From assembly GCF_011045215.1 (NCBI RefSeq), contig NZ_CP049201.1: a stretch of DNA of 64,000 nt; one strand, written 5' to 3'. The translations under genes and the position numbers were made by a program. The stretch comes from Escherichia coli. GTDB lineage: Bacteria > Pseudomonadota > Gammaproteobacteria > Enterobacterales > Enterobacteriaceae. Positions 1 to 64,000 of the stretch are shown here, piece by piece. The notes beneath the pieces were generated by a model. That model saw only the letters and a program-made list of their open reading frames with translations. It made no database searches and had not been told where the DNA came from. Each line of letters starts with the position of its first letter. Within the stretch, counting starts at the first letter, position 1.

Positions 1-4
1 AAAC

Positions 5-37
5 AATAATGGCGTTGACATCTTCAACGCCATTATT
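5..37. terminator. Stem-loop (about 11-14 bp arms, 5-nt loop) downstream of ykgA; candidate bidirectional intrinsic terminator
   Basis: aatggcgttga (8-18) pairs with tcaacgccatt (24-34), extendable to 5-37; T-rich tract follows on the + strand. Read directly from sequence. Confidence 0.4.
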
Positions 38-91
38 TATTGAATTTCCTGACAGTAGTCTCGTTATAAATTCATTTAGACATAGCGACAG

Positions 92-982
92 CTAAACCGG
101 ACGAACGGGGATAAAAATTTCGCAAACAATGTTATTGCTATCAATTTCGACGAAATTTTCATTGTAATAAAACCGCTCAATATCACTGCCGTTGACTCTG
201 GCTAACCCCCTGGCGGGTAATTCCATCAGATAGAGGTTTCGCGCCCATTCAGGGTAGTGCTCCCACTCACCTTCATAGCGGAAAGAGGCATACAGTCCTC
301 GGTTAATTGTCCACTCTTTCGGCATCTCTGAATCGGTTTGTTTGCATACCGTACCGGCAAAAGTTTCAACCGTGAGCAAATCGACCGATTTTGTTGACGG
401 TTCAAACGTGGAGACGAAATAGATATCCGTCTTAAAATTATTCATACATCTGGCTAAATGATGACGTCGCAGTTTGACTTCTTCATCCGGTGATTTATTC
501 GACACTTCAATATCATATTTAAATGAATTGCCAAAAATAGGTGTCTCAGGAAAGTTGACTAATCTACACTCCGTCTTTTGCTGTTGACGTATTAAAAAAG
601 AAGGGAAGATATTTGCGAGATCCCAATAATCACGGTGGCGGTATACACGGGGAGAGCAGCCGAATAACTTTTTAAATTCGCGGCTGAATGACTGCTGTGA
701 ATCAAAATGCAAAGAGAGTGCAATATCAAGCATAGATTTCGCGGTGAGCCGGACAAGAATGGCGGCACGACAAAGCCTTCGTTTGCGAATGTATTCTCCC
801 AAAGGCACATGCATGAAATTTCGGAACAGAAGCTGGATGTTGCGTCTGCTGTAGCCAGATTTCTGTGCGATATCTTCGATTGAAATAGGGTGCTCAAGAT
901 TGCACTCAATCCACTCCAGGAGCTGCTGTAGAATCTTCTGCCTGATCATCACATTCTCCATTAATTCTTCGTCATATCGCAC
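92..982 (-). CDS. ykgA: AraC/XylS-family transcriptional regulator with C-terminal GyrI-like effector domain
   Basis: 296-aa ORF; AraC-type HTH signature in the N-terminal third (SIEDIAQKSGYSRRNIQLLFRNF...SQQSFSREFKKLFGCSP); sits immediately beside the rcl locus as ykgA does in E. coli. Appears full length here. Confidence 0.75.
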   Translation of the reverse strand: MRYDEELMENVMIRQKILQQLLEWIECNLEHPISIEDIAQKSGYSRRNIQLLFRNFMHVPLGEYIRKRRLCRAAILVRLTAKSMLDIALSLHFDSQQSFSREFKKLFGCSPRVYRHRDYWDLANIFPSFLIRQQQKTECRLVNFPETPIFGNSFKYDIEVSNKSPDEEVKLRRHHLARCMNNFKTDIYFVSTFEPSTKSVDLLTVETFAGTVCKQTDSEMPKEWTINRGLYASFRYEGEWEHYPEWARNLYLMELPARGLARVNGSDIERFYYNENFVEIDSNNIVCEIFIPVRPV

Positions 983-1196
983 ATTTTCGTTATGCCCTGG
1001 GCCCTAAGTGTATCAAAAACAGCAAGGCCCAAGGCAAAAGCACTGATAGCGTCTGCTTCATTGCCCCAAAAATAGAGAGGTTTCAGTCCTACATTATTAA
1101 TGAATTTTTTGCATAAGTGATATCAAAATCCACATACTAATTTGAGGTTACGTTTTAACGTAGACTCATTGTTCATGCTTAATGGAGGGACTGACA

Positions 1197-2066
1197 GTGG
1201 AATTTTCCGTATTAAGTAACAATCTGAAAATGCCGATGATGGGATTTGGTGTTTTTCAGGTTACCGATAAAAACGTGTGCAAACAGTCAGTGTTGAACGC
1301 TATCCGCACGGGTTATCGACTCATCGACACTGCAGCGGTATACGGTAATGAAGATGCTGTCGGTGAAGCCGTTCGTGAAGCCATATCCGAAGGTTTATGT
1401 ACCCGAGAAGAGTTATTTATAACGTCTAAATTGTGGGTGCAGGATATGTTGAATCAGGATACGGCAGCAGCAGGTATTGAAGCATCATTAAAAAAATCGG
1501 GACTAGAATACTTCGACCTCTATTTATTGCATCAGGCTATGCGCGATTATTTCAGTGCGTGGCGTGCACTCGAAGATGCCTATGAAGAGGGCAAATTAAA
1601 AGCGATTGGGGTTTCCAATTTCTATCCTCATGTTCTGGCGAACTTTTGTGAAACGGTAAGAGTTAAACCGATGGTCAACCAGGTCGAGTTGCATCCCTAT
1701 TTTGCCCAACCAGAGGCACTGGCAACCATGAAGTATTATAACGTGCAGCCTGAAGCATGGGCTCCGTTAGGTGGTGGACGACATAAACCCTTTGAAAATA
1801 ATCTGCTTCAGAGTATTGCAGATGCCCATCAAAAATCGATTTCTCAAGTCATTCTGCGTTGGAATATTCAACGGGGAGTGGTCGTTATTCCGAAATCGAC
1901 ACATCAACAGCGTATCGAAGAAAATTTTGCTATCTGGGATTTCTCACTGACAGAGAAAGAAATGGCACAAATTAGTTCGCTTGATTTGGGTTATGTTGGA
2001 GAGTCGGTAAAACATTTTAATCCTGAATTTGTTCGTGGTTGTCTTGCTGTAAAAATACATGATTGA
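1197..2066 (+). CDS. Aldo/keto reductase family oxidoreductase (2,5-diketo-D-gluconate reductase-like)
   Basis: ORF 1182..2066; AKR hallmarks (GYRLIDTAAVYGNE, LHQ, IPKS). Start placed at GTG 1197 (MEFSVLSNNLKMPMMGFGVF) because GGAGGG lies 7 nt upstream. Confidence 0.8.
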   Translation: MEFSVLSNNLKMPMMGFGVFQVTDKNVCKQSVLNAIRTGYRLIDTAAVYGNEDAVGEAVREAISEGLCTREELFITSKLWVQDMLNQDTAAAGIEASLKKSGLEYFDLYLLHQAMRDYFSAWRALEDAYEEGKLKAIGVSNFYPHVLANFCETVRVKPMVNQVELHPYFAQPEALATMKYYNVQPEAWAPLGGGRHKPFENNLLQSIADAHQKSISQVILRWNIQRGVVVIPKSTHQQRIEENFAIWDFSLTEKEMAQISSLDLGYVGESVKHFNPEFVRGCLAVKIHD

Positions 2067-2225
2067 TATTAATCATGTATTTTACCTGAGACGACAAGAA
2101 TCTTTTAACAGGGGAGTGATATTGATCTTCACTCTGTCATATCTCAGGTAATATGGCGTCAGGCTTCATCATCAGAAAGGGGGCCTGACGCCTGAAAAAG
2201 TGAACAACAGACAGTGTTCGGATTA

Positions 2226-2819
2226 TCAATATTCAGTTTTTAACGTTGAACTGGATTCATTACTGCGTTGTTTAAGAATTTCCCGCGCCGAATCTGCCAT
2301 TATCATGACAGCACCTGCCAGCATCAGAGTATCTTTCAATACCAGACGACCAGCACCGGATAAATAAGGGAAACCATGATGAGCGTCACCCAATGCGGGT
2401 ACCCATGCCTCCGGGGTGGTGATTAAAAATGAGAGTGTTACCAACGGTGTGGTAAATGCCATCAGCCCTCCCAATAAACCTAACCAGCGATTGACAGGAT
2501 TAGCCAAAACCAGCAGAGCAATAATCACCTCCACGACGCCAAGACCGTTGGAAAAACCATAGGTATTATTGGCCGATTGCCATGCCCTTGCTTCTGGTTT
2601 GTATTCGCCTTCGTGAGTCAGATACTGTTTATAGTCTTCCGGGTGTTCATAAAAGAACGACATTAGTGGACTGTTTGCGACGAATGGTGTAATGCTGTCT
2701 GCCTCGTAAGGGACAAACTTTAATAACCCAATCCACATAAAAACAATCGCAATACTCAGACGAATCAATGTCAGGCCAATTTTATCTCCCCGACTTAACA
2801 GGTGCAGGTATTTTTCCAT
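2226..2819 (-). CDS. rclC: Inner-membrane protein RclC (DUF417), reactive chlorine resistance
   Basis: ORF 2226..2828; start taken at internal ATG (MEKYLHLLSRGDKIGL...) with AGGA 8 nt upstream, giving 197 aa as in RclC/YkgB; hydrophobic segments. Confidence 0.9.
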   Translation of the reverse strand: MEKYLHLLSRGDKIGLTLIRLSIAIVFMWIGLLKFVPYEADSITPFVANSPLMSFFYEHPEDYKQYLTHEGEYKPEARAWQSANNTYGFSNGLGVVEVIIALLVLANPVNRWLGLLGGLMAFTTPLVTLSFLITTPEAWVPALGDAHHGFPYLSGAGRLVLKDTLMLAGAVMIMADSAREILKQRSNESSSTLKTEY

Positions 2820-2830
2820 TGTGAACATCC

Positions 2831-3067
2831 TTATTTATACAATACTGCTGTTGCGGTTGAATTATTATCAATTCGCATCGATGTGACTTTCCAGGATGAA
2901 GCATTATATTTTCTGGCTATATCAGCAATGGCATCCTCCAGAACTGTCGGTGATGCTGATACTGACGAGACGCTGATATGTTTCAGAATTATTTTATCAT
3001 CTGCATTGGTGGAAAATGCCATAACGCCAGATAATAGTGTTGCAAATAAAACGGATTTTTTAAACAT
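2831..3067 (-). CDS. rclB: Small periplasmic protein RclB (DUF1471/YkgI family) with signal peptide
   Basis: ORF 2831..3082; start at ATG 3067 (MFKKSVLFATLLSGVMAFSTNA = signal peptide), 78 aa. Confidence 0.85.
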   Translation of the reverse strand: MFKKSVLFATLLSGVMAFSTNADDKIILKHISVSSVSASPTVLEDAIADIARKYNASSWKVTSMRIDNNSTATAVLYK

Positions 3068-3175
3068 ATAAAATACCATCAATGAAGTGATTAAGAAGTT
3101 ATAGAGTAACAGGGAATTAATAAGATTCTTTTCTCTGAGACGCCAGAATATTTGTTCTGGCGTCTGATTTTGAGT

Positions 3176-4501
3176 TTATTTGACTAATGAAAATAGATCA
3201 TTGAGTGATTCGCTCATCGACGGATGAGTAAATATCTGATCGCGTAATATGCTATAAGGCAGCCCGGCATCCATCACCATTTTCACTATATTAATCATCT
3301 CGTGGGAGTCAACACACAGCAGTGATGCCCCTAATATACGTTGGGTTTTATTATCAACAATCGCTTTTAATACCCCACGGGTATCGTTCATCACTCTGGC
3401 GCGCGGAATTGCAGCTACAGGCAATGTCACCACCTGAATATCAGCACCACTCTCTCTGGCTTGTTCTTCTGTCATACCAACCCTGGATAGGGGCGGTGTC
3501 ATAAATACGGAATAAGGCACATTTTTCCGATCATCAGTACTACGTTTGCCTTCACCCAGTAACTCATCACGTACAATGCGGTAATCATCCAGTGATATGT
3601 AAGTAAATTGCAGCCCGCCGGTAACATCTCCCATCGCCCAAATATTGTCTGCGGTGGTATGTAATCGCTTGTCAACGACAATTGCCCCGCGCTCGTTTAC
3701 TGCGATACCGGCATTTTCTGGATGTAACGAAGCGGTAGCCGGTTGACGACCGGAAGCTATTAACAGTGCATCCACCGCCAGTTGGGCGTGCTCGCTATGC
3801 ACTTGCACTTGATTTTCATGGTGACTGATTCGCTCCACATGGGCATTGAGGATAATATCGACGCCCTGATCGCGTAAAATCGTCGCGATATTATCAGCAA
3901 TATCCCGTTCTTCCCGAGGCAAAAACAGTGAAGCTGCTTCTAAAATGGTTACCTTGCTGCCAAAATTAGCGAACATAGAGGCGAACTCAACGCCAATATA
4001 TCCGCCGCCCAAAATACCTAAATGCCCAGGCAATTCTTTTAGATTAAGTAATCCGGTGCTGTCATATACTCCTGGCGTGGTGGTAATTCCAGTAATTGGC
4101 GGAACCACGGTTTGTGCACCGGTATTAATAAAAATTTTCTCGCCATGAATTTCCAGATTTCCCTCAGGCCGATGAACACGCAGGCTATGATTATTGATAA
4201 ACTCCGCCTGGCCGTCGATCACGTCGATATTGGGCATATCCGCAAGATTATGAAAATTCTTATTACGTAAAAAATTAACCACTTCATTTTTACGCTGTAT
4301 GGCACGGACAAAATCTGTGTGCTGCTGTGCGTCATGAACCAATGTTTTGGTTGGGATGCAGCCGATATTAATACAGGTCCCGCCATACATTGCATTTGAT
4401 TGTTCGATGAGAGCCACTCGCCAACCTGCTTTTGCCAGCGTGACGGCTAATGTTTTTCCAGCCTTGCCAAAACCAATAATCACTGCCTGATATTTATTCA
4501 T
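3176..4501 (-). CDS. rclA: RclA, FAD-dependent pyridine nucleotide-disulfide oxidoreductase
   Basis: ORF 3176..4528; start at ATG 4501 (MNKYQAVIIGFGKAGKT, Rossmann GxGxxG), 441 aa; redox-active CxxxxC motif (GGTCINIGCIPTK). Confidence 0.95.
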   Translation of the reverse strand: MNKYQAVIIGFGKAGKTLAVTLAKAGWRVALIEQSNAMYGGTCINIGCIPTKTLVHDAQQHTDFVRAIQRKNEVVNFLRNKNFHNLADMPNIDVIDGQAEFINNHSLRVHRPEGNLEIHGEKIFINTGAQTVVPPITGITTTPGVYDSTGLLNLKELPGHLGILGGGYIGVEFASMFANFGSKVTILEAASLFLPREERDIADNIATILRDQGVDIILNAHVERISHHENQVQVHSEHAQLAVDALLIASGRQPATASLHPENAGIAVNERGAIVVDKRLHTTADNIWAMGDVTGGLQFTYISLDDYRIVRDELLGEGKRSTDDRKNVPYSVFMTPPLSRVGMTEEQARESGADIQVVTLPVAAIPRARVMNDTRGVLKAIVDNKTQRILGASLLCVDSHEMINIVKMVMDAGLPYSILRDQIFTHPSMSESLNDLFSLVK

Positions 4502-4726
4502 GATGATTTCCTGTCGAAACGCGTTCATTTGACATCATGACTATAGACGCAAAAGAGCAAATAACATTTCTTCACAACGCTTGATATTTTGTCTTATCGT
4601 CTGGTATTTTCTTTTTCTTAATCAGAATCACAAAACAAAAATCATGATTAACTATTTGATGGTATTAGATTAGTTATTTACTAAGATTGTTGGTGTTTGT
4701 AATCAAAAACCACTCAGGAGTCTGAT
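4502..4726. promoter_or_regulatory. Divergent rclA / rclR intergenic control region (AT-rich)
   Basis: 225-bp AT-rich spacer between divergently transcribed rclA and rclR; AGGAG RBS at 4715-4719 for rclR. Individual promoter elements not resolved. Confidence 0.5.
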
Positions 4727-5581
4727 ATGGATGCCCTTAGCCGTTTGTTGATGCTTAACGCTCCACAAGGAACGATCGATAAGAATTGCGTGTTAGGAAG
4801 TGACTGGCAGCTTCCACATGGTGCCGGGGAATTATCGGTTATTCGTTGGCATGCGTTAACGCAAGGAGCGGCGAAGCTGGAAATGCCGACGGGGGAGATT
4901 TTTACATTACGCCCGGGAAATGTGGTCCTGCTACCACAAAATTCAGCCCATCGCCTGAGTCATGTCGATAATGAATCAACCTGTATTGTCTGCGGCACTC
5001 TTCGGCTGCAACATTCGGCGCGTTATTTTTTAACGTCTTTGCCGGAAACGCTGTTTTTAGCACCGGTTAACCACAGCGTAGAATATAACTGGCTGAGGGA
5101 GGCGATCCCGTTTTTACAACAGGAATCCAGATTGGCAATGCCGGGAGTGGATGCACTGTGTAGCCAGATCTGCGCTACATTCTTTACCCTCGCGGTGCGT
5201 GAGTGGATTGCACAGGTTAATACTGAGAAAAACATTCTCAGTTTGCTTCTGCATCCACGTCTTGGTGCGGTAATACAGCAAATGTTGGAAATGCCAGGAC
5301 ACGCCTGGACCGTCGAATCGCTGGCCAGCATCGCCCACATGTCCCGGGCAAGTTTTGCCCAGCTTTTCCGTGATGTTTCCGGAACCACGCCGCTGGCTGT
5401 ATTAACAAAGTTGCGTCTACAAATAGCGGCCCAGATGTTTTCCCGGGAAACGCTCCCTGTTGTGGTGATCGCTGAGTCAGTAGGCTATGCCAGTGAATCA
5501 TCTTTTCACAAGGCGTTTGTCCGCGAGTTTGGTTGTACTCCGGGAGAATATCGGGAAAGGGTCAGACAGCTTGCACCCTGA
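4727..5581 (+). CDS. rclR: RclR, AraC-family redox-sensing activator of rclABC
   Basis: 284-aa ORF, AraC HTH at the C-terminus (SIAHMSRASFAQLFRDVSGTTP...ESVGYASESSFHKAFVREFGCTP); divergent from rclA. Confidence 0.95.
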   Translation: MDALSRLLMLNAPQGTIDKNCVLGSDWQLPHGAGELSVIRWHALTQGAAKLEMPTGEIFTLRPGNVVLLPQNSAHRLSHVDNESTCIVCGTLRLQHSARYFLTSLPETLFLAPVNHSVEYNWLREAIPFLQQESRLAMPGVDALCSQICATFFTLAVREWIAQVNTEKNILSLLLHPRLGAVIQQMLEMPGHAWTVESLASIAHMSRASFAQLFRDVSGTTPLAVLTKLRLQIAAQMFSRETLPVVVIAESVGYASESSFHKAFVREFGCTPGEYRERVRQLAP

Positions 5582-6107
5582 ATAAAACCGCCAGAAATCA
5601 GGGCAAAGATAATCCGCATTCCGGGAGTTGTGAGCCTTTCAACTATTTCTATTTCCAACGGTGGTTTGGGCTTTATATATTTTTTTCTGATGGACTCTAG
5701 CTCAGTTTTTAAATAAAAATGCAAACTAAATTGTTTCAATTAAATAAAATCCCGACTATTACTTGATACGTGATTATTGTCGGTGATTTTTTTGTACACC
5801 ATCAGTGTATATCTCAACAACCCCTGAATAAGTAGCTCTGAATAGGTATAAGGGATGTAGCCATTTTTAAATGGATTTCTTATGCCAAAAATGATCGTCG
5901 ATTTCCCCATAAAATGTGAGCGATGCCGAAAGAAATAAAATTAGTTATTGCATTTGACGTTTGGATGAAAGATTATCATTTGTCATACAAATGAGGGGTG
6001 GTATGTTGCTAGCCAATTAAAAAAGAACGCCATATTTATTGATGATTGATCCCCCGGTGGGGGGAAACATCGGGCATAAATGGGCATGAAGTAATGGAGT
6101 ATTAGTT

Positions 6108-6827
6108 GTGAATGTCAATTTCTTTGTCACCTGTATTGGTGACGCCCTGAAATCAAGAATGGCACGAGACTCCGTGCTGCTACTGGAAAAACTCGGCTGT
6201 CGCGTAAATTTCCCGGAGAAACAGGGATGCTGCGGTCAGCCTGCGATCAATAGTGGTTATATCAAAGAAGCGATTCCAGGGATGAAAAATCTGATCGCCG
6301 CACTGGAGGATAACGACGATCCCATTATTTCACCGGCTGGCTCTTGCACCTATGCCGTAAAAAGTTACCCGACGTATCTGGCGGATGAACCTGAATGGGC
6401 ATCACGAGCCGAAAAGGTTGCCGCGCGTATGCAGGATCTCACCTCTTTTATTGTTAATAAATTAGGGGTAGTCGATGTAGGTGCCAGTTTGCAAGGGAGA
6501 GCGGTGTATCACCCATCTTGTAGCCTGGCCCGTAAGCTGGGGGTGAAGGACGAACCACTTACGCTGCTGAAAAATGTGCGTGGACTGGAGCTGTTGACCT
6601 TTGCTGAACAGGATACCTGCTGCGGATTTGGCGGCACGTTCTCGGTCAAAATGGCCGAAATATCCGGCGAGATGGTGAAAGAAAAGGTTGCGCACCTGAT
6701 GGAAGTCCGCCCTGAGTATTTAATAGGTGCTGACGTGAGTTGCCTGCTGAACATCAGTGGGCGATTACAACGGGAAGGGCAGAAAGTCAAAGTGATGCAT
6801 ATTGCTGAAGTGTTGATGAGCCGCTGA
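6108..6827 (+). CDS. ykgE: LutA-like cysteine-rich (CCG-domain) Fe-S oxidoreductase subunit
   Basis: 239-aa ORF from GTG 6108; two CCG motifs (KQGCCGQ, DTCCGFGG); first gene of ykgEFG. Confidence 0.9.
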   Translation: MNVNFFVTCIGDALKSRMARDSVLLLEKLGCRVNFPEKQGCCGQPAINSGYIKEAIPGMKNLIAALEDNDDPIISPAGSCTYAVKSYPTYLADEPEWASRAEKVAARMQDLTSFIVNKLGVVDVGASLQGRAVYHPSCSLARKLGVKDEPLTLLKNVRGLELLTFAEQDTCCGFGGTFSVKMAEISGEMVKEKVAHLMEVRPEYLIGADVSCLLNISGRLQREGQKVKVMHIAEVLMSR

Positions 6828-6837
6828 GGGTATAAAG

Positions 6838-8265
6838 ATGTCGATCAAAACCAGTAATACAGATTTTAAGACACGCATCCGTCAGCAAATTGAAGATCCG
6901 ATCATGCGCAAAGCGGTGGCAAACGCGCAGCAGCGTATTGGGGCAAATCGGCAAAAAATGGTCGATGAATTGGGGCACTGGGAGGAGTGGCGCGATCGGG
7001 CCGCCCAGATACGTGATCATGTTCTGAGTAATCTCGACGCTTATCTGTACCAGCTCTCAGAAAAAGTGACGCAAAACGGCGGTCACGTCTATTTTGCAAA
7101 AACCAAAGAAGACGCTACCCGCTACATTTTACAGGTTGCCCAACGCAAAAATGCCCGGAAGGTGGTGAAATCTAAATCGATGGTGACCGAAGAGATTGGT
7201 ATCAATCATGTGTTGCAGGATGCTGGCATTCAGGTGATTGAAACCGATCTGGGTGAATATATTCTCCAGCTGGATCAAGATCCGCCATCTCATGTTGTGG
7301 TCCCGGCAATTCATAAAGATCGCCATCAGATCCGTCGAGTGCTACACGAACGTCTGGGCTATGAGGGGCCGGAAACGCCTGAAGCGATGACCTTATTCAT
7401 CCGGCAAAAAATCCGCGAAGATTTCCTCAGTGCTGAAATAGGTATTACCGGCTGTAATTTCGCGGTGGCAGAGACAGGTTCGGTATGCCTGGTGACCAAT
7501 GAAGGTAATGCGCGAATGTGTACCACGCTGCCTAAAACGCATATTGCAGTGATGGGAATGGAGCGTATTGCCCCCACGTTTGCCGAGGTAGATGTATTGA
7601 TCACCATGCTGGCGCGCAGTGCCGTTGGTGCACGTTTGACGGGATACAACACCTGGCTGACAGGACCGCGCGAAGCGGGGCACGTTGATGGTCCTGAAGA
7701 GTTTCATCTGGTTATTGTCGATAACGGGCGTTCTGAGGTGCTGGCCTCTGAATTTCGGGATGTGCTGCGCTGTATTCGCTGCGGGGCTTGTATGAATACT
7801 TGTCCGGCATATCGCCATATTGGCGGTCATGGATATGGCTCTATTTATCCAGGGCCAATTGGTGCGGTGATTTCTCCGCTACTTGGCGGCTATAAAGATT
7901 TTAAAGATTTACCCTACGCCTGCTCTTTATGCACAGCTTGTGACAACGTGTGTCCAGTGCGTATTCCGCTGTCAAAACTGATTTTGCGTCATCGTCGGGT
8001 GATGGCTGAAAAAGGGATCACCGCAAAAGCAGAGCAACGGGCGATAAAAATGTTCGCTTATGCCAATAGTCATCCAGGATTGTGGAAAGTCGGGATGATG
8101 GCCGGCGCTCATGCGGCAAGCTGGTTTATCAATGGCGGCAAAACACCACTCAAATTTGGCGCGATTAGCGACTGGATGGAAGCACGCGATCTTCCTGAAG
8201 CTGACGGAGAGAGTTTCCGTAGTTGGTTTAAGAAACATCAGGCGCAGGAGAAAAAGAATGGATAA
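6838..8265 (+). CDS. ykgF: LutB-like 4Fe-4S ferredoxin-domain electron transport protein
   Basis: 475-aa ORF; two CxxCxxCxxxCP ferredoxin motifs (CIRCGACMNTCP, CSLCTACDNVCP). Confidence 0.9.
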   Translation: MSIKTSNTDFKTRIRQQIEDPIMRKAVANAQQRIGANRQKMVDELGHWEEWRDRAAQIRDHVLSNLDAYLYQLSEKVTQNGGHVYFAKTKEDATRYILQVAQRKNARKVVKSKSMVTEEIGINHVLQDAGIQVIETDLGEYILQLDQDPPSHVVVPAIHKDRHQIRRVLHERLGYEGPETPEAMTLFIRQKIREDFLSAEIGITGCNFAVAETGSVCLVTNEGNARMCTTLPKTHIAVMGMERIAPTFAEVDVLITMLARSAVGARLTGYNTWLTGPREAGHVDGPEEFHLVIVDNGRSEVLASEFRDVLRCIRCGACMNTCPAYRHIGGHGYGSIYPGPIGAVISPLLGGYKDFKDLPYACSLCTACDNVCPVRIPLSKLILRHRRVMAEKGITAKAEQRAIKMFAYANSHPGLWKVGMMAGAHAASWFINGGKTPLKFGAISDWMEARDLPEADGESFRSWFKKHQAQEKKNG

Positions 8266-8953
8266 TCGAGGCGAATTTTTGAATAACGTTGCTCAGGCAC
8301 TGGGTCGCCCGCTGCGACTTGAACCGCAAGCAGAAGATGCGCCGCTTAACAACTATGCTAACGAGCGGCTTACCGAACTTAACCAACAGCAGCGCTGTGA
8401 CGCGTTTATTCAGTTTGCCAGCGATGTTATGTTGACGCGCTGTGAACTGACCAGCGAGGCGAAGGCGGCAGAAGCTGCAATACGACTGTGTAAAGAGCTG
8501 GGAGATCAGTCGGTCGTGATTAGCGGTGACACGAGGCTGGAGGAATTAGGGATTAGCGAACGTTTGCAGCAGGAATGCAATGCCGTTGTTTGGGATCCGG
8601 CGAAAGGTGCCGAGAATATCTCGCAGGCAGAGCAGGCTAAAGTGGGTGTCGTGTATGCTGAATATGGTTTAACCGAATCGGGAGGCGTGGTTCTTTTTTC
8701 CGCCGCCGAGCGTGGGCGTTCATTGAGCCTGCTCCCGGAATCATCTCTTTTTATCCTGCGTAAAAGCACTATTCTGCCGCGTGTAGCGCAACTCGCAGAA
8801 AGATTGCATCAGAAAGCGCAGGCCGGTGAACGCATGCCGTCATGTATTAACATCATCAGTGGTCCCAGCTCAACGGCGGACATTGAGCTTATCAAAGTCG
8901 TCGGGGTTCATGGTCCGGTGAAAGCGGTGTATCTGATTATTGAGGATTGCTGA
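8258..8953 (+). CDS. ykgG: LutC-like protein (LUD domain)
   Basis: ORF 8111..8953; start set at ATG 8258 (MDNRGEFLNNVAQALGRP), 231 aa, overlapping the ykgF stop by 8 nt (ATGGATAA). Confidence 0.85.
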   Translation: MDNRGEFLNNVAQALGRPLRLEPQAEDAPLNNYANERLTELNQQQRCDAFIQFASDVMLTRCELTSEAKAAEAAIRLCKELGDQSVVISGDTRLEELGISERLQQECNAVVWDPAKGAENISQAEQAKVGVVYAEYGLTESGGVVLFSAAERGRSLSLLPESSLFILRKSTILPRVAQLAERLHQKAQAGERMPSCINIISGPSSTADIELIKVVGVHGPVKAVYLIIEDC

Positions 8954-9059
8954 GAGAGGTATGAAGTCTGGACATAAACCTGAAGAAGGCATACGAGGTT
9001 GAAAATAGCGTTAAGGACAACCTGACTTAACCCCGTTCCGTCATGGTTATGCTCCTCTT

Positions 9060-9100
9060 CTGTAAATATCCTGGCATTAGTAATGCCAGGATATTTACAG
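9060..9100. repeat. Perfect 41-bp palindrome (20-bp arms) between convergent ykgG and ykgH
   Basis: ctgtaaatatcctggcatta g taatgccaggatatttacag read directly; no U-tract on either side, so not a canonical intrinsic terminator. Confidence 0.7.
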
Positions 9101-9195
9101 TGAAAAAGACAGGCATCCATTCCTGAAAACGGGTTCCCTTCCCGGTCATTGTCACTTCAGCTTTATACAGGCACTCTCTATCAGAATGCTGTTTA

Positions 9196-9864
9196 TTACT
9201 GCCCAGAGTTTTGTTGGTATTCATCTACCATTTTTTTGACAAGGCAAAACATTACAGAAATTACAATGCTTATAAAAAATCCCAGAGCTAGGTAAATGGC
9301 AGCAGGGTATTTATTTTTTATTTCTGGTGAGCTTATAGTTACACAGCCATCACCGTTTGGATACAATGACCAGTTCCTGGTCAGGTATATCATTTTTGTA
9401 TAAAGCTCACTGTTAATTGCTGAAGGCGTTTGTATCTCATCGAGAACTTGCCTGCCATTATGGTATTCTGACGCATACCATTTGATAATAGACGCCTGCA
9501 CGTGAGATATTTCCGCTTCAGCAGTTGGTAAATCTCTCTTATCTCCTGACCATTCCAGCTTTATTTCTCTGTTCTTGACATCTGGGCTGGTGTGAAAAAA
9601 TGTAGTAATTCGCTGAATAACATCTTCAGTCATTGTGGTCTGACAGGCAAAGTTATTATTGCTATCACAGTTAACAAGTATACCTGGCGTTGTCTGGTTT
9701 ATTTTTAGGCTGTAAATCACTTTTATATTGTCTTTATTGATATACAGAAACAACAGCACCATAGCCATACATATAGCCATAATAAAAAGGATAACACGAA
9801 TCTTTTTCTTCAGATAAAATAAAATCTCAATCAGATCGATATCCTGTTTGATTTGTTCACTCAT
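9196..9864 (-). CDS. ykgH: Inner-membrane protein YkgH (one N-terminal and one C-terminal hydrophobic segment)
   Basis: 222-aa AT-rich ORF; hydrophobic stretches at residues ~22-42 and ~190-210. Confidence 0.85.
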   Translation of the reverse strand: MSEQIKQDIDLIEILFYLKKKIRVILFIMAICMAMVLLFLYINKDNIKVIYSLKINQTTPGILVNCDSNNNFACQTTMTEDVIQRITTFFHTSPDVKNREIKLEWSGDKRDLPTAEAEISHVQASIIKWYASEYHNGRQVLDEIQTPSAINSELYTKMIYLTRNWSLYPNGDGCVTISSPEIKNKYPAAIYLALGFFISIVISVMFCLVKKMVDEYQQNSGQ

Positions 9865-10057
9865 AATATATCCAGAAAATAAAATCTGCCGCAGATAAAT
9901 GAATTAATAGTCTGTATCAGGAATGTTCGGGTTAAATATCAGCAAAAAGCCAGCATCATGAATACTGGATATGAAGCATGAGAGTTACCTCAGTGTTTAT
10001 ATAAGGATTCGGCCCCCCTCTCTGGAACGGTAACTCTCAATCTGATCGGTTCCTGCG

Positions 10058-11746
10058 TTAGTTCACATCACGACTCATTTTTTTCGCTCTCACCGGCATC
10101 CCATTTGCCACAAAATATCCCGCCGTGCTCCTCGGCAACGCTTCCTGTCCACGAATCATGTCCGCTATTTTCTCGCCAATCATAATTGTCGTGGCGTTCA
10201 AATTCCCGGTGATAATCTGCGGCATAATTGACGCATCCACCACGCGCAGGCCTTCCAGCCCATGCACGCGGCCTTCGCCGTCAACCACGGACATCTCGTC
10301 GTAGCCCATTTTGCAGGTACCGCACGGATGGAAGGCGGTTTCGGCGTGATTACGCACGAACTCATCGAGCTGCTCATCCGTCTGACATTCCGTGCCGGGG
10401 CTGATTTCGCGGCCACGATACTGATCCAGCGCTGGTTGATGCATGATCTCGCGGGTGATGCGAATTGCGTCGCGGAACTCCTGCCAGTCCTGCTCGTGCG
10501 ACATGTAGTTAAACAGAATCGCCGGATGCTGGTGCGGGTCGCGGGATTTAATCCGCACATGCCCACGGCTTGGCGAGCGCATCGATCCGACGTGGCACTG
10601 GAAGCCGTGCTCTTTCACTGCATTCGAGCCGTTATAGTTAATCGCTACTGGCAGGAAATGGTACTGAATATTCGGCCACGCAAATTCCTCTCGGCTGCGA
10701 ATAAATCCGCCTGCTTCAAAGTGGTTGCTGGCACCAACGCCGGTGCCGCCAAACAGCCACTCCGCACCGATTTTCGGCTGATTCCACCACTGCAGGGCAG
10801 GGTAGAGGGAAACCGGTTCTTTGCACTCATATTGCAGATACATCTCCAGGTGATCCTGAAGATTTTCGCCGACGCCGGGTAAATCATGCACCAGCGGAAT
10901 ATCAAACTCCGCCAGCAGTTCAGCGCTACCCACGCCGGAACGTTGCAGGATCTGCGGAGAGGCGATCGCACCTGCACATAACAGCACCTCTTTATTCGCT
11001 GTCGCGCGGGTTGGAATGGTGCTGTCGCCTTCCTGCCACTCGACGCCCACCGCGCGTTTGCCGTCAAAAATGATGTGATCGGTCATAGCGTGAGTACGAA
11101 TGGTCAGGTTAGGGCGCGATTTGGCCTGATCGAGATAACCGCGCGCGGTACTGGCGCGACGGCCCTGCGGCGTGACGGTGCGATCCATCGGGCCAAAACC
11201 TTCCTGCTGATAGCCGTTGAGATCGTCCGTGCGCGGGTAGCCTGCCTGCACGCCCGCTTCAATCATCGCTTCAAACAGCGGATTGACGCCGGGTTTGGAG
11301 GTGGTGACGCTCACCGGGCCATCACCGCCGTGATAGTCGTTATCACCAATATCGCGCGTCTCGGCCTTGCGATAGTAGGGCAGGCAATCGAGATAGCTCC
11401 AGTTCTCCAGGCCGGGTTCTTTCGCCCAGTTGTCGAGATCCAGCGCGTTGCCACGGATGTAGCACATGCCGTTGATCAGCGACGATCCACCCAGGCCTTT
11501 ACCGCGTCCGCACTCCATGCGGCGGTTATTCATAAACGGTTCAGGTTCCGTTTCATAGGCCCAGTTGTAGCGTTTACCCTGTAGCGGGAATGCCAGGGCA
11601 GCGGGCATCTGGGTGCGGAAGTCAAAGCGATAGTCCGGGCCGCCCGCTTCAAGCAGCAGCACGGAGGTATTCGGATCTTCAGTCAGACGGGTAGCGAGAA
11701 CGTTGCCGGCTGAGCCGGCACCAATAATGATGTAGTCAAATTGCAA
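10058..11746 (-). CDS. betA: Choline dehydrogenase (GMC oxidoreductase, FAD)
   Basis: ORF 10058..11791; N-terminal FAD fold [18 protein letters not shown]. The position matching the canonical N-terminus (xQFDYIIIG) is TTG here, 5 nt after AGGAGG. C-terminus ...[10 protein letters not shown]. Confidence 0.9.
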
Positions 11747-11759
11747 ATAAACCTCCTGG

Positions 11760-13232
11760 TTAGAATATGGACTGAAATTTAGCCATCTCAACCTGGATGG
11801 ACTTCACCTGGGTGTAACTCTGGAGCGTCATCACGCCGTTCTCGCGACCAATGCCGGAGTGTTTGTAGCCGCCAACGGGCATCTCTGCCGGGGATTCGCC
11901 CCAGGTGTTGATCCAGCAAATACCCGCTTCCAGCTGATGAATGACGCGATGCGCGCGGTTCAGGTCCGCCGTCACGATGCCCGCCGCCAGGCCGTAGTCG
12001 GTATCGTTAGCGCGGCGAATGACTTCGTCTTCCGACTCGTAGGTCAGAATGGACATCACTGGCCCGAAGATCTCTTCACGCACGATGGTCATATCGTCGC
12101 TGCAATCGGTGAACACTGTCGGTGCAACCCATGCGCCGTTATCGAAGCCATCGCCTTTCAGTACATCGCCGCCGCACAGTACGCGCGCGCCTTCCTCTTT
12201 GCCTTTGGCGATATAGCGCAGCACGTTATCGCGATGCGGGAAGCTGACCAGCGGGCCGAAGTTAGTTTGCGGATCGAAAACGTCGCCCGCGCGAATGCGC
12301 TCAACGCGCGCCAGAATTTTCTGCTCAAATGCGGCTTTGCATTTCGCCGGAACGAAGACGCGGGTGCCATTGGTACACACCTGACCGGAGCTGAAGAAGT
12401 TTGCCATCATGGCGATATCGGCGGCGAGATCGAGATCCGCATCATCGAAAACGATCAGCGGTGATTTACCGCCCAGTTCCATGGTCACTTCTTTCAGGGA
12501 AGAGGCCGCCGAGTTAGCCATCACTTTTTTGCCGCTGGCGACACCGCCGGTAAATGACACTTTGGCAATGCCCGGATGCTCGGTCAGATATTGCCCGGTC
12601 TCCGCGCCCACGCCCGGCAACACGTTAAATACGCCGTCCGGCAGGCCCGCTTCGCTGTAAATTTCAGCCAGCTTTAACGCGGTAAGCGGGGTGACTTCGC
12701 TCGGTTTGAAAATCATTGCGTTGCCTGCCGCCAGCGCCGGGGCGGATTTCCACAGGGCAATCTGGATCGGGTAGTTCCATGCGCCAATCCCCGCCACCAC
12801 GCCCAGCGGTTCGCGGCGGGTATAAACAAATGACGTCTCACGCAACGGGATCTGGCTGCCTTCCAGCGCCGGGATCAGCCCGGCGTAGTACTCCAGCACG
12901 TCCGCACCGGTAACGATATCGACGGTTGAGGTTTCCGAATATGCTTTTCCGGTATCGAGGGTTTCCAGTTTTGCGAGTTCGTCATTGCGTTCACGTAGAA
13001 TATCAACGGCCCGACGCAGAATACGCGAGCGTTCCATAGCGGTCATCGCCGCCCAGATTTTTTGCCCCTGTTGGGCACTCTTCACGGCGCGATCGACATC
13101 CTCGCGCCCGGCGGCCTGCACGGTCGCCAGCACGTTACCGTTGGCCGGGTTAATGGTCTCGAAGGTGCGACCGCTGGTGGCGGAGGTATAACCACCATGT
13201 ATATAAAGCTGCTGTTCTGCCATTCGGGACAT
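11760..13232 (-). CDS. betB: Betaine-aldehyde dehydrogenase (NAD-dependent ALDH)
   Basis: ORF 11760..13235; start at second ATG ([15 protein letters not shown]), 490 aa; ALDH catalytic motifs ([20 protein letters not shown]). Confidence 0.95.
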
Positions 13233-13245
13233 CACGTCTCCTCGG

Positions 13246-13833
13246 TTAATCGGTGGGTAAATGCTGAGTAATAAAGTGACGGGTCAGCGAGTGTGCGAGA
13301 GGTTTATCCAGCGGTTTGCCGCTCAGTGCCGCGCGCAGCCATAATCCGTCAATCAGCGCGGCAAGGCCGTAGCCCGCTTCCTGTGCCTGGTGGCGCGGCA
13401 ATTCGCGGCGAAACTCGCTCACCAGATTCGACAATAAGCGGCGGCTACTGACCTGCTGCAAGCGATAGAGCATCGGCTGATGCATACTGCTGGCCCAGAA
13501 CGCCAGCCAGGCTTTCATCGCCGCACTGCTCACCTGCGTTTCATCGAAGTTTCCGCCAACAATCGCCTGTAATCGCTGCTCTGCACTGCCCTGCGGAAGT
13601 GCATGTAATCGATTCAAAACCGCGTCACGCAGCTGACTGGTGATATCGCGCATGGTTGCTTCCAGCAGACCATTTTTGTCCCTGAAATAGTGGCTGATGA
13701 TCCCCGTAGAAACGCCTGCACGGCGGGCGATCTGCGCGATCGTTGCATCGTGCATGCCCACTTCATTTATTGCTTCCAGTGTGGCGTCGATCAGTTGTCT
13801 GCGCCGGATCGACTGCATCCCCAATTTGGGCAT
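13246..13833 (-). CDS. betI: TetR-family repressor BetI
   Basis: ORF 13246..13851; start at ATG 13833 ([24 protein letters not shown]), 195 aa; TetR HTH. Confidence 0.9.
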
Positions 13834-13877
13834 TTTCGCCACTCCATTCATCAGCGTTGTTTATCTATTAAAGCGGT

Positions 13878-13899
13878 TATTGATTGGACGTTCAATATA
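13878..13899. promoter_or_regulatory. Candidate BetI operator in the betI/betT divergent promoter region
   Basis: Imperfect dyad tATTGAttggACGTtCAATat centred on ACGT, between the divergent betI and betT starts. Assignment to BetI is inference. Confidence 0.35.
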
Positions 13900-13961
13900 A
13901 AATGTGTCTTAATTGTTACGAATTTGATTTTAAATGGTAACAATAACAGTGGGGATACTGG

Positions 13962-15995
13962 ATGACAGACCTTTCACACAGCAGGGAAAAGGACAAAATC
14001 AATCCGGTGGTGTTTTACACCTCCGCCGGACTGATTTTGTTGTTTTCCCTGACAACGATCCTGTTTCGCGACTTCTCGGCCCTGTGGATTGGCCGCACGC
14101 TGGACTGGGTTTCTAAAACCTTCGGTTGGTACTATCTGCTGGCGGCAACGCTCTATATTGTCTTTGTGGTCTGTATCGCTTGTTCGCGTTTTGGTTCGGT
14201 GAAGCTCGGGCCAGAACAATCCAAACCGGAATTCAGCCTGCTGAGTTGGGCGGCGATGCTGTTTGCTGCCGGGATCGGTATCGATCTGATGTTCTTTTCC
14301 GTAGCCGAACCGGTAACGCAGTATATGCAGCCGCCGGAAGGCGCGGGACAGACGATTGAGGCCGCGCGTCAGGCGATGGTCTGGACGCTGTTTCACTACG
14401 GCTTAACCGGCTGGTCGATGTATGCGCTGATGGGCATGGCGCTCGGATACTTTAGCTATCGTTATAATTTGCCGCTCACCATCCGCTCGGCGCTGTACCC
14501 GATCTTCGGTAAACGGATTAACGGGCCGATAGGTCACTCAGTGGATATTGCGGCGGTGATCGGCACTATCTTCGGTATTGCCACTACGCTCGGTATCGGT
14601 GTGGTGCAGCTTAACTATGGCTTGAGCGTACTGTTTGATATTCCCGATTCGATGGCGGCAAAAGCGGCACTGATCGCCTTGTCGGTGATAATCGCCACTA
14701 TCTCGGTGACATCCGGTGTCGATAAGGGCATTCGCGTGTTATCGGAACTTAACGTTGCGCTGGCGCTGGGGCTGATCCTGTTCGTGTTGTTTATGGGCGA
14801 CACTTCGTTCCTGCTTAATGCACTGGTGCTGAATGTTGGCGACTATGTGAATCGCTTTATGGGCATGACGCTCAACAGTTTTGCCTTCGACCGTCCAGTT
14901 GAGTGGATGAATAACTGGACGCTCTTCTTCTGGGCATGGTGGGTGGCATGGTCGCCGTTTGTCGGCTTGTTCCTGGCGCGTATCTCGCGTGGGCGTACCA
15001 TTCGCCAGTTCGTGCTGGGCACGTTGATTATTCCGTTTACCTTCACGCTGTTATGGCTCTCGGTGTTCGGCAATAGCGCGCTGTATGAAATCATCCACGG
15101 CGGCGCGGCATTTGCCGAGGAAGCGATGGTCCATCCGGAGCGCGGCTTCTACAGCCTGCTGGCGCAGTATCCGGCGTTTACCTTTAGCGCCTCTGTCGCC
15201 ACCATTACTGGCCTGCTGTTTTATGTGACCTCGGCGGACTCCGGGGCGCTGGTGCTGGGGAATTTCACCTCGCAGCTTAAAGATATCAACAGCGACGCCC
15301 CCGGCTGGCTGCGCGTCTTCTGGTCGGTGGCGATTGGCCTGCTGACGCTCGGCATGCTGATGACCAACGGGATATCCGCGCTGCAAAACACCACGGTGAT
15401 TATGGGGCTGCCGTTCAGCTTTGTGATCTTCTTCGTGATGGCGGGGTTGTATAAATCTCTGAAGGTAGAAGATTACCGCCGTGAAAGTGCCAACCGCGAT
15501 ACCGCACCGCGACCGCTGGGGCTTCAGGATCGCCTGAGCTGGAAAAAACGTCTCTCGCGCCTGATGAATTATCCGGGCACGCGTTACACTAAACAGATGA
15601 TGGAGACGGTCTGTTACCCGGCAATGGAAGAAGTGGCGCAGGAGTTGCGGTTGCGCGGCGCGTACGTGGAGCTAAAAAGCCTGCCACCGGAAGAGGGACA
15701 GCAGTTGGGTCATCTGGATTTGTTGGTGCATATGGGCGAAGAGCAAAACTTTGTCTATCAGATTTGGCCGCAGCAATATTCGGTGCCGGGCTTTACCTAC
15801 CGCGCACGAAGCGGTAAATCGACCTACTACCGGCTGGAAACCTTCCTGTTAGAAGGCAGCCAGGGCAACGACCTGATGGACTACAGCAAAGAGCAGGTGA
15901 TCACCGATATTCTTGACCAGTACGAGCGGCACCTTAACTTTATTCATCTCCATCGTGAAGCGCCGGGCCATAGCGTGATGTTCCCGGACGCGTGA
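13962..15995 (+). CDS. betT: High-affinity choline transporter (BCCT family)
   Basis: 677-aa ORF, multi-pass membrane protein with long hydrophilic C-terminal tail; divergent from betIBA. Confidence 0.95.
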   Translation: MTDLSHSREKDKINPVVFYTSAGLILLFSLTTILFRDFSALWIGRTLDWVSKTFGWYYLLAATLYIVFVVCIACSRFGSVKLGPEQSKPEFSLLSWAAMLFAAGIGIDLMFFSVAEPVTQYMQPPEGAGQTIEAARQAMVWTLFHYGLTGWSMYALMGMALGYFSYRYNLPLTIRSALYPIFGKRINGPIGHSVDIAAVIGTIFGIATTLGIGVVQLNYGLSVLFDIPDSMAAKAALIALSVIIATISVTSGVDKGIRVLSELNVALALGLILFVLFMGDTSFLLNALVLNVGDYVNRFMGMTLNSFAFDRPVEWMNNWTLFFWAWWVAWSPFVGLFLARISRGRTIRQFVLGTLIIPFTFTLLWLSVFGNSALYEIIHGGAAFAEEAMVHPERGFYSLLAQYPAFTFSASVATITGLLFYVTSADSGALVLGNFTSQLKDINSDAPGWLRVFWSVAIGLLTLGMLMTNGISALQNTTVIMGLPFSFVIFFVMAGLYKSLKVEDYRRESANRDTAPRPLGLQDRLSWKKRLSRLMNYPGTRYTKQMMETVCYPAMEEVAQELRLRGAYVELKSLPPEEGQQLGHLDLLVHMGEEQNFVYQIWPQQYSVPGFTYRARSGKSTYYRLETFLLEGSQGNDLMDYSKEQVITDILDQYERHLNFIHLHREAPGHSVMFPDA

Positions 15996-16008
15996 TTGTT
16001 ATTGCATA

Positions 16009-16046
16009 AAACCGCGCCATGTTTGCATATGGCGCGGTTTCTCTTA
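16009..16046 (+). terminator. Candidate intrinsic terminator downstream of betT
   Basis: aaaccgcgccat / atggcgcggttt 12-bp GC-rich stem with 8-nt loop, followed by ctcttacc (weak U-tract). Confidence 0.5.
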
Positions 16047-16870
16047 CCTCTTGATACGTTATATCTGTACGGTTAAGCCCTTAGTATCGATTGATGATTG
16101 CCAGGCAACAGATAATAAAAAAGAAAAGAACTATTGAAGCCCAAAACCTACATTTGGACTGTTGTGAATGTTCAATAAGCTTAGTCTTATTTAATGTAAA
16201 TATTGGTGCTAATTTGAAATGACGCTTTATTCATGGGGAACGCGTAGCGCAAATCAACTAAAATCAATGTAACCGTTTGTTGTTTAAGGTTTAATTGTCT
16301 GTGTCTGATATTTTATTGATTGTTTTAAATATTGTTTTTATTGTCATTGTTATAATGTTGGCTATCTATTGCTGAATGGATTCAGTCTTAAAAGGCAGGT
16401 TGTTAAGGGATAGGCATAGAGTAATGACGTGTATGCATAACCAACATCTTTACTCATTATGTCATTGAATGTTGACGCTATGTGTTTATGAGGTTGAGGT
16501 ATTTTCAGTTGATCTGGATTGTTAAATTCATATAATGCGCCTTTACTCATGAGTGGGCATCAATACGTAGTGGGAAATTATAAATATCGAAATAGTCCAA
16601 CTACTTCTTCATTACCAAAAATGAGTATCTGAATTTTAATATTGCATTCTTGCGTGATTATCTCCTGAGTTTGACTTGTGATTACCTTTTTAAGGTATTT
16701 AGCGTAACTGTTTTTGAGCGAGCATCAGAGGTAAAGATAATCTTCTTGATAGTGATGTGGGATGTTATACGTATGGCATCGCTAATGTTTATGGTTACCC
16801 CTTATGTGTGCTCAGGAATCCACAGGTAATCACTCATACTGAACAGCGATAAAAGATAAAAGGTGTGTTC

Positions 16871-17959
16871 ATGAATTCATGTGATTTTCGTGTTTTTCTG
16901 CAAGAGTTCGGTACAACGGTTCATTTGTCATTGCCTGGTAGCGTATCCGAGAAAGAACGACTGCTACTCAAGCTGCTGATGCAGGGAATGTCTGTAACAG
17001 AAATATCACAGTACAGAAATCGCAGTGCAAAGACAATTTCACATCAAAAGAAACAGCTCTTTGAGAAACTGGGGATTCAGAGCGATATTACTTTCTGGCG
17101 CGATATTTTCTTTCAGTACAATCCGGAGATCATATCCGCCACGGGTAGTAATAGTCATAGATATATTAATGATAATCACTATCACCATATCGTCACGCCT
17201 GAAGCCATCAGTCTGGCGTTGGAAGACCACGAATTCAAACCGTGGATCCAACCGGTTTTCTGCGCGCAGACTGGGGTACTGACGGGCTGTGAGGTGCTTG
17301 TCCGCTGGGAACATCCACAAACGGGAATTATCCCACCGGATCAGTTTATTCCTCTGGCGGAGTCATCCGGTCTTATTGTCATAATGACCCGCCAACTGAT
17401 GAAACAGACTGCGGATATTCTGATGCCGGTAAAACATTTGCTGCCGGATAATTTCCATATTGGTATCAACGTCTCGGCGGGTTGTTTTTTGGCCGCGGGA
17501 TTTGAAAAAGAATGCCTGAATCTGGTCAAGAAATTAGGAAACGATAAAATCAAACTGGTTCTCGAGCTAACGGAACGTAACCCTATTCCGGTAACGCCAG
17601 AAGCCAGAGCGATATTTGACAGCCTTCATCAGCACAACATTACCTTTGCGCTGGATGACTTTGGTACGGGTTATGCGACCTATCGTTATCTGCAGGCGTT
17701 TCCGGTCGATTTTATTAAGATCGATAAGTCATTTGTGCAAATGGCGAGTGTCGACGAAATCTCCGGTCATATTGTGGACAATATTGTCGAACTGGCGCGT
17801 AAGCCTGGTCTGAGTATCGTAGCGGAAGGGGTAGAGACCCAGGAGCAGGCGGATTTAATGATCGGTAAAGGCGTTCACTTTTTGCAGGGCTATTTGTACT
17901 CCCCGCCAGTTCCGGGTAATAAATTTATCTCTGAATGGGTAATGAAAGCAGGTGGTTGA
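16871..17959 (+). CDS. pdeL: c-di-GMP phosphodiesterase PdeL (LuxR-type HTH + EAL domain)
   Basis: ORF 16865..17959; start at ATG 16871 (MNSCDFRVFLQEF), 362 aa; N-terminal LuxR HTH and C-terminal EAL domain (ELTE, DDFGTGYA). Confidence 0.95.
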   Translation: MNSCDFRVFLQEFGTTVHLSLPGSVSEKERLLLKLLMQGMSVTEISQYRNRSAKTISHQKKQLFEKLGIQSDITFWRDIFFQYNPEIISATGSNSHRYINDNHYHHIVTPEAISLALEDHEFKPWIQPVFCAQTGVLTGCEVLVRWEHPQTGIIPPDQFIPLAESSGLIVIMTRQLMKQTADILMPVKHLLPDNFHIGINVSAGCFLAAGFEKECLNLVKKLGNDKIKLVLELTERNPIPVTPEARAIFDSLHQHNITFALDDFGTGYATYRYLQAFPVDFIKIDKSFVQMASVDEISGHIVDNIVELARKPGLSIVAEGVETQEQADLMIGKGVHFLQGYLYSPPVPGNKFISEWVMKAGG

Positions 17960-18000
17960 TGTAAACCGCTATTCACAGCGCATCGGGAGGTTGGCAGCGA

Positions 18001-18933
18001 TTAATTCTCCCGATGCAGTAAATCCTGATAGATCCCCGTTAATATGCCATTTGGCGCAAATTGTTTTTTAATCCACTGCGTCACCTGACCCGTAGCAGAA
18101 TGCTGAGTCGCCAGCAACATGCGCGAATCCTGGCGCGGATTATGGATTTGTCGGGTAACCAGCAGGGATTGCGCCATCGCCTCACGGACCATGTAATCCG
18201 GCAAAAAACCAATTCCTTCACCTAAAATCTGGCACTGACATTTGGTGTTGAAATCTGGCACCAGAATCGACTCCTGCCCATGCAGCAACCAGCCCACTTT
18301 TTTATTAATCGTATGCGCGGTGTCCTCCACCATAATATTAGGGTAGAGACGCAGTTGGCTTTCGGCGATGGGTTCCGGCACAAAGGCTAACGGGTGATCC
18401 GGGGCGATAGCAAAAGCCCAGCGAATCGCGCCAATTTCAGTGTAATCAATACCGCCGCCGTCCAGTAGTGTATCGGGTGCGCCGATGGCGATATTGGCCT
18501 GATTATTAATAATCGCATCCCAGACGCCGTTATACACTTCGGTCGTCACGGTAATCTGGCAGGTAGGAAACTGCTTTTTCAGCACCTGTAATAAGCGCGC
18601 GGTGTGTTTGGGCGTATAAAGCAGCTGATTAATACAAATGCGCACACGCGCTTCTATGCCCTGCGAAATAGTATCTATGCTACGTTTGATGGCATAAAAA
18701 TCATTCAGCAGGTCGGTAGCTTTGCGGAAAAAATAACGCCCGGACTCGGTTAACTCAATGCTGCGGGTACTGCGAGTGAACAGCACCACATCCAGCCCCG
18801 TCTCCATACGCTTAATGGTGTAGCTAATGGCGGAAGTGGTTAAACCCAACTCTTCTGCGGCTTTACTGAAGCTGCCAAAACGCGCAGCGGTAGTAAATGC
18901 CAACAGATTCTCTTCGGTAAAAATTGAGTTCAT
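18001..18933 (-). CDS. yahB: LysR-family transcriptional regulator
   Basis: ORF 18001..18993; start at ATG 18933 (MNSIFTEENLLAFTTAARFGSFSKAAEELGLTTSAISYTIKRME = LysR HTH), 310 aa. Confidence 0.9.
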   Translation of the reverse strand: MNSIFTEENLLAFTTAARFGSFSKAAEELGLTTSAISYTIKRMETGLDVVLFTRSTRSIELTESGRYFFRKATDLLNDFYAIKRSIDTISQGIEARVRICINQLLYTPKHTARLLQVLKKQFPTCQITVTTEVYNGVWDAIINNQANIAIGAPDTLLDGGGIDYTEIGAIRWAFAIAPDHPLAFVPEPIAESQLRLYPNIMVEDTAHTINKKVGWLLHGQESILVPDFNTKCQCQILGEGIGFLPDYMVREAMAQSLLVTRQIHNPRQDSRMLLATQHSATGQVTQWIKKQFAPNGILTGIYQDLLHREN

Positions 18934-19024
18934 TAAACCATTCCCGCCATTTTCTACTTTAATTTTCTCCAGGCATAACTGTAGAGGTATCAATTAAAGA
19001 TGGGTAATCATTTTTGAATAACTT

Positions 19025-19522
19025 TTAATACCCGTCGCGTTTAGTCGTCGCTTCGCTTAATTTTTGTCCACCATATTCTGAAATTATCCCCACGCAGTTA
19101 CCCGCCAGAAAACCCAGTAACGTCACCGTCCAGTTCATCCCGCTGGCAAAAAACAGCGTCATGCCGAGAAAGCCACCGGGAATAAATGACAGTAACCAGA
19201 AACGCCCTTGCCAGACCACCACCGCCGAGAAGGGGGCGGTAGTAATTACGCTCGCCCAGAACCCAGAAATCCCACTCACCGAGGCCAGCCAACCGGCAGC
19301 CAGCGCGGCGAAAAACGCCCACACCATCCCGGAATAATTAACCGCCAGACTTCTGATAAACCCCGATTTACCGCCGCCTGCGGCATAAAAACTGCAAAAG
19401 GCGACGAAGCCAATGGTTCCTAATAATTCCCATCCCTGAGAGAGCCCGACATGTGAAGACACTAACTGCCAAAGCCCTGCACAAATACCGACGGTGACAC
19501 CCGTTGCCGTGAGTCCGTTCAT
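19025..19522 (-). CDS. yahC: Inner-membrane protein (DUF1097)
   Basis: 165-aa hydrophobic ORF upstream of yahB on the same strand. Confidence 0.85.
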   Translation of the reverse strand: MNGLTATGVTVGICAGLWQLVSSHVGLSQGWELLGTIGFVAFCSFYAAGGGKSGFIRSLAVNYSGMVWAFFAALAAGWLASVSGISGFWASVITTAPFSAVVVWQGRFWLLSFIPGGFLGMTLFFASGMNWTVTLLGFLAGNCVGIISEYGGQKLSEATTKRDGY

Positions 19523-19654
19523 CTTGTTCCCCTCTGGTTAGACATGGACGAAAGCTACTCTTACATGTGCAGACTATAGAGAAATAAAACCTGATTGAGT
19601 GAAAGGGTATCGGGTCAAAGAAACAAATATTGCACTACCGCACACTGCGAAAAG

Positions 19655-19675
19655 ATTGTTGAACATCATTCAACA
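19655..19675. promoter_or_regulatory. Perfect dyad TTGTTGAA-N5-TTCAACAA in the yahC/yahD divergent region; candidate LysR-type (YahB) box
   Basis: 8-bp perfect inverted arms with 5-bp spacer, containing a T-N11-A core, about 100 bp upstream of yahD. Binder is inferred. Confidence 0.4.
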
Positions 19676-19779
19676 AAAAGGCGAAATACGGCGAATTAAA
19701 TTTAAGCGGGTTCTTTTATCAGATTATCGTTGCTATTCTCAATTCATCGAAAACAGCCACAAAAACCAGGGGAATGTGA

Positions 19780-20385
19780 ATGAGTATAAAAAATCTACCT
19801 GCCGACTATTTATTGGCTGCACAACAGGGTGATATCGATAAAGTAAAAACCTGCCTTGCGCTGGGTGTCGATATTAATACCTGCGATCGTCAGGGGAAAA
19901 CGGCAATTACGCTGGCAAGTTTATATCAGCAATATGCTTGCGTTCAGGCATTAATTGATGCCGGAGCGGATATTAATAAACAAGATCATACCTGTTTAAA
20001 TCCTTTTTTAATTAGCTGTCTGAACGATGATTTAACGCTACTACGAATTATTTTACCGGCTAAACCCGATCTTAATTGCGTAACCCGTTTTGGCGGTGTC
20101 GGCCTGACGCCTGCCTGTGAAAAAGGCCATTTAAGTATTGTAAAAGAGCTTTTGGCGCATACGGAAATTAACGTTAACCAGACCAACCATGTAGGCTGGA
20201 CGCCGCTACTGGAAGCGATTGTGCTTAATGATGGTGGTATTAAACAACAGGCGATTGTGCAGTTATTGCTGGAACACGGTGCCAGCCCGCATCTGACCGA
20301 TAAATATGGCAAAACGCCACTGGAACTGGCGCGGGAACGGGGCTTTGACGAGATTGCGCAGTTACTGATTGCCGCAGGCGCATAA
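19780..20385 (+). CDS. yahD: Ankyrin-repeat protein
   Basis: 201-aa ORF with tandem ankyrin repeats (GKTAITLASLYQQYACVQALIDAGADIN; GWTPLLEAIVLND...LLLEHGASPH). Confidence 0.9.
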   Translation: MSIKNLPADYLLAAQQGDIDKVKTCLALGVDINTCDRQGKTAITLASLYQQYACVQALIDAGADINKQDHTCLNPFLISCLNDDLTLLRIILPAKPDLNCVTRFGGVGLTPACEKGHLSIVKELLAHTEINVNQTNHVGWTPLLEAIVLNDGGIKQQAIVQLLLEHGASPHLTDKYGKTPLELARERGFDEIAQLLIAAGA

Positions 20386-20424
20386 ACCGGGAGGCTTGCA
20401 ATCAACACACCAGAAAAACGGTGT

Positions 20425-21288
20425 ATGTGGGCGCTAACTGCGGATGCGGATTTTCTGGCGCAGCGGGGGCAAGGACAGGTTGAACAGGTCTTTGCCAGAG
20501 CGGTAAATATCGCACTCCCGGCTCGCCAGCAGTTGCTGACGCTGCTTTGTGAAGAGTACGACAATGCGCCAAACAGTTGTCGGTTGGCACTCACTCACTT
20601 TGATGATCTGTTCCGGCATGGTGATAAGGTTCAGTTTGACGATCAAGGTATTACGGTTGGTCAACATCTTCATATAGAGATGAGTCGTTGTCGGCGTTGG
20701 CTGTCCCCAACCTTGCAAATGACCGCTGTGAATTTTCACCTTATCGCCTGGCAACAGTGGCACGACATTATTCATCAGCACCTGGGGGAAAATGAAACCC
20801 TGTTTAATTATCGCGGCGATAATCCGTTTTATCAGGCGTTAAATAAAGAATTACATATTAAACGACGGGCAGTTATTCAGACAGTAAACGATAAGCAAAA
20901 TATCGCCTCAGCGGTCGCCAGTATGATGGGGTTAGGGATTGGCCTTACGCCATCAGCCGACGATTATTTAACAGGTCTGGCGCTTATTTTATTTATTCCC
21001 GGGCATCCGGCGGAAAAATACAAAGAGGAATTTTATCTCGGTCTGCAACGCGGCAGAAATAATACCACATTATTAAGTGCTATAACGCTGGAAGCCGCAT
21101 TACAACAACGTTGCCGGGAAAATATTCATCGTTTTATTCACAACATTATTTATGACATCCCTGGGAACGCAACTCAGGCAATAGAAAAAATTAAACATAT
21201 TGGCTCCAGTTCCGGCTGCGACATGCTGTATGGCATGGCCGATGGTTGTGCGCTGAGCCAAACCTACGGAGGGAATTATGTCAGTTAA
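20425..21288 (+). CDS. yahE: DUF2877-family protein (YlbF paralog)
   Basis: 287-aa ORF; 3' end overlaps the yahF start by 11 nt. Confidence 0.85.
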   Translation: MWALTADADFLAQRGQGQVEQVFARAVNIALPARQQLLTLLCEEYDNAPNSCRLALTHFDDLFRHGDKVQFDDQGITVGQHLHIEMSRCRRWLSPTLQMTAVNFHLIAWQQWHDIIHQHLGENETLFNYRGDNPFYQALNKELHIKRRAVIQTVNDKQNIASAVASMMGLGIGLTPSADDYLTGLALILFIPGHPAEKYKEEFYLGLQRGRNNTTLLSAITLEAALQQRCRENIHRFIHNIIYDIPGNATQAIEKIKHIGSSSGCDMLYGMADGCALSQTYGGNYVS

Positions 21289-22825
21289 AATAGTCATTAA
21301 ACCGAATACCTATTTTGATTCTGTCTCGCTGATGTCTATCTCCACGCGTGCAAATAAACTCGACGGCGTCGAGCAGGCATTTGTGGCGATGGCGACCGAA
21401 ATGAATAAAGGCGTGCTGAAGAATTTAGGACTGCTGACGCCGGAGCTGGAACAGGCGAAAAACGGCGACCTGATGATTGTCATCAATGGTAAATCGGGTG
21501 CGGACAACGAGCAGTTGCTGGTGGAGATTGAAGAACTGTTCAACACCAAAGCGCAAAGCGGCTCGCACGAGGCGCGTTACGCCACTATTGCCAGCGCCAA
21601 AAAGCATATCCCGGAAAGTAACCTGGCGGTGATTTCGGTCAACGGTCTGTTTGCCGCTCGCGAAGCGCGTCAGGCGCTGCAAAACGATCTCAACGTGATG
21701 CTGTTTTCCGATAACGTCTCGGTTGAAGATGAACTGGCGCTCAAACAGTTGGCCCATGAAAAAGGGCTGCTGATGATGGGGCCGGACTGCGGCACGGCGA
21801 TTATCAACGGCGCGGCGCTCTGCTTTGGTAACGCCGTGCGTCGCGGTAACATCGGTATTGTTGGCGCATCCGGCACCGGCAGCCAGGAGCTGAGCGTCCG
21901 CATTCATGAATTTGGCGGAGGCGTTTCGCAACTCATCGGCACCGGCGGGCGCGACCTGAGCGAGAAAATCGGCGGCCTGATGATGCTCGACGCCATCGGG
22001 ATGCTGGAAAACGATCCGCAAACTGAAATTATCGCGCTGATTTCAAAACCTCCCGCGCCTGCGGTGGCCCGTAAAGTGCTGGAACGCGCCCGCGCCTGCC
22101 GCAAGCCGGTGGTGGTCTGCTTCCTCGGTCGTGGCGAAACGCCAGTGGACGAGCAGGGGCTACAGTTTGCTCGCGGCAGCAAAGAAGCGGCGCTGAAAGC
22201 GGTGATGCTCTCCGGCGTGAAACAGGAACATCTCGATCTGCATACCCTGAACCAGCCGTTGATTGCGGATGTGCGTGCGCGTCTGCAACCCCAGCAGAAA
22301 TACATTCGTGGCCTGTTCTGCGGCGGTACGCTGTGTGACGAAACCATGTTCGCGGTGATGGAAAAACACGGCGATGTCTACAGCAACATCCAGCCCGATC
22401 CTGAATTCCGCCTGCAAGATATCAACCGCAGCATCAAACACACCTTCCTCGACTTTGGCGATGACGACTTCACCAACGGCAAGCCGCACCCGATGATTGA
22501 CCCCACCAACCGTATCAGCCGCTTGATCGAAGAAGCGCGCGATCCAGAAGTGGCGGTGATCGTGATGGATTTTGTGCTCGGATTTGGATCGCACGAAGAT
22601 CCGGTTGGTTCCACCATCGAGGCGATCAAAGAAGCGAAAGCGATCGCCGCTGCCGAAGGACGCGAGTTGATCATTCTCGCCTATGTGCTGGGTACCGATC
22701 TTGATACGCCATCGTTAGAACAACAAAGCCAGATGCTGCTTGATGCCGGAGTGATTCTGGCGAGCAGCAGCACCAATACCGGATTGCTGGCGCGTGAATT
22801 TATCTGCAAAGGGGAGGAAGCCTGA
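21278..22825 (+). CDS. yahF: FdrA-like protein (succinyl-CoA synthetase-like CoA-binding/ligase folds)
   Basis: 515-aa ORF; FdrA-family architecture. Confidence 0.85.
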   Translation: MSVKIVIKPNTYFDSVSLMSISTRANKLDGVEQAFVAMATEMNKGVLKNLGLLTPELEQAKNGDLMIVINGKSGADNEQLLVEIEELFNTKAQSGSHEARYATIASAKKHIPESNLAVISVNGLFAAREARQALQNDLNVMLFSDNVSVEDELALKQLAHEKGLLMMGPDCGTAIINGAALCFGNAVRRGNIGIVGASGTGSQELSVRIHEFGGGVSQLIGTGGRDLSEKIGGLMMLDAIGMLENDPQTEIIALISKPPAPAVARKVLERARACRKPVVVCFLGRGETPVDEQGLQFARGSKEAALKAVMLSGVKQEHLDLHTLNQPLIADVRARLQPQQKYIRGLFCGGTLCDETMFAVMEKHGDVYSNIQPDPEFRLQDINRSIKHTFLDFGDDDFTNGKPHPMIDPTNRISRLIEEARDPEVAVIVMDFVLGFGSHEDPVGSTIEAIKEAKAIAAAEGRELIILAYVLGTDLDTPSLEQQSQMLLDAGVILASSSTNTGLLAREFICKGEEA

Positions 22826-24243
22826 TGAGCCAGTCACTGTTTAGCCAACCATTGAACGTTATTAACGTCGGCATCGCCATGTTTAGCGATGACCTGAAAA
22901 AGCAGCATGTAGAAGTGACTCAACTCGACTGGACGCCGCCGGGGCAGGGCAATATGCAGGTGGTGCAGGCGCTGGATAACATTGCCGATTCGCCGCTGGC
23001 AGACAAAATCGCCGCCGCTAACCAGCAGGCGCTGGAGCGCATTATCCAGTCGCATCCGGTGCTGATTGGTTTTGATCAGGCGATTAACGTGGTGCCGGGC
23101 ATGACGGCGAAAACCATTCTTCACGCCGGGCCGCCGATCACCTGGGAAAAAATGTGCGGCGCGATGAAAGGCGCGGTCACCGGAGCGCTGGTGTTCGAAG
23201 GGCTGGCGAAAGATCTCGATGAGGCGGCTGACCTGGCGGCTTCCGGGGAGATCACCTTCTCGCCGTGTCACGAGCACGACTGCGTGGGATCGATGGCGGG
23301 TGTGACCTCGGCCTCGATGTTTATGCACATCGTAAAAAACAAAACCTACGGCAACATCGCTTATACCAACATGAGCGAGCAGATGGCGAAGATTTTGCGT
23401 ATGGGCGCTAACGACCAGAGCGTGATTGACCGCCTGAACTGGATGCGTGATGTGCAGGGACCAATACTGCGCGACGCGATGAAAATTATCGGCGAAATCG
23501 ATCTGCGCTTAATGCTGGCGCAGGCGCTGCATATGGGCGATGAGTGCCATAACCGCAATAACGCCGGGACGACGCTGCTGATTCAGGCGCTGACGCCGGG
23601 GATTATCCAGGCGGGCTATTCCGTGGAGCAACAGCGCGAAGTGTTTGAGTTTGTCGCCAGCAGCGACTACTTCTCCGGCCCGACGTGGATGGCGATGTGT
23701 AAAGCGGCGATGGATGCGGCGCACGGCATCGAATACAGCACCGTCGTTACCACCATGGCGCGTAACGGCGTCGAATTCGGCCTGCGAGTCAGCGGATTAC
23801 CGGGGCAATGGTTTACCGGCCCGGCGCAGCAGGTTATTGGCCCGATGTTTGCCGGTTATAAGCCGGAAGATTCAGGGCTGGATATTGGCGACAGCGCCAT
23901 CACTGAAACCTACGGTATTGGCGGGTTTGCCATGGCGACCGCGCCTGCAATCGTCGCGCTGGTCGGCGGTACGGTGGAAGAGGCTATCGATTTCTCCCGT
24001 CAGATGCGCGAAATCACTCTCGGTGAAAACCCCAACGTCACCATTCCGCTGCTCGGTTTTATGGGCGTGCCGTCGGCAATCGACATCACCCGCGTGGGTA
24101 GCAGCGGCATTCTGCCGGTGATCAACACCGCCATCGCCCATAAAGATGCGGGCGTCGGCATGATTGGCGCGGGCATTGTGCATCCACCTTTTGCCTGCTT
24201 CGAGAAAGCCATTCTTGGCTGGTGCGAACGTTACGGCGTCTGA
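22825..24243 (+). CDS. yahG: DUF1116-family protein (YlbE paralog)
   Basis: 472-aa ORF starting on the yahF stop codon (ATGA overlap). Confidence 0.85.
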   Translation: MSQSLFSQPLNVINVGIAMFSDDLKKQHVEVTQLDWTPPGQGNMQVVQALDNIADSPLADKIAAANQQALERIIQSHPVLIGFDQAINVVPGMTAKTILHAGPPITWEKMCGAMKGAVTGALVFEGLAKDLDEAADLAASGEITFSPCHEHDCVGSMAGVTSASMFMHIVKNKTYGNIAYTNMSEQMAKILRMGANDQSVIDRLNWMRDVQGPILRDAMKIIGEIDLRLMLAQALHMGDECHNRNNAGTTLLIQALTPGIIQAGYSVEQQREVFEFVASSDYFSGPTWMAMCKAAMDAAHGIEYSTVVTTMARNGVEFGLRVSGLPGQWFTGPAQQVIGPMFAGYKPEDSGLDIGDSAITETYGIGGFAMATAPAIVALVGGTVEEAIDFSRQMREITLGENPNVTIPLLGFMGVPSAIDITRVGSSGILPVINTAIAHKDAGVGMIGAGIVHPPFACFEKAILGWCERYGV

Positions 24244-24254
24244 CCTACATGTTC

Positions 24255-24715
24255 ATGCCGGATGCGGCGTGAACGCCTTATCCGGCCTACAAGTGGCGCA
24301 AGAATTTGTAGGCCTGATAAGCGTAGCGCATCAGGCATTTGTCACCATTGCCTGATGCGGCGTGAACGCCTTATCCGGCCTACGAGTGGCGCGAGAATTT
24401 GTAGGCCTGATAAGCGTAGCGCATCAGGCATTTGTCACCATTGCCGGATGCGGCGTGAACGCCTTATCCGGCCTACGAGTGGCACGAGAATTTGTAGGCC
24501 TGATAAGCGTAGCGCATCAGGCATTTGTCACCATTGCCGGATGCGGCGTGAACGCCTTATCCGGCCTACGAGTGGCACGAGAATTTGTAGGCCTGATAAG
24601 CGTAGCGCATCAGGCATTTGTCACCATTGCCGGATGCGGCGTGAACGCCTTATCCGGCCTACGAGTGGCACGAGAATTTGTAGGCCTGATAAGCGTAGCG
24701 CATCAGGCAATTTGG
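24255..24715. repeat. REP/BIME array, about 5 tandem units of 93-94 bp
   Basis: Unit gccggatgcggcgtgaacgccttatccggcctacgagtggcgcgagaatttgtaggcctgataagcgtagcgcatcaggcatttgtcaccatt recurs starting near 24258, 24351, 24444, 24538 and 24631. Confidence 0.9.
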
Positions 24716-24758
24716 CGTTGGTCACAACCCCATCATCCTCTGTAGCGGACATAACAAA

Positions 24759-25709
24759 ATGAAAGAGCTTGTGGTCGTTGCCATTGGTGGCAACAGCATT
24801 ATCAAAGATAACGCCAGCCAGTCGATTGAGCATCAGGCGGAGGCGGTGAAAGCCGTCGCCGATACGGTGCTGGAAATGCTGGCTTCCGATTACGACATTG
24901 TGCTGACCCACGGTAACGGGCCGCAGGTCGGGCTGGATTTACGCCGTGCGGAGATTGCCCACGAGCGCGAAGGGCTGCCCTTAACGCCGCTGGCGAACTG
25001 TGTGGCAGATACGCAGGGCGGCATCGGCTATCTGATCCAACAGGCGCTGAATAACCGGCTGGCGCGTCACGGCGAGAAGAAAGCCGTCACCGTGGTGACT
25101 CAGGTGGAAGTGGATAAAAACGATCCAGGTTTTGCCCATCCCACCAAGCCCATTGGTGCATTCTTCAGTGAAAGCCAGCGTGACGAATTACAAAAGGCAA
25201 ACCCTGACTGGCGTTTTGTTGAAGATGCCGGACGGGGCTATCGCCGCGTGGTCGCCTCGCCGGAACCGAAACGTATTGTCGAAGCACCCGCCATTAAGGC
25301 GCTGATCCAACAAGGCTTTGTGGTGATTGGCGCGGGCGGCGGCGGAATTCCTGTGGTGCGTACTGACGCGGGAGATTACCAAAGCGTGGACGCGGTTATC
25401 GACAAAGATCTCTCTACCGCGCTACTGGCTCGCGAAATTCACGCCGACATTCTGGTGATCACCACTGGCGTGGAAAAAGTGTGTATTCATTTTGGTAAAC
25501 CGCAGCAACAGGCGCTCGATCGGGTGGATATTGCCACCATGACCCGCTATATGCAGGAAGGGCATTTCCCGCCCGGCAGCATGTTGCCAAAAATCATCGC
25601 CAGCCTGACGTTCCTGGAACAGGGCGGCAAAGAAGTGATTATCACCACGCCGGAATGCCTGCCTGCGGCGCTGCGCGGTGAAACGGGCACCCATATTATT
25701 AAAACGTAA
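24759..25709 (+). CDS. yahI: Carbamate kinase-family protein
   Basis: 316-aa ORF; amino-acid kinase fold motifs (VVVAIGGNSI, THGNGPQVG, VIGAGGGGIPV). Confidence 0.9.
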   Translation: MKELVVVAIGGNSIIKDNASQSIEHQAEAVKAVADTVLEMLASDYDIVLTHGNGPQVGLDLRRAEIAHEREGLPLTPLANCVADTQGGIGYLIQQALNNRLARHGEKKAVTVVTQVEVDKNDPGFAHPTKPIGAFFSESQRDELQKANPDWRFVEDAGRGYRRVVASPEPKRIVEAPAIKALIQQGFVVIGAGGGGIPVVRTDAGDYQSVDAVIDKDLSTALLAREIHADILVITTGVEKVCIHFGKPQQQALDRVDIATMTRYMQEGHFPPGSMLPKIIASLTFLEQGGKEVIITTPECLPAALRGETGTHIIKT

Positions 25710-25718
25710 GGACGTAAG

Positions 25719-27101
25719 ATGAAAGAAAGCAATAGCCGCCGTGAATTTCTGAGCCAGAGCGGTAAGATGGTCACCGCCGCCGCGCTGTTTGGTACCTCTG
25801 TGCCGCTCGCCCATGCGGCGGTAGCTGGCACCCTAAACTGCGAAGCGAACAACACCATGAAAATCACTGACCCGCATTACTATCTCGACAACGTGCTGCT
25901 GGAAACTGGATTTGACTACGAAAATGGCGTGGCGGTGCAGACCCGCACGGCGCGCCAGACCGTGGAGATTCAGGACGGCAAAATTGTCGCGCTGCGCGAG
26001 AACAAGCAGCATCCGGACGCCACGCTGCCGCACTATGACGCTGGCGATAAGCTGATGCTGCCCACCACCCGCGACATGCATATTCATCTCGACAAAACCT
26101 TCTACGGCGGGCCGTGGCGCTCGCTCAATCGTCCGGCAGGCACCACTATCCAGGACATGATCAAACTCGAGCAGAAAATGCTGCCGGAGTTACAACCGTA
26201 TACGCAGGAGCGGGCGGAAAAACTGATCGATCTATTGCAGTCGAAAGGCACCACCATTGCCCGCAGCCACTGCAATATCGAACCGGTTTCCGGTCTGAAA
26301 AATCTGCAAAATTTGCAGGCGGTGCTGGCGCGACGTCAGGCGGGCTTCGAGTGTGAAATCGTCGCCTTCCCGCAGCACGGTTTGCTGCTGTCGAAATCGG
26401 AACCCTTAATGCGCGAAGCGATGCAGGCGGGTGCGCATTACGTCGGCGGGCTGGACCCGACCAGTGTCGATGGCGCGATGGAAAAATCCCTCGACACCAT
26501 GTTCCAGATTGCGCTGGACTACGACAAAGGCGTCGATATTCACCTGCACGAAACCACTCCGTCGGGCGTGGCAGCCATCAATTATATGGTTGAAACGGTA
26601 GAGAAAACGCCTCAACTGAAAGGTAAGCTGACCATCAGCCACGCCTTTGCGCTGGCTACGCTCAACGAGCAACAGGTAGATGAACTGGCGCATCGCATGG
26701 CGGCGCAGCAAATTTCTATCGCCTCGACGGTGCCGATTGGCACGCTGCATATGCCGCTCAAACAGTTGCACGACAAAGGCGTAAAAGTGATGACTGGCAC
26801 TGACAGCGTTATCGACCACTGGTCGCCTTATGGTCTGGGCGACATGCTGGAAAAAGCCAATCTCTACGCGCAGCTCTATATTCGTCCTAACGAACAGAAC
26901 CTCTCCCGTTCGCTGTTTTTAGCCACTGGCGATGTATTGCCGCTGAATGAAAAAGGCGAGCGTGTATGGCCAAAAGCGCAGGATGACGCCAGCTTTGTGC
27001 TGGTGGACGCCTCCTGTTCCGCCGAGGCGGTGGCGCGTATCTCGCCGAGAACCGCAACGTTCCATAAAGGGCAACTGGTGTGGGGGAGTGTGGCAGGTTG
27101 A
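25719..27101 (+). CDS. yahJ: Amidohydrolase-superfamily deaminase with twin-arginine (Tat) signal peptide
   Basis: 460-aa ORF; N-terminal SRREFLSQSGKMVTAAALFGTSVPLAHA (Tat motif S-R-R-x-F-L); metal-binding HxH motif (HIH). Confidence 0.9.
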   Translation: MKESNSRREFLSQSGKMVTAAALFGTSVPLAHAAVAGTLNCEANNTMKITDPHYYLDNVLLETGFDYENGVAVQTRTARQTVEIQDGKIVALRENKQHPDATLPHYDAGDKLMLPTTRDMHIHLDKTFYGGPWRSLNRPAGTTIQDMIKLEQKMLPELQPYTQERAEKLIDLLQSKGTTIARSHCNIEPVSGLKNLQNLQAVLARRQAGFECEIVAFPQHGLLLSKSEPLMREAMQAGAHYVGGLDPTSVDGAMEKSLDTMFQIALDYDKGVDIHLHETTPSGVAAINYMVETVEKTPQLKGKLTISHAFALATLNEQQVDELAHRMAAQQISIASTVPIGTLHMPLKQLHDKGVKVMTGTDSVIDHWSPYGLGDMLEKANLYAQLYIRPNEQNLSRSLFLATGDVLPLNEKGERVWPKAQDDASFVLVDASCSAEAVARISPRTATFHKGQLVWGSVAG

Positions 27102-27477
27102 TGCGCATTTGAAACGCCTGCAACGGTGAATAGTAAGAGATTTAAGCCCCAGGGAGTGGGGCAATCTGAATATGAGTGTGTCGGCAGAAATGGACATTAT
27201 CTTTTAGGAATATGCCCTTATTGACGTTGTGTAGATAACTATTTGTCTACGTGAAAAGATCATCAGTTTTGCCGATTTTAGTCTTTTACGGATAGCAAAT
27301 ATCACACTTACAGGCGCTCGCCTTATGGGGAACGTTGCTGCTCTGTTTCATTCAGGCTCGCGGCATGTTGGGGCTGGATCGGGTGGTTTAAATATTGGCT
27401 ATATTCAATGGACGCGTTTTGCCGCGATGACATATCAGGCGTCGCCAAATACACATAGCTAATCAGGAGTAAACACA

Positions 27478-28527
27478 ATGAAGATCAAAGCTGTTGGTGC
27501 ATATTCCGCTAAACAACCACTTGAACCGATGGATATCACCCGGCGTGAACCGGGACCGAATGATGTCAAAATCGAAATCGCTTACTGTGGCGTCTGCCAT
27601 TCCGATCTCCACCAGGTCCGTTCCGAGTGGGCGGGGACGGTTTATCCCTGCGTGCCGGGTCATGAAATTGTGGGGCGTGTGGTAGCCGTTGGTGATCAGG
27701 TAAAAAAATATGCGCCGGGCGATCTGGTCGGTGTCGGCTGCATTGTCGACAGTTGTAAACATTGCGAAGAGTGTGAAGACGGGCTGGAAAACTACTGTGA
27801 TCACATGACCGGCACCTATAACTCGCCGACGCCGGACGAACCGGGCCATACTCTGGGCGGCTACTCACAACAGATCGTCGTTCATGAGCGATATGTTCTG
27901 CGTATTCGTCACCCGCAAGAGCAGCTGGCGGCGGTGGCTCCTTTGTTGTGTGCAGGGATCACCACGTATTCGCCGCTACGTCACTGGCAGGCCGGACCGG
28001 GTAAAAAAGTGGGCGTGGTCGGCATCGGCGGTCTGGGACATATGGGGATCAAGCTGGCCCACGCGATGGGGGCGCATGTGGTGGCATTTACCACTTCTGA
28101 GTCAAAACGCGAAGCGGCAAAAGCCCTGGGGGCCGATGAAGTTGTTAACTCACGCAATGCCGATGAGATGGCGGCTCATGTGAAGAGTTTCGATTTCATT
28201 TTGAATACAGTAGCTGCGCCACATAATCTCGACGATTTTACCACCTTGCTGAAGCGTGATGGCACCATGACGCTGGTTGGTGCGCCTGCGACACCGCATA
28301 AATCGCCGGAAGTTTTCAACCTGATCATGAAACGCCGTGCGATAGCCGGTTCTATGATTGGCGGCATTCCAGAAACTCAGGAGATGCTCGATTTTTGCGC
28401 CGAACATGGCATCGTGGCTGATATAGAGATGATTCGGGCCGATCAAATTAATGAAGCCTATGAGCGAATGCTGCGTGGTGATGTGAAATATCGTTTTGTT
28501 ATCGATAATCGCACACTAACAGACTGA
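27478..28527 (+). CDS. yahK: NADPH-dependent aldehyde reductase (Zn-dependent MDR/ADH family)
   Basis: 349-aa ORF; zinc-ADH signature GHEIVGRV, structural Zn Cys cluster (CKHCEECEDGLENYC), Rossmann GxGxxG (VGIGGLG). Confidence 0.95.
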   Translation: MKIKAVGAYSAKQPLEPMDITRREPGPNDVKIEIAYCGVCHSDLHQVRSEWAGTVYPCVPGHEIVGRVVAVGDQVKKYAPGDLVGVGCIVDSCKHCEECEDGLENYCDHMTGTYNSPTPDEPGHTLGGYSQQIVVHERYVLRIRHPQEQLAAVAPLLCAGITTYSPLRHWQAGPGKKVGVVGIGGLGHMGIKLAHAMGAHVVAFTTSESKREAAKALGADEVVNSRNADEMAAHVKSFDFILNTVAAPHNLDDFTTLLKRDGTMTLVGAPATPHKSPEVFNLIMKRRAIAGSMIGGIPETQEMLDFCAEHGIVADIEMIRADQINEAYERMLRGDVKYRFVIDNRTLTD

Positions 28528-28769
28528 AAAAATTAATAAATACGTTGTGGTTTAACATATTAACTTCGCTCTCCACTTAACTTTTTAGTTAAGGAGAGCG
28601 AAATAATATCAAAGTAGCAGTAAAACCTATAACGTAAATTCAAATTGTTAAATTAACTCCCTCCAGTACACAATACTTCACACGTTAGTTATGAGCGATT
28701 TCTGATAGTGCCTGGTTTAATCAGAGCTTTATTATCTGCGACGTTTATTTTTATTTAAGAGAGATCGCG

Positions 28770-29585
28770 ATGATATCATTAAAAGCTCCGCACAATAATT
28801 TGATGCCATATACGCAACAAAGCATACTTAATACGGTTAAAAACAATCAGTTACCAGAGGATATCAAAAGCTCCCTGGTTTCCTGTGTCGATATATTCAA
28901 GGTTTTGATTAAACAATATTATGATTATCCTTATGATTGTCGTGATGATTTAGTCGATGACGACAAACTCATTCATCTCATGGCTGCCGTACGAGACTGT
29001 GAGTGGTCAGACGATAACGCACTCACCATAAATGTGCAGTTTAATGATTTCCCTGGATTTTATGACTGGATGGATTACCCTGATCACCCGGTTAAGTTTG
29101 TTTTTCGCATACTTGAAAATCAAAAAGGGACAGTTTGGGTATATGACCAGGATGATGCGTTTCTTGATATTAAAGCAAATGTGCAGGCTGGACGCTTTAC
29201 CGGGCTTAAGAAATTAGTGCAGTTTATCGATTCAGTGCGAACAGATTGCAAATGTATTCTTCTTGAACACCATATGCCTTTGCTGAGAATTTTCCCTAAA
29301 GGGAAAGAGTGTATGCATGTGGAAAAATGGCTTCGCGAAATGTCGTCTATTCCGGAGACAGACGCGCCCATTAAGCAGGCGCTTGCGCATGGATTATTAT
29401 TACACTTAAAAAATATCTACCCTGTTTTTCCTGAATCACTGGTGATGTTATTGCTCTCTGTTCTGGACGTAAAAACATACAGAGATGATGCGCGATTAAA
29501 TCAATGGATATCTAATAGAGTCCAGGAATTAGGTGACAGATATTATCCTGTAAATAAGCACGTTAAAATCCGCTACACTCTTTAG
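28770..29585 (+). CDS. yahL: Uncharacterised protein YahL (no recognisable domain)
   Basis: 271-aa ORF in an AT-rich segment. Confidence 0.7.
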   Translation: MISLKAPHNNLMPYTQQSILNTVKNNQLPEDIKSSLVSCVDIFKVLIKQYYDYPYDCRDDLVDDDKLIHLMAAVRDCEWSDDNALTINVQFNDFPGFYDWMDYPDHPVKFVFRILENQKGTVWVYDQDDAFLDIKANVQAGRFTGLKKLVQFIDSVRTDCKCILLEHHMPLLRIFPKGKECMHVEKWLREMSSIPETDAPIKQALAHGLLLHLKNIYPVFPESLVMLLLSVLDVKTYRDDARLNQWISNRVQELGDRYYPVNKHVKIRYTL

Positions 29586-29996
29586 GTCAGAAAGGGTTCC
29601 ACCTGCAAGTTGTTATTCCACCAGAGAGTGAATCGCAATGCAGGTAATCATTTCATCTGTATATCTGTATGCCACTGGCATTCCATCTCTTTTTTCGCCG
29701 ATATTTTGTTGTGATCGGCGACACTTCGCTTAAAAAAGCACCAGTAGTGGTTTCGCAGCCATGCGGTGTATAAAAAATGATCTCATGCAGATGTTTTGTG
29801 AATGTGTGGGTTGACATTCATATGAAAAAAATCATAATTCCATCATGTTTGTGTGGGGTCTTTTCTGTATCTTACGCATCGCACTCAAGCCTGACAGAAA
29901 ATATGCTGTAAGGCTCATATCAAAAACCGCCATTAGCTCATCAGGAAGAGCAGACGACAACCAGGATTGTTGTATGGTACGGGGTTCGAGGCCTCG

Positions 29997-30242
29997 ATGG
30001 CGGTCCAACTTTTCAAAACTCTTCTGAATCAGATCCCCTTATTATCATCCCTGCAAAGTGGAATATTGCCATTGTTTGGCTATTCAGGACGGGTCAGACC
30101 AATGAAAAAAGCCCACACAGGGGAGAGTGGGCTGAAATGGGAAGCTAAAGACTCAAGTAAACTTATCGGAAATAAGGACCACGCATTACGGGGGCTATCA
30201 TCGCCGATGGTCGGGATTCGGCAAATCAGGTTGATTACGTAG
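29997..30242 (+). CDS. yahM: Small uncharacterised protein YahM
   Basis: ORF 29967..30242; start placed at internal ATG (MAVQLFKTLLNQ...), 81 aa. Weak call. Confidence 0.5.
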   Translation: MAVQLFKTLLNQIPLLSSLQSGILPLFGYSGRVRPMKKAHTGESGLKWEAKDSSKLIGNKDHALRGLSSPMVGIRQIRLIT

Positions 30243-30258
30243 AGAGTAAATTATCTGC

Positions 30259-30930
30259 TCACCGCTGCGTCACACCTTCGTAAATCAGGCGTAGCGCGAA
30301 TACACCAATAATTGCACCAATAACCCGACTGGCAACGCGTTGCATACGCCCATAAGCACGACGCACAGCGGGCAAAGAAAACGCCTGACTAAGAAAAACT
30401 CGCCAGATAATTGATGCGAGCACAATCCCCGCCCAGGCCATTAAACGTGCCCATGTTGGTGTTTCGGCATTTAATGTTACTGAGAAAATACTGATAAAAA
30501 ATAAAACGGTTTGCGGGTTAGAGAGATCGGTAATTAATCCACGGCGAAAAAAGACATACCAGGGGGCGCTAATCGGTTGTTGTAGTGTGCTCATTTGCGG
30601 TGTTGACTGGCGGCGCATGCTGCACCACGCAAACCATAAGAGATAAGCGCCGCCGACGATTCTGATAAGCGAAAAAATCTCCTCACACTGCGTAATTAGT
30701 GTTGCAAGACCAAACAAACCCAACCCGGAATAAAATGCATCGCCCAGCGCCACGCCCAGCCCGGTCAGCACCCCTGCGCGTCGACCGGAAGCCAGGCTGG
30801 TTTGTACTACCACAAAGAGATTGGCTCCCGGATTAAAAAAAGTAATCACGAACAGTCCTACGGTCAGGTAAACGGCGTGCAAAGGATCCATAGTGATTTC
30901 ATCCATAAATAAGTGAAGTAACTTCATCAT
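30259..30930 (-). CDS. yahN: LysE/RhtB-family amino-acid exporter
   Basis: 223-aa hydrophobic ORF, LysE-type translocator topology. Confidence 0.9.
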   Translation of the reverse strand: MMKLLHLFMDEITMDPLHAVYLTVGLFVITFFNPGANLFVVVQTSLASGRRAGVLTGLGVALGDAFYSGLGLFGLATLITQCEEIFSLIRIVGGAYLLWFAWCSMRRQSTPQMSTLQQPISAPWYVFFRRGLITDLSNPQTVLFFISIFSVTLNAETPTWARLMAWAGIVLASIIWRVFLSQAFSLPAVRRAYGRMQRVASRVIGAIIGVFALRLIYEGVTQR

Positions 30931-31076
30931 ATTTCTACCAAAAATAATGGGGTGCGAGAGAGATCACAAAGTGTCTTATTTCCGGTTACTGGCGTTTATG
31001 CCCTGACTGAACTAATTATTAATCAACCCAATAATGTCGGTGGGTGATAGTGTGATAACAACTCTGGAGCCGTAAT

Positions 31077-31352
31077 ATGAAAATAATCTCTAAAATGTTA
31101 GTCGGTGCGTTAGCGTTTGCCGTTACCAATGTCTATGCCGCTGAATTGATGACTAAAGCGGAATTTGAAAAAGTCGAATCGCAATATGAAAAAATAGGTG
31201 ATATTTCAACCAGCAATGAAATGTCGACCGCAGATGCGAAAGAGGATTTGATCAAAAAAGCGGATGAAAAAGGGGCTGATGTGTTGGTACTGACCTCCGG
31301 TCAAACTGACAATAAGATCCACGGCACGGCAAATATTTATAAGAAGAAGTAA
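31077..31352 (+). CDS. yahO: Periplasmic DUF1471 (YhcN-like) small protein with signal peptide
   Basis: 91-aa ORF, signal peptide [21 protein letters not shown]. Confidence 0.9.
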
Positions 31353-31449
31353 TTCTGAACCCTATGTAAACATCCCCGATGCGTAAGTTTATCGGTGATC
31401 ATCTATTGAAATTTATGCCGGATAAAGCGTTCGCGCTGCATTCGGCAGT

Positions 31450-33036
31450 TCAGTTTTTCAGCCGCCGCCAGAACGTCGTCCGGCTTATGCCTAAATAATT
31501 CGCCGCTGCTGTTTTATCGCCTTTAAATTTCTCCAGTGCCTGTTGTGGTGTCAGTAAGCGTGGAGCGGGAATTTTCGCCGACTCGCGCGCCAGTTCCGGC
31601 AGTAGCAGCTGCAAAAACTGCGGCGTTAAATCCGGCGTCGGTTCCACACTTAAAAACAGCGCCAGTCGCTCCATCATATTGCGCAGTTCACGAATATTAC
31701 CTGGCCAGTCGTAGCGCAGCAGCACAGTTTCACTTGCCTGTAACCCCTGGCGTAATGCAGCAGAAAATGGGGCGGAGAGCGCCGCCAGAGACACTTTCAA
31801 AAAGCTTTCCGCCAGTGGCAGAATATCTGCCACCCGCTCGCGCAGTGGTGGCAATTGCAGACGCAAAATACTCAGCCGATAAAACAGATCACGGCGAAAC
31901 TGCCCTTGCCGCATATCTTCTTCCAGATTGCAGTGAGTGGCGCTAATGACCCGCACATCCACCGGAACAGGCTGATGCCCGCCGACGCGAGTAACCTCTT
32001 TTTCTTCCAGCACCCGTAACAGGCGAGTCTGCAAAGGTAGCGGCATTTCGCCAATCTCATCCAAAAACAGCGTGCCACCGTGGGCGATTTCAAACAGCCC
32101 GGCACGACCTCCGCGTCGCGAGCCGGTAAACGCCCCTTCCTCATAGCCAAACAGCTCCGCTTCCAGCAGCGATTCGGCAATCGCCCCGCAGTTGACGGCA
32201 ACAAATGGATGCGACTTTTTGCCCTGTCGCGCATCGTGGCGGGCAAAATATTCCCGATGAATTGCCTGGGCCGCCAGCTCTTTGCCCGTCCCCGTTTCCC
32301 CCTCAATCAACACCGCTGCACTGGAGCGGGCATACAGCAAAATAGTCTGCCGTACTTGTTCCATCTGTGGTGATTGACCGAGCATATCGCCCAGCACGTA
32401 ACGAGTTCTCAGGGCGTTGCGGGTGGCATCGTGAGTGTTATGGCGTAACGACATGCGCGTCATATCCAGCGCATCGCTGAACGCCTGGCGCACGGTGGCG
32501 GCGGAATAGATAAAAATTCCGGTCATTCCGGCTTCTTCTGCCAGATCGGTAATCAACCCCGCGCCGACCACCGCTTCGGTGCCGTTAGCTTTTAGCTCGT
32601 TAATCTGCCCGCGTGCGTCTTCTTCGGTAATGTAGCTACGTTGATCGAGGCGCAAATTAAAGGTTTTTTGAAACGCCACCAGTGCCGGAATAGTTTCCTG
32701 ATAAGTGACAACGCCGATAGAAGAGGTGAGCTTTCCGGCTTTTGCCAGTGCCTGTAACACATCGTAGCCGCTCGGTTTAATCAAAATAACTGGCACTGAC
32801 AGGCGGCTTTTCAGGTACGCGCCGTTAGAGCCAGCGGCGATGATGGCGTCGCAGCGTTCGTTTGCCAGTTTCTTGCGGATATAGGTCACTGCTTTTTCAA
32901 AGCCAAGCTGAATAGGGGTAATGTTCGCCAGGTGATCAAACTCGAGGCTGATATCGCGAAACAGCTCGAACAGGCGCGTTACAGATACCGTCCAGATAAC
33001 CGGTTTGTCGTCATTCAGCCGTGGTGGATGTGCCAT
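31450..33036 (-). CDS. prpR: Sigma-54-dependent activator of propionate catabolism (AAA+ enhancer-binding protein)
   Basis: ORF 31450..33048; start at ATG 33036 ([13 protein letters not shown]), 528 aa; Walker [15 protein letters not shown] sigma-54 contact motif, C-terminal HTH. Confidence 0.95.
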
Positions 33037-33079
33037 AGCGCACCGCAAAGTTAAGAAACCGAATATTGGGTTTAGCCTT

Positions 33080-33137
33080 GTTTCATAATTGTTGCAATGA
33101 AACGCGGTGAAACATTGTCTGAAACGTTAACTGAAAC
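33080..33137. promoter_or_regulatory. Cluster of TGAAAC hexamers (four direct, one inverted) upstream of the prpB sigma-54 promoter; candidate PrpR enhancer
   Basis: GTTTCA at 33080-85; TGAAAC at 33098, 33108, 33120, 33132 (10-12 bp phasing), 75-130 bp upstream of the -24/-12 element. Binder is inferred. Confidence 0.45.
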
Positions 33138-33212
33138 GCATATTTGCGGATTAGTTCATGACTTTATCTCTAACAAATTGAAACTAAACATTTAATTTTA
33201 TTCAGTCAATTG

Positions 33213-33228
33213 TGGCACACCCCTTGCT
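33213..33228 (+). promoter_or_regulatory. Sigma-54 (-24/-12) promoter of prpBCDE
   Basis: TGGCAC-N5-TTGCT (GG and GC spaced exactly as in the consensus), about 50 bp upstream of the prpB ATG, with prpR divergent. Confidence 0.75.
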
Positions 33229-33274
33229 TTGTCTTTATCAACGCAAATAACAAGTTGATAACAAAGGATGGGCT

Positions 33275-34165
33275 ATGTCTCTACACTCTCCAGGTAAAGC
33301 GTTTCGCGCTGCACTGTCTAAAGAAAATCCATTGCAGATTGTTGGCACCATTAACGCCAACCATGCGCTGTTGGCGCAGCGTGCCGGATATCAGGCAATT
33401 TATCTCTCCGGCGGTGGCGTGGCGGCAGGGTCGCTGGGGCTGCCCGATCTCGGTATTTCTACTCTTGATGACGTGTTGACAGATATTCGCCGTATCACCG
33501 ACGTTTGTTCGCTGCCGCTGCTGGTGGATGCGGATATCGGTTTTGGTTCTTCTGCTTTTAACGTGGCGCGCACCGTGAAATCGATGATTAAAGCCGGTGC
33601 GGCAGGATTGCATATTGAAGATCAGGTTGGTGCGAAACGCTGCGGTCATCGTCCGAATAAAGCGATCGTCTCGAAAGAGGAGATGGTGGATCGGATCCGC
33701 GCGGCGGTGGATGCGAAAACCGATCCTGATTTTGTGATCATGGCGCGCACCGATGCGCTGGCGGTTGAAGGACTGGATGCGGCGATCGAGCGTGCGCAGG
33801 CCTATGTTGAAGCGGGTGCCGAGATGTTGTTCCCGGAGGCGATTACCGAACTCGCCATGTACCGCCAGTTTGCCGATGCGGTGCAGGTGCCAATCCTCGC
33901 CAACATTACCGAATTTGGTGCCACGCCGCTGTTTACCACCGACGAATTACGCAGCGCCCATGTCGCAATGGCGCTGTACCCGCTTTCAGCGTTCCGTGCC
34001 ATGAACCGCGCCGCTGAACATGTCTACAACGTCCTGCGTCAGGAAGGCACGCAGAAAAGTGTCATCGACACCATGCAAACCCGCAACGAGCTGTACGAAA
34101 GCATCAACTACTACCAGTACGAAGAGAAGCTCGACGACCTGTTTGCCCGTAACCAGGCGAAATAA
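33275..34165 (+). CDS. prpB: 2-methylisocitrate lyase
   Basis: 296-aa ORF, isocitrate lyase/PEP mutase family (catalytic motif KRCGH). Confidence 0.95.
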
Positions 34166-34194
34166 AAAACGCCCGTTGGTTGTATTTGACAACC

Positions 34195-34295
34195 GATGCC
34201 TGATGCGCCGCTGACGCGACTTATCAGGCCTACGGGGTGTACTGAACTGTAGGTCGGATAAGACGCATGGCGTCGCATCCGACAACAATCTCGAC
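34195..34295. repeat. REP pair (BIME) in the prpB-prpC intergenic region
   Basis: gcctgatgcgccgctgacgcgacttatcaggcctac and gtaggtcggataagacgcatggcgtcgcatccgac palindromic units. Confidence 0.8.
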
Positions 34296-34325
34296 CCTAC
34301 AAATGATAACAATGACGAGGACAAT

Positions 34326-35495
34326 ATGAGCGACACAACAATCCTGCAAAACAGTACCCATGTCATTAAACCGAAAAAATCTGTGGCACTTTCTGGCGTT
34401 CCGGCGGGCAATACGGCGCTCTGCACCGTGGGTAAAAGCGGCAATGACCTGCATTACCGCGGCTACGATATTCTTGATCTGGCGGAACATTGCGAATTTG
34501 AAGAAGTGGCGCATCTGCTGATCCACGGCAAACTGCCGACCCGTGACGAACTCGCCGCTTACAAAACGAAACTGAAAGCCCTGCGCGGTTTACCGGCTAA
34601 CGTGCGTACCGTGCTGGAAGCCTTACCGGCGGCGTCACACCCGATGGATGTTATGCGCACCGGCGTTTCCGCGCTCGGCTGCACGCTGCCAGAAAAAGAG
34701 GGGCATACCGTCTCTGGCGCGCGGGATATTGCCGACAAACTGCTGGCATCACTTAGCTCGATTCTCCTTTATTGGTATCACTACAGCCATAACGGCGAAC
34801 GCATCCAGCCGGAAACCGATGACGACTCCATCGGCGGTCACTTCCTGCATCTGCTGCACGGCGAAAAGCCGTCGCAAAGCTGGGAAAAGGCGATGCATAT
34901 TTCGCTGGTGCTGTACGCCGAACACGAGTTTAACGCCTCCACCTTTACCAGTCGGGTGATTGCGGGCACTGGCTCTGATATGTATTCCGCGATTATTGGC
35001 GCGATTGGCGCACTGCGCGGGCCGAAACACGGCGGGGCGAATGAAGTGTCGCTGGAGATCCAGCAACGCTACGAAACGCCAGACGAAGCCGAAGCCGATA
35101 TCCGCAAGCGGGTGGAAAACAAAGAAGTGGTCATTGGTTTTGGTCATCCGGTTTATACCATCGCCGACCCGCGCCACCAGGTGATTAAACGTGTGGCGAA
35201 GCAGCTCTCGCAGGAAGGCGGCTCGCTGAAGATGTACAACATCGCCGATCGCCTGGAAACGGTGATGTGGGAAACGAAAAAGATGTTCCCCAATCTCGAC
35301 TGGTTCTCCGCTGTTTCCTACAACATGATGGGCGTTCCCACCGAGATGTTCACACCACTGTTTGTTATCGCCCGCGTCACCGGCTGGGCGGCGCACATTA
35401 TCGAACAACGTCAGGACAACAAAATTATCCGTCCTTCCGCCAATTATGTTGGACCGGAAGACCGCCAGTTTGTCGCGCTGGATAAGCGCCAGTAA
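34326..35495 (+). CDS. prpC: 2-methylcitrate synthase
   Basis: 389-aa ORF, citrate synthase family (GFGHPVY motif). Confidence 0.95.
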
Positions 35496-35528
35496 ACCTC
35501 TACGAATAACAATAAGGAAACGTACCCA

Positions 35529-36980
35529 ATGTCAGCTCAAATCAACAACATCCGCCCGGAATTTGATCGTGAAATCGTTGATATCGTCGATTACGTCATG
35601 AACTACGAAATCAGCTCTAAAGTGGCCTACGACACCGCACATTTCTGCCTGCTCGACACTCTCGGCTGCGGTCTGGAAGCTCTCGAATACCCGGCCTGTA
35701 AAAAACTGCTGGGGCCAGTTGTCCCCGGCACCGTCGTACCTAACGGCGTGCGCGTCCCCGGAACTCAGTTCCAGCTCGACCCCGTCCAGGCGGCATTTAA
35801 CATCGGCGCGATGATCCGCTGGCTCGATTTCAACGATACCTGGCTTGCGGCAGAGTGGGGCCATCCTTCCGACAACCTCGGCGGCATTCTGGCAACGGCG
35901 GACTGGCTTTCACGCAACGCGGTCGCCAGCGGCAAAGCGCCGTTGACCATGAAACAGGTACTGACCGGAATGATTAAAGCTCATGAAATTCAGGGCTGCA
36001 TCGCGCTGGAAAACTCCTTTAACCGCGTCGGCCTCGACCACGTTCTGTTAGTGAAAGTGGCTTCCACCGCCGTGGTCGCCGAAATGCTCGGTCTGACCCG
36101 CGAGGAAATTCTCAATGCCGTTTCGCTGGCGTGGGTGGACGGTCAGTCGCTGCGCACCTATCGCCATGCGCCGAACACCGGCACGCGTAAATCCTGGGCA
36201 GCGGGCGATGCCACTTCCCGCGCGGTACGTCTGGCACTGATGGCGAAAACGGGCGAAATGGGTTATCCGTCAGCCCTGACTGCGCCTGTGTGGGGCTTCT
36301 ACGACGTTTCCTTCAAAGGTGAATCGTTCCGCTTCCAGCGCCCGTACGGTTCTTACGTGATGGAAAATGTGCTGTTCAAAATCTCCTTCCCGGCGGAGTT
36401 CCACTCCCAGACGGCAGTTGAAGCAGCGATGACGCTCTATGAACAGATGCAGGCAGCAGGCAAAACGGCGGCGGATATCGAAAAAGTGACCATTCGCACC
36501 CACGAAGCCTGTATTCGCATCATCGACAAAAAGGGGCCGCTTAATAACCCGGCAGACCGCGACCACTGCATTCAGTACATGGTGGCGATCCCGCTGCTGT
36601 TCGGGCGCTTAACGGCGGCAGATTACGAGGACAACGTTGCGCAAGATAAACGCATCGACGCCCTGCGCGAGAAGATCAATTGCTTTGAAGATCCGGCGTT
36701 TACCGCTGACTACCACGACCCGGAAAAACGCGCCATCGCCAATGCCATTACTCTTGAGTTCACCGACGGCACGCGCTTTGAAGAAGTGGTGGTGGAGTAC
36801 CCCATTGGTCATGCTCGCCGCCGTCAGGATGGCATTCCGAAGCTGGTGGATAAATTCAAAATCAATCTCGCGCGCCAGTTCCCGACTCGCCAGCAGCAGC
36901 GCATTCTGGAGGTTTCTCTCGACAGAGCTCGCCTGGAACAGATGCCGGTCAATGAGTATCTCGACCTGTACGTCATTTAA
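35529..36980 (+). CDS. prpD: 2-methylcitrate dehydratase
   Basis: 483-aa ORF, MmgE/PrpD family. Confidence 0.95.
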
Positions 36981-37019
36981 GCAAACAGCGGTAAGGCGTA
37001 AGTTCAACAGGAGAGCATT

Positions 37020-38906
37020 ATGTCTTTTAGCGAATTTTATCAGCGTTCGATTAACGAACCGGAGCAGTTCTGGGCCGAGCAGGCCCGGCGTATTGACTGG
37101 CAGACGCCCTTTACGCAAACGCTCGATCACAGCAATCCTCCGTTTGCTCGTTGGTTTTGTGAAGGCCGAACCAACTTGTGTCACAACGCTATCGATCGCT
37201 GGCTGGAGAAACAGCCAGAGGCGCTGGCGCTGATTGCCGTCTCTTCGGAAACAGAAGAAGAGCGCACCTTTACCTTTCGTCAGCTGCATGACGAAGTGAA
37301 CGCGGTGGCGTCAATGCTGCGCTCACTGGGCGTGCAGCGTGGCGAACGGGTGCTGGTGTATATGCCGATGATTGCCGAAGCGCATATAACCCTGCTGGCT
37401 TGCGCGCGCATTGGCGCTATTCACTCGGTGGTGTTTGGTGGATTTGCCTCTCATAGCGTGGCGGCGCGAATTGATGATGCTAAACCGGTGCTGATTGTCT
37501 CGGCTGATGCCGGAGCGCGCGGTGGCAAAATCATTCCCTATAAAAAATTGCTCGACGATGCGATAAGTCAGGCGCAGCACCAGCCGCGCCATGTTTTGCT
37601 GGTGGATCGCGGGCTGGCGAAAATGGCGCGCGTCAGCGGGCGGGATGTCGATTTCGCGTCGTTGCGCCATCAACACATCGGCGCGCGGGTACCGGTGGCG
37701 TGGCTGGAATCCAACGAAACCTCCTGCATTCTCTACACCTCCGGCACGACCGGCAAACCTAAAGGCGTGCAGCGCGACGTCGGCGGATATGCGGTGGCGC
37801 TGGCGACCTCGATGGACACCATTTTTGGCGGCAAAGCGGGCGGTGTGTTCTTTTGTGCTTCGGATATCGGCTGGGTGGTGGGGCATTCGTATATCGTCTA
37901 CGCGCCGCTGCTGGCGGGGATGGCGACTATCGTTTACGAAGGATTACCGACCTGGCCGGACTGCGGCGTGTGGTGGAAAATCGTCGAGAAATATCAGGTT
38001 AGCCGGATGTTCTCAGCGCCGACCGCCATTCGCGTGCTGAAAAAATTCCCTACCGCTGAAATTCGCAAACACGATCTCTCGTCGCTGGAAGTACTCTATC
38101 TGGCGGGGGAGCCGCTGGACGAGCCAACCGCCAGTTGGGTAAGCAATACGCTGGATGTGCCGGTTATCGACAACTACTGGCAGACCGAATCCGGCTGGCC
38201 GATTATGGCGATTGCTCGCGGTCTGGACGACAGGCCGACGCGTCTGGGAAGCCCCGGCGTGCCGATGTATGGCTATAACGTGCAGTTGCTTAATGAAGTC
38301 ACCGGCGAACCGTGTGGCGTCAACGAGAAAGGGATGCTGGTGGTGGAAGGGCCGCTGCCGCCGGGCTGTATTCAGACCATCTGGGGCGACGACGACCGCT
38401 TTGTGAAGACTTACTGGTCGCTGTTTTCCCGCCCGGTGTACGCCACCTTTGACTGGGGCATCCGTGACGCTGACGGTTATCACTTTATTCTCGGGCGCAC
38501 TGACGATGTAATTAACGTCGCCGGGCATCGGCTGGGCACGCGCGAGATTGAAGAGAGTATCTCCAGTCATCCGGGCGTTGCCGAAGTGGCGGTGGTTGGG
38601 GTGAAAGATGCGCTGAAAGGGCAGGTGGCGGTGGCGTTTGTCATTCCGAAAGAGAGCGACAGTCTGGAAGACCGCGAGGTGGCGCATTCACAAGAGAACG
38701 CGATTATGGCGCTGGTGGACAGCCAGATTGGCAACTTTGGCCGCCCGGCGCACGTCTGGTTTGTCTCGCAATTGCCAAAAACGCGATCCGGAAAAATGCT
38801 GCGCCGCACGATCCAGGCGATTTGCGAAGGACGCGATCCTGGGGATCTGACGACCATTGATGATCCTGCGTCGTTGGATCAGATCCGCCAGGCGATGGAA
38901 GAGTAA
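37020..38906 (+). CDS. prpE: Propionyl-CoA synthetase (acyl-CoA synthetase, AMP-forming)
   Basis: 628-aa ORF; AMP-binding signature YTSGTTGKPKG. Confidence 0.95.
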   Translation: MSFSEFYQRSINEPEQFWAEQARRIDWQTPFTQTLDHSNPPFARWFCEGRTNLCHNAIDRWLEKQPEALALIAVSSETEEERTFTFRQLHDEVNAVASMLRSLGVQRGERVLVYMPMIAEAHITLLACARIGAIHSVVFGGFASHSVAARIDDAKPVLIVSADAGARGGKIIPYKKLLDDAISQAQHQPRHVLLVDRGLAKMARVSGRDVDFASLRHQHIGARVPVAWLESNETSCILYTSGTTGKPKGVQRDVGGYAVALATSMDTIFGGKAGGVFFCASDIGWVVGHSYIVYAPLLAGMATIVYEGLPTWPDCGVWWKIVEKYQVSRMFSAPTAIRVLKKFPTAEIRKHDLSSLEVLYLAGEPLDEPTASWVSNTLDVPVIDNYWQTESGWPIMAIARGLDDRPTRLGSPGVPMYGYNVQLLNEVTGEPCGVNEKGMLVVEGPLPPGCIQTIWGDDDRFVKTYWSLFSRPVYATFDWGIRDADGYHFILGRTDDVINVAGHRLGTREIEESISSHPGVAEVAVVGVKDALKGQVAVAFVIPKESDSLEDREVAHSQENAIMALVDSQIGNFGRPAHVWFVSQLPKTRSGKMLRRTIQAICEGRDPGDLTTIDDPASLDQIRQAMEE

Positions 38907-38911
38907 GGTAT

Positions 38912-39838
38912 TGTCGGATGCGTCGCGTGGCGCATCCGACAGTTGTGCGCAGATGCCTGATGCGACGCTGGCGCGTCTTATCATGCCTACAGGCCTGAAC
39001 CGTAGGTCGGATAAGGCGCTCGCACCGCATCCGACACCGTGCTCAGTGCCTGATGCGACGCAGGCGCGTCTTATCATACCTACAGGCCTGAACCGTAGGT
39101 CGGATAAGGCGCTCGCGGCGCATCCGACACCATGCGCAGATGCCTGATGCGACGCTGATGCGTCTTATCATGCCTACAGGCCTGAACCGTAGGTCGGATA
39201 AGGCGCTCGCGCCGCATCCGACACCATGCGCAGATGCCTGATGCGACGCTGATGCGTCTTATCATGCCTACAGGCCTGAACCGTAGGTCGGATAAGGCGC
39301 TCGCGCCGCATCCGACACCATGCGCCGATGCCTGATGCGACGCAGGCGCGTCTTATCATGCCTACAGGCCTGAACCGTAGGTCGGATAAGGCGCTCGCAC
39401 CGCATCCGACACCGTGCTCAGTGCCTGATGCGACGCTGATGCGTCTTATCATGCCTACAGGCCTGAACCGTAGGTCGGATAAGGCGCTCGCGCCGCATCC
39501 GACACCATGCGCAGATGCCTGATGCGACGCTGATGCGTCTTATCATGCCTACAGGCCTGAACCGTAGGTCGGATAAGGCGCTCGCGCCGCATCCGACACC
39601 ATGCGCCGATGCCTGATGCGACGCTGGCGCGTCTTATCATGCCTACAGGCCTGAACCGTAGGTCGGATAAGGCGCTCGCGCCGCATCCGACACCGTGCGC
39701 AGATGCCTGATACGACGCAGGCGCGTCTTATCATGCCTACAGGCCTGAACCGTAGGTCGGATAAGGCGCTCGCGCCGCATCCGACACCATGCGCCGATGC
39801 CTGATGCGACGCTTACCGCGTCTTATCATGCCTACCCA
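38912..39838. repeat. Large REP/BIME array: about 10 tandem units of 93-94 bp between prpE and codB
   Basis: Unit gcctgatgcgacgctg[g/a][c/t]gcgtcttatcatgcctacaggcctgaaccgtaggtcggataaggcgctcgcgccgcatccgacacc[a/g]tgcgcagat recurs starting at 38955, 39048, 39142, 39236, 39330, 39423, 39517, 39611, 39705, 39799; each unit holds two opposed REP palindromes. Confidence 0.9.
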
Positions 39839-39905
39839 CTGTTTTTACACCGATAATTTTCCCCCCACCTTTTTGCACTCATTCATATAAAAAATATATT
39901 TCCCC

Positions 39906-39921
39906 ACGAAAACGATTGCTT
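39906..39921. promoter_or_regulatory. Candidate PurR box in the codB promoter region
   Basis: ACGAAAACGATTGCTT resembles the PurR operator core (AAAACG/TTTGC halves) about 70 bp upstream of the codB GTG start. Low-moderate confidence. Confidence 0.35.
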
Positions 39922-39987
39922 TTTATCTTCAGATGAATAGAATGCGGCGGATTTTTTGGGTTTCAAACAGCAAAAAGGGGGAATTTC

Positions 39988-41247
39988 GTGTCGCAAGATA
40001 ACAACTTTAGCCAGGGGCCAGTCCCGCAGTCGGCGCGGAAAGGGGTATTGGCATTGACGTTCGTCATGCTGGGATTAACCTTCTTTTCCGCCAGTATGTG
40101 GACCGGCGGCACTCTCGGAACCGGTCTTAGCTATCATGATTTCTTCCTCGCAGTTCTCATCGGCAACCTTCTCCTCGGTATTTACACTTCATTTCTCGGT
40201 TACATTGGCGCAAAAACCGGCCTGACCACTCATCTTCTTGCTCGCTTCTCGTTTGGTGTTAAAGGCTCATGGCTGCCTTCACTGCTGCTGGGCGGCACCC
40301 AGGTTGGCTGGTTTGGCGTCGGTGTGGCGATGTTTGCTATTCCGGTGGGCAAGGCAACCGGGCTGGATATTAATTTGCTGATTGCCGTTTCCGGTTTACT
40401 GATGACCGTCACCGTCTTCTTTGGCATTTCGGCGCTGACAGTTCTTTCGGTGATTGCGGTTCCGGCGATCGCCTGTCTTGGCGGTTATTCCGTGTGGCTG
40501 GCCGTTAACGGCATGGGCGGCCTGGACGCCTTAAAAGCGGTCGTTCCCGCACAACCATTAGATTTCAATGTCGCGCTGGCGCTGGTTGTGGGGTCATTTA
40601 TCAGTGCGGGTACGCTCACCGCCGACTTTGTCCGGTTTGGTCGCAATGCCAAACTGGCGGTGCTGGTGGCGATGGTGGCCTTTTTCCTCGGCAACTCGTT
40701 GATGTTTATTTTCGGTGCAGCGGGCGCTGCGGCACTGGGGATGGCGGATATCTCTGATGTGATGATTGCTCAGGGCCTGCTGTTGCCTGCGATTGTGGTG
40801 CTGGGGCTAAATATCTGGACCACCAACGATAACGCGCTCTATGCGTCGGGTTTAGGTTTCGCCAACATTACCGGGATGTCGAGCAAAACCCTTTCGGTAA
40901 TCAACGGTATTATCGGTACGGTCTGCGCATTATGGCTGTATAACAATTTTGTCGGCTGGTTGACCTTCCTTTCGGCAGCTATTCCTCCGGTGGGTGGCGT
41001 GATCATTGCCGACTATCTGATGAACCGTCGCCGCTATGAGCACTTTGCGACCACGCGTATGATGAGTATCAATTGGGTGGCGATTCTGGCGGTCGCCTTG
41101 GGGATTGCTGCAGGCCACTGGTTACCGGGAATTGTTCCGGTCAACGCGGTATTAGGTGGCGCGCTGAGCTATCTGATCCTTAACCCGATTTTGAATCGTA
41201 AAACGACAGCAGCAATGACGCATGTGGAGGCTAACAGTGTCGAATAA
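39988..41247 (+). CDS. codB: Cytosine permease (NCS1 family)
   Basis: 419-aa ORF from GTG ([19 protein letters not shown]), AGGGGGAA RBS upstream; 12-TM-like hydrophobic profile. Confidence 0.95.
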
Positions 41248-42520
41248 CGCTTTACAAACAATTATTAACGCCCGGTTACCAGGCGAAGAGGGGCTGTGGC
41301 AGATTCATCTGCAGGACGGAAAAATCAGCGCCATTGATGCGCAATCCGGCGTGATGCCCATAACTGAAAACAGCCTGGATGCCGAACAAGGTTTAGTTAT
41401 ACCGCCGTTTGTGGAGCCACATATTCACCTGGACACCACGCAAACCGCCGGACAACCGAACTGGAATCAGTCCGGCACGCTGTTTGAAGGCATTGAACGC
41501 TGGGCCGAGCGCAAAGCGTTATTAACCCATGACGATGTGAAACAACGCGCATGGCAAACGCTGAAATGGCAGATTGCCAACGGCATTCAGCATGTGCGTA
41601 CCCATGTCGATGTTTCGGATGCAACGCTAACTGCGCTGAAAGCAATGCTGGAAGTGAAGCAGGAAGTCGCGCCGTGGATTGATCTGCAAATCGTCGCCTT
41701 CCCTCAGGAAGGGATTTTGTCGTATCCCAACGGTGAAGCGTTGCTGGAAGAGGCGTTACGCTTAGGGGCAGATGTAGTGGGGGCGATTCCGCATTTTGAA
41801 TTTACCCGTGAATACGGCGTGGAGTCGCTGCATAAAACCTTCGCCCTGGCGCAAAAATACGACCGTCTCATCGACGTTCACTGTGATGAGATCGATGACG
41901 AGCAGTCGCGCTTTGTCGAAACCGTTGCTGCCCTGGCGCACCATGAAGGCATGGGCGCGCGAGTCACCGCCAGCCACACCACGGCAATGCACTCCTATAA
42001 CGGGGCGTATACCTCACGCCTGTTCCGCTTGCTGAAAATGTCCGGTATTAACTTTGTCGCCAATCCGCTGGTCAATATTCATCTGCAAGGACGTTTCGAT
42101 ACGTATCCAAAACGTCGCGGCATCACGCGCGTTAAAGAGATGCTGGAGTCCGGCATTAACGTCTGCTTTGGTCACGATGATGTCTTCGATCCGTGGTATC
42201 CGCTGGGAACGGCGAATATGCTGCAAGTGCTGCATATGGGGCTGCATGTGTGTCAGTTGATGGGTTACGGGCAGATTAACGATGGTCTGAATTTGATCAC
42301 CTACCACAGCGCCAGAACGTTGAATTTGCAGGATTACGGCATTGCCACCGGAAACAGCGCCAACCTGATTATCCTGCCGGCTGAAAATGGATTTGATGCG
42401 CTGCGCCGTCAGGTTCCGGTACGTTATTCGGTACGTGGCGGCAAGGTGATTGCCAGCACACAACCGGCACAAACCACCGTATATCTGGAGCAGCCGGAAG
42501 CCATCGATTACAAACGGTGA
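41237..42520 (+). CDS. codA: Cytosine deaminase (amidohydrolase superfamily)
   Basis: ORF 41222..42520; start at GTG 41237 ([19 protein letters not shown]) with GGAGG 6 nt upstream, 427 aa; overlaps the codB stop by 11 nt; metal-binding HIHLD. Confidence 0.95.
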
Positions 42521-42554
42521 TCGGCTGGGCTGTGTGTTGACAAAGCGAGCGTAG

Positions 42555-42640
42555 TTTATGCCGGATGCGGCGTGAACGCCTTATCCGGCCTACGTAGAGC
42601 ACCGAACTCGTAGGCCTGATAAGCGTAGCGCATCAGGCAA
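42555..42640. repeat. REP pair (BIME) between codA and cynR
   Basis: gccggatgcggcgtgaacgccttatccggcctac ... gtaggcctgataagcgtagcgcatcaggc. Confidence 0.85.
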
Positions 42641-42652
42641 TTGTGTCAGTGG

Positions 42653-43552
42653 CTACCGTGATTCATTCCCGCCAACATCCGCGCATTCCTCCAACGCCAT
42701 GTGCAAAAATGCCTTCGCAGCGGCAGTCTGCCAGCTATTTTTCCGCCGCAACAAAACCGCCGTTCTCTCCAGTAGTGGCGGGGCAAGAGAAATAGCTTTA
42801 AGCCCGTCATGTTGTGTGGCAATCGCTGCTGGTAACAATGTGGAAAGGGAAGTGCGGCGAATCAGCTCCAGAACCGCGCTAATTGAGTTCGCCTCAATTA
42901 CCACCTGTGGATGCAGCCCCGCTTTCTCGCAGTAGTGGTCAATTTGCTCTCTGGTGGCAAATTCCGCGCTGAGCAGTACCAGTTTTTCATCATGCAAGCG
43001 ACTCAACGCCACCTGTTCATGGACTGCCAGCGGATGATGTTGCGCCACGACTAACGCTAAACTTTCTGTCAGTAAAGGAATTGCCTCCAGCTCCGGCGAA
43101 TGCACAGGCGCGAAGGCAATCCCAACGTCCAACTCGTCGCGGCAAAGCATATCCTCGATTTTCTCCTGCGACATTTCCTGTAGCTGGAGCGTGATGCCGG
43201 GATAGCGCGCATAGAAATCCGCCATTAAGGGGCCGATAAAGTAGCTCGTAAAGGTGGGGGTGACGGCGATACGCAGCGATCCTCGCGTCAGATCGGCAAC
43301 ATCATGAATCGCCCGTTTACCCGCCCCCAGTTCCTGTAACGCCCGGCTGGCGTACTGTCGCCAGACTTCTCCTGCATCAGTGAGACGAATCGTTCGCCCG
43401 CTACGGTCAAACAGCGGCACGCCTAAACTCTCCTCTAACTGGCGGATCTGCTGGGAAAGCGCAGGCTGGGAGACGTGCAACGCACTGGCGGCACGGGTGA
43501 AGCTGCCATGTTCAGCCACGGCAAGAAAATAATTGATATGTCGAGAGAGCAT
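42653..43552 (-). CDS. cynR: LysR-family activator of the cyn operon
   Basis: ORF 42653..43576; start at ATG 43552 ([41 protein letters not shown]), 299 aa; divergent from cynT. Confidence 0.95.
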
Positions 43553-43661
43553 TCGCCAACCTATAAGTAAATCCAATAGAACTCATCATAAATGAGACTT
43601 TTACCTTATGACAATCGGCGAGTAGTCTGCCTCTCATTCCAGAGACAGACAGAGGTTAACG

Positions 43662-44321
43662 GTGAAAGAGATTATTGATGGATTCCTTAAATTCCAGCGC
43701 GAGGCATTTCCGAAGCGGGAAGCCTTGTTTAAACAGCTGGCGACACAGCAAAGCCCGCGCACACTTTTTATCTCCTGCTCCGACAGCCGTCTGGTCCCTG
43801 AGCTGGTGACGCAACGTGAGCCTGGCGATCTGTTCGTTATTCGCAATGCGGGCAATATCGTCCCTTCCTACGGGCCGGAACCCGGTGGCGTTTCTGCTTC
43901 GGTGGAGTATGCCGTCGCCGCGCTTCGGGTATCTGACATTGTGATTTGCGGTCATTCCAACTGTGGCGCGATGACCGCCATTGCCAGCTGTCAGTGCATG
44001 GACCATATGCCTGCCGTCTCCCACTGGCTGCGTTATGCCGATTCAGCCCGCGTCGTTAATGAGGCGCGCCCGCATTCCGATTTACCGTCAAAAGCTGCGG
44101 CGATGGTACGTGAAAACGTCATTGCTCAGTTGGCTAATTTGCAAACTCATCCATCGGTGCGCCTGGCGCTCGAAGAGGGGCGGATCGCCCTGCACGGCTG
44201 GGTCTACGACATTGAAAGCGGCAGCATCGCAGCGTTTGACGGCGCAACCCGCCAGTTTGTGCCACTGGCCGCTAATCCTCGCGTTTGTGCCATACCGCTA
44301 CGCCAACCGACCGCAGCGTAA
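43662..44321 (+). CDS. cynT: Beta-class carbonic anhydrase
   Basis: 219-aa ORF from GTG; beta-CA zinc ligand motifs (CSDSR, HSNCG). Confidence 0.95.
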
Positions 44322-44333
44322 CCTTATTTTTAA

Positions 44334-44822
<489 letters not shown>

Positions 44823-44827
44823 CAGCC

Positions 44828-46009
44828 ATGCGCAACCATCAAAAGACGTTCACGATACTGCTGGTTCTGGTGCTGATTGGTCTTAATATGCGACCTCTGC
44901 TCACCTCCGTCGGGCCACTGCTACCGCAATTGCGCCAGGCAAGCGGAATGAGCTTTAGCGTGGCTGCCCGGTTGACCGCTCTGCCGGTGGTTACCATGGG
45001 CGGGCTGGCGCTGGCCGGAAGCTGGCTTCATCAGCATGTCAGCGAACGTCGCAGCGTCGCCATCAGTTTGTTACTGATTGCCGTCGGTGCATTGATGCGT
45101 GAGCTTTACCCCCAAAGTGCGCTGCTGCTTAGCAGCGCACTGCTCGGTGGGGTGGGGATCGGCATCATTCAGGCGGTGATGCCTTCGGTGATTAAACGGC
45201 GGTTTCAGCAGCGCACGCCACTGGTGATGGGGCTGTGGTCCGCGGCTCTGATGGGCGGCGGTGGGCTTGGTGCCGCCCTGACACCCTGGTTAGTTCAACA
45301 TAGCGAAACCTGGTATCAAACACTCGCCTGGTGGGCGCTGCCTGCCGTTGTTGCGCTCTTTGCCTGGTGGTGGTGAAGCGCCCGCGAGGTCGCCTCTTCC
45401 CACAAGACAACAACCACTCCGGTTCGCGTGGTTTTCACTCCTCGCGCGTGGACGCTGGGTGTTTACTTCGGTCTGATTAACGGTGGTTACGCCAGCCTGA
45501 TTGCCTGGTTACCCGCCTTCTATATTGAGATTGGTGCCAGCGCGCAGTACAGCGGTTCCTTGCTGGCATTGATGACGCTTGGGCAAGCCGCAGGAGCTTT
45601 GCTGATGCCTGCTATGGCTCGCCATCAGGATCGGCGCAAACTTTTGCTGTTGGCACTGGCGTTACAACTGGTGGGTTTCTGCGGCTTTATCTGGCTGCCG
45701 CTGCAATTGCCGGTATTGTGGGCGATGGTGTGTGGTTTAGGTCTGGGCGGCGCATTTCCGCTCTGTTTGCTGCTGGCTCTCGATCACTCTGTGCAACCGG
45801 CTATTGCTGGCAAGCTGGTGGCGTTTATGCAGGGGATCGGTTTTATCATCGCCGGGCTTGCCCCGTGGTTTTCTGGCGTGCTGCGTAGTATCAGCGGCAA
45901 TTACCTGATGGACTGGGCGTTTCATGCGCTGTGCGTCGTTGGGCTGATGATTATAACCCTGCGTTTTGCACCAGCACGTTTTCCGCAGCTGTGGGTCAAA
46001 GAGGCATAA
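44828..46009 (+). pseudogene. cynX: MFS cyanate transporter cynX, interrupted by an in-frame TGA at 45374-45376
   Basis: ORFs 44828..45376 (182 aa, ...ALFAWWW*) and 45428..46009 (193 aa) lie in the same frame (offset 600 nt); the 51 nt after the TGA continue in frame as SAREVASSHKTTTTPVRVVFTP, the contiguous CynX sequence. Confidence 0.7.
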
Positions 46010-46019
46010 TGCGACGCTT

Positions 46020-46095
46020 GTTTCTGCGCTTTGTTCACGCCGGATGCGGCCTACGTAGATCACTGAATTTGTAGGCCTGATAAGCGAAGCGTATC
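46020..46095. repeat. REP pair between cynX and lacA
   Basis: gccggatgcggcctacgtagatcactgaatttgtaggcctgataagcgaagcgtatcaggc. Confidence 0.8.
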
Positions 46096-46111
46096 AGGCA
46101 ATTTTTATAAT

Positions 46112-46723
46112 TTAAACTGACGATTCAACTTTGTAATCTCTGAAATAATATTGCTTATCCCGGTCGTTTATTTCGCGAATAACCCGACAAGGAACGCCAG
46201 CCGCCACGACGTTTGGTGGAATGTCTTTTGTGACGATACTACCCGCGCCAATAACAGAATTATCCCCGATGGTGACGCCTGGATTAATAACCACATGACT
46301 TCCGATCCAGACGTTATTGCCAATCGTTATCGGAAAAGAGTACATCTCACCGTTTTTTCTCAATTCATGGTGTACAGGGTGTCCCGTAACGGAAAGAGTA
46401 ACGTTGGGTGCAATCAGTACGTTATCACCGATTGTTACCGTGTAGTCATCGACAATGGTTAAATTGAAATTTGCATAAAAATTGCGGCCTATATGGATGT
46501 TGGAACCGTAAGAGAAATAGACGGGGGGTTCTACCCAGGCGTTTTCCCCTACCGTGGCAAACATTTCTTTAATCAGGCTTTCTCTTTTTTCAACTTCTGA
46601 TGGATGCGAGTGATTAAACTCATACATTAACGTTTTCCCACGAAGTCTTTTTTCCGGTAAGCCTTCGCACATATCGGTAAATAGCTTGCCTGCTTTTATT
46701 CTTTCTGTCATCGACATGTTCAT
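46112..46723 (-). CDS. lacA: Galactoside O-acetyltransferase (hexapeptide-repeat acyltransferase)
   Basis: ORF 46112..46774; start at ATG 46723 (MNMSMTERIKAGKLFTDMCEGLP), 203 aa; the upstream in-frame extension (MRRERLIRPT...) is REP-derived. Confidence 0.95.
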   Translation of the reverse strand: MNMSMTERIKAGKLFTDMCEGLPEKRLRGKTLMYEFNHSHPSEVEKRESLIKEMFATVGENAWVEPPVYFSYGSNIHIGRNFYANFNLTIVDDYTVTIGDNVLIAPNVTLSVTGHPVHHELRKNGEMYSFPITIGNNVWIGSHVVINPGVTIGDNSVIGAGSIVTKDIPPNVVAAGVPCRVIREINDRDKQYYFRDYKVESSV

Positions 46724-46749
46724 TGCGATCATTCCGTTATGATATGTTG

Positions 46750-46779
46750 GTCGGATAAGGCGCTCGCGCCGCATCCGAC
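46750..46779. repeat. Single REP palindrome between lacY and lacA
   Basis: gtcggataaggcgctcgcgccgcatccgac. Confidence 0.8.
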
Positions 46780-46788
46780 ATTGATTGC

Positions 46789-48087
<1,299 letters not shown>

Positions 48088-48093
48088 TTATTA

Positions 48094-51206
<3,113 letters not shown>

Positions 51207-51212
51207 TCACAC

Positions 51213-51242
51213 AACATACGAGTCGGACGCATAAAGTGTAAA
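51213..51242 (-). promoter_or_regulatory. lac promoter (-35 TTTACA, 18-bp spacer, -10 TATGTT)
   Basis: - strand TTTACA at 51242-51237 and TATGTT at 51218-51213. Confidence 0.95.
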
Positions 51243-51254
51243 GCCTGGGGTGCC

Positions 51255-51278
51255 TAATGAGTGAGCTGACTCACATTA
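51255..51278 (-). promoter_or_regulatory. CRP (CAP) binding site of the lac promoter
   Basis: - strand TAATGTGAGTCAGCTCACTCATTA; TGTGA / TCACA half-sites intact. Confidence 0.9.
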
Positions 51279-51290
51279 ATTGCGTTGCGC

Positions 51291-52373
51291 TCACTGCCCG
51301 CTTTCCAGTCGGGAAACTTGTCGTGCCAGCTGCATTAATGAATCGGCCAACGCGCGGGGAGAGGCGGTTTGCGTCTTGGGCGCCAGGGTGGTTTTTCTTT
51401 TCACCAGAGAGACGGGCAAAAGCTGATTGCCCTTCACCGCCAGGCCCTGAGAGAGTTGCAGCAAGCGGTCCACGCTGGTTTGCCCCAGCAGGCGAAAATC
51501 CTGTTTGATGGTGGTTAACGGCGGGATATAACACGAGCTGTCTTCGGTATCGTCGTATCCCACTACCGAGATATCCGCACCAACGCGCAACCCGGACTCG
51601 GTAATGGCGCGCATTGCGCCCAGCGCCATCTGATCGTTGGCAACCAGCATCGCAGTGGGAACGATGCCCTCATTTAGCATTTGCATGGTTTGTTGAAAAC
51701 CGGACATGGCACTCCAGTCGCCCTCCCGTTCCGCTATCGGCTGAATTTGATTGCGAGTGAGATATTTATGCCAGCCCGCCAGACGCAGACGCGCCGAGAC
51801 AGAACTTAATGGGCCCGCTAACAGCGCGATTTGCTGGTGACCCAATGCGACCAGATGCTCCACGCCCAGTCGCGTACCGTCTTCATGGGAGAAAATAATA
51901 CTGTTGATGGGAGTCTGGTCAGAGACATCAAGAAATAACGCCGGAACATTAGCGCAGGCAGCTTCCACAGCAATGGCATCCTGGTCATCCAGCGGATAGT
52001 TAATGATCAGCCCACTGACGCGTTGCGCGAGAAGATTGTGCACCGCCGCTTTACAGGCTTCGACGCCGCTTCGTTCTACCATCGACACCACCACGCTGGC
52101 ACCCAGTTGATCGGCGCGAGATTTAATCGCCGCGACAATTTGCGACGGCGCGTGCAGGGCCAGACTGGAGGTGGCAACGCCAATCAGCAACGACTGTTTC
52201 CCCGCCAGTTGTTGTGCCACGCGGTTGGGAATGTAATTCAGCTCCGCCATCGCCGCTTCCACTTTTTCCCGCGTTTTCGCAGAAACGTGGCTGGCCTGAT
52301 TCACCACGCGGGAAACGGTCTGATAAGAGACACCGGCATACTCTGCGACATCGTATAGCGTTACTGGTTTCAC
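51291..52373 (-). CDS. lacI: Lactose operon repressor
   Basis: ORF 51291..52382; start at GTG 52373 (VKPVTLYDVAEYAGVSYQTVSRVVNQ), 360 aa. Confidence 0.98.
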   Translation of the reverse strand: MKPVTLYDVAEYAGVSYQTVSRVVNQASHVSAKTREKVEAAMAELNYIPNRVAQQLAGKQSLLIGVATSSLALHAPSQIVAAIKSRADQLGASVVVSMVERSGVEACKAAVHNLLAQRVSGLIINYPLDDQDAIAVEAACANVPALFLDVSDQTPINSIIFSHEDGTRLGVEHLVALGHQQIALLAGPLSSVSARLRLAGWHKYLTRNQIQPIAEREGDWSAMSGFQQTMQMLNEGIVPTAMLVANDQMALGAMRAITESGLRVGADISVVGYDDTEDSSCYIPPLTTIKQDFRLLGQTSVDRLLQLSQGLAVKGNQLLPVSLVKRKTTLAPKTQTASPRALADSLMQLARQVSRLESGQ

Positions 52374-52449
52374 ATTCACCACCCTGAATTGACTCTCTTC
52401 CGGGCGCTATCATGCCATACCGCGAAAGGTTTTGCGCCATTCGATGGTG

Positions 52450-53283
52450 TCAACGTAAATGCACGCCGCTTCGCCGTCCGGCTACCAGAATAGCCTGCGA
52501 TTCAACCCCTTCTTCGATCTGTTTTGCTACCCGTTGTAGCGCCGGAAGATGCTTTTCCGCTGCCTGTTCGATGGTCATTGCGCTCGCCATATACACCAGA
52601 TTCAGACAGCCAATCACCCGTTGTTCACTGCGCAGCGGTACGGCGATAGAGGCGATCTTCTCCTCCTGATCCCAGCCGCGGTAGTTCTGTCCGTAACCCT
52701 CTTTGCGCGCGCGCGCCAGAATGGCTTCCAGCTTTAACGGTTCTCGTGCCAGTTGATAGTCATCACCGGGGCGGGAGGCTAACATCTCGATTAATTCCTT
52801 GCGTTCTTGTTCCGGGCAAAAGGCCAGCCAGGTCAGGCCCGAGGCGGTTTTCAGAAGCGGCAAACGTCGCCCGACCATTGCCCGGTGAAAGGATAAGCGG
52901 CTGAAACGGTGGGTGGTTTCGCGTACCACCATTGCATCAACATCCAGCGTAGACACATCTGTCGGCCATACCACTTCGCGCAACAGATCGCCCAGCAGTG
53001 GGGCCGCCAGTGCAGAAATCCACTGTTCGTCACGAAATCCTTCGCTTAATTGCCGCACTTTGATGGTCAGACGAAAACTATCATCGGAGGGACTACGCCG
53101 GACATATCCCTCTTCCTGCAGCGTCTCCAGCAGTCGCCGCACAGTGGTGCGATGCAGGCCGCTGAGTTCCGCCAGCAGCCCGACGCTGGCACCGCCGTCA
53201 AGTTTATTTAACATATTTAATAACATTAGACCGCGGGTTAAGCCGCGCACGGTTTTGTATTCCGTCTGCTCATTGTTCTGCAT
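52450..53283 (-). CDS. mhpR: IclR-family activator of the mhp operon
   Basis: ORF 52450..53397; start placed at ATG 53283 (MQNNEQTEYKTVRGLTRG), 277 aa; an alternative ATG lies at 53295. Confidence 0.9.
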   Translation of the reverse strand: MQNNEQTEYKTVRGLTRGLMLLNMLNKLDGGASVGLLAELSGLHRTTVRRLLETLQEEGYVRRSPSDDSFRLTIKVRQLSEGFRDEQWISALAAPLLGDLLREVVWPTDVSTLDVDAMVVRETTHRFSRLSFHRAMVGRRLPLLKTASGLTWLAFCPEQERKELIEMLASRPGDDYQLAREPLKLEAILARARKEGYGQNYRGWDQEEKIASIAVPLRSEQRVIGCLNLVYMASAMTIEQAAEKHLPALQRVAKQIEEGVESQAILVAGRRSGVHLR

Positions 53284-53325
53284 ATTAATTGACATTTCTA
53301 TAGTTAAAACAACGTTGTGCACCTG

Positions 53326-53342
53326 GTGCACATTCGGGCATG
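53326..53342. promoter_or_regulatory. Dyad TGTGCACC-T-GGTGCACA in the mhpR/mhpA divergent region; candidate MhpR operator
   Basis: Perfect 8-bp inverted arms around a single central base, between the mhpR start and the mhpA start. Assignment to MhpR is from memory of IclR-type palindromic sites. Confidence 0.5.
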
Positions 53343-53473
53343 TTTTGATTGTAGCCGAAAACACCCTTCCTATACTGAGCGCACAATAAAAAATCATTTA
53401 CATGTTTTTAACAAAATAAGTTGCGCTGAACTGTGCGCGCAACGGCATTTTGTCCGAGTCGTGAGGTACTGAA

Positions 53474-55138
53474 ATGGCAATACAACACCCTGACATCCAG
53501 CCTGCTGTTAACCATAGCGTTCAGGTGGCGATCGCTGGTGCCGGTCCGGTCGGGCTGATGATGGCGAACTATCTCGGCCAGATGGGCATTGACGTGCTGG
53601 TGGTGGAGAAACTCGATAAGTTGATCGACTACCCGCGTGCGATTGGTATTGATGACGAGGCGCTGCGCACCATGCAGTCGGTCGGCCTGGTCGATAATGT
53701 TCTGCCGCATACAACGCCGTGGCACGCGATGCGTTTTCTCACCCCGAAGGGCCGCTGTTTTGCTGATATTCAGCCAATGACCGATGAATTTGGCTGGCCG
53801 CGCCGTAACGCCTTTATTCAGCCGCAGGTCGATGCGGTGATGCTGGAAGGGGTGTCGCGTTTTCCGAATGTGCGCTGCTTGTTTTCCCGCGAGCTGGAGG
53901 CCTTCAGTCAGCAAGATGACGAAGTGACCTTGCACCTGAAAACGGCAGAAGGGCAGCGGGAAATAGTCAAATCCCAGTGGCTGGTGGCCTGTGATGGTGG
54001 GGCAAGTTTTGTCCGTCGCACCCTGAATGTGCCGTTTGAAGGTAAAACTGCGCCAAATCAGTGGATTGTGGTAGATATCGCCAACGATCCGTTAAGTACG
54101 CCGCATATCTATTTGTGTTGCGATCCGGTGCGCCCGTATGTTTCTGCCGCGCTACCTCATGCGGTACGTCGCTTTGAATTTATGGTGATGCCAGGAGAAA
54201 CCGAAGAACAGCTGCGTGAGCCGCAAAATATGCGCAAGCTGTTAAGCAAAGTGCTGCCTAATCCGGACAATGTTGAATTGATTCGCCAGCGTGTCTACAC
54301 CCACAACGCGCGACTGGCGCAACGTTTCCGTATTGATCGCGTACTGCTGGCGGGCGATGCCGCGCACATCATGCCGGTATGGCAGGGGCAGGGCTATAAC
54401 AGTGGCATGCGCGACGCCTTTAACCTCGCATGGAAACTGGCGTTGGTTATCCAGGGGAAAGCCCGCGATGCGCTGCTCGATACCTATCAACAAGAACGTC
54501 GCGATCACGCCAAAGCGATGATTGACCTGTCCGTGACGGCGGGCAACGTGCTGGCTCCGCCGAAACGCTGGCAGGGTACGTTACGTGACGGCATTTCCTG
54601 GCTGCTGAATTATCTGCCGCCAGTAAAACGCTACTTCCTCGAAATGCGCTTCAAGCCGATGCCGCAATATTACGGCGGTGCGCTGGTACGTGAGGGCGAA
54701 GCGAAGCACTCTCCGGTCGGCAAGATGTTTATTCAGCCGAAAGTCACGCTGGAAAACGGCGACGTGACGCTACTCGATAACGCGATCGGCGCGAACTTCG
54801 CGGTAATTGGCTGGGGATGCAATCCACTGTGGGGGATGAGCGACGAGCAAATCCAGCAGTGGCGCGCGTTGGGCACACGCTTCATTCAGGTGGTGCCGGA
54901 AGTGCAAATTCATACCGCACAGGATAACCACGACGGCGTACTACGCGTGGGGGATACGCAATGTCGTCTGCGTAGCTGGTTCGCGCAACACAATGCTTCG
55001 CTGGTGGTGATGCGCCCGGATCGCTTTGTTGCCGCCACCGCCATTCCGCAAACCCTGGGCAAGACCCTGAATAAACTGGCGTCGGTGATGACGCTGACCC
55101 GCCCTGATGCCGACGTTTCTGTCGAAAAGGTAGCCTGA
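53474..55138 (+). CDS. mhpA: 3-(3-hydroxyphenyl)propionate hydroxylase (FAD monooxygenase)
   Basis: 554-aa ORF; FAD fold [19 protein letters not shown]. Confidence 0.95.
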
Positions 55139-55139
55139 T

Positions 55140-56084
55140 ATGCACGCTTATCTTCATTGTCTTTCCCACTCGCCGCTGGTGGGGTATGTCGACCCAGCAC
55201 AAGAGGTACTCGATGAGGTCAATGGCGTGATTGCCAGCGCCCGCGAGCGTATTGCGGCTTTCTCCCCTGAACTGGTGGTGCTGTTTGCGCCAGATCACTA
55301 CAACGGCTTTTTCTATGACGTGATGCCACCGTTCTGTTTAGGCGTTGGAGCGACGGCAATTGGTGATTTCGGCAGTGCGGCAGGAGAGCTGCCCGTGCCT
55401 GTGGAGCTGGCGGAGGCCTGTGCGCATGCCGTCATGAAGAGCGGGATCGATCTTGCCGTTTCTTATTGTATGCAGGTGGACCACGGGTTCGCCCAGCCGC
55501 TGGAGTTCCTGCTCGGTGGGCTGGATAAGGTGCCAGTTCTGCCTGTGTTCATCAACGGTGTCGCCACGCCGCTGCCCGGTTTCCAGCGTACCCGCATGTT
55601 GGGTGAAGCCATTGGACGTTTCACCAGCACTCTCAATAAACGCGTGCTGTTCCTGGGTTCCGGTGGGCTTTCCCATCAGCCGCCGGTGCCCGAACTGGCG
55701 AAAGCCGATGCCCATATGCGCGACCGCCTGTTGGGGAGCGGGAAAGATTTACCCGCCAGTGAGCGCGAATTGCGTCAGCAACGGGTGATTAGCGCCGCTG
55801 AGAAGTTTGTTGAGGATCAGAGAACTCTGCATCCGCTCAACCCGATTTGGGATAACCAGTTCATGACTTTGCTGGAGCAGGGACGCATACAGGAACTGGA
55901 TGCCGTCAGTAACGAAGAGCTTTCCGCCATTGCCGGAAAGTCGACACATGAAATCAAAACCTGGGTCGCCGCTTTTGCCGCTATTTCTGCATTTGGCAAC
56001 TGGCGTAGCGAAGGGCGTTATTACCGCCCAATCCCGGAGTGGATTGCCGGATTTGGCTCGTTAAGCGCCAGAACAGAGAACTGA
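55140..56084 (+). CDS. mhpB: 2,3-dihydroxyphenylpropionate 1,2-dioxygenase (extradiol)
   Basis: 314-aa ORF; starts 1 nt after the mhpA stop. Confidence 0.95.
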
Positions 56085-56101
56085 ATATGCAGGAGAAGAT
56101 G

Positions 56102-56968
56102 ATGAGTTATCAGCCACAAACCGAAGCCGCCACCAGCCGTTTTCTGAATGTAGAAGAAGCGGGTAAAACGCTGCGCATCCATTTTAATGACTGCGGACAA
56201 GGCGACGAAACCGTTGTCCTGCTGCATGGTTCCGGCCCGGGTGCTACTGGCTGGGCGAACTTCAGCCGCAATATCGATCCGCTGGTAGAGGCGGGCTATC
56301 GGGTGATCCTGCTGGATTGTCCGGGTTGGGGCAAGAGCGATTCGATCGTTAATAGTGGTTCGCGATCGGATCTTAATGCACGAATCCTGAAAAGCGTGGT
56401 GGATCAACTGGAAATCGCCAAAATCCACCTGCTGGGCAACTCGATGGGTGGTCATAGTTCTGTGGCGTTCACCCTTAACTGGCCGGAGCGCGTCGGCAAA
56501 CTGGTGCTGATGGGCGGCGGTACGGGCGGCATGAGTTTGTTTACGCCGATGCCAACCGAAGGTATTAAGCGACTGAATCAGCTTTATCGTCAGCCGACTA
56601 TCGAAAACCTGAAGCTGATGATGGATATCTTCGTTTTTGATACCAGCGATTTGACCGACGCCCTGTTTGAAGCGCGCCTGAATAATATGCTGTCGCGCCG
56701 CGATCACCTGGAAAATTTCGTTAAGAGCCTGGAAACTAATCCGAAACAGTTCCCGGATTTTGGCCCACGTCTGGCGGAAATCAAAGCGCAAACCCTGATT
56801 GTCTGGGGGCGCAACGACCGCTTTGTGCCGATGGATGCGGGTCTGCGTCTGCTGTCCGGCATTGCCGGTTCTGAACTGCATATCTTCCGCGACTGTGGTC
56901 ACTGGGCGCAGTGGGAACATGCCGACGCTTTCAATCAACTGGTGCTGAATTTCCTCGCACGTGCTTAA
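56102..56968 (+). CDS. mhpC: 2-hydroxy-6-ketonona-2,4-dienedioate hydrolase (alpha/beta hydrolase)
   Basis: ORF 56039..56968; start at ATG 56102 ([15 protein letters not shown]), 288 aa; GNSMGG nucleophile elbow. ATG 56087 or 56099 are alternative starts. Confidence 0.9.
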
Positions 56969-58730
<1,762 letters not shown>

Positions 58731-58734
<4 letters not shown>

Positions 58735-59744
58735 ACGGTAAAAAACTTTATATCTCGGACGTCACGTTGCGTGACGGTATGCACGCCATTCGTCATCAGT
58801 ATTCGCTGGAAAACGTTCGCCAGATTGCCAAAGCACTGGACGATGCCCGCGTGGATTCGATTGAAGTGGCCCACGGCGACGGTTTGCAGGGTTCCAGCTT
58901 TAACTATGGTTTCGGCGCACATAGCGACCTTGAATGGATTGAAGCAGCGGCGGATGTGGTGAAGCACGCCAAAATCGCGACGTTGTTGCTGCCAGGAATC
59001 GGCACTATTCACGATCTGAAAAATGCCTGGCAGGCTGGCGCGCGGGTGGTTCGTGTGGCAACGCACTGTACCGAAGCTGATGTTTCCGCCCAGCATATTC
59101 AGTATGCCCGCGAGCTCGGAATGGACACCGTTGGTTTTCTGATGATGAGCCATATGACCACGCCGGAGAATCTCGCCAAGCAGGCAAAGCTGATGGAAGG
59201 CTACGGTGCGACCTGCATTTATGTGGTGGATTCTGGCGGTGCGATGAACATGAGCGATATCCGTGACCGTTTCCGCGCCCTGAAAGCAGTGCTGAAACCA
59301 GAAACGCAAACCGGCATGCACGCTCACCATAACCTGAGTCTTGGCGTGGCGAACTCTATCGCGGCGGTGGAAGAGGGCTGCGACCGAATCGACGCCAGCC
59401 TCGCGGGAATGGGAGCGGGCGCAGGTAACGCGCCGCTGGAAGTATTTATTGCCGCCGCGGATAAACTGGGTTGGCAGCATGGGGCCGATCTCTATGCGTT
59501 AATGGATGCCGCTGACGACCTGGTGCGTCCGTTGCAGGATCGACCGGTACGAGTCGATCGCGAAACGCTGGCGCTGGGATACGCTGGTGTTTACTCCAGC
59601 TTCCTGCGTCACTGTGAAACGGCGGCGGCGCGTTATGGCTTAAGCGCGGTGGATATTCTCGTTGAGCTGGGCAAACGCCGGATGGTTGGCGGCCAGGAGG
59701 ATATGATCGTCGACGTGGCGCTGGATCTGCGCAACAACAAATAA
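58731..59744 (+). CDS. mhpE: 4-hydroxy-2-oxovalerate aldolase
   Basis: 337-aa ORF; ATGA overlap with mhpF. Confidence 0.95.
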
Positions 59745-59784
59745 TATTGACTGCCGAGAACGTGCATTTTGTATGCCCATCCCA

Positions 59785-60145
<361 letters not shown>

Positions 60146-60222
60146 GTCATTAAATAGTTCTGATGACGCGGCTGGCAATGTATCCGTCGCGATTCACCTG
60201 CACACGCAACGAGGTTCATCTT

Positions 60223-61434
60223 ATGTCGACTCGTACCCCTTCATCATCTTCATCCCGCCTGATGCTGACCATCGGGCTTTGTTTTTTGGTCGCTCTGATG
60301 GAAGGGCTGGATCTTCAGGCGGCTGGCATTGCGGCGGGTGGCATCGCCCAGGTTTTCGCACTCGATAAAATGCAAATGGGCTGGATATTCAGCGCCGGAA
60401 TACTCGGTTTGCTACCCGGCGCGTTGGTTGGCGGAATGCTGGCGGACCGTTATGGTCGCAAGCGCATTTTGATTGGCTCAGTTGCGCTGTTTGGTTTGTT
60501 CTCGCTGGCAACGGCGATTGCCTGGGATTTCCCCTCACTGGTCTTTGCGCGGCTGATGACCGGTGTCGGGCTGGGGGCGGCGTTGCCGAATCTTATCGCC
60601 CTGACGTCTGAAGCCGCGGGTCCACGTTTTCGTGGGACGGCAGTGAGCCTGATGTATTGCGGTGTTCCCATTGGCGCGGCGCTGGCGGCGACACTGGGTT
60701 TCGCGGGGGCAAACTTAGCATGGCAAACGGTGTTTTGGGTAGGTGGTGTGGTGCCGTTGATTCTGGTGCCGCTATTAATGCGCTGGTTGCCGGAGTCGGC
60801 GGTTTTCGCTGGCGAAAAACAGGCTGCGCCACCACTGCGTGCGTTATTTGCGCCAGAAACGGCAACCGCGACGCTGCTGCTGTGGCTGTGTTATTTCTTC
60901 ACTCTGCTGGTGGTTTACATGTTGATCAACTGGCTACCGCTGCTTTTGGTGGAGCAAGGATTCCAGCCATCGCAGGCGGCAGGGGTGATGTTTGCACTGC
61001 AAATGGGGGCGGCAAGCGGGACGTTAATGTTGGGCGCATTGATGGATAAGCTGCGTCCAGTAACCATGTCGCTACTGATTTATAGCGGCATGTTAGCTTC
61101 GCTGCTGGCGCTGGGAACGGTGTCGTCATTTAACGGTATGTTGCTGGCGGGATTTGTCGCGGGGTTGTTTGCGACAGGTGGGCAAAGCGTTTTGTATGCC
61201 CTGGCACCGTTGTTTTACAGTTCGCAGATCCGCGCAACAGGTGTGGGAACAGCCGTGGCGGTAGGGCGTCTGGGGGCTATGAGCGGTCCGTTACTGGCCG
61301 GGAAAATGCTGGCATTAGGCACTGGCACGGTCGGCGTAATGGCCGCTTCTGCACCGGGTATTCTTGTTGCTGGGTTGGCGGTGTTTATTTTGATGAGTCA
61401 GAGATCAAGAATGCAGCCGTGTGCCGATGCCTGA
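60223..61434 (+). CDS. mhpT: 3-hydroxyphenylpropionate transporter (MFS)
   Basis: ORF 60163..61434; start at ATG 60223 (MSTRTPSSSSSRLMLTIGL) with GAGG RBS, 403 aa. Confidence 0.9.
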   Translation: MSTRTPSSSSSRLMLTIGLCFLVALMEGLDLQAAGIAAGGIAQVFALDKMQMGWIFSAGILGLLPGALVGGMLADRYGRKRILIGSVALFGLFSLATAIAWDFPSLVFARLMTGVGLGAALPNLIALTSEAAGPRFRGTAVSLMYCGVPIGAALAATLGFAGANLAWQTVFWVGGVVPLILVPLLMRWLPESAVFAGEKQAAPPLRALFAPETATATLLLWLCYFFTLLVVYMLINWLPLLLVEQGFQPSQAAGVMFALQMGAASGTLMLGALMDKLRPVTMSLLIYSGMLASLLALGTVSSFNGMLLAGFVAGLFATGGQSVLYALAPLFYSSQIRATGVGTAVAVGRLGAMSGPLLAGKMLALGTGTVGVMAASAPGILVAGLAVFILMSQRSRMQPCADA

Positions 61435-61535
61435 CGCGCCTTATTAAGCAGGGGCGAAAGGGACTTGCCCCCAATACACCCACGGCGTTTACAGGTATAC
61501 TCGCTAAAAATTATTCAGCGGGTTTGGAAACAAAG

Positions 61536-62075
61536 ATGGCAAAACTTACCTTACAAGAGCAGTTGCTCAAAGCAGGATTAGTCACCAGCAAAAAAGCGGC
61601 GAAGGTCGAGAGAACGGCGAAAAAATCGCGCGTTCAGGCGCGTGAAGCTCGGGCGGCGGTAGAAGAAAATAAAAAGGCACAGCTTGAGCGTGATAAACAG
61701 CTTAGCGAACAGCAAAAACAAGCGGCGTTGGCGAAAGAATATAAAGCCCAGGTGAAGCAGCTCATTGAAATGAACCGAATCACCATTGCCAATGGCGATA
61801 TTGGTTTTAACTTCACTGACGGCAATCTGATTAAGAAGATTTTTGTCGATAAGCTCACACAGGCGCAGTTGATTAATGGTCGTCTGGCGATTGCCCGCTT
61901 GTTGGTCGATAACAATAGCGAAGGTGAATACGCCATTATTCCCGCCAGCGTTGCCGATAAAATTGCTCAGCGTGATGCCAGCAGTATTGTGTTGCACAGC
62001 GCGCTCAGTGCCGAAGAGCAGGATGAAGACGATCCGTATGCCGACTTCAAAGTGCCTGATGATTTGATGTGGTAA
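61536..62075 (+). CDS. yaiL: DUF2058-family protein
   Basis: ORF 61419..62075; start at ATG 61536 (MAKLTLQEQLLKAGLVTSKK), 179 aa; lysine-rich N-terminal half. Confidence 0.85.
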   Translation: MAKLTLQEQLLKAGLVTSKKAAKVERTAKKSRVQAREARAAVEENKKAQLERDKQLSEQQKQAALAKEYKAQVKQLIEMNRITIANGDIGFNFTDGNLIKKIFVDKLTQAQLINGRLAIARLLVDNNSEGEYAIIPASVADKIAQRDASSIVLHSALSAEEQDEDDPYADFKVPDDLMW

Positions 62076-62087
62076 ACATAGATAAGT

Positions 62088-62198
62088 CGTGCGCAGATGC
62101 CTGATGCGACGCTATGCGCGTCTTATCATGCCTACGGCCTGCGGGCGAAATGTAGGCGGATAAGGCGTTCACGCCGCATCCGGCAGTCGTGCACTATT
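62088..62198. repeat. REP pair (BIME) between yaiL and frmB
   Basis: gcctgatgcgacgctatgcgcgtcttatcatgcctac ... ggcggataaggcgttcacgccgcatccggc. Confidence 0.8.
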
Positions 62199-62199
62199 A

Positions 62200-63033
62200 T
62201 CAACGCATATTCAGTTTATTGGCGTGGTAGGCAATATGCTCGCCAATAAAACTGGAGACAAAATAATAGCTGTGGTCGTAACCCTCGTGATAACGGATTA
62301 ACGTCTTGATATTCATCTCCTGGCAGATCTTTTCAAGATTTTGAGTCCGCAGCTGTTCCGCGTAAAAATCATCACTCAACCCCTGATCAACCATGATTTC
62401 CGCAACGCGTTGACCTTGTGAAATAAGACTCACCGGGTCGTAATCCAACCAGGCCTCTTTATTTTCACCAAGATATGCAGCAAAGGCTTGCTGTCCCCAC
62501 GGCACTTGCGATGGGGAGACAATGGGCGAAAACGCCGAGACGCTGACATATTCATCTGGGTTACGTAACGCCAGCACCAGCGCGCCCAGCCCGCCCATAG
62601 AATGACCAGAGATAGACTTTTTGGCCGTTGCCGGAAAATGTTGCATCACTAAATCCGGCAGCTCGTTGCGGATATAGTCATACATTTTGTAATGTTCATT
62701 CCACGGCGCTTGCGTCGCGTTCAGGTAAAACCCGGCACCTTGCCCGAGATCGTAACGGTCGGCATCTGCGACATGACTGCCTCGCGGACTGGTGTCCGGC
62801 GCAACAATAATAATGTTGTGCTCAGCCGCGTAACGCTGCATCCCCGATTTAGTAATGAAATTCTGCTCATTGCAGGTCAGGCCCGAAAGCCAGTACAGCA
62901 CAGGTAATTTTTCACCTGCAGCTTTTGGTGGGAGATAGACGCCGACATTCATTTCACATTTCAGTGATGCGGAATAATGCCGATACACATTTTGCCAGCC
63001 GCCAAAGCTGGCATGTTTTTCAATGAGTTCCAT
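62200..63033 (-). CDS. frmB: S-formylglutathione hydrolase (esterase D family)
   Basis: 277-aa ORF; GHSMGG serine hydrolase motif. Confidence 0.95.
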   Translation of the reverse strand: MELIEKHASFGGWQNVYRHYSASLKCEMNVGVYLPPKAAGEKLPVLYWLSGLTCNEQNFITKSGMQRYAAEHNIIIVAPDTSPRGSHVADADRYDLGQGAGFYLNATQAPWNEHYKMYDYIRNELPDLVMQHFPATAKKSISGHSMGGLGALVLALRNPDEYVSVSAFSPIVSPSQVPWGQQAFAAYLGENKEAWLDYDPVSLISQGQRVAEIMVDQGLSDDFYAEQLRTQNLEKICQEMNIKTLIRYHEGYDHSYYFVSSFIGEHIAYHANKLNMR

Positions 63034-63125
63034 CAGTCATTATCTCACGGTTAATCCCCCGGACGGCTGCCCGGGGAGAGTATTAAGAACCCCGCCTGAA
63101 CTGGACGGGGTAAACCAGCGGGAAA

Positions 63126-64000
<875 letters not shown>

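Follow-up and report, generated by a model that had tools for sequence, protein, structure and literature searches.

A conserved dyad upstream of yahD is a probable operator of the LysR-type regulator YahB in Escherichia coli

Introduction

The control regions described for LysR-type regulators (LTTRs) such as BenM, CbnR and AtzR share a standard design. The regulator gene is divergent from its target, a T-N11-A RBS is accompanied about three helical turns downstream by a weaker ABS near a poor -35 element, and there is an autoregulatory site. The RBS is usually centred around position -65 of the target transcription start. MetR is also an LTTR, and its box is TGAA-N5-TTCA.

Two E. coli LTTR systems are of particular relevance here. 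AllS, together with ArcA, directly activates allFGHK, which encodes oxamic transcarbamylase and carbamate kinase (PMC12535856). The products of this target are FdrA/AllF, YlbE/AllG, YlbF/AllH and YbcF/AllK, and the AllS site lies upstream, in a divergent intergenic region (PMC12535856). The operator of PunR (YdhB), in the punR/punC divergent region, is a validated 23-bp imperfect palindrome, TsttwTCAAwAwwwTTGaaGGCA, with a 5-bp A/T-rich centre (PMC8376909). It was found by phylogenetic footprinting and then validated by ChIP-exo, FP and EMSA, and binding of PunR to DNA in vitro required its effector, adenine (PMC8376909).

A 2024 survey counted the yahC-yahM region among the parts of the E. 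coli K-12 genome in which uncharacterised genes cluster most densely (PMC11551758). Both yahB and yahC-yahM are listed as uncharacterised, and the RefSeq name for YahB is still 'putative'. In the literature searched, nothing assigning a function or a site to YahB was found beyond candidate lists and a negative ChIP-exo experiment. An earlier note, made from sequence alone, had drawn attention to a dyad between yahC and yahD, and this element is analyzed here in its genomic and comparative context.

Materials and methods

The window is the whole 64-kb stretch of E. coli DNA that was analyzed, and feature coordinates refer to it unless a locus number is given. Annotation in identical E. coli records confirmed the gene names used for the window. 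The inverted-repeat count covered the whole 64-kb window and took in perfect repeats whose arms were 8 bp or longer and whose spacer did not exceed 10 bp.

The comparative set was obtained by a scan with YahE as the query, taking one genome per species, and comprised 32 loci besides the window (33 in total). The 32 loci represent 11 genera: Escherichia, Citrobacter, Kluyvera, Raoultella, Trabulsiella, Enterobacter, Pseudocitrobacter, Yokenella, Buttiauxella, Atlantibacter and Serratia. Site A was aligned using the 200 bp upstream of yahD in each locus. A PWM was built solely from the boxes upstream of yahD, with the spacer masked, and both strands of the window were scanned with it. A YahB protein search retrieved orthologues down to 53% identity, and the genomic context was read for nine of them. 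For the mapping of a published YfeC peak, the coordinates were read as those of NC_000913.2.

Results

The gene order at the locus was pdeL, yahB, yahC, yahD, yahE, yahF (annotated as fdrA), yahG, a gap, yahI and yahJ. The LysR-family regulator gene yahB (18001..18933) and yahC (19025..19522), which encodes a DUF1097 membrane protein, are on the minus strand. On the plus strand, yahD (19780-20385; ankyrin) is the first gene of the predicted target operon, which is completed by yahE (AllH-like), yahF (AllF/FdrA-like) and yahG (AllG-like) and spans 19780..24243. The genes yahI (carbamate-kinase family) and yahJ (amidohydrolase) follow at 24759..27101. Between yahG and yahI is a gap of 515 bp (24244-24758) with REP-like inverted repeats, for example CTTATCCGGCCTACAA / TTGTAGGCCTGATAAG, which the y-ome paper describes as 'yahH, filled with REP23 sites'; no match to the YahB box described below was found in this gap using either the PWM or the core pattern. 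Where the earlier note had spoken of a yahD-J operon, yahD-G can be retained as a contiguous predicted target, while the REP-containing gap stands before yahI.

The association of yahB with these genes is conserved. The regulator gene adjoins yahD-E-F-G in 32/32 species loci, and in the 19 of these that lack yahC (L011, L013, L016-L023 and L025-L033) yahB is directly divergent from yahD. Across the 32-locus set, pdeL is confined to Escherichia loci. The yahC gene separates one YahB box from the other in Escherichia, Kluyvera, Raoultella, Enterobacter sp. 10-1, Pseudocitrobacter and two lineages of Citrobacter (L005 and L007), and the remaining loci lack it. The YahB proteins of the 32 loci (L002-L033) are 86-99% identical to the E. 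coli protein, with values of 86-95% outside Escherichia; there, YahE is only 41-64% and YahD 69-80% identical. These identities indicate either that YahB is under much tighter constraint than some of its presumed targets or that it was exchanged more recently.

The dyad, TTGTTGAA-CATCA-TTCAACAA, was read directly from the window sequence. It has 8-bp arms and a 5-bp spacer, and the full element, TTGTTGAACATCATTCAACAA, lies at 19656-19676 within the surrounding sequence GATTGTTGAACATCATTCAACAAAAAGG. The earlier note had placed it at 19655-19675, so the element exists as reported and its coordinates move one base to the right. The arms are 100% complementary, and inside the dyad is a T-N11-A core (T19660...A19672); the sequence confirms the note on both points. 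The intergenic gap between yahC and yahD that holds the dyad is 257 bp. The yahD ATG is 103 bp from the nearest edge of the dyad, which is upstream of it, and 114 bp from the dyad centre, in agreement with the original estimate of about 100 bp. In Escherichia, where the intergenic region is shared, the dyad is also 144 bp upstream of the yahC ATG.

By itself, the dyad is only marginally unusual and is not statistically remarkable. The exact pattern is unique within the window, although this test is post hoc. The inverted-repeat count for the 64 kb gave 33 raw matches, corresponding to ~ 18 distinct elements, against a mean of 11.5 raw matches in locally shuffled sequence, and ~ 0.05 such repeats would be expected in the 257-bp intergenic region. 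Since the window contains ~ 18 comparable palindromes, the case has to rest on comparative evidence, namely conservation.

Some perfect palindromes elsewhere in the window are longer, with arms of 10-12 bp (9068-9092, 45116-45141, 2055-2080, 3139-3164 and 9-33), and ATCCTGGCATTAGTAATGCCAGGAT and AGTGCGCTGCTGCTTAGCAGCGCACT are examples of these. The palindrome GAAATTGTTATCCGCTCACAATTTC at 51184-51208 is the sequence of lac operator O1, so the window reaches into the lac region.

The earlier note had proposed looking for the dyad in orthologous regions, and there the arms were found to be kept and the spacer free in 32 other species. The alignments define a 23-bp box, ATTRTTRAA-N5-TTCAAYAAT (site A; 19655..19677, plus strand, centre 19666), predicted to be an RBS-like primary operator, whose arms are conserved additionally in Aeromonas, Zophobihabitans and a Klebsiella-like contig. 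Conservation reaches 90-100% in the arm columns other than positions 4 and 20, a symmetric R/Y pair, and position 7, which is G in Escherichia and A in most genera. It is only ~ 40-60% in the left flank and in the five columns of the spacer. The same pattern is seen within E. coli, where the spacer is polymorphic but the arms are not, the common polymorphisms being two spacer bases and one flank base. The spacer CATCA is present in this window and at least 3248 E. coli records, and TATTA in K-12 and ~ 1547 E. coli records; with the latter spacer, the K-12 element, at NC_000913.3 335156-335176, becomes a perfect 21-bp palindrome, TTGTTGAATA-T-TATTCAACAA.

The arm changes at site A did not behave as those of a base-paired stem. 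No pair was altered on both sides, and 497 of 500 shuffles reached the observed covariation score; pair 7-17 was unpaired in 23 of the 32 sequences and pair 4-20 in 11 of them. A free spacer together with arm changes that are not compensatory argues for a protein site in which each half-site is read, not for a hairpin, and the pattern points to a dimeric DNA-binding protein reading two half-sites.

A second conserved element, block 1 (TGCACTACCGCACA; 19631..19644), was recognized in the cross-species alignments, in most genera as GTGC-N6-GCAC. Its centre is 29 bp upstream of the site A centre, a spacing that is fixed, and in Aeromonas (L046) it takes the form of a perfect TGTGC-N4-GCACA. No likeness of block 1 to the YahB box, CRP, NtrC or promoter sequences was found; CRP and NtrC were rejected on inspection because the spacing or the half-site order is wrong. 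Block 1 may be the site of a second factor.

Further copies of the motif were identified close by. The core TT[AG]AA-N5-TTC occurs eight times on the two strands of the window, where ~ 4 occurrences would be expected, and four of the eight matches, representing three sites, cluster within 700 bp (19014-19705). One match, at 19693-19705 on the minus strand and within the conserved block GAATnAAATTTAAGCGG, defines site C, a weaker, ABS-like core copy of sequence CCGC-TTAAA-TTTAA-TTCGC-CGTA (19687..19709, minus strand, centre 19698). Site C was present in 32 of 33 loci with its centre exactly 32 bp downstream of the aligned site A position, for a chance expectation of 0.03 core matches per 200 bp of shuffled intergenic sequence, and the same 32-bp spacing was observed in Aeromonas and in the Klebsiella-like contig (L045). 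Readings of site C as an ArgR or ArcA site were discarded, as the matches are partial and are not conserved.

The PWM scan identified site B, GGTATTAAAAGTTATTCAAAAAT (19010..19032, minus strand), as the sole non-self match above 8 bits in the 64-kb window. Site B is 77-99 bp upstream of the yahB ATG, overlaps the yahC stop codon and is predicted to be an autoregulatory site. Its equivalent upstream of yahB was a top-ranked non-self PWM match in 32/32 loci, and aligns as a conserved block. A -10-like box, TTTAAT (18993..18998, minus strand), begins 11 nt past site B and, from its sequence and from aligned xATAxx boxes in other species, is predicted to be the -10 element of a yahB-specific promoter, near the -35 of which site B would be centred; the yahB transcription start is predicted to lie near 18986. 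With its own conserved site and -10-like box, yahB probably does not form one unit with yahC. The placing of the dyad between a yahC-yahB unit and the yahD-J unit is correct as to the gap between yahC and yahD, but yahB apparently has a promoter and box of its own and need not be cotranscribed with yahC.

Of the 19 species without yahC, 18 have sites B and A 178 bp apart and the remaining one has them 179 bp apart (~ 17 helical turns). This distance is maintained although the intergenic length ranges from 367 to 403 bp in these species, which may point to a constraint from phasing or looping.

Conservation across the region is highest in TTGCTATTCTCA, 20 nt downstream of site C, which is kept in nearly all 33 loci; in the sequences compared, the intervening 20 nt vary in sequence with no change in length. 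Within TTGCTATTCTCA is TGcTATTCT (19731..19739, plus strand), which on the basis of its conservation and of sigma-70 rules is predicted to be the extended -10 of a yahD promoter. The corresponding -35 position, TTCTTT (19711-19716), is poor, and site C ends beside it. A consensus sigma-70 promoter scan, at its threshold, returned nothing in the yahD upstream region. A poor -35 and no consensus promoter fit an activator-dependent yahD promoter, while the promoter itself stays a prediction. The possibility of a sigma-54 promoter around the invariant TTGCT was considered and rejected, since on inspection E. coli has no GG at -24 and the bases further upstream vary between species.

The predicted promoter would place the yahD transcription start near 19746. 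Counted from this position, the centre of site A is at about -80, that of site C at about -48 and the end of site C at about -37. The predicted geometry is therefore ~ 15 bp further upstream than textbook LTTR positions, with site A near -80 as against -65. Sites A and C are three helical turns apart, and the pair would match an LTTR RBS/ABS pair.

More distant YahB orthologues (53-84% identity) mostly adjoin yahD/E/F/G/I/J-type genes and have the core motif in the promoter region, despite rearranged gene order. In Aeromonas cavernicola (84%), the whole architecture was found as TGTGCCATCGCACA, ATTATTGAATTATTTTCAACAAT, GGTGAATGCTTTTTAAGCGG and GTTGCTATTCT, in that order. The order block 1, site A, site C and TGCTATTCT was seen in both Aeromonas and Zophobihabitans, and the latter (YahB 74%) has a close version of the block 1/A/C/-10 architecture. 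A search of the Aeromonas locus using the strict core pattern gave no equivalent of site B. In Zophobihabitans entericus (L044 1411-3864), a fusion of the AllH-like gene with the AllF-like gene gives an 817-residue product. On the Klebsiella-like contig (L045 2854-5942), a 71%-identical YahB-like gene is divergent from an ankyrin (yahD-like) and an amidohydrolase (yahJ-like) gene alone; boxes A and C are present 32 bp apart, together with a -10-like box, and AllFGH-like genes are absent. This locus is a reduced or ancestral module.

Among the YahB orthologues of 53-77% identity, four of the five with context read (Pasteurella, Neisseria, Neisseriaceae and Herminiimonas-like) are linked to AllH/AllF/AllG/carbamate-kinase genes. 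In Pasteurella testudinis (61%), yahB is inside the operon, in the order Ank-AllH-AllF-AllG-CK-YahB-amidohydrolase, and the operon is preceded by two boxes with a spacing of 33 bp, of which one, ACCTTTGAA-N5-TTCAAAGGT, is a perfect palindrome with 9-bp arms. This pair of YahB-box-like sites (L039 318-424) is flanked by two perfect CRP-consensus sites (TGTGA-N6-TCACA). A Neisseria sp. (58%) and a Neisseriaceae genome (53%) have an intergenic TTGAA-N5-TTCA beside an AllF-like gene. The Herminiimonas-like contig (71%) links yahB to AllH/AllF/AllG/CK genes, and the contig as fetched does not include the region upstream of the operon. For the Providencia sneebia orthologue (77%, L043 5001-5930), yahD-J-type genes were not found within 5 kb, nor was a clear box found upstream with the strict core pattern, and this yahB is an 'orphan' copy.

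In the Neisseriaceae genome, a DUF1097 gene (L042 1352-1843) is the last gene of the AllF-AllG-AllH-like operon. This arrangement suggests that yahC belongs functionally to the cluster, possibly as a transporter.

Precomputed Pfam assignments for the YahB clusters show an N-terminal HTH_1 domain (PF00126) and a LysR_substrate domain (PF03466), and the NCBIfam matches are to LysR families. The best family match was to AllS (NF007501; 267.1 bits against a cut-off of 372) and the second best to PunR (NF008294; 237.6 bits against a cut-off of 345), and YahB is 37% identical to AllS and 30% identical to PunR. As it falls below both equivalog cut-offs, YahB belongs to neither family and is instead a paralogue of AllS and PunR. 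In the DNA fragment bound by AllS (-203 to -144 of allF), a TTGAA-N5-TTCAA box was not evident on inspection.

A published ChIP-exo experiment with YahB-8myc in glucose M9 detected only three peaks, at ygjD, nlpI and yhcC, all of them weak (signal/noise 1.3-2.0), and a peak at yahC/yahD was not found (PMC8464067 supplement). In the RNA-seq data of the same study, also in glucose M9, yahC-yahI were nearly silent (baseMean ~ 2-25) and yahB expression was low (76) (PMC8464067). Near-silence under these conditions is as expected for an uninduced activator-dependent promoter. Given the low yahB expression, the C-terminal tag and the effector dependence of PunR binding, the negative YahB ChIP result is weak counter-evidence.

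A published YfeC ChIP-exo peak named 'yahC' (signal/noise 56, 'bound by RNAP') maps to window 19407-19438, in the 5' part of the yahC coding sequence. This peak does not coincide with the dyad.

Discussion

One interpretation of these data, to which we would give a probability of roughly 0.72, is that the dyad serves the yahD promoter as the high-affinity RBS for a LysR-type regulator, which most probably is YahB. Site A would most probably be the main site of a three-site LTTR control region that activates yahDEFG. The original suggestion that the element has the position and shape of a LysR-type site gains support, at the level of sequence, from the conserved arms with their free spacer, the adjacent yahB gene and the ABS-like and autoregulatory-like copies. 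We infer YahB to be the binder, as the earlier note had supposed, from the adjacency of yahB in 32/32 loci, the presence of the motif alongside yahB in distant taxa and the copy at the yahB promoter. All computational tests capable of contradicting the idea of a YahB operator came out in its favour.

The proposed mechanism would involve a YahB tetramer, one dimer of which occupies site A (about -80) while the other occupies the weaker site C (about -48), three helical turns away and beside the poor -35. A presumed effector would alter the complex such that RNA polymerase could use the conserved extended -10, switching on yahDEFG and possibly also yahIJ and the divergent yahC. Through site B, over the yahB promoter, YahB would exert negative autoregulation of the kind usual for LTTRs. 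The operon, with its AllFGH-like carbamoyltransferase, carbamate kinase, amidohydrolase, ankyrin and DUF1097 proteins, would, judging from its paralogues, catabolise a ureido or carbamoyl nitrogen compound.

A more elaborate version is doubtful, if conceivable. It could be that the three YahB boxes, block 1 with a putative second factor and the 178-bp spacing between sites B and A together form a looped, higher-order LTTR complex. Such a complex might couple autorepression to activation of an ATP-yielding catabolic route for a ureido or carbamoyl substrate, comprising the oxamate-transcarbamylase-like YahEFG, the carbamate kinase YahI, the amidohydrolase YahJ, the ankyrin protein YahD and the DUF1097 protein YahC.

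It is unlikely, though it merits the most attention among the alternatives, that site A is a genuine operator for a factor other than YahB, whether MetR, the neighbouring PdeL, ArcA or another regulator of both yahB and yahD. Besides the lack of a YahB ChIP-exo peak at this position, such a reading can draw on the core TGAA-CATCA-TTCA, which in E. coli matches the MetR box exactly. However, just 6 of the 33 loci retain TGAA-N5-TTCA where the dyad lies, the left half being TAAA in most loci, and MetR was therefore rejected as the cause of the conservation, for which it cannot account. PdeL was rejected because its gene is found in Escherichia loci only, whereas the site is found in all loci. 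ArcA co-activates the paralogous allF operon, but it binds direct repeats and not inverted ones, and the dyad is inverted. The motif, moreover, follows yahB through rearranged gene orders and sits on the yahB promoter, which is the signature of a local regulator.

A role for the dyad mainly in repression or other control of divergent yahC (and of yahB) by YahB, in place of yahD activation, appears quite improbable. LTTRs commonly repress divergent transcription, and in Escherichia the dyad lies upstream of yahC in the shared intergenic region (see Results). Against this, the distance of the dyad from the invariant -10-like box and from yahD is fixed in the 19 species that have no yahC, yahB has a box and -10 of its own, and the combination of a poor -35 with an adjoining ABS-like site is the geometry of an activated promoter.

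A nucleic-acid hairpin (terminator, attenuator, sRNA or cruciform) is very improbable. The perfect 8-bp stem with its 5-nt loop can form, and on the minus strand it is followed by TCTTTTC. The folding energy is not unusual, though (z = -1.28 and -0.63), no terminator-like site or Rfam match was found, no gene reads into the dyad on either strand, and the 32 sequences carry no compensatory changes; the RNA or terminator reading was rejected on these grounds. A chance palindrome without function, for which the comparable palindromes of the window and the matches in shuffled sequence might speak, is effectively refuted by half-sites conserved in at least 11 genera around a free spacer, fixed spacing to the other blocks and a motif recurring at two further predicted positions.

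The favoured assignment to YahB supplies a concrete, testable box for an uncharacterised regulator and gene cluster. That is the new element; the standard LTTR design is known, and specialists would find nothing unexpected in it. Definition of a 23-bp YahB box that recurs in RBS-like, ABS-like and predicted autoregulatory positions makes the function of YahB experimentally approachable. In addition, regulator and enzymes together tie the yah cluster to the recently solved oxamate branch of allantoin catabolism, which suggests that the cluster is a parallel pathway for another nitrogen compound.

The yah region resembles the generic LTTR design in its divergent yahB, its T-N11-A site A, its ABS-like site C and a site B on the yahB promoter. 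It differs in that the predicted RBS is centred near -80 and not -65, in the extra yahC gene between sites B and A in Escherichia, and in the extra conserved block 1. Unlike the MetR box, which the E. coli dyad core matches exactly, the YahB box has conserved positions that extend past the core (ATTRTT...AAYAAT), and no methionine genes are linked to it.

In the AllS system, the products of allFGHK are paralogues of YahF, YahG, YahE and YahI. The two regulators differ in that allS is not adjacent to allF, whereas yahB adjoins its predicted target, and the yah cluster adds ankyrin, DUF1097 and amidohydrolase genes to the allFGHK set. The PunR operator and the predicted YahB box have the same size, geometry and T-N11-A core, and were arrived at by the same footprinting logic. 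Their half-sites are TTCAA...TTGAA for PunR and TTGAA...TTCAA for the YahB box, the central base of each being swapped. PunR regulates a transporter from an experimentally validated site, whereas YahB is predicted to regulate a catabolic operon from a predicted one.

Follow-up and report, generated by a model that had tools for sequence, protein, structure and literature searches.

A five-unit BIME array homologous to REP23 between yahG and yahI of Escherichia coli: strain-variable repeat DNA that encodes no functional protein and may act as an mRNA hairpin barrier

The DNA analyzed here (the window) is a 64,000-nucleotide stretch of an Escherichia coli genome (contig NZ_CP049201.1). Its yah region is about 97% identical to yahD-yahJ of strain K-12, which bears out the names yahDEFG and yahIJ that a first-pass annotation, made from the sequence alone, had given to the genes flanking a repeat array. 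The matching NCBIfam models are FdrA for YahF, carbamate kinase for YahI and amidohydrolase for YahJ, and the RefSeq annotation places YahEFG in the FdrA/AllG oxamate-carbamoyltransferase gene families. The interval of interest is bordered by yahG (22825-24243, plus strand), a DUF1116/AllG-like coding sequence taken from the list of open reading frames (ORFs) and from the annotation that its homologue carries in K-12 and RefSeq, and by yahI (24759-25709, plus strand), a carbamate kinase family gene taken from the ORF list whose product scores 650 bits against NF009007. The yah genes are closely spaced, with short overlaps at yahE/yahF and yahF/yahG and gaps of 9 nt between yahI and yahJ and 39 nt between yahD and yahE; the 515-nt gap between yahG and yahI is the sole large one in the yahD-yahJ run. 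The suggestion that these genes form one operon fits this spacing as well as the adjacency of yahG and yahI, in that order, which is kept in other genera. The gap is filled by a REP array with multiple hairpins, and the genes on either side of it are co-oriented members of the same transcription unit.

Tandem Repeats Finder reported a single array at 24256-24714 of the window, with a period of 93, 4.9 copies, 98% matches, 0% indels and a score of 874, and direct-repeat analysis of the array gave the same 93-bp register. Together with pattern searches, this confirms the five-unit REP array that had been described between yahG and yahI, although its repeat length, put at 93-94 bp, is exactly 93. 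The pattern searches delimit the array to 24257-24708 (plus strand) and resolve it into five tandem 93-bp units, that is, ten REPs in five inverted pairs, each unit consisting of a y REP (34 nt), a 17-nt linker, a z REP (29 nt) and a 13-nt linker. The 34-nt pattern GCCGGATGCGGCGTGAACGCCTTATCCGGCCTAC has five copies on the plus strand, one of them with 1 mismatch. The y REP of unit 1, an iREP form ending in CTAC, occupies 24257-24290, and the further copies lie at 24350-24383 (with a G-to-T change at 24353), 24443-24476, 24536-24569 and 24629-24662. The 29-nt pattern GCCTGATGCGCTACGCTTATCAGGCCTAC has five exact copies on the minus strand, the first at 24308-24336, where the plus strand reads the form that begins with GTAG, and the others at 24401-24429, 24494-24522, 24587-24615 and 24680-24708. 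Chance expectation for both patterns was 0 matches in shuffled sequence. The 17-nt linker (24291-24307 in unit 1) reads AAGTGGCGCAAGAATTT in unit 1 and GAGTGGCACGAGAATTT in units 3-5, and the 13-nt linker ATTTGTCACCATT is found at 24337-24349 and again at 24430, 24523 and 24616. Units 3-5 are identical across their shared parts, with the 3' end of unit 5 passing into unique sequence. The array starts 13 nt past the yahG stop codon, these 13 nt forming the spacer CCTACATGTTCAT (24244-24256) ahead of the first REP stem, and it ends 50 nt short of the yahI ATG at 24759.

The array is the REP23 element of K-12 and as such was already catalogued: the phrase 'yahH (filled with REP23 sites)' appears in PMC11551758, and REP23 is also named in PMC4765031. 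The five-block structure and the controversy over yahH are likewise already in print. REP23 of K-12 shares the locus, flanks, y/z units and linkers with the array of the window but has four units rather than five. REP23 of O157/O55 strains also has five units, one of which carries a 1-nt deletion, whereas the array of the window has no indel. Further marks that set the window allele apart from K-12 and EHEC REP23 are the identity of units 3-5 and the G-to-T change in the y REP of unit 2. What is added here is minor and consists of the exact anatomy, a caveat on the type of z, the inverted orientation of the array with its G-rich sense strand, a copy-number census, a codon-position test, an in-frame/ATGA peculiarity of the window allele that is not conserved, and a cross-genus hairpin pattern.

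Ton-Hoang et al. (PMC3333891) distinguish three REP palindromes in E. coli, y, z1 and z2, all with a conserved GTAG, and define BIME-2 elements as y/z2 pairs that are repeated in tandem with short linkers and in numbers that differ among strains. The 34-nt and 29-nt elements of the yah array are imperfect palindromes that can form stem-loops and fall within the 20-40 nt typical of REPs, and each of the ten copies has the conserved GTAG that marks the foot of the stem, read either as an initial GTAG or as a terminal CTAC. The elements are extragenic and highly repeated; in E. coli genomes, a query containing the array matched a median of at least 22 places. The array resembles the BIME-2 family in its alternating y and z REPs, its multiple tandem copies (five units) with short linkers (17 and 13 nt) and its variation in unit number between strains (0-5 units across E. 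coli). It differs from that family in the length of z, since z2 is 36 nt long both in the BIME 5' of rayT (where it is named z2, PMC3333891) and in REP325 (where it is named Z2, PMC4550694). Strict membership in BIME-2 was rejected because z is 29 nt here. BIME-1, which is a single y/z1 pair with a long L linker and an IHF site, was ruled out as well, as the array is tandem, its linkers are 13 and 17 nt long, and the IHF consensus WATCAANNNNTTR has no match within 24244-24758. The 29-nt z is taken by elimination to be z1. If it is z1, the array would strictly be an atypical BIME, a class that comprises multi-copy chimeras of y, z1 or z2 with short linkers. A RAYT transposase was not found within the window.

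The window holds several other REP elements. The largest is a BIME array at 38931-39835 (period 94, 9.6 copies, about 905 bp), which has eight matches to the naRNA4 model on the plus strand and sits between a 628-aa ORF the size of PrpE and a 419-aa ORF the size of CodB. K-12 has REP26 at this junction, with a listed length of only 171 bp, so the allele in the strain of the window is strongly expanded. A BIME array with y and 36-nt z2 REPs (59785-60129; period 101, 3.4 copies) lies between ORFs of 337 and 423 aa, and on its minus strand the naRNA4 model matches three times with 84-88 bits. A lone pair of y and 29-nt z REPs with a 16-nt linker is located at 42560-42638, and a lone degenerate z REP at 46071-46099.

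The number of units at the yah locus was counted in 60 records drawn systematically from the 5588 that matched, and the classes were verified by sequence in 13 strains. One unit was the commonest state (21 of 60 rows), and the four-unit allele of the K-12 type accounted for 14 rows. Five units were present in 4 rows, three units in 3 and two units in 4, while 7 rows had a REP-free 95-nt spacer and in another 7 the locus was missing or partial, as in strains with deletions of the lac region. Since about a tenth of the sampled genomes are REP-free and about a third have a single unit, the large array is dispensable. The identity of units 3-5 points to a recent duplication. Other five-unit strains carry linker variants in different orders, as expected from unequal exchange, and unit number presumably changes by unequal recombination or slippage. 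The 95-nt spacer of the REP-free allele (for example in L014, strain 190693) contains a CCCTTCTCCC...GGGGAGAGGG hairpin of the type that occurs at the same junction in Kluyvera and Klebsiella spallanzanii.

Comparison of 36 units from 11 strains, which served as a test for coding, located variable columns at 10 of 34 positions of the y REP, 3 of 29 of the z REP, 8 of 17 of the longer linker and 6 of 13 of the shorter one, the two linkers being the most variable parts of the unit. One y REP carries two compensatory stem changes (GGCG/CGCC to GACA/TGTC). The variable columns are distributed 9/9/9 over the three codon positions in both open frames, and this pattern together with the compensatory changes indicates that selection or gene conversion tracks the palindromes and not codons.

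A scan of one genome per species recovered 65 yahI-like loci, 42 of which have a YahG homologue upstream, and yahG and yahI are adjacent in 17 of these 42, with gaps of 79-315 nt. The first 80 nt past yahG fold at -18.7 to -54 kcal/mol in all 17, and z does not exceed -2.4 in 15 of them. The elements at these junctions were judged by eye, without clustering, to be of several unrelated-looking types. Junctions in E. albertii, E. whittamii and Pseudocitrobacter carry y/z REPs; elements of the CCCTCTCCC/GGGAGAGGG type and the GGGTGAGGG type occur in Kluyvera, Klebsiella spallanzanii and the REP-free E. coli allele; K. ascorbata and K. sichuanensis have another pair tagged with GTAG; and Raoultella, Citrobacter amalonaticus and an Enterobacter have single GC hairpins. 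The yahI ATG is preceded by a leader of about 37 nt (..CATCA-CCYTCTGTAGCGGA..; 24722-24758 on the plus strand of the window) that is conserved among Escherichia, Raoultella, Kluyvera, Citrobacter amalonaticus and Enterobacter, and everything upstream of it is replaced between genera. This leader may be a translation-initiation or regulatory element. In the Citrobacter freundii group (L020, L022 and others), Providencia and Proteus, yahG and yahI are some 1.5-2.0 kb apart, presumably with an additional gene between them, and a small hairpin still lies directly 3' of yahG. The large E. coli plasmids NZ_CP095821.1 and NZ_LR740759.1 were also noted to carry a carbamate kinase gene that resembles yahI and shares about 95-96% identity with the chromosomal copy.

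The sense RNA of 24230-24770 is predicted to fold at -258.5 kcal/mol (z = -10.1 against shuffles), with values of -20.5 kcal/mol for the y hairpin, -11.5 for the z hairpin and -23.1 for an alternative tail-to-tail pairing of y and z. The plus strand of the array contains neither a hairpin followed by a T-run, as in an intrinsic terminator, nor a sigma-70-like site, and an intrinsic terminator or internal promoter within the array was rejected for that reason. On balance, and with moderate confidence, the array is read here as a BIME inside the yahDEFG-yahIJ unit that encodes no functional protein and is variable repeat DNA, probably acting as a hairpin barrier in the mRNA. Its anatomy, homology and polymorphism and the missing coding signature were observed directly, and the effects on RNA are inferred. 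Transcription of the operon would place about ten stable hairpins in the message. Based on studies with the homologous REP325 and on classic work with REPs, these hairpins would be expected to block 3'-to-5' exonucleases and so stabilize the upstream yahDEFG segment, while attenuation or termination, along with exposure of untranslated RNA, would reduce the amount of transcript that extends into yahIJ. Output of YahG could possibly be lowered by stalled terminating ribosomes since the first hairpin starts only 13 nt past the yahG stop codon. According to Liang, Rudd and Deutscher (2015; as cited in PMC12306157), REPs whose distance from the preceding stop codon is 15 nt or less are linked to ribosome stalling, mRNA cleavage and tmRNA tagging, and the distance between the TGA at 24241-24243 and the stem start at 24257 falls within that range. 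Stop-proximal REPs of this kind and stabilizers of the malE-malF type consist of one to three REPs, as opposed to the ten that follow yahG.

REP325 (naRNA1-6), the source of the Rfam family RF02564, is the closest studied counterpart of the yah array. It likewise consists of tandem y/z pairs with homologous 13-nt and 17-nt linkers, and it likewise separates two genes of a single operon that have the same orientation, yjdM and yjdN, which are co-transcribed (bioRxiv 10.64898/2026.03.23.713779). It differs in having six 100-bp units and the 36-nt z2, and its transcribed strand corresponds to the complement of that of the yah array. In full-length alignments, the antisense yah unit scored 119 against the sense unit of REP325 and the sense yah unit scored 51. 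The homology spans both linkers, the 17-nt linker being homologous to the complement of its counterpart in REP325, and the gaps amount to only two deletions, 7 nt in all, within z. Judging from these alignments, the yah array and REP325 have opposite orientations with respect to the direction in which their operons are transcribed. The sense RNA of the yah array is G-rich, with a C/G ratio of 0.85, while that of REP325 is C-rich, with a ratio of 1.27.

Harris et al. (2026) reported that REP325 stabilizes the upstream yjdM mRNA, cuts readthrough into yjdN about 8-10-fold, and, when deleted, lets the ratio of upstream to downstream mRNA change from 35 to 1 (bioRxiv 10.64898/2026.03.23.713779). 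Dependence on Rho was partial and was seen only with the full array. In the same study, tandem gene pairs separated by REPs were biased genome-wide toward expression of the upstream gene with wide, context-dependent scatter, and REPs brought no global increase in half-life. By analogy with REP325, the role in differential transcript stability or partial termination that had been suggested for the yah array is plausible. Homology and position indicate that the array should be an exonuclease barrier like REP325, and a termination component is less certain. Given its C/G ratio, the sense RNA does not have the C-rich character associated with partial Rho dependence and is likely to be a poorer Rho substrate than that of REP325. 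Among the entries listed in the accessible part of an in vitro Rho-binding table, the neighbouring REP24-26 appear and REP23 does not. These considerations, the inverted orientation, the G-rich RNA, the place of REP23 outside the listed Rho-binding entries, and the many genomes with no unit or one unit, argue that the yah array would be a weaker terminator than REP325. The Adams 2021 supplements contain no yah entries. If the regulatory reading holds, unit number (0-5) would tune the ratio of YahEFG to the YahI carbamate kinase and YahJ amidohydrolase, and such tuning would need no change in promoter or coding sequence.

It is possible, though rather unlikely, that the array is repeat DNA of a selectively neutral or selfish kind in a tolerated gap, in which case any effect on yah expression would be incidental and not selected. 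A copy number that ranges from 0 to 5 with one unit as the commonest state is what such DNA might show, and the identity of units 3-5, with the recent duplication to which it points, agrees with this explanation. So do the BIMEs in other intergenic gaps of the window (38931-39835, 59785-60129 and the y/z pair at 42560-42638) and the poor expression of the operon in laboratory K-12, where baseMean values are 33-151 in the available part of the source. Neutrality accounts less readily for the GC-rich hairpin that directly follows yahG in 17 of 17 species with adjacent yahG and yahI, and which belongs to several unrelated-looking types; this recurrence has the look of a hairpin conserved by position, although such gaps may simply attract palindromes. 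Nor does neutrality by itself predict that REP stems are kept, compensatory changes included, while linkers drift, but gene conversion could produce the same outcome. The junction pattern is compatible with selected hairpin 'punctuation' and equally with a permissive gap that attracts the palindromic repeats of each lineage. The recurrence of a hairpin after yahG across genera offers a modest new lead on whether intercistronic REPs are selected as punctuation or are gap-fillers.

A role exerted mainly at the level of DNA, as a gyrase site, topological insulator or nucleoid-organizing cruciform, or through an HU-binding RNA like naRNA4, is improbable. Literature cited in PMC3333891 describes BIME-2 arrays as targets that DNA gyrase binds and cleaves, and REPs as binding sites for Pol I and IHF; the z REPs of the yah array, however, are of the 29-nt form and not the 36-nt z2, and the array lacks an IHF consensus. 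Qian (2015) proposed that REP325 RNA together with HU condenses the nucleoid. Four yah units match naRNA4 (RF02564) on the minus strand at 24311-24380, 24404-24473, 24497-24566 and 24590-24659 with 70.9, 78, 78 and 78 bits, which is above the gathering score of 59.5. These matches are antisense to the operon, and on the plus strand, the sense of the operon, the model reaches only 49-54 bits, which is under the threshold. The naRNA4 model gave 16 matches in all, and since it also matches the two other tandem BIME arrays of the window, the match is generic to units of this kind. A reading of the locus as a naRNA4 gene was rejected on both grounds, the similarity being a family resemblance rather than evidence for an sRNA. 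Moreover, Harris et al. found that neither deletion nor overexpression of REP325 affected the nucleoid, and observed no REP-REP contacts (bioRxiv 10.64898/2026.03.23.713779). A weak sigma-70-like site (TCGACT-16-GATAAT) is located at 24798-24825 on the minus strand, inside the 5' end of yahI, and points into the array. As the sole promoter-like site with that direction, it is not above chance, the scan for sigma-70-like sites having returned fewer sites than in shuffled sequence, and is probably a chance occurrence.

Two ORFs on the plus strand overlap the array, and both had been noted before and described as periodic products of the repeat that should not be called as proteins. One (24262-24762, frame 1, 166 aa) is in frame with yahG, its stop codon overlaps the yahI ATG as ATGA, and it is homologous to ORF X002 of EHEC. 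The other (24362-24745, 127 aa) lies in frame 2, the frame annotated as YahH (b0322) in K-12 and by PGAP, and the translation of b0322 belongs to the same peptide family. The peptide that was said to repeat verbatim does so in two units, but in two more it has an A-to-T variant and in the fifth it is truncated. The same structure of five blocks was described for EHEC EDL933 by Neuhaus et al. (2016, PMC4765031), who equated X002, which starts at the ATG equivalent to 24262 of the window, with yahH. They reported an RNA-seq RPKM of 87.7, which indicates sense-strand transcription of the array in that strain, as well as a footprint RPKM of 56 with a coverage of 0.61 and a ribosomal coverage value of 0.64, and they judged X002 to be 'quite probably' translated; the mass spectrometry columns for X002 are empty.

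It is very doubtful that the array is a real gene (yahH or X002) for a repetitive, charged product with a function, even though K-12 retains b0322 as 'putative uncharacterized protein YahH', many RefSeq genomes carry a PGAP annotation as 'protein YahH' or 'hypothetical protein', and the EHEC ORF has ribosome footprints. The even distribution of variable columns leaves no third-position bias and hence no synonymous bias in either frame, and no frame or protein is conserved. The frame that is annotated is frame 2 in K-12, a hybrid of frames 1 and 2 in EHEC and frame 1 in the window. Among strains, the open frames vary in frame, length and end point, their length follows unit number, and they are gone from the one-unit and REP-free alleles. 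Neither ORF start is preceded by a Shine-Dalgarno-like sequence, both starts lie inside REP stems, and Pfam and NCBIfam searches of the ORFs gave only repeat-inflated matches below the cutoffs. The conclusion from these observations is that the array ORFs are not genes and that the array encodes no functional protein, in keeping with the earlier description of them as phantom ORFs. Candidate explanations for the EHEC footprints are reads that map to multiple places in a repeat of about 600 copies, hairpins that may survive nuclease treatment, and readthrough or re-initiation. The locus is a case in which a REP array yields long periodic ORFs that are still named as proteins, and its significance beyond annotation hygiene is slight.

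The yahG stop codon (TGA, 24241-24243) is followed by C, and UGA-C is a weak context for termination. Frame 1 is open from the very next codon, and the 172 codons after the yahG stop remain open in the yahG frame up to the ATGA overlap with yahI (24241-24762). In alleles with an intergenic length of 2 mod 3, such as that of the window, ribosomes that read through or re-initiate might melt the hairpins, relieve attenuation and couple translation of yahI to that of yahG, and changes of a single base or in unit number might switch this coupling among strains; this proposal has very little likelihood. The 172-codon open frame and ATGA end occur only in some alleles, namely those of the window, FDAARGOS_943, PapM-32-1 and DA61218. 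They are absent from the four-unit allele (421-nt gap), the main one-unit allele (142-nt gap) and the five-unit O157/O55 allele (514 nt), in all three because of a 1-nt linker deletion. Since the former two are the commonest alleles, ATGA coupling was rejected as a conserved feature. If it did operate, coupling of yahG and yahI would explain the footprints in EHEC without a functional YahH protein.

Follow-up and report, generated by a model that had tools for sequence, protein, structure and literature searches.

Layout and composition of the yahK–yahN interval

The window, a 64,000-nucleotide stretch of Escherichia coli DNA (contig NZ_CP049201.1), carries between yahK and yahN two annotated reading frames, yahL and yahM, whose names come from RefSeq records with 99–99.7% identical DNA and in which the neighbours are also yahK (NADPH-dependent aldehyde reductase) and yahN (LysE family transporter). 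The features of the interval are listed below, with the basis of each assignment in brackets.

27478–28527, + strand: yahK, Zn-dependent aldehyde reductase, left flank (ORF list and RefSeq annotation of 99% identical DNA)
28565–28602, no strand: imperfect long inverted repeat, ttcgctctcc...ggagagcgaa, just 3′ of yahK (read from the sequence)
28602–29788, no strand: AT-rich insertion carrying yahL, GC ~0.39; boundaries approximate, the left end to within ~65 nt (pairwise blastn of the yahK–yahN interval and alignment)
28764–29598, no strand: 835-bp indel comprising yahL with 6 nt upstream and 13 nt downstream (coverage classes)
28770–29585, + strand: yahL, 271 aa (dN/dS; homologues restricted to Escherichia)
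29811–29838, + strand: predicted sigma-70 promoter, TTGACA-16 nt-CATAAT (11/12 consensus positions; promoter scan)
29845–29926, + strand: putative leader of ~80 nt (from where transcription is predicted to start up to the tRNA-like element)
29927–30007, + strand: predicted non-decoding tRNA-like RNA gene, 81 nt (ARAGORN, fold, phage argN homology)
29997–30242, + strand: yahM ORF, 81 aa, judged a chance ORF (frame broken in relatives; no family)
30008–30103, no strand: hypervariable spacer directly 3′ of the tRNA-like CCA (alignments)
30104–30133, − strand: yahN rho-independent terminator, AGCCCAC-loop-GTGGGCT then TTTTTT (sequence and part-alignment to an Rfam model)
30259–30930, − strand: yahN, LysE family exporter, right flank (ORF list and RefSeq annotation)

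The coordinates, the sizes of the two frames (271 and 81 aa) and the long spacers around them, as reported in the first-pass annotation, were borne out by the ORF list. yahN is oriented convergently to the tRNA-like unit, and an overlap of convergent yahM and yahN transcripts has been described (PMC12288877). The inverted repeat behind yahK was assigned to the ancestral yahK 3′ region rather than to the insertion because 28555–28601 matches E. albertii at 82% in pairwise blastn.

Base composition differed between the parts of the interval. Against a window mean of 0.520 (sd 0.058 in 800-bp windows), GC drops to 0.32–0.43 in the segment, reaching 0.318 (z −3.5) in the 242-nt yahK–yahL spacer (28528–28769), 0.390 (z −2.2) in yahL and 0.431 in 29586–29810. 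The GC3 of yahL is 0.386 versus 0.537 for yahK, whose overall GC is host-typical (0.53) and whose comparison with sister lineages L010 and L024 gives a dN/dS of 0.03. The second spacer (29586–29996, 411 nt) contains most of the tRNA-like element, with a GC of 0.568, and the GC3 of yahM is 0.50. AT-richness therefore sits in yahL and its flanks (GC 0.318–0.431) and not in yahM as a whole, so that the earlier description of an AT-rich segment applies to the former and fails for the yahM end.

The AT-rich insertion and yahL

The insertion is found in E. coli and in the cryptic-clade lineage L010 and is missing at the locus in E. albertii and Escherichia sp. E1V33, both of which lack yahL and nevertheless carry the adjoining block 29789–30015 at ~90% identity. 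No mobility gene, integrase, att site or terminal repeat was detected at the insertion boundaries, and no phage source was found. The sole terminal-repeat candidate, a 28-nt direct repeat at 28525 and 29823 with 71% identity, was too weak to interpret.

yahL is a genuine protein-coding gene under purifying selection. All 271 codons are intact in L010, with 80% amino-acid identity, a dN of 0.110 and a dS of 0.661 (dN/dS 0.17). Searches of 5.8 and 1.8 billion proteins returned YahL homologues in Escherichia only, the remotest of which (P0027) has 26% identity. Searches for protein families, defence models, phage families and solved structures left both YahL and YahM unmatched, in agreement with the initial impression that both lack a recognisable motif. 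YahL is thus an Escherichia-restricted orphan without recognisable family or fold, and family and structure searches yielded no homology assignment for it. Sub-threshold Pfam matches of YahL (SDH_protease, WWE_5 and DUF2931; E 0.002–0.08), all below cut-off, were treated as noise, and kinship with DUF2686 (YjfZ/YjiC), which adjoins a distant YahL paralogue, was rejected at an hhalign probability of 0.1%. A protein of 49–51% identity (P0010), at first taken for a diverged YahL homologue, was interpreted as this very locus in a copy riddled with frameshifts; it lies on a metagenome contig with the E. coli gene order yahK–yahN–yahO–prpR and with its neighbouring genes split. A phage, plasmid or defence origin of YahL was likewise rejected, with no tblastn match in phages, PHROGs traces that fell short of significance (E = 0.043 with YahL, 0.068 with P0027), no PADLOC hit, and plasmid matches that proved to be E. 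coli DNA of 95–100% identity, on records as large as an F-prime or a chromosome.

The 835-bp segment spanning yahL is lacking in 1155 of the 5176 complete E. coli genomes in which the locus is present (~22%), with the junction ...aagagag|ccacctgc... in strain SCU-108. Because yahL-less strains retain both AT-rich flanks of the insertion, this indel was judged a secondary deletion. The sampled yahL-less strains include one named UPEC and several human isolates, and the region is near-complete in 74% of all 5426 genomes. yahL has been put forward (PMC11057252) as a qPCR marker universal to E. coli and Shigella, for which a clean deletion in about a fifth of locus-bearing complete genomes is a practical concern.

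In the first-pass annotation the whole of 28770–30242 was regarded as a single island of old horizontal acquisition, silenced by H-NS and carrying two orphan ORFs. The yahL part does resemble the H-NS-silenced AT-rich islets of E. coli in its low GC, lineage restriction, orphan protein and very low expression, reported at <1 ppm (bioRxiv 10.1101/038851), and RNA polymerase SELEX peaks typical of AT-rich DNA lie within yahL (PMC5493296). It differs from such islets in being a single gene without mobility genes or repeats. What would speak for silencing by H-NS is its AT-richness and the low published expression; the literature search returned no report of H-NS data on yahL. As for the yahM end, the persistence of 29789–30015 in lineages without yahL, the GC of the tRNA-like part and the identity of the 3′ half of yahM with the conserved yahN terminator and 3′ UTR all speak against a single island, as does the lack of an integrase, att repeat or phage source for yahL and the fact that its plasmid matches are E. 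coli DNA. We therefore consider the single-island reading unlikely. The notion of old acquired DNA survives for yahL, which lies on an insertion absent from E. albertii and E1V33, and not for the interval as one block, whose yahM end is genus-wide and holds an older promoter and tRNA-like unit together with the yahN terminator and 3′ UTR.

A tRNA-like element and the yahM frame

Over the whole 64 kb ARAGORN returned a single call, at 29927–30007, which it labelled tRNA-Ser(GGA); this gene had been passed over in the earlier reading of the segment. The minimum-energy fold of the 81 nt is a cloverleaf, and PGAP names the plasmid copy 'tRNA-OTHER'. Its 7-bp acceptor stem (ccgccat/atggcgg) is followed by U8, a D arm (gctc/gagc) with A14, G18G19 and A21, a central hairpin of 7 bp (acgacaa/ttgttgt) with a 6-nt loop, a T arm (cgggg/cctcg) with the loop ttcgagg, and a discriminator U with an encoded CCA. 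The element thus has the canonical 7-bp acceptor, D and T arms, U8, A14, G18G19, T54-T55-C56, A58 and CCA of a tRNA and lacks the canonical anticodon arm, with its 5-bp stem, 7-nt loop, U33 and purine 37. The stems hardly vary, which leaves essentially no covariation to support the structure, and the central arm is poorly alignable. The evidence for the structure is tRNA homology together with a single G.U-to-G-C change, a one-sided substitution in the T stem that occurs in E. coli O157:H7 and in some phage copies.

A 7-bp hairpin with a 6-nt loop in place of the anticodon arm means that the RNA, if folded as predicted, would have no usable anticodon loop and could not read codons. That the element is instead a functional decoding tRNA-Ser(GGA), as the ARAGORN label and the intact acceptor, D arm, T arm and CCA might suggest, appears extremely unlikely. 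In the alternative fold proposed by ARAGORN the D stem and the anticodon stem are 5 nt apart and positions 33 and 37 are A and U, and the fold preferred on energy has the 6-nt loop. Bacterial tRNA-Ser has a long variable arm, which is missing here. No match to the Rfam tRNA model (RF00005, gathering threshold 29 bits) was obtained at E ≤ 1 in a 5-kb search or at E ≤ 10 in a 481-nt search, whereas true tRNAs used as positive controls score 65–74 bits with the same tool; the orthologue from C. sedlakii scores 32.9 bits against the tRNA model. Orthologues with near-identical bodies moreover receive conflicting anticodons from ARAGORN (Ser gga, Arg acg, Gln ttg, Leu gag, Leu taa and '??? gg') or have a tetraloop. 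No link between yahM and a tRNA or tRNA-like RNA was found in the literature; subscription papers and database notes may differ.

The element is under strong purifying selection relative to its flanking DNA. Among five lineages (E. coli, yahL-less E. coli, L010, E. albertii and E1V33), with synonymous divergence among the compared Escherichia lineages reaching a dS of ~0.6, none of its 81 columns varies, versus 28% of columns in the 140 nt upstream and 82% in the 140 nt downstream. The identical 81-mer was present in 4821 of 5170 E. coli records; the O157:H7 variant carries the T-stem change described above, and one E. coli strain tolerates an IS1 insertion in the element. E. albertii retains the element at a locus where only short yahK 3′ remnants were found and no YahK match was obtained. 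Copies in Citrobacter and Klebsiella have 1–3% variable columns in the element against 45–89% in the flanks, and the Salmonella relatives are equally conserved; since copies entered the collection scans only if their first 20 nt matched exactly, and were extracted only if the 3′ acceptor strand was there as well, the cross-genus conservation of these two parts is partly due to ascertainment, and the Escherichia comparison is unaffected. The loop of the central hairpin varies between genera. The Citrobacter copies have their own promoter-like boxes and terminator, further copies lie immediately before a tRNA-Thr gene, and the S. arizonae copy adjoins a tRNA-Asn gene cluster.

Upstream of the element, the predicted promoter at 29811–29838 was the only 11/12 site in 28500–30300, and its −35 box is invariant across Escherichia in the alignments. 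A yahM promoter was reported as active and IHF-repressed in a Reg-Seq preprint that gives no coordinates (10.1101/2025.05.13.653802), and the predicted site is probably this experimentally active 'yahMp'. The leader, with its start deduced from the promoter, is moderately conserved. 'yahM' has also been listed among the transcripts of a small-RNA-enriched pool (10.1101/2019.12.16.878389). Together, the promoter scan, the Reg-Seq promoter and this listing support expression of the element indirectly.

The yahM frame begins within this element, its first 11 nt being the tRNA-like 3′ end, and runs over the non-conserved spacer, unalignable among E. coli, E. albertii and E1V33, into the yahN terminator and 3′ UTR. 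Mechanically, the ORF extends to a TTG start at 29967 (91 aa), the ATG form having 81 aa. The frame is shifted by 1-nt indels in L010 and in E. albertii and is missing in E1V33; in O157:H7 it is interrupted by a TAG at codon 12, and PGAP calls only a 69-aa ORF there. All three substitutions relative to a yahL-less E. coli strain are nonsynonymous (dN 0.016, dS 0). The terminator is kept in E. coli, L010 and E. albertii, with 1-nt indels nearby. yahM is probably an annotation artefact and not a protein gene, in keeping with the earlier suspicion that it might be non-coding. A real small protein, of 81 aa or of 46 aa from the internal ATG at 30102, seems very unlikely to us. In its favour, the ORF is uninterrupted in most E. 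coli genomes and bears the PGAP name 'protein YahM', the ATG is preceded at 5 nt by a GAGG, and several studies report changes in the 'yahM' transcript. The GAGG, however, forms the T-loop in the tRNA-like fold, the transcript data fit an mRNA, a tRNA-like RNA or the yahN 3′ UTR alike, the disrupting indels fall even within the nucleotide-conserved block, and no homologues or families were found.

In blastn the element matched a copy in phage phiP27 with 85% identity (E = 6e-18), and it shares 81–85% identity with the copies of phiP27, mEp460 and pHX138 and 75% with the true argN of phage 933W. The acceptor and D stems are identical to those of argN, a member of the ileZ–argN–argO cluster of lambdoid/Stx phage 933W; the T arm is nearly so, and both encode CCA, but 933W argN has a normal UCG anticodon loop and the yahK–yahN element does not. 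An ACGAC/GTTGT central stem is common to all anticodon-less forms. The unannotated pseudo-argN genes of phiP27 and mEp460 have an 11-nt loop, and phage copies of this form are mostly decaying, with lost T-loops, truncations and acceptor mismatches, in contrast to the invariant Escherichia copy; the family is therefore not constrained everywhere. The phage argN cluster is flanked by ileZ and argO and lies downstream of Q or of a DNA methylase gene in a prophage, whereas the Escherichia element is chromosomal, between yahK and yahN, without ileZ or argO neighbours or phage genes. Reading the leader (from 29845) as a decayed ileZ and the downstream spacer as a decayed argO was suggested by MAFFT and rejected by shuffles, local alignments to the phage ileZ/argO flanks being no better than these (z ~ −1 and 0).

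Origin and possible role of the element

Its phage kinship could also mean that the sequence is a dead pseudo-tRNA, the att-remnant-like relic of an ancient lambdoid prophage or island, now functionless. The homology to argN and the decay of most anticodon-less phage copies would suit such an origin, as would the hypervariable DNA right 3′ of the element, reminiscent of integration hot spots, the S. arizonae copy beside a tRNA cluster and the IS1 found in one strain. We regard a relic as rather unlikely, given that the 81 nt have not changed while leader and spacer diverged, that the element was retained in E. albertii, where short remnants of the yahK 3′ end were all that was found, and in E. 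coli despite the adjacent insertion, and that its promoter is conserved, with parallels in Citrobacter and Klebsiella that have dedicated promoter-like boxes and a terminator. The flanks keep no significant ileZ or argO similarity, and the whole tRNA body persists, not the 3′ half alone as in att remnants. The pseudo-tRNAs ptwF, pauD and pawZ of E. coli K-12 are such remnants, partial 3′ duplicates beside recognisable cryptic prophages. These and the element are all tRNA-derived, theirs having been left where mobile DNA integrated; the element differs in its full-length body, its own conserved promoter and the absence of a prophage.

A structural precedent is offered by the bacterial Y RNA YrlA and by tmRNA, whose tRNA-like modules combine an acceptor, T arm and D-loop elbow, have no anticodon arm and are acted on by tRNA enzymes. 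The Escherichia element likewise keeps acceptor and elbow without the anticodon arm. Unlike these RNAs it is tRNA-sized with nothing attached, has no G3:U70 alanine identity pair and lies in no rsr/rtc neighbourhood, and it had no Rfam match to the Y RNA (YrlA) or tmRNA families. tRNA-Other of Bacillus cereus is reported (Rogers et al. 2012, PMC3399842) as another predicted pseudo-tRNA, non-translational, adjoining variable or island DNA and with a proposed regulatory role. It comes from a different phylum and has a deletion phenotype, and it is likened to the E. coli element by that description, not by sequence.

We consider it fairly probable that the yahK–yahN interval is a mosaic of an ancestral promoter and tRNA-like RNA, a later yahL insertion and an artefactual yahM. 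The anatomy, the homology, the conservation, the missing coding constraint and the history of insertion and deletion are shown by the comparisons, while transcription from this particular promoter, processing as a tRNA and any function are inferred. The ancestral Escherichia order is (yahK)–promoter–leader–tRNA-like RNA–yahN, the tRNA-like gene presumably being transcribed from its own near-consensus sigma-70 promoter at 29811–29838. Its transcript may be matured as a tRNA is, by an RNase P cut at C29927 and 3′ trimming to the encoded CCA, to give a product of ~81 nt with an acceptor, an elbow formed by the T and D arms, and the 7-bp hairpin in place of the anticodon arm. Such an RNA would most likely mimic a tRNA outside translation, with its elbow and acceptor end contacting some tRNA-binding factor. 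Between yahK and the promoter, the E. coli lineage then gained by insertion ~1.2 kb of AT-rich DNA with yahL, bringing a genuine, fast-evolving and very weakly expressed gene that part of the species has since deleted. The open frame called 'yahM' would be an artefact of annotation, beginning in the tRNA-like 3′ strand, passing over unconstrained spacer and ending in the yahN terminator and 3′ UTR.

A more far-reaching possibility, which we put forward tentatively, is that E. coli K-12 and the genus Escherichia as a whole express a dedicated anticodon-less tRNA mimic from an IHF-controlled promoter, with a non-translational job hidden under the name 'yahM'. It might, for example, titrate a tRNA-binding enzyme, toxin or defence factor or signal through one, and there are parallel copies in lambdoid phages and in Citrobacter, Klebsiella and Salmonella arizonae and diarizonae. 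Should the tRNA-like RNA prove to be expressed and functional, an RNA gene has been missing from the best-annotated bacterial genome, with a spurious protein gene standing where it belongs. yahM would then leave the y-ome, the uncharacterised 'y' genes of E. coli, as a protein, and array and RNA-seq signals assigned to it would need re-reading. Published 'yahM' transcript effects may report on the tRNA-like RNA, and this RNA may also lie behind the puzzling fitness effect seen with transposon insertions in yahL. Non-decoding tRNA mimics common to enterobacterial chromosomes and lambdoid phages would thereby become open to experiment in the easiest organism.

Composition and history of the yahL DNA

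The gene order in the window is yahK-yahL-yahM-yahN-yahO-prpR, and an ORF map placed yahL and yahM within 28770-30242 as the first-pass annotation had drawn them; both are annotated in RefSeq records 99.0-99.7% identical over 28528-30258, K-12 MG1655 among them. The AT-richness ascribed to the segment was borne out by a GC trough at 28350-29850 (0.32-0.43 vs 0.53-0.59 in yahJ and yahK). Against the window's own distribution in 800-bp windows (mean 0.520, sd 0.058), GC was 0.318 in the yahK-yahL spacer (z -3.5) and 0.390 in yahL (z -2.2), with GC3 of 0.386 in yahL vs 0.537 in yahK. Two further troughs, at ~15900-16900 and ~9100-10000, had 800-bp GC of 0.34 and 0.36, below that of yahL. The reported absence of recognizable domains also held, as neither YahL nor YahM had an above-threshold match in Pfam, PHROGs, PADLOC, NCBIfam or PDB sequences, PHROGs returning sub-significant traces only (best E = 0.043). 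In the yahO/prpR interval, 31416-31474 (+) gave a sub-threshold Rfam naRNA4 match (27 bits, E = 0.078) that we take for an ordinary REP element, its palindrome being of REP type (GCCGGATAA...GCATTCGGCA).

The stretch ~28602-29788 has no counterpart in E. albertii (L007) or Escherichia sp. E1V33 (L024), the missing part beginning already at 28537 in the latter, while the block 29789-30015 is present in both at ~90% identity and yahN is present too. Because these sister lineages lack the AT-rich DNA of yahL yet keep the block and yahN, that DNA is an insertion confined to the lineage of E. coli and the cryptic-clade Escherichia genome L010, placed between yahK and an older unit. Horizontal acquisition, as first proposed, fits the composition and distribution and is plausible, but it is not demonstrated, since no direct or inverted repeats were found at the insertion or deletion, no phage donor was found for the yahL DNA, and its plasmid matches were E. 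coli DNA (95-100% identical, in F-prime-sized or chromosome-sized records). The locus was found in 5176 of 5426 complete E. coli genomes, at least 80% of it in only 4021; the remaining genomes lack exactly 28764-29598, 835 bp made up of yahL plus 6 nt before and 13 nt after it. As both AT-rich flanks are kept, a secondary deletion is the simplest reading. A published qPCR assay (PMC11057252) uses yahL as a 'conserved signature' target universal to E. coli/Shigella, with an amplicon that falls within the deleted 28764-29598; of the 5176 complete genomes having the locus, 1155 have lost this target through the clean deletion, and the yahL-less strains sampled include several human isolates and one named UPEC.

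yahL is a real gene, with dN 0.110 and dS 0.661 against L010 (ratio 0.17; yahK, 0.03 in the same comparison). Exhaustive protein searches found homologues in E. coli and Shigella only, plus a few diverged copies. These were two forms labelled E. coli (88% and 80% identical) and a 26% identical paralogue, P0027, adjoining iadA, yjiC and an invasin-like gene, whose host we assign to another Escherichia species because its genome shares 91-94% DNA identity with E. coli. The metagenomic protein P0010 (49-51% identity), considered as a diverged homologue, was read instead as a frameshift-ridden copy of the yahL locus, because its contig has the E. coli yahK-yahN-yahO-prpR order with split neighbouring genes. 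The locus of P0027, the only distant YahL paralogue (L034 6001-6828, a non-coli Escherichia, GCA_009799345.1), is flanked by an iadA/yjiG-like cluster on one side and a 1350-aa invasin/intimin-like gene on the other, with a DUF2686 (YjiC-like) orphan gene ~4 kb away, and may be a second niche for the YahL orphan family. YahL was reported at <1 ppm by ribosome profiling, yet yahL transposon insertions alter fitness (bioRxiv 10.1101/038851); genomic SELEX places RNA polymerase holoenzyme peaks within yahL (PMC5493296), and the gene is still counted among the uncharacterised E. coli 'y' genes (PMC11551758). This half of the segment amounts to an unremarkable orphan gene carried by an AT-rich insertion.

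The tRNA-like element and the yahM frame

ARAGORN made one call in the 64 kb, 'tRNA-Ser(gga)' at 29927-30007, starting in the yahL-yahM spacer; the final 11 nt of this element double as the opening 11 nt of yahM.

Features of the tRNA-like element, 29927-30007 (+), and the neighbouring terminator
Acceptor stem: 7 bp, perfect (sequence and fold)
U8: present (sequence)
D stem: 4 bp, with A14, G18G19 and A21 (sequence and fold)
Anticodon position: 7-bp hairpin ACGACAA/TTGTTGT with a 6-nt loop (sequence and fold)
T stem: 5 bp, loop TTCGAGG (sequence and fold)
3' end: discriminator U and encoded CCA (sequence)
30104-30133 (-): yahN terminator, AGCCCAC-loop-GTGGGCT then TTTTTT; yahN is convergent

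The Rfam tRNA model left the element unreported even at E <= 10, true tRNAs scoring 65-74 bits with the same tool as a control, and Rfam holds no family for it. By its sequence, the element is a genuine tRNA homologue. It is homologous to the middle gene of the lambdoid/Stx-phage ileZ-argN-argO cluster, with identities of 85% to unannotated phiP27 sequence (E = 6e-18), 81% to mEp460 and 75% to 933W argN, a true tRNA-Arg(UCG), and a copy on an E. coli plasmid with phage-like genes is labelled 'tRNA-OTHER' by PGAP. Membership tests placed it outside both the decoding tRNAs and the phage cluster. Phage argN is its relative by descent; by analogy, its likeness is to tRNA-Other, a pseudo-tRNA of B. 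cereus (PMC3399842), and to the tRNA-like modules found in Y RNAs and tmRNA.

The yahM frame starts in the tRNA-like 3' strand, crosses a spacer unalignable between Escherichia species and finishes in a nucleotide-conserved block that holds the yahN terminator on its minus strand. In L010 and E. albertii 1-nt indels interrupt this block, E1V33 lacks the ORF, O157:H7 has codon 12 changed from CAG to TAG (PGAP calling a 69-aa ORF only), and all three substitutions relative to a yahL-less E. coli strain are nonsynonymous. On these grounds yahM very probably does not encode a protein, which strengthens the earlier suspicion that the call was weak and could be non-coding. The yahM half is a non-decoding tRNA-like RNA.

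Conservation in Escherichia and related genera

In a species scan (one genome per species, the element's first 20 nt as pattern) the 81-mer was identical in E. coli, L010, E. albertii and E1V33. An alignment of these lineages had 0 of 81 variable columns in the element, against 28% in the preceding and 82% in the following 140 nt, with yahK synonymous divergence at dS ~0.6. The main rival explanation, a neutral prophage or island relic, is hard to square with zero change at that divergence. E. albertii keeps the element, though of yahK the searches there recovered short 3'-end remnants only and no YahK match; a 460-aa, yahJ-sized ORF lies upstream. The element is 100% identical in 4821 of 5170 E. 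coli records, the 1.7-kb neighbourhood being mostly 90-99% identical, and the O157:H7 variant turns a T-stem G.U pair into G-C. In E. coli DETEC-S792 (L159, NZ_CP116067.1, 2501-3347) IS1 lies within the T arm, a natural knock-out usable for a function test.

The same scan recovered relatives in Citrobacter, Klebsiella, Salmonella enterica subsp. arizonae and diarizonae and one further enterobacterium. All have the acceptor, D and T arms and an ACGAC/GTTGT central stem in common; their ARAGORN anticodons are contradictory because the central loops differ (TTTT, GTAC, ATAC, CTGGAA, CGGGAT). Cross-genus invariance of the first 20 nt and the 3' acceptor strand is partly ascertainment, since seed and extraction demanded them, and the stems were too invariant for covariation statistics. 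Within Citrobacter and within Klebsiella, 1-3% of element columns varied vs 45-89% in the flanks.

From genus to genus the neighbourhood of the element is variable and non-syntenic. Promoter-like boxes and a dedicated GC-rich terminator accompany the Citrobacter copies; in L013, L018, L019 and L021 a chromosomal class A beta-lactamase gene runs convergently towards the copy, and a LysR-family regulator lies beyond that gene. The flanks in the Klebsiella oxytoca group are a DsbD-like and a LysR-family gene. In K. spallanzanii, C. koseri and the further enterobacterium, 2-3 nt separate the copy from a downstream tRNA-Thr(UGU), and at least 120 loci on IMG/VR prophage contigs carry an anticodon-less form between ileZ and argO, often visibly degraded. 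The S. enterica subsp. arizonae copy (L017, 739-6888) has a tRNA-Asn gene, one of three, ~500 nt away, with an intervening 159-aa ORF whose look by eye suggests a possible integrase fragment, a setting that resembles an island-integration hot spot. In an uncultured enterobacterium (L023), 1226-1437, downstream of a tRNA-like, tRNA-Thr and tRNA-Gly cluster, is a strong Rfam STnc100 sRNA match (101 bits).

Expression and possible role

A predicted promoter, TTGACA-16 nt-CATAAT, with an invariant -35 box, lies just upstream of the element at 29811-29838, the sole 11/12 match in the region. A yahM promoter has been confirmed experimentally by Reg-Seq as IHF-repressed (10.1101/2025.05.13.653802), 'yahM' is among the transcripts of a small-RNA-enriched pool (10.1101/2019.12.16.878389), and the convergent yahM and yahN transcripts overlap (PMC12288877); a tRNA-like RNA is mentioned neither in these papers nor elsewhere in the literature searched. 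A 29-aa ORF with a signal-peptide-like N-terminus (MKKIIIPSCLCGVFSVSYASHSSLTENML, 29822-29911 (+)) overlaps promoter and leader, and is probably a chance ORF because a 1-nt deletion destroys its ATG in E. albertii.

Beyond the observed anatomy, homology, selection and insertion and deletion history, we propose that the unit would be transcribed from 29811-29838, that RNase P and 3' trimming would yield an ~81-nt RNA ending in CCA, and that this RNA, unable to decode, might act as a tRNA mimic via its elbow and acceptor end. The discriminator base differs between genera (U, C, A) and the central loop is unconserved, both of which speak against one shared aminoacylation identity or an antisense role played by the loop. 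We lean towards a mosaic locus with a constrained RNA gene; that the RNA is both expressed and endowed with a non-translational function is a more tentative proposition, to which we give slightly less than even chances.

Follow-up and report, generated by a model that had tools for sequence, protein, structure and literature searches.

A phased array of TGAAAC half-sites upstream of the sigma-54 promoter of prpBCDE in Escherichia coli, a probable enhancer for PrpR

The prpR-prpBCDE locus

The stretch of DNA analysed here (64 kb, hereafter the window) reads as E. coli-type chromosome, and its prpR-prpB region proved to be 95-99% identical in a comparison with about 5200 complete E. coli genomes. 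Gene calls were taken from the RefSeq annotation of a 99.3%-identical E. coli genome, together with the open reading frames (ORFs) of the window. In the best-matching genome, the RefSeq annotation gives the gene order yahO, prpR (minus strand), prpB, prpC, prpD, prpE and codB. The features from which the argument starts are the following.

31450-33036, minus strand: prpR, encoding a sigma-54 enhancer-binding activator of 528 aa (RefSeq annotation, Pfam)
33037-33274: prpR-prpB spacer, 238 bp
33275-38906, plus strand: prpBCDE operon (ORFs, RefSeq annotation of the orthologous region)
33275-34165, plus strand: prpB (ORF, RefSeq; Pfam PEP_mutase/ICL matches)
34326-35495, plus strand: prpC (ORF, RefSeq)
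35529-36980, plus strand: prpD (ORF, RefSeq)
37020-38906, plus strand: prpE (ORF, RefSeq)

The prpR product carries Pfam matches to the PrpR_N sensor domain (8e-52), the AAA+ domain Sigma54_activat (1.5e-65) and a C-terminal HTH_8 (1.2e-10). An Rfam scan of 32900-34500 returned no match within the prpR-prpB spacer; in the prpB-prpC spacer, REP-like Rfam matches occur, all of them below threshold.

The sigma-54 promoter

Upstream of prpB, the initial annotation had placed a -24/-12 element, and this assignment holds: TGGCACaccccTTGCt occupies 33213-33228 and is the sole exact match to TGGCAC-N5-TTGC in the 64-kb window.

33213-33228, plus strand: predicted sigma-54 promoter PprpB, TGGCAC (-24) N5 TTGCT (-12) (consensus match, conservation)

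The element has GG at -24 and GC at -12 at the exact ten-base spacing, matching TGGCAC-N5-TTGCW, and 72 of 78 related prpR-prpB spacers contain TGGCAY-N5-TTGC. Of the six that do not, two from Photorhabdus (loci L040 and L045) were inspected, and both read TGGTAC-N5-TTGC. Counting from the -12 position, transcription of prpB would start at about 33238. Published work agrees with a sigma-54 promoter at this place, as the K-12 prpR/prpB spacer holds a gSELEX peak for the RpoN holoenzyme (PMC8743547) and ntrA has been reported to be required at Salmonella prp (Palacios 2000, as cited in PMC4987338 and PMC5566544).

The hexamer array

Between prpR and the promoter lie an inverted GTTTCA at 33080 and four direct TGAAAC copies at 33098, 33108, 33120 and 33132, spaced by 10, 12 and 12 bp; they had been described before, and every coordinate is exact. 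Measured to the first base of the -24 element, these hexamers lie 76-133 bp upstream. The dyad that was said to join GTTTCA with the first TGAAAC is likewise real, with arms that reach 7 nt (GTTTCAT-N10-ATGAAAC) and, in a looser version, 17 nt at 76% complementarity. Two further copies had been overlooked, one perfect (a sixth, TGAAAC at 33179-33184) and one with a mismatch (GTTGCA, 33091-33096), and neither the full length of the repeat unit nor the resemblance of slot 6 to a Cra box had been noted. Among the hexamers of the window array, the extended form is TGAAACG in three cases, TGAAACA in one and inverted TGAAACA in one, and the repeat unit exceeds the hexamer, reading aTGAAACr. The array, described before with four direct copies, is better taken as six slots, two facing prpR and four facing prpB.

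33080-33085, minus strand: slot 1, GTTTCA, inverted putative PrpR half-site (TGAAACA on the minus strand), invariant in 16/16 aligned Enterobacteriaceae
33091-33096, minus strand: slot 2, GTTGCA, one-mismatch putative half-site, 11 bp from slot 1 (alignment columns)
33098-33104, plus strand: slot 3, TGAAACG, putative half-site, dyad partner of slot 1
33108-33114, plus strand: slot 4, TGAAACA, putative half-site
33114-33119: slot 4', ATTGTC in the window, the position of GTTTCA in some relatives
33120-33126, plus strand: slot 5, TGAAACG, putative half-site, equivalent to the right half of CGTTTCA/TGAAACG, the palindrome published for Salmonella
33132-33138, plus strand: slot 6, TGAAACG, putative half-site, overlapping the Cra-like 14-mer ACTGAAACGCATAT (33130-33143)

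Over the whole 64-kb window, TGAAAC and GTTTCA are not enriched (42 copies observed vs 35.8 expected). Five copies in 60 bp nevertheless compare with an expectation of 0.039, a cluster with a Poisson P of ~8e-10 per span and of ~5e-5 after correction for every start position in the window, and none of the other 60-bp spans in the 64-kb window holds more than one copy. The array is also nearly constant within the species: of 5426 complete E. coli genomes, 5212 carry the 76-bp stretch at 90% identity or more. The spacer as a whole is identical at 233 of 238 positions to that of the K-12 derivative J53, and none of the five differences falls in the five upstream hexamers or in the promoter, while one of them turns the TGAAAC at 33179 into TGAAAT. 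Since the array is near-universal and the spacer nearly that of K-12, the window carries the well-studied PprpB control region that is used in pPro vectors.

Relation to the PrpR site of Salmonella

In work by Palacios and Escalante-Semerena from 2004, the Salmonella enhancer was reportedly found to hold two dyad-symmetric PrpR sites, of which the promoter-proximal one has the higher affinity. The experimentally derived Salmonella PrpR enhancer is listed as CGTTTCATGAAACG in Table 1 of PMC4987338, citing Palacios & Escalante-Semerena (2004), and its half-site is TGAAAC plus G, that is, the hexamer of the window extended by a single base. For Salmonella, footprinting of PrpR has been reported. 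PrpR is described as looping to E-sigma-54 from an enhancer-like element to which it binds upstream of PprpBCDE (PMC13213109). The full 14-bp palindrome CGTTTCATGAAACG is absent from the window, where cATTGTC/TGAAACG at 33113-33126 preserves the right half only. Because the left proximal half reads ATTGTC, the two-dyad model of Salmonella is not simply transferable to Escherichia; the missing palindrome weakens the identity with the Salmonella architecture and leaves the claim of a PrpR enhancer itself unweakened.

How the two architectures are related can be followed in a gap-free alignment of 16 Enterobacteriaceae spacers, in which the slots occupy fixed positions. Slots 1 and 5 are invariant (16/16). 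Slot 2 is GTTGCA in Escherichia, Citrobacter, Salmonella and Pluralibacter and a perfect GTTTCA in Pseudocitrobacter, Entomohabitans and Shimwellia, and slot 3 is kept in Escherichia, Citrobacter, Salmonella and the Pluralibacter MAG and missing from the Pseudocitrobacter group. Slot 4 is found in Escherichia, P. gergoviae, Pseudocitrobacter, Entomohabitans and Shimwellia (E. albertii has TGAAAT) and is missing from Citrobacter and Salmonella. Slot 4' is GTTTCA in S. enterica subsp. arizonae, several Citrobacter and the Pluralibacter MAG, with one-mismatch copies in other Citrobacter and Salmonella. Together with slot 5 it forms the published palindrome, which is present as the exact 14-mer in S. 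enterica subsp. arizonae (locus L026), the left halves of S. enterica subsp. diarizonae and other Citrobacter being the one-mismatch forms GTTCCA and GTTTTA. Slot 6, finally, is perfect in Escherichia only and reads TGACAC in Citrobacter and Salmonella and TGAAGC in Pseudocitrobacter. The alignment supplies the check that had been suggested for this promoter: the hexamer phasing is conserved in other enterobacterial prp promoters, and the slot arrangement is lineage-specific.

The Salmonella regulator is about 80% identical to the PrpR of the window over its full length (S. enterica subspecies loci L026 and L027), and both systems have in common the divergent prpR and prpBCDE genes, the half-site TGAAAC(G), slots 1, 2, 3 and 5, the TGGCAY-N5-TTGC promoter and, between it and the enhancer, A+T-rich DNA. 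They differ at the proximal site, where S. enterica subsp. arizonae and several Citrobacter have the abutting palindrome CGTTTCA/TGAAACG, whereas the left half is ATTGTC in Escherichia, which has instead a perfect TGAAAC 12 bp upstream (slot 4) and another 12 bp downstream (slot 6) of slot 5. The gap from the last hexamer to the -24 element differs as well, amounting to 75 bp in Escherichia vs 112 bp in Salmonella. Judged from the aligned spacers, Escherichia has kept the distal dyad and lost the left half of the proximal palindrome, and shows four direct repeats in its place. The earlier description of direct repeats holds for Escherichia, and has to be refined by the abutting palindrome at the proximal site of S. 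enterica subsp. arizonae and several Citrobacter.

Conservation across genera

A wider survey rested on 80 loci that were fetched by alignment of the PrpR N-terminal domain from bacterial contigs with one genome per species, covering Escherichia, Citrobacter, Salmonella, Pluralibacter, Pseudocitrobacter, Entomohabitans, Shimwellia, Photorhabdus, Xenorhabdus and many Burkholderiales. The divergent layout of prpR and prpB is retained in 78 of these loci, and in every clade of the 78, in Enterobacterales as in Burkholderiales, a GTTTCA/TGAAAC cluster lies upstream of TGGCAY-N5-TTGC. The motif also emerges from an unbiased test, in which all hexamers in 18 genus-level spacers were scored against dinucleotide-preserving shuffles: GTTTCA/TGAAAC ranks first, with 79 copies vs 4.8 expected (z = 35) and an occurrence in 18/18 genera, and the hexamers ranked next (GAAACA, GAAACG and ATGAAA) are overlapping extensions of TGAAAC. 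The base that follows TGAAAC is a purine in 95% of 150 occurrences.

The arrangement of the copies is as regular as their sequence. Of 89 neighbouring pairs in the same orientation, 44 show a distance of 11-13 bp and 15 one of 21-22 bp, GTTTCA and a neighbouring TGAAAC are 6 bp or 16-18 bp apart, and the orientation is strongly polarised, GTTTCA lying towards prpR and TGAAAC towards prpB (41 GTTTCA-to-TGAAAC transitions vs 4 in reverse). The mean number of sites per enhancer is 4.2 for perfect copies and rises to 5.6 with near-perfect ones included. In 20 representative spacers, the distance from the end of the last hexamer to the -24 element downstream ranges from 68 to 143 bp. In Burkholderiales, both the hexamer motif and its phasing are kept although the remaining spacer sequence is unrelated. 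The recognition helix of the C-terminal HTH of PrpR, LGISRTT[LF]WRRL, is conserved from E. coli to Burkholderiales, which is consistent with one DNA specificity common to PrpR proteins.

It might be argued that the repeats are a functionless product of chance or of slippage in A+T-rich intergenic DNA, and the spacer is indeed A+T-rich, with slots 4 and 6 not being kept across all Enterobacteriaceae. This explanation is effectively refuted by the statistics of the cluster within the window, the enrichment over 18 genera and the invariance of slots 1 and 5, and the near-constancy of the array among complete E. coli genomes speaks against it too.

A+T-rich DNA and IHF-like cores between array and promoter

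The 75 bp that separate slot 6 from the -24 element are 73% A+T and include two candidate sites for IHF.

33171-33183, minus strand: IHF-like core TTTCAATTTGTTA, one mismatch to WATCAANNNNTTR (consensus scan)
33185-33197, minus strand: second IHF-like core, one mismatch (consensus scan)

A match to the IHF core is present between the last hexamer and the -24 element in 60 of 73 loci; A+T-rich DNA yields such matches often. In several Burkholderiales, the interval between enhancer and promoter holds perfect IHF cores. Requirements for sigma-54, 2-methylcitrate and, in Salmonella, IHF have been reported (PMC5566544). The core at 33171-33183 contains most of the additional TGAAAC at 33179-33184. 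A role of this copy as a promoter-proximal PrpR site was weighed and dismissed, as it reads TGAAAT in K-12 and other Escherichia; lying within the core and being unconserved even within Escherichia, it is assigned to the IHF-like site and not to PrpR.

Cra and CRP as alternative occupants of the array

The half-site of PrpR shares its core with the operators of Cra (FruR), so that some or all of the TGAAAC copies could be read as Cra operators which place prpBCDE, prpR or both under carbon-flux control, instead of or besides PrpR. The Cra consensus half-site TGAAWC covers TGAAAC, with the full consensus given as RSTGAAWCSNTHHW (PMC5829826) and also as gcTGAAtCGaTTCAgc (PMC5888115). The 14-mer at 33130-33143 has one mismatch to RSTGAAWCSNTHHW and that at 33118-33131 has two, one-mismatch matches recur at the orthologous position in Citrobacter, Salmonella, Pseudocitrobacter and Entomohabitans, and genomic SELEX has been reported to place a Cra site in the prpB regulatory region (Shimada 2011, as cited in PMC5829826). 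However, Cra binding to prpB DNA was undetected by EMSA (PMC5829826), and prp goes unmentioned in the main text of an in vivo Cra ChIP-exo study (PMC5888115). Matches with at most one mismatch number 18 in the 64-kb window, a high background, and the orthologous site of Citrobacter and Salmonella has TGAC, which breaks the best-conserved positions of the Cra site. The geometry differs too: Cra operators are convergent (TGAAtC/GaTTCA), the PrpR palindrome has the opposite arrangement (GTTTCA/TGAAAC), and abutting convergent TGAAAC/GTTTCA pairs of the Cra type (TGAAWC/GWTTCA) are absent from the window and from 43 distinct arrangements. In Burkholderiales, moreover, the arrays accompany prpR as direct repeats unlike Cra palindromes. 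Cra control through the array is on these grounds improbable, and Cra is at most an overlay on slot 6.

A second regulator has to be considered since the prpR promoter must lie within the same 238-bp spacer, and the hexamers might be elements of a divergent, CRP-dependent prpR promoter (a CRP site, -35/-10 or UP-like elements) and not activator sites of PprpB. PprpR and PprpB are both described as CRP-activated, and in E. coli the PrpR operator and a CRP site are stated to overlap (PMC9452892, citing Lee et al. 2005; PMC5566544); according to the same account, PrpR regulation was lost in E. coli when this overlapping CRP/PrpR operator was mutated (PMC9452892, citing Lee 2005). A scan of the hexamer array for TGTGA-N6-TCACA yielded no match with three or fewer mismatches, the best having four, and the best match to the CRP consensus in the spacer has three mismatches and lies at 33204-33219, overlapping the -24 element. 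No promoter passed a sigma-70 consensus scan of 32950-33350, in which the prpR promoter was not located. The hexamer is the published PrpR half-site, and a role in the prpR promoter would leave without explanation the conservation of motif and phasing in Burkholderiales, whose spacers are otherwise unrelated. We regard this second reading as still less credible than control by Cra.

A PrpR enhancer and its proposed mode of action

Taken together, the phased clustering of the hexamers, their conservation and their match to the half-site TGAAACG lead to the reading that the TGAAAC array is the upstream enhancer through which PrpR activates the sigma-54 promoter PprpB, to which we assign a probability of about 0.88. 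The geometry of a PrpR enhancer, as proposed in the initial annotation, gains support from the flanking prpR and prpBCDE genes, the published half-site, the conservation at 78 loci and the conserved recognition helix. The sequence elements themselves, their non-random clustering, their conservation and phasing and the match to the published half-site are direct observations; the dependence on 2-methylcitrate, sigma-54 and IHF rests on the literature, and slot occupancy, the number of PrpR subunits and the transcription start are inferred.

In the mechanism that we propose, the divergently encoded PrpR would bind the aTGAAACr half-sites within 33080-33138 through its C-terminal Fis-type HTH, in an array of six slots, two facing prpR and four facing prpB. 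Binding to the array would concentrate PrpR and assemble the active AAA+ oligomer. IHF would then bend the A+T-rich DNA at about 33171-33197, so bringing the oligomer into contact with the closed complex of RNA polymerase and sigma-54 at 33213-33227. PrpR_N would sense 2-methylcitrate, formed from propionate via PrpE and PrpC, ATP hydrolysis would drive the formation of the open complex, and prpBCDE would be transcribed from the predicted start.

The proposed arrangement resembles the classical NtrC/NifA layout, with its multiple upstream sites, IHF and GG-N10-GC promoter. At the NtrC-dependent promoters glnAp2 and glnH and the NifA-dependent promoter nifH, the activator has several binding sites about 100-150 bp upstream of GG-N10-GC, IHF bends the DNA between the sites and the promoter, and the activator combines an AAA+ domain with a Fis-type HTH. 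The sites of NtrC and NifA are dyads bound by dimers, e.g., TGCACC-N5-GGTGCA (PMC4987338, Table 1), whereas the PrpR array is made of a single short, oriented half-site that recurs about once per helical turn, with a strong bias in orientation. The GntR-type PrpR of Xanthomonas and Pseudomonas and the PrpR of Mycobacterium have in common with the protein discussed here only the gene name and the regulated pathway. The Xanthomonas PrpR palindrome, GTTGCAA-N2-TTGCAAC (PMC12153269), was accordingly set aside as a comparison, being the unrelated site of a repressor from an unrelated protein family.

Several observations count against the PrpR enhancer as described. Besides the missing left half of the published palindrome and the core shared with the Cra half-site, direct repeats are unusual for dimeric activators of the Fis-type HTH class, and the divergent prpR promoter shares the 238 bp, so that some of the conservation could serve prpR transcription or CRP.

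The direct repeats lead to a broader and more tentative idea, namely that PrpR enhancers are phased arrays of 4-6 copies of a single oriented half-site, aTGAAACr, and not dyads for the binding of dimers, with prpR-facing copies on the left, prpB-facing copies on the right, a distance of about one helical turn between them, and slots that turn over between genera. We consider this generalization conceivable and, on balance, unlikely. If it were true, each HTH of a PrpR hexamer would dock independently on a flexible tether, with one half-site per subunit, and slot 6 might double as a Cra box in Escherichia.

Significance and use of the slot map

For E. coli and Salmonella, promoter, activator, half-site and the architecture as a whole are already in the literature, and the DNA is essentially that of K-12; a standard arrangement of enhancer, IHF-like site and sigma-54 promoter at a well-studied operon holds no biological surprise. 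The TGAAAC motif may already figure in a comparative genomic study of propionate regulons by Suvorova and colleagues from 2012, and so may the turnover of slots and the docking of a PrpR hexamer on six half-sites. The propionate-inducible pPro vectors, like several propionate biosensors, are built around PprpB and PrpR (PMC5566544, PMC9452892, PMC10101121, PMC13213109). For such systems, the slot map names concrete targets for mutations that tune leakiness and dynamic range, and it sorts the sites into invariant ones (slots 1 and 5), lineage-specific ones (slots 3, 4 and 6) and one that is probably IHF-like rather than a PrpR site (33179).

The turnover of slots between lineages and a PrpR hexamer seated on six independently oriented half-sites are modestly interesting, if unproven, additions to this picture. 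The slot map also offers a testable reason for the stronger promoter of Salmonella: if PrpR enhancers are arrays of single half-sites, the difference in slots between Escherichia and Salmonella could underlie the reported threefold difference in PprpB output.

Further elements around the probable PrpR half-sites

Beside the six probable PrpR half-sites, numbered as slots 1 to 6 (TGAAAC or GTTTCA, slot 2 with one mismatch; 33080-33138), the prpR-prpB spacer and the operon downstream carry the following features:

33070-33075, GTTTAG, 10 bp upstream of slot 1 (GTTTCA, 33080) and the mirror of slot 4 (TGAAAC, 33108)
33171-33188 and 33248-33265, 18-nt direct repeat with 78% identity
33235-33242 and 33254-33261, 8-nt perfect inverted repeat TTATCAAC/GTTGATAA
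33248-33260, minus strand, perfect IHF-core match TATCAACTTGTTA in the prpB 5' leader, within the span of the inverted repeat
34156-34230 and 34252-34297, sub-threshold Rfam naRNA4 matches at the REP-like elements of the prpB-prpC spacer

The GTTTAG could be a weak seventh half-site or a piece of the prpR promoter. It is included in a 17-nt imperfect inverted repeat (33070-33086 versus 33097-33113, 76% complementary), and in the alignment of Enterobacteriaceae spacers GGTTTAG is kept in Escherichia and Citrobacter. At slot 6 the 14-mer ACTGAAACGCATAT (33130-33143) differs by one mismatch from RSTGAAWCSNTHHW, the consensus of the LacI-family regulator Cra, and one-mismatch matches are also found at the orthologous position in Citrobacter, Salmonella, Pseudocitrobacter and Entomohabitans. 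The literature on Cra at prpB is conflicting, a site having been reported by genomic SELEX whereas EMSA was negative.

The prpB leader and the prpB-prpC spacer

The leader element at 33235-33265 may be an additional IHF site or may form a hairpin; its TAACAAGTTGATAACAA is kept in Escherichia and Citrobacter among the related spacers compared. Similar ATAACAA-(n)-GAGG/AGGA strings lie directly 5' of the prpB and prpC start codons (33255-33274 and 34300-34325), and most related genera have such a string ahead of prpB as well. It could act as an extended element for translation initiation or for the binding of a regulator. Two REP-like palindromic elements are located inside the prpB-prpC spacer (34166-34325), where repeat number differs among E. 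coli strains (PMC7360682).

The sigma-54 element in related genera and the PrpR protein

The exact sigma-54 promoter element TGGCAY-N5-TTGC was not found in six related spacers, five from Photorhabdus (L040, L042, L045, L046 and L054) and one from Xenorhabdus (L081). Of these, L040 and L045 were read, and both have TGGTAC-N5-TTGC instead, in which GG-N10-GC is retained and T replaces the usually conserved C. In the PrpR encoded in the window (prpR, 31450-33036) the sigma-54 contact motif is GAFTGS, the canonical form being GAFTGA, as has also been remarked for PrpR (PMC3162934). This protein shares 100% identity with PrpR of Escherichia sp. E1V33 over the N-terminal 222 residues, but only 96.8% over its whole length, a disparity which hints that prpR is a mosaic gene.

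Follow-up and report, generated by a model that had tools for sequence, protein, structure and literature searches.

The intergenic region between prpE and codB holds a tandem array of twenty palindromic units that is, judged by its sequence, an ordinary but unusually long BIME-2 of alternating, opposed Z2 and Y REPs. It lies in a stretch of 64,000 nucleotides of Escherichia coli DNA, which was analysed as a whole and is referred to here as the window. What sets this array apart is only quantitative: in size the allele lies at the very top of the range. Its BIME-2 kind, its copy-number polymorphism, the presence of naRNA4-like units and the use of such elements as IS621 targets are already known. 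Taken jointly, we put the probability at about 85% that the array is a BIME-2 in the 3' untranslated region of prpBCDE, upstream of the codBA promoter, with the origin and function proposed below.

Location and extent of the array

The flanking genes follow each other in the order prpD, prpE, codB, codA, all on the plus strand, and the array is wholly extragenic between the stop of prpE (38906) and the start of codB (39988). prpE, encoding propionate--CoA ligase (37020..38906, plus strand), is recognized over its full length by TIGR02316 with 1301.7 bits and ends in a TAA stop codon at 38904-38906. codB, encoding cytosine permease (39988..41247, plus strand; NF008241, 695.1 bits), begins with a GTG at 39988. 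The gap between the two genes measures 1081 bp in the window versus 329 bp in K-12 MG1655.

The array, at 38910-39835, is made of three parts, all described here for the plus strand. Sequence and folding delimit a leading REP-like perfect palindrome of 35 nt (GTCGGATGCG...CGCATCCGAC; 38910..38944). Nine full BIME-2 units of 93 or 94 bp follow (38954..39797), as defined by a unit table, a mismatch matrix and a comparison with canonical REP sequences. The last part is a terminal Z2 REP with the variant loop TTACC (39798..39835), whose CTAC end is the end of the array. The nine in-register 94-nt copies at 38954..39797 are spaced by 93 or 94 bp and share 93-100% identity with the reference copy, and the 3' half of the Z2 REP occurs a tenth time at 39817-39835. 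Tandem Repeats Finder describes the same structure as a single array at 38931..39835 with a period of 94, 9.6 copies, 94% matches and a score of 1575. An 18-nt Z2 3' arm carrying the CTAC foot is found ten times in the array, compared to 0.00 times expected from 100 shuffles.

The original prediction had placed about ten near-identical units at 38912-39838. These limits are right to within 3 nt, the array running from 38910-38913, where the leading palindrome begins, to 39835, the end of the final CTAC, and the number is a fair description, since the nine full units and the two terminal REPs make up ten Y'-Z2 pairs. The array is indeed the largest repeat of the window, as had been stated, with 905 bp versus 459 bp (24256..24714) and 345 bp (59785..60129) for two further arrays; a search for direct or inverted repeats of at least 150 nt elsewhere in the window found none.

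The G+C content of the array is 61.7% versus 36.8% in the adjoining 39836-39987, and its C/G ratio of 1.11 amounts to no strong excess of C over G. The A+T-rich stretch of 152 bp between the array and codB contains a sigma-70-like match, TTTGCA-17-TATATT (39872..39900, plus strand), a match to the consensus only, which is a candidate for the codBA promoter.

Anatomy and folding of the repeat unit

Each unit opens with a forward Z2 REP; the inverted Y REP is joined to it tail-to-tail by 11 nt (AGGCCTGAACC), and a head-to-head linker of 13 nt, reading ACCATGCGCAGAT or a variant of it, closes the unit. The earlier view that every unit carries two opposed REPs is thus borne out by sequence, folding and Rfam alike. 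When compared with the canonical REP sequences given in the Methods of PMC11208160, the Z2 part on the plus strand is identical at 35 of 36 positions and the Y part on the minus strand at 30 of 35, with differences in Y that include three loop changes and one compensatory exchange of a C:G for a T:A stem pair. The canonical Z1 sequence does not match the REPs of the array (15/30).

Every Z2 is followed by ...GCCTAC and every inverted Y is preceded by GTAGG, and the CTAC/GTAG foot is present in the internal units. According to the folds and the pair table, the internal stem mismatch is likewise found in both the Z2 and the Y of these units. The Z2 REPs of the array carry in addition a G-to-T change (ATCATGCC), which adds a C.U mismatch close to the base of the stem and may weaken the Z2 hairpins. 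The leading palindrome has neither the internal mismatch of canonical Y nor the GTAG foot; it folds into a 15-bp stem with a centroid energy of -25.7 kcal/mol (z = -3.4) and begins 3-6 nt past the stop codon of prpE, its G+C-rich part starting at 6 nt.

As RNA, a Y'-Z2 pair folds into two local hairpins with -33.6 kcal/mol. Neighbouring REPs are also complementary to one another, and the alternative, a single long REPIN-like hairpin, reaches -36.6 to -42.1 kcal/mol. The 38 distinct internal Y'-Z2 pairs taken from 12 alleles have 94.5% of their stem cells paired, and variable columns are rarer in stems (9/48) than outside them (15/28; Fisher p = 0.002). Gene conversion among units could give the same pattern, so selection on the stems need not follow from it. 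No informative covariation for an RNA structure was found among the units compared; changes in the stems are mostly single-sided, which would count neither for nor against a selected structure.

Assignment to the BIME-2 family

BIME-2 elements consist of z2 and y REPs in alternating inverse orientation, arranged in tandem with short linkers and in copy numbers that vary between strains (PMC3333891). Within the nomenclature of Gilson, Bachellier and Hofnung (PMC3333891), the array has in common with this family the alternating inverse y and z2 units, the short linkers, the multiple tandem copies with good conservation inside one locus, the strain-variable number and the intergenic location at a transcription unit's 3' end. 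It departs from the family in some details. It comprises 20 palindromic units, compared to the 1-12 reported for REP clusters in K-12 MG1655, its Z2 units read ATCATGCC instead of ATCAGGCC, its Y units have GTCGGAT/ATCCGAC instead of GCCGGAT/ATCCGGC, and its first unit is perfectly palindromic and lacks the GTAG foot. For the linkers, the comparison with the family covered length, at 11 nt tail-to-tail and 13 nt head-to-head; BIME-2 is further marked by an S linker between REP and iREP with s, l or r motifs at its flanks, and BIME-1 by a long L linker or an IHF site.

Several other identities were considered and rejected. A BIME-1 is not indicated, as the array contains no IHF consensus (WATCAANNNNTTR). 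No terminator-like site was found on the plus strand of 38700-40100, which speaks against an intrinsic terminator; a run of five T at 39845-39849 starts about 12 nt past the point where pairing ends in the terminal Z2 stem. The array is no CRISPR either, because the entire 94-bp period is repeated and the stretches between the palindromes are conserved, leaving no unique spacers.

With REPINs, which are hairpin-forming REP doublets, and with substrates of RAYT/TnpA(REP), the array shares adjacent, complementary inverted REPs that are able to fold as a long hairpin. Binding by TnpA(REP) requires the GTAG/CTAC foot and the mismatch in the stem; the internal units have both, and the array is a candidate substrate of RAYT/TnpA(REP). 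To our knowledge, no RAYT gene is to be expected in the 64-kb window.

The Rfam family RF02564 (naRNA4) matches all ten head-to-head Y'-linker-Z2 pairs (38912..39832) on the plus strand, which is the sense of prpE and codB. Eight of them reach the gathering score of 59.5 bits, with 61.6-71.0 bits, and the remaining two score 59.2 and 51.4 bits. One could conclude from this that the array is chiefly a source of naRNA4-like two-hairpin RNAs, up to ten of them, which would be released from prp read-through transcripts, bind HU, bridge cruciform DNA and condense the chromosome, as put forward in the original model of nucleoid condensation by naRNA4 and HU (PMC4550694). The orientation with respect to the upstream gene, which is the same as in REP325, the element from which RF02564 was built, fits such a role, yet we give it hardly any credence. 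Deletion or overexpression of REP325/naRNA4 leaves the volume of the nucleoid unchanged, and neither a stable complex of HU, cruciform and naRNA4 nor HU-dependent contacts between REPs were observed (bioRxiv 10.64898/2026.03.23.713779). RF02564 moreover matches any Y-Z2 pair and assigns higher scores to both other arrays of the window, so that the model detects generic Y-Z pairs and not a specific gene. Most genomes also have only one or two Y'-Z2 pairs at the locus.

Other REP elements and the reading frames of the arrays

The window contains further REP elements. A second BIME array is located between yahG and yahI (24256-24714) and is built from Y and inverted Z1-like REPs with a period of 93 and 4.9 copies. 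A third one, between mhpE and mhpT (59785-60129), is a BIME-2 of Y and Z2 with a period of 101 and 3.4 copies. It yields the best naRNA4 scores of the window (83.8-88 bits, minus strand), and its matches are antisense to the flanking mhp genes as judged by the annotation of a collinear genome; the scores of the prpE-codB array lie lower, at 61.6-71 bits versus 84-88 bits. Isolated REPs are found at 62118-62135, 34223-34233, 42610-42620 and 46071-46081, of which the one at 62118 has the ATCATGCCTAC variant in common with the prpE-codB array.

Peptides beginning with MPDAT or MRRERLIRPT had been dismissed as translations of the prpE-codB repeat. They are present as open reading frames of 26-92 amino acids on both strands, which begin anew from unit to unit, as a period of 94 bp is not divisible by 3 and shifts the frame each time. 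A Pfam search with these frames (E <= 1) gave no match, and none of the 13 complete genomes inspected has an annotated coding sequence within the array, both of which agree with that dismissal. These frames should not be annotated as genes. In the yahG-yahI array a 166-residue frame with repeated MRRERLIRPTSGARICRPDKRSASGICHHC (24262..24762, plus strand) spans the whole array, since 93 bp correspond to 31 codons and the frame is kept. At the equivalent position of PapM-32-1, as extrapolated from coordinates under the assumption of collinearity, PGAP annotates a 477-bp 'hypothetical protein', WP_164476703.1, which is very probably a spurious repeat translation.

Allele sizes across Escherichia coli

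How common is an array of this size? The 5,426 complete E. coli genomes were queried with the unique flanks only, and the resulting ranking was sampled evenly twice to obtain 118 genomes. The insert, measured from the stop codon of prpE to a conserved CCACTGTTTTT, falls into discrete length classes. About 84 bp and no full unit are found in 35 genomes, about 177 bp and one unit in 48 genomes, K-12 among them, and about 272 bp and two units in 13. Longer alleles are represented by about 553 bp with five units (2 genomes), 741-748 bp with seven units (11 genomes, O157:H7 among them) and 833 bp with eight units (1 genome); the inserts of the remaining eight genomes, with 0-2 units, bear IS621. 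Hence approximately 30% of the sampled genomes have no full unit and approximately 41% have one, and 96 of the 110 IS-free alleles have at most two.

The insert of the window is 929 bp long and has nine units, a number that none of the 118 sampled genomes reaches. Outside this sample, a search with the full locus showed nine units only in PapM-32-1, with an insert of 930 bp. Its array is collinear with that of the window, 96.3% identical and equal in length to within 1 bp, and its flanks share 97.8% identity on the prpE side and 99.2% on the codB side. The allele of K-12 MG1655 at the same locus has the leading palindrome, the unit type and the terminal Z2 REP in common with the window, but contains one full unit (177-bp insert, 3 REPs) versus nine (929-bp insert, 20 REPs). 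An O55:H7 allele has five units. Unit-by-unit listings show that the unit variants are shuffled between strains, and in every allele inspected at least one Y'-Z2 pair directly follows prpE.

A comparison of this kind, which had been proposed together with the original prediction, thus returns alleles of 0, 1, 2, 5, 7, 8 and 9 units. The accompanying idea of a copy-number hotspot holds between lineages, where complete genomes range from zero to nine units, but does not extend to hypervariability: among the full-locus matches listed, 52 genomes of the O157:H7 lineage all have the same span of seven units. The array changes between lineages, in whole 94-bp units or blocks of units, and is stable within a clone.

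Events at the borders and inside of the cluster were also observed. The eight-unit allele of K12a (NZ_OZ259269.1) has its right edge deleted: its final, incomplete unit runs directly into GGATAATTTTTCC, and the conserved CCACTGTTTTTACACC is missing. Sequence upstream of the candidate codB promoter can accordingly be removed by recombination or deletion at the border of the array. IS621, an element with a bridge-RNA recombinase, resides inside the prpE-codB REP cluster of EC554 (NZ_CP159917.1), H72, H90, H91, H163, H167, H169 and H171. In EC554 the insertion point is exactly ...TTATCAGGCCT^; this is the natural target described in the literature, ATCAGGCCTAC, whose core is CT. Exact IS621 target sites number 11 in the window, none of them in the prpE-codB array, since each of the ten Z2 REPs there reads either ATCATGCCTAC or ATCATACCTAC.

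The window has no identical counterpart among the 5,426 complete RefSeq E. coli genomes. The best match over the locus is 97.5%, over the flanks alone 98.8-99.0% and over other 20-kb parts 99.0-99.2%, with PapM-32-1 (99.2%) and A16 (99.1%) closest at 1-20000 and OkiPb01695 (99.0%) at 42000-62000. The nearest relatives, which include PapM-32-1 from a baboon, A16 from an otter, ET350 from a frog and OkiPb01695 from cattle, vary by region, and this suggests a mosaic or a rarely sampled lineage.

Growth of the array and confidence in its length

Eleven columns vary among the nine units, which makes seven of them distinguishable. Units 3 and 4 recur unchanged as units 6 and 7, and the longest exact internal repeat extends over 203 bp (39141-39343 = 39422-39624) at an offset of 281 bp, or three units. 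This higher-order structure (39141..39624, plus strand) points to a duplication or conversion of three units. Several further internal repeats measure 90-113 bp, and the periods 281 and 375 score higher than the period 94 in Tandem Repeats Finder. At an offset of 375 bp there is a near-repeat in which unit 1 resembles unit 5. From its sequence, the array appears to have grown by multi-unit duplication or conversion besides single-unit steps.

Such exact copies are also what makes an assembly error thinkable, in which identical units were expanded or collapsed and the true array is shorter or longer. A certain risk at the array, named already in the original prediction, is plausible given the 203-bp repeat and the several shorter ones. 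With reads of less than about 210 bp the three central units have no unique placement, and the exact allele is without an independent copy, since identity to the window is found in no complete RefSeq genome. That the unit count as such is an artefact is nevertheless highly improbable. The 11 variable columns tell seven of nine units apart, and independent complete genomes carry collinear arrays of seven (O157:H7, 52 genomes), eight (K12a) and nine units (PapM-32-1). On these grounds an expansion artefact is unlikely, and an error of three units is possible.

If the nine units are taken as real, the length of the array would have arisen from unequal recombination or replication slippage between units, possibly also from RAYT activity. 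An origin by recombination or slippage is supported by the exact three-unit duplication of 203 bp together with the strain-specific order of the unit variants. The gain and loss of whole units fits unequal recombination, replication slippage or an amplification mediated by TnpA(REP); in vitro this enzyme acts on BIMEs by cleavage and recombination, and a model of BIME amplification has been proposed (PMC3333891).

These same observations feed the view that the array is neutral, selfish or slippage-prone DNA, multiplied by a REP-associated transposase or by recombination, with no selected role beyond that of a single REP. Copy number varies from 0 to 9 without obvious constraint and short alleles dominate, long alleles are restricted to few lineages, the order of units is scrambled between strains, and IS621 insertions are tolerated in 8 of 118 genomes; the in vitro activity of TnpA(REP) and the amplification model add to this. 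At odds with it is the retention of at least one Y'-Z2 pair right after prpE in every inspected allele, and to a lesser degree the conservation of stems relative to loops and linkers, a pattern that gene conversion without selection could also create. As a full account we regard complete neutrality as a serious contender that is still rather doubtful. It agrees with our preferred explanation on the extra units and differs only on the function of the basal element. The large share of sampled genomes with no full unit or a single one indicates that the long array is dispensable, and the extra units are probably close to neutral.

Proposed role at the end of the prp operon

What could the basal element do? 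The best available analogy is REP325/naRNA4 of K-12, a BIME-2 of 12 hairpins between yjdM and yjdN. It likewise consists of a gene, a (Y-linker-Z2)n array and a further gene on the same strand, with the same orientation of the RNA unit to the upstream gene and the same 13-nt head-to-head linker. It differs from the prpE-codB array in its locus, in its linker sequences and in having six pairs versus ten. REP325 acts as a partial Rho-dependent terminator, stabilizes the upstream mRNA and yields a ladder of truncated transcripts, and the same study stresses that REP effects depend on context (bioRxiv 10.64898/2026.03.23.713779).

By analogy, when prp is transcribed the hairpins of the array would impede 3'-5' exonucleases and thereby stabilize the prp mRNA. 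They would also attenuate transcription in steps, in part through Rho, so that less of it passes from the propionate-induced prp operon into codBA. A partial attenuation of this kind ahead of codBA, combined with protection of the prp mRNA 3' end, is, on this comparison, likely, and the insulation of prpBCDE from codBA that had been suggested for the array would be a reasonable analogy to REP325.

The position of the first hairpin, 3-6 nt past the stop codon, may further disturb the termination of prpE translation. Liang, Rudd and Deutscher reportedly found in 2015 that translation is affected when a REP lies no more than about 15 nt from a stop codon. In general terms, a stalling of terminating ribosomes at REPs near stop codons has been described (PMC12306157). 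At the level of DNA, gyrase cleavage is enriched in BIME-2 elements, in y more than in z2 (PMC6379681), and by the same reasoning the Y REPs of the array would be probable sites of gyrase binding and cleavage.

One may go further and regard the array as a 20-hairpin, lineage-specific regulatory allele, in which the number of units sets, step by step, the leakage from prp into codBA and the survival of the prp mRNA, or as a gyrase site of exceptional strength that does not depend on transcription and marks a topological boundary. We consider either of these extensions improbable. A literature search for prpE and codB together with REP returned nothing specific to the locus, as judged from titles and abstracts.

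Significance of the locus

The prpE-codB array is not a new kind of element. Its locus constitutes a natural VNTR with steps of 94 bp that can mislead short-read assembly. If the reading as a regulatory allele were true, the relatives of the window's strain, wild-animal isolates like PapM-32-1, and the seven-unit O157:H7 lineage would differ from K-12 in how the expression of propionate and pyrimidine-salvage genes is coupled. The series of alleles with 0, 1, 2, 5, 7, 8 and 9 units, all bordered by one and the same gene pair, offers a natural titration for the recent claim that REP arrays are length-dependent attenuators and mRNA stabilizers.

Follow-up and report, generated by a model that had tools for sequence, protein, structure and literature searches.

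The PurR operator upstream of codBA in an Escherichia coli genome matches the K-12 site

For E. coli K-12, PurR control of the codBA operon, which encodes cytosine permease and cytosine deaminase, has previously been described and curated. Cho et al. 2011 (PMC3159470, Table 1) give a 16-bp PurR motif for the codB-codA ChIP-chip region of K-12 MG1655, at coordinates 354064-354079. The ChIP experiments used tagged PurR, and the codB-codA peak was present only with adenine (enrichment of 1.41, compared with 2.08 for the core pur operons), with no peak in its absence. Adenine repressed codB 34.5-fold, the expression changes were dependent on purR deletion, and codB and codA were classed as directly repressed by PurR (PMC3159470). 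Many PurR motifs were described as sitting in the interval from the -35 to the -10 element, which fits control at initiation (Cho et al., PMC3159470). The codBA site was graded as strong evidence by RegulonDB curators (PMC3548332), and PMC9853098 refers to earlier genetics by Andersen et al. 1989 on the control of codA by purR. A 2008 Tractor_DB study described the link between PurR and codBA as conserved in Salmonella only (PMC2329645).

The core pur operators (purF, purT, purHD, purL, purMN and others) follow the consensus ACGCAAACGTTTGCGT / ACGNAAACGTTTGCNT. Like these operators, the codBA box is a 16-bp palindrome with a central CG and GCAA/TTGC arms, lying over core promoter elements so that initiation is repressed. 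Unlike them, it shows a lower ChIP enrichment, and the operon that it controls salvages a pyrimidine instead of directing purine synthesis. The codBA box also resembles those of xanP, yieG, tsx and yjcD (the ryjA/yjcD region), which are uptake genes or regions that also appear with PurR boxes in that ChIP-chip list (PMC3159470). It differs from these in that the codBA promoter is in addition activated by NAC (PMC9379551, PMC9853098) and subject to UTP-sensitive reiterative transcription. The initially transcribed region of codBA is 5'-ATTTTTTG according to PMC7039003, which cites Qi and Turnbough 1995.

The window analyzed here, meaning the whole stretch of 64,000 nucleotides, contains the prpE-codBA-cynR region of E. 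coli, with prpE upstream and cynR downstream according to the annotation of complete E. coli genomes. The features of the codBA promoter and operon are collected in Table 1. The codA reading frame begins within that of codB, with 11 nt in common. The PurR box has its central CG at 39913-39914, which divides it into the halves ACGAAAAC and GATTGCTT. As read directly from the letters, AAAC and GTTT-type arms flank the central CpG, and the outer arms are GCAA and TTGC. The importance of the central CG is known from PurR-operator structures.

Table 1. Features of the codBA promoter region and operon in the window, with promoter positions counted from G39950 as +1.
Feature	Position in window	Strand	Position relative to G39950	Basis or remark
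NAC-like ATA-N9-TAT element ATATAAAAAATATAT, probable NAC activator site	39885-39899	+	-65 to -51	
PurR operator (PUR box) ACGAAAACGATTGCTT	39906-39921	+	about -44 to -29, with the start position taken from the literature	Imperfect 16-bp palindrome, leave-one-out PWM, published motif identity, conservation
Probable -35 hexamer TTGCTT	39916-39921	+	-34 to -29	Within the 3' half of the PurR box
Spacer, 16 bp	39922-39937	+		Between TTGCTT and TAGAAT
Probable -10 hexamer TAGAAT	39938-39943	+	-12 to -7	Conserved as TAnnAT in the enterobacterial alignment
Transcription start region GATTTTTTG	39950-39958	+	+1 to +9	UTP-sensitive start switching, reiterative transcription
codB, cytosine permease, GTG start	39988-41247	+		ORF (419 codons) and RefSeq annotation in matching E. 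coli genomes
codA, cytosine/isoguanine deaminase	41237-42520	+		RefSeq annotation transferred from a matching genomic locus (L001) and from K-12; ORF end

The original prediction had placed a candidate PurR box just past a BIME array and about 70 bp before the GTG codon of codB, and both placements hold. The distance to the GTG is 66 bp from the end of the box and 74.5 bp from its center, and the box lies 70 bp beyond the end of the array at 39835. In this REP/BIME tandem array (38931-39835), a 94-bp unit is repeated 9.6 times with a 94% match. The spacer between prpE and codB measures 1081 bp in this strain versus 329 bp in K-12 MG1655, and we therefore regard the array as a strain-variable expansion.

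Comparison with the K-12 codBA operator showed the same 16-mer, the same 82 bp from the start of the site to the codB GTG, and the same core promoter, so that the box in the window is the published site in another E. coli strain. In the alignment with K-12 MG1655, the promoter matched between the last REP and the start codon except for one T/C difference, and showed no difference from the PurR box through to the GTG. Because the window promoter is, apart from this base, identical to that of K-12, the K-12 literature applies directly. Both main claims of the original prediction, namely that the box is a PurR operator and that codBA is purine-repressible, are supported: the first by the identical published motif, the strong RegulonDB grade, a high PWM score and the retention of the box in orthologous promoters, and the second by the adenine-dependent ChIP peak and the adenine repression of codB (PMC3159470). 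Apart from the much longer REP/BIME array, the one difference from K-12 is a lone T-to-C at about 39861, within the T/C tract that precedes the promoter (TTTTCCCCCC versus TTTTTCCCCC); the base also differs from that in strain XJ34.

The PurR box deviates from the perfect palindrome ACGCAAACGTTTGCGT at positions 4, 10 and 15. A search of the window for this palindrome with up to 3 mismatches was non-discriminating, as it returned 1 match against 0.49 expected, and at least one match was found in 40 of 100 shuffled controls. Because the consensus search alone was not significant, a PWM was adopted, trained on the 27 PurR motifs that remain in the table of Cho et al. 2011 (PMC3159470) once the codB site is excluded. 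In this leave-one-out scan, a check of the kind proposed with the original prediction, the box scored 22.1 of a possible 25.4 bits. No other position on either strand of the 64 kb scored higher, and the box outscored about two-thirds of the training sites, as a genuine site would. The corresponding chance probability is 1.9e-8 per position, or 0.0024 expected matches over the two strands of the window. The confirmed codBA site shows that a genuine operator can be recognized from raw sequence. The runner-up among independent matches in the window reached 14.2 bits. This was AGGACAACGGTTTCGT at 56205-56220 on the minus strand, inside the mhpC coding sequence; together with further PurR-like matches at 63739 and 57035, none above 14.2 bits and all absent from the published ChIP list, it was set aside as probably due to chance.

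We mapped the promoter elements relative to the known start region. The initially transcribed sequence ATTTTTTG maps to window positions 39951-39958, with TAGAAT located 6-7 nt upstream of it. A G7/A8 start switch at codBA was reportedly described by Qi and Turnbough in 1995, and we take the G at 39950 to be the additional codBA start of that work. With these assignments, the PurR box lies in the promoter, over the inferred -35 element, and in the sequence comparisons it appears with conserved spacing to the probable -10 element. TTGCTT shares only 3 of the 6 bases of TTGACA and would be a weak -35 element, which is why a generic sigma-70 scan did not call the TTGCTT/TAGAAT pair. The only pair that the sigma-70 scan did call, a weak TTTGCA/TATATT at 39872-39900, was disregarded because it is incompatible with the published start region.

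Between the NAC-like sequence ATATAAAAAATATAT and the PurR box downstream of it there are 6 bp. From its ATA-N9-TAT consensus and its position near -59, it is probably the NAC site of codBA reportedly described by Muse et al. 2003. This ATA-N9-TAT element was not conserved in other genera in an alignment of 13 enterobacterial promoters. Purine, pyrimidine and nitrogen signals represent three documented inputs within about 75 bp of the codBA promoter.

Based on the sequence, the PWM score, the conservation described below, and the occupancy and repression published for K-12, the 16-bp box is almost certainly the operator through which PurR controls the codBA promoter of E. coli, most likely by exclusion of RNA polymerase, in line with the textbook view. 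When purines are plentiful, a PurR dimer with its corepressor (hypoxanthine or guanine) would bind the imperfect palindrome. Because the box contains the -35 hexamer, bound PurR is predicted to block RNA polymerase from the codBA promoter, with steric occlusion of the -35 element as the most likely mode given the position of the box. Transcription of the genes for cytosine permease and cytosine deaminase would then decrease, and with fewer codBA transcripts, cytosine uptake and deamination would be lowered while purines are abundant. The same short promoter is under two further known controls, activation by NAC from the probable site just upstream under nitrogen limitation, and a response to UTP through start-site switching with reiterative transcription at GATTTTTTG. 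The PurR site explains why cytosine uptake and deamination are turned off in E. coli at high purine levels; otherwise it matters mainly for correct annotation.

To investigate the occurrence of the box in other bacteria, the loci of CodB relatives were scanned, with one genome per species. The set comprised 80 loci, 76 of them with enough upstream DNA. A candidate PurR box of at least 16 bits was retained within 350 bp upstream of the orthologous codB in 43 of the 76 loci from other species. The rest of these codB loci, 441 kb in total, contained 2 matches of at least 16 bits, corresponding to a roughly 360-fold enrichment upstream of codB. The box begins 74-83 nt upstream of the codB start codon in Escherichia, Hafnia, Proteus, Citrobacter, Salmonella arizonae, Kluyvera, Superficieibacter, Pragia, Limnobaculum, Budvicia and Edwardsiella. 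The distance is 71-76 nt in Haemophilus, Aggregatibacter and Pasteurella, and 54 nt in Gallibacterium. Many Vibrio loci either lacked a strong box or had one elsewhere, at about -120 or -330, and some other loci had no strong box or had it at a different distance. Judged from these sequences, the PurR-codB link with a fixed spacing from box to start is conserved across Enterobacterales and Pasteurellaceae, which disagrees with the Salmonella-only report (PMC2329645). This cross-species footprint is a small addition to the K-12 work, in that it refines the breadth of the conservation of the link.

In Hafnia paralvei ATCC 29927 (L004), the PurR box is identical to that of E. coli and the core promoter is near-identical. 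CodB from this strain is 94% identical to E. coli CodB, compared with 81-84% for the Citrobacter and Salmonella proteins, which hints at horizontal transfer of the locus.

In most of the Enterobacterales and Pasteurellaceae loci (L003-L081), the distance from the start of the box to a (G/A)TTTTT tract was 44-45 nt, which suggests a conserved module for combined control by purines and UTP. We consider the chances about even that the PurR box and the UTP-sensitive start region GATTTTTT form one fixed module ancestral to Enterobacterales and Pasteurellaceae, that joint purine and pyrimidine control is widely conserved, and that PurR might override the induction by nitrogen limitation in E. coli. 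The last element is proposed because the box lies so close to the NAC-like site. If the module is real, the control of cytosine salvage by purines and pyrimidines together would extend far beyond what the Salmonella-only report indicated.

Alignment of the 13 enterobacterial promoters showed four conserved islands, namely the box, the -10 element, a GCGGCG discriminator and GATTTTTTGG. The majority fraction was 0.89 in the box, 0.79 in the -10 element, 0.85 in the discriminator and 0.96 in the start region with its T-tract, the most conserved block of the promoter. Outside the islands, the fractions were 0.57 upstream of the box and 0.61 in the spacer, which are not conserved. The spacing between the box and the -10 element was constant in all 13.

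The conserved block at the box could in principle be the -35 or upstream promoter element of codBA, its likeness to a PurR box being incidental and the purine repression indirect. Such a reading draws on the probable -35 element in the 3' half of the box, at a fixed 16 bp from the -10 element. We consider it very unlikely, as conservation is equally strong in the 3' half and in the 5' half ACGAAAAC, located upstream of the -35 element, and as the cross-species variants, for example ACGAAAACGTTTGCAT and ACGAAAACGTTTGCGT, move towards the PurR palindrome. The occupancy of codBA by PurR is, moreover, adenine-dependent (PMC3159470). It is similarly improbable that the main binder is another regulator of the LacI family with a similar half-site rather than PurR. 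A central CG and similar arms are common to operators of this family, but the ChIP was carried out with tagged PurR and the expression changes required purR (PMC3159470), and a PWM built solely from PurR motifs places the box in the upper half of genuine sites. Least probable of all is a functionless chance match, for which the non-significant palindrome mismatch count and its shuffled controls might be cited, and which is effectively refuted by the PWM expectation per window, by the retention of the box in position across two bacterial orders, and by the published binding in vivo (PMC3159470). No observation speaks directly against the assignment of the box as the PurR operator of codBA.

Of 5426 complete E. 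coli genomes, 5222 contain the 90 bp surrounding the PurR site. In two diverged strains that were examined, all of the promoter substitutions lay upstream of the PurR box, and the box itself was unchanged. The diverged strains OV24 and FDAARGOS_1283 carry substitutions in and around the NAC-like element at 39885-39899, with an unchanged PurR box. E. coli MS20673, a CSF isolate (NZ_CP082067; L083, 1726-2500), has an IS1 inserted between the PurR box with its -35 hexamer and the -10 element of codB. The insertion is flanked by a 9-bp target duplication, TATCTTCAG, and splits the operator from the core promoter.

Follow-up and report, generated by a model that had tools for sequence, protein, structure and literature searches.

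Intact CynX of E. coli is an MFS transporter of the CynX/NimT family, recorded with 384 aa in UniProt (P17583) and with 393 aa in RefSeq (e.g. WP_001244048.1), and its gene stands in a cynR-cynTSX-lacA synteny like that of the locus described here. The protein is called a putative cyanate transporter in E. coli, K-12 included (PMC6627978). A broken form of the gene is also on record: the E187* allele, a single-base GAG>TAG change, belongs to a widespread clone (169 index blocks and 3 complete genomes; L012, L013) and carries the RefSeq label of a cynX pseudogene with an 'internal stop', as in Res13-Lact-PEB17-18 (NZ_CP062855.1, IMP99_RS18445). Another related system is experimental: in the split lacY experiments, N6 and C6 fragments were reportedly produced separately, each with its own expression signals.

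We examined cynX in a 64,000-nucleotide stretch of E. coli DNA (the window) and compared it with these systems. The conceptual CynX of the window is identical to the common intact protein but for L48R and Q183*; its frame is interrupted, and the normal start yields only the N-terminal six helices. Like the E187* allele, the cynX of the window has one nonsense codon in the region of TM6 and the central loop and stands in the same operon context, with cynT and cynS intact (the half-ORFs of E187* are 186 and 193 aa long). However, E187* is an independent event on another haplotype (26 nucleotide differences in cynX), it arose by one base change and not by a tandem CA>TG as in the window, and it is widespread, whereas the allele of the window is recorded once elsewhere. 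The break in the TM6-TM7 central cytoplasmic loop is also shared with split lacY, but the second half of cynX, unlike the lacY fragments, has no detectable ribosome-binding site or promoter. We conclude that cynX in the window is very probably a young loss-of-function allele and an ordinary pseudogene.

The cynX frame, its start and its neighbours

The cynX frame, read from the ATG at 44828, contains a single in-frame TGA at 45374-45376, corresponding to codon 183, as seen in the sequence and its translation. The features of the locus, in window coordinates, are the following.

42653..43552, minus strand: cynR, LysR-type regulator, intact (NF008416, 510.9 bits)
43662..44321, plus strand: cynT, carbonic anhydrase of 219 aa, intact; protein identical to WP_000658652.1 of the relatives
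44352..44822, plus strand: cynS, cyanase of 156 aa, intact (TIGR00673, 243 bits)
44828..46009, plus strand: cynX pseudogene of 393 codons, interrupted by one internal stop (translation, family profiles and the RefSeq frame of relatives)
44828..45373, plus strand: truncated product of 182 aa with TM1-TM6, the N-terminal MFS half (translation, hydropathy and profile)
44855..44857, plus strand: codon 10 of cynX, ATA (Ile), where the K-12/O157 annotations start with ATG and give the 384-aa form (alignment)
45365..45373, plus strand: (TGG)3 run, read as WWW, abutting the stop on its 5' side (sequence)
45374..45376, plus strand: premature stop TGA at codon 183, ancestral CAA (Gln), through C>T at 45374 and A>G at 45375
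45377..45427, plus strand: 17 central-loop codons, SAREVASSHKTTTTPVR, left untranslated past the stop (translation and hydropathy)
45428..46009, plus strand: remnant C-terminal half, TM7-TM12; the ORF is mechanical, opens at an internal GTG and lacks both a Shine-Dalgarno sequence and a promoter

An earlier note, made from the sequence alone, had claimed that cynX is split by this TGA into two ORFs of the same frame, and the translation confirmed it: the mechanical ORFs 44828..45376 (182 aa, from ATG) and 45428..46009 (193 aa, from GTG) are in register (45428-44828 = 600), and the truncated first half has the C-terminal end ...FAWWW. The 17 codons between the two ORFs do read as uninterrupted CynX, as the note had it, but the string that it gave for them also took in VVFTP, the opening five residues of the second ORF.

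When the stop was replaced by Gln, the repaired protein exceeded the cutoffs of both family models: NF007256 'cyanate transporter' gave 765.7 bits with a cutoff of 312, and TIGR00896 CynX/NimT gave 470.4 bits with a cutoff of 406. The two halves aligned to positions 4-182 and 202-393 of the 393 positions of the NF007256 profile. RefSeq annotates the same frame as a 393-aa cynX in relatives. The genomic context also fits the CynX/NimT family according to NCBIfam and synteny, with cynX as the last gene of cynTSX and cynR divergent, but the uninterrupted 12-TM ORF of the family is broken by the TGA at codon 183. Homology lies in one frame on both sides of the stop, as in a pseudogene by internal stop in the sense of PGAP.

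The hydropathy profile placed TM5 at ~133-152, TM6 at ~166-182 and TM7 at ~207-232, separated by a hydrophilic, net-positive TM6-TM7 trough at residues 183-206 (4 K/R against 1 D/E). The TGA stands just past TM6, where this central cytoplasmic loop has its first residue. The description of an otherwise intact MFS gene cut around TM5-6 was therefore upheld, with the break mapped after TM6.

We then considered the start codon. RefSeq annotations are split between 393-aa and 384-aa forms of cynX, and the start at 44828 used in the earlier note agrees with RefSeq practice. An exact 74-bp match with ATA at codon 10 was found in 315 complete genomes in which cynX is annotated as intact with 393 aa; this argues against codon 10 as the sole start, and we took ATA at this codon for a common polymorphism and rejected an ATG>ATA change as the primary lesion. 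No Shine-Dalgarno (SD) sequence was found before either candidate start (44820-44857). Since the ATG at 44828 lacks such a sequence and lies only 5 nt past the stop codon of cynS, cynX is probably translated by termination-reinitiation coupling to cynS, judging from this layout.

The gene order around cynX (codB-codA, cynR on the minus strand, cynT-cynS-cynX on the plus strand, lacA-lacY-lacZ-lacI on the minus strand, mhp) was as in E. coli. All of these neighbours of cynX, with cynR, cynT, cynS and lacAYZI among them, were full length with zero internal stops, and the intactness of cynT and cynS upstream, also claimed previously, was borne out by family profiles and by their full-length frames without internal stops. 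CynR showed 4-7 residue differences from the O157 proteins (including A177V and C178H) and CynS showed Q60L relative to O157 (codon 60, 44529-44531); these differences are common to other lineages and not private, and thus represent ordinary polymorphism. Tandem arrays of palindromic REP/BIME-type units were also observed in the window, at 24256-24714 (4.9 x 93 bp), at 38931-39835 between prpE and codB (9.6 x 94 bp) and at 59785-60129 before mhpT (3.4 x 101 bp), and a REP-like element was present in the cynX-lacA spacer (46030-46100). Multiple offset BLAST matches suggest that relatives have a different number of copies in the prpE-codB array.

Ancestry of the stop codon and private changes of the lineage

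The earlier note had proposed an alignment to cynX of other E. coli genomes. We compared codon 183 with O157:H7 TR01, a second O157:H7 strain, a K-12-like strain and nine further public loci, and found CAA (Gln) in 12+ of 12+ comparators. The ancestral codon is thus CAA, and to become a stop it had to undergo two neighbouring transitions, CA>TG, for which TAA or CGA are the possible one-step intermediates. A probe of 81 bp with the stop at its centre found matches in 4,233 complete E. coli genomes, the best of them at 79/81; consequently, neither TGA nor a one-step intermediate occurs in any of the ~4,230 complete genomes of E. coli with a cynX gene, and the TGA is specific to the lineage of the window. 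A search for the pattern TGGTGGTGGTRAAGCRCCCGCGAGG (TRA at codon 183) gave 0 matches in GTDB species-representative genomes and JGI metagenome contigs.

The exact 182-aa product was recorded once elsewhere, in a Logan contig of the run SRR11014969 (locus L004). No record was found of a protein with R48 and Q183, that is, of an intermediate with L48R and without the stop, and no paper was found that mentions either the strain or SRR11014969.

Among 5,426 complete RefSeq E. coli genomes, none was nearly identical to the window. Its best matches were phylogroup-E-like strains, with 98.5-99.3% identity depending on the segment, and the best-matching strain changed from segment to segment (O157:H7 TR01, O55:H7, PapM-32-1 and OkiPb01695), which suggests a source lineage that is rarely sampled and recombinationally mosaic. 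Comparison of 42613-46778 with seven relatives revealed eight positions private to the window: three in cynR and one in cynT, all synonymous, none in cynS or lacA, and the remainder in cynX, where they comprised the two bases of the stop and the two following changes.

44969..44971, plus strand: L48R, CTG>CGG, a private and non-conservative change near the start of TM2 (comparison with relatives)
46007..46009, plus strand: natural stop switched from TGA to TAA, private (comparison with relatives)

No exact match to the L48R site was found in ~4,210 complete genomes, and none to the TAA natural stop of cynX in ~4,200. The earlier account of the break was accordingly refined: the stop consists of two adjacent base changes and is accompanied by the private L48R in cynX. 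Counted as events, those that alter a protein or a stop were 3 out of 3 inside cynX and 0 out of 4 outside (Fisher p = 0.029, with very small counts), a contrast that is suggestive of relaxed constraint on cynX in this strain.

An intact protein that differs from the conceptual CynX of the window only by L48 and Q183 was common (70 index blocks), and the DNA encoding it showed 7-12 further differences from the cynX of the window, all of them synonymous. A common, near-identical protein with only synonymous differences in its DNA indicates that cynX is normally under purifying selection and that the break is recent. Apart from the stop and L48R, cynX was without further decay.

If 7-8 private substitutions fell independently in 4,166 bp, any two of them would be adjacent with a chance of ~1%; thus, one tandem-base event is a likelier origin than two separate changes, and we infer that the double substitution at codon 183 arose at once. 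The change from TGG TGG TGG CAA to TGG TGG TGG TGA lengthened the TGG periodicity by two bases, which would fit transient slippage within the repeat, followed by realignment, as the source of CA>TG. Two other templates were considered and rejected: no other copy of the new 13-mer GGTGGTGGTGAAG exists in the window for ectopic templating, and an imperfect inverted repeat (45327-45339 / 45377-45389) accounts for at most one of the two changes by quasi-palindrome templating.

Consequence of the stop and alternative readings

On the pseudogene reading, the tandem CA>TG would have turned the CAA of Gln183 into an opal stop where TM6 gives way to the central loop, and translation would end there with, at most, the 182-residue N-terminal half of a 12-helix MFS transporter. 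In MFS transporters the substrate path runs between the N and C domains, and therefore the six-helix N half alone should be inactive. The stop should have no polar effect on cynT or cynS, because cynX closes the operon and the next gene, lacA, is convergent. The regulator, carbonic anhydrase and cyanase are intact and should still allow the detoxification of cyanate in the cytoplasm, and CynX-mediated cyanate transport is probably the sole loss.

Among the alternatives, partial function of the broken gene is the one that survives best, and we still consider it improbable. It could arise in two ways, either through UGA readthrough by tRNA-Trp, producing a Q183W CynX, or through a restart at the GTG at 45428, after which the halves, of six helices each, would come together as a working transporter. 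Several properties of the locus agree with it: the gene is split exactly at the domain boundary, where TM6 passes into the central loop, the frame of the C-terminal half is undamaged, cynX itself lacks an SD sequence and is probably translated by coupling after cynS, and TGA is a leaky type of stop, UGA being the leakiest stop codon in E. coli. Moreover, lacY expressed in two segments reportedly gave a working transporter in the hands of Bibi and Kaback (1990). The expression of the second half, however, finds no basis at the locus: the GTG at 45428 has no SD sequence, with an anti-SD duplex energy of -2.4 kcal/mol (vs -6.5 for cynT and -6.9 for cynS), and the 51 nt that separate it from the stop upstream are a long gap for re-initiation. 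There is also no promoter for the C-terminal half, with 0 promoter-like sites in 45300-46200. The stop allele is conserved nowhere, and thus gives no hint that a split arrangement has been selected; L48R, which accompanies it, is suggestive of relaxed constraint, and an intact C-terminal half is equally expected of a young pseudogene. Measured against a naturally split two-gene transporter, the second half has neither an RBS nor a tight stop-start coupling, and the split is not conserved in a clade, with the allele only in the window and in one SRA run. That a working CynX is still made, in two pieces or as Q183W, and that the locus is a natural counterpart of the split lac permease, is in our view quite improbable.

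A sequencing or assembly error, with CAA as the true codon and cynX intact, was the second option of the earlier note, alongside real inactivation. The allele is shared by no complete E. coli genome and its site lies within a short TGG repeat, and short repeats of this kind are a context of systematic errors on some platforms. Nevertheless, a Logan contig of SRR11014969 of 4,166 bp was identical to window 42613-46778 at 4,166 out of 4,166 positions, with no mismatches or gaps, and included the TGA, the L48R and the TAA natural stop, although the run may be from the same isolate. This match makes a strong case against an assembly artefact, and it represents a second isolate only if the run is independent. 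Since a separate read-level assembly, made by a different pipeline, contains the TGA with no base changed, an error is very unlikely. Furthermore, a two-base substitution without an indel is not typical of long-read error, and L48R and the switch of the natural stop in the same gene fit a real lineage history. Real inactivation is the option supported by the CAA ancestry, by the intact cynR, cynT and cynS, and by this contig.

Programmed recoding of the TGA, as selenocysteine or by regulated readthrough, has nothing in its favour other than the codon being UGA and is effectively refuted: an Rfam scan of 44700-46150 (E<=10) gave no SECIS and only three matches with E>1, all to unrelated families, the 76 nt from the stop folded no better than shuffled sequences (z = 0.14) with no SECIS-type stem-loop downstream, the downstream sequence is the unchanged wild type of thousands of CAA genomes, and no homologue has TGA at position 183 or shows a conserved UGA or Cys.

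Recurrent loss of cynX in E. coli

Loss of function of cynX is not confined to the window. The gene was absent (no megablast match) in 1,167 out of 5,426 complete E. coli genomes (about 21%). Ten cynX matches were located on plasmids, indicating that the cyn/lac region is occasionally plasmid-borne. We searched for other breaks through a gene-call look-up of the C-terminal ORF and through the 90%-identity cluster of the N-terminal fragment; the proteins from other broken cynX genes were P0002, P0004, P0014 and P0015. There are many of them, and they arose independently. In particular, we identified W168* (TGG>TAG) in GCA_907172765.1 and two SRA runs (L005/L007/L008), W162* (TGG>TAG) in ERR7420527 (L009), the E187* allele described above, and a stop after residue 255 in 37 contigs. 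Frameshifts and a 23-aa in-frame deletion were found as well.

The apparent clustering of nonsense codons at 162-187 was rejected as a hotspot and attributed to ascertainment bias, because the look-up with the 193-aa ORF retrieves only stops located between the last upstream start candidate and codon 201. In another locus (L006, ENA ERZ28574373 scaffold_3482, ~5782-5881), the N-terminal part of cynX was rearranged: ~241 bp corresponding to window 45068-45308 were swapped for ~100 bp of unaligned sequence, and no N-terminal ORF was called. In L010 and L011, cynX looked frameshifted.

Q183* by a tandem CA>TG is unseen in complete genomes, while the phenomenon itself is well known and routinely annotated. 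The cynX-lacA locus of EHEC tolerates insertions and is treated as neutral for fitness in vitro and in vivo (PMC6705877), and the loss of cynX in the window may be neutral. For annotation, the locus should be given as one cynX pseudogene with an internal stop and not as two MFS genes, and the rare TG allele could act as a clone-specific marker. The prediction for the strain is that cyanase and carbonic anhydrase remain while the dedicated putative cyanate permease is lacking, and it adds one more data point to a picture of cynX as a dispensable gene that E. coli has lost repeatedly.
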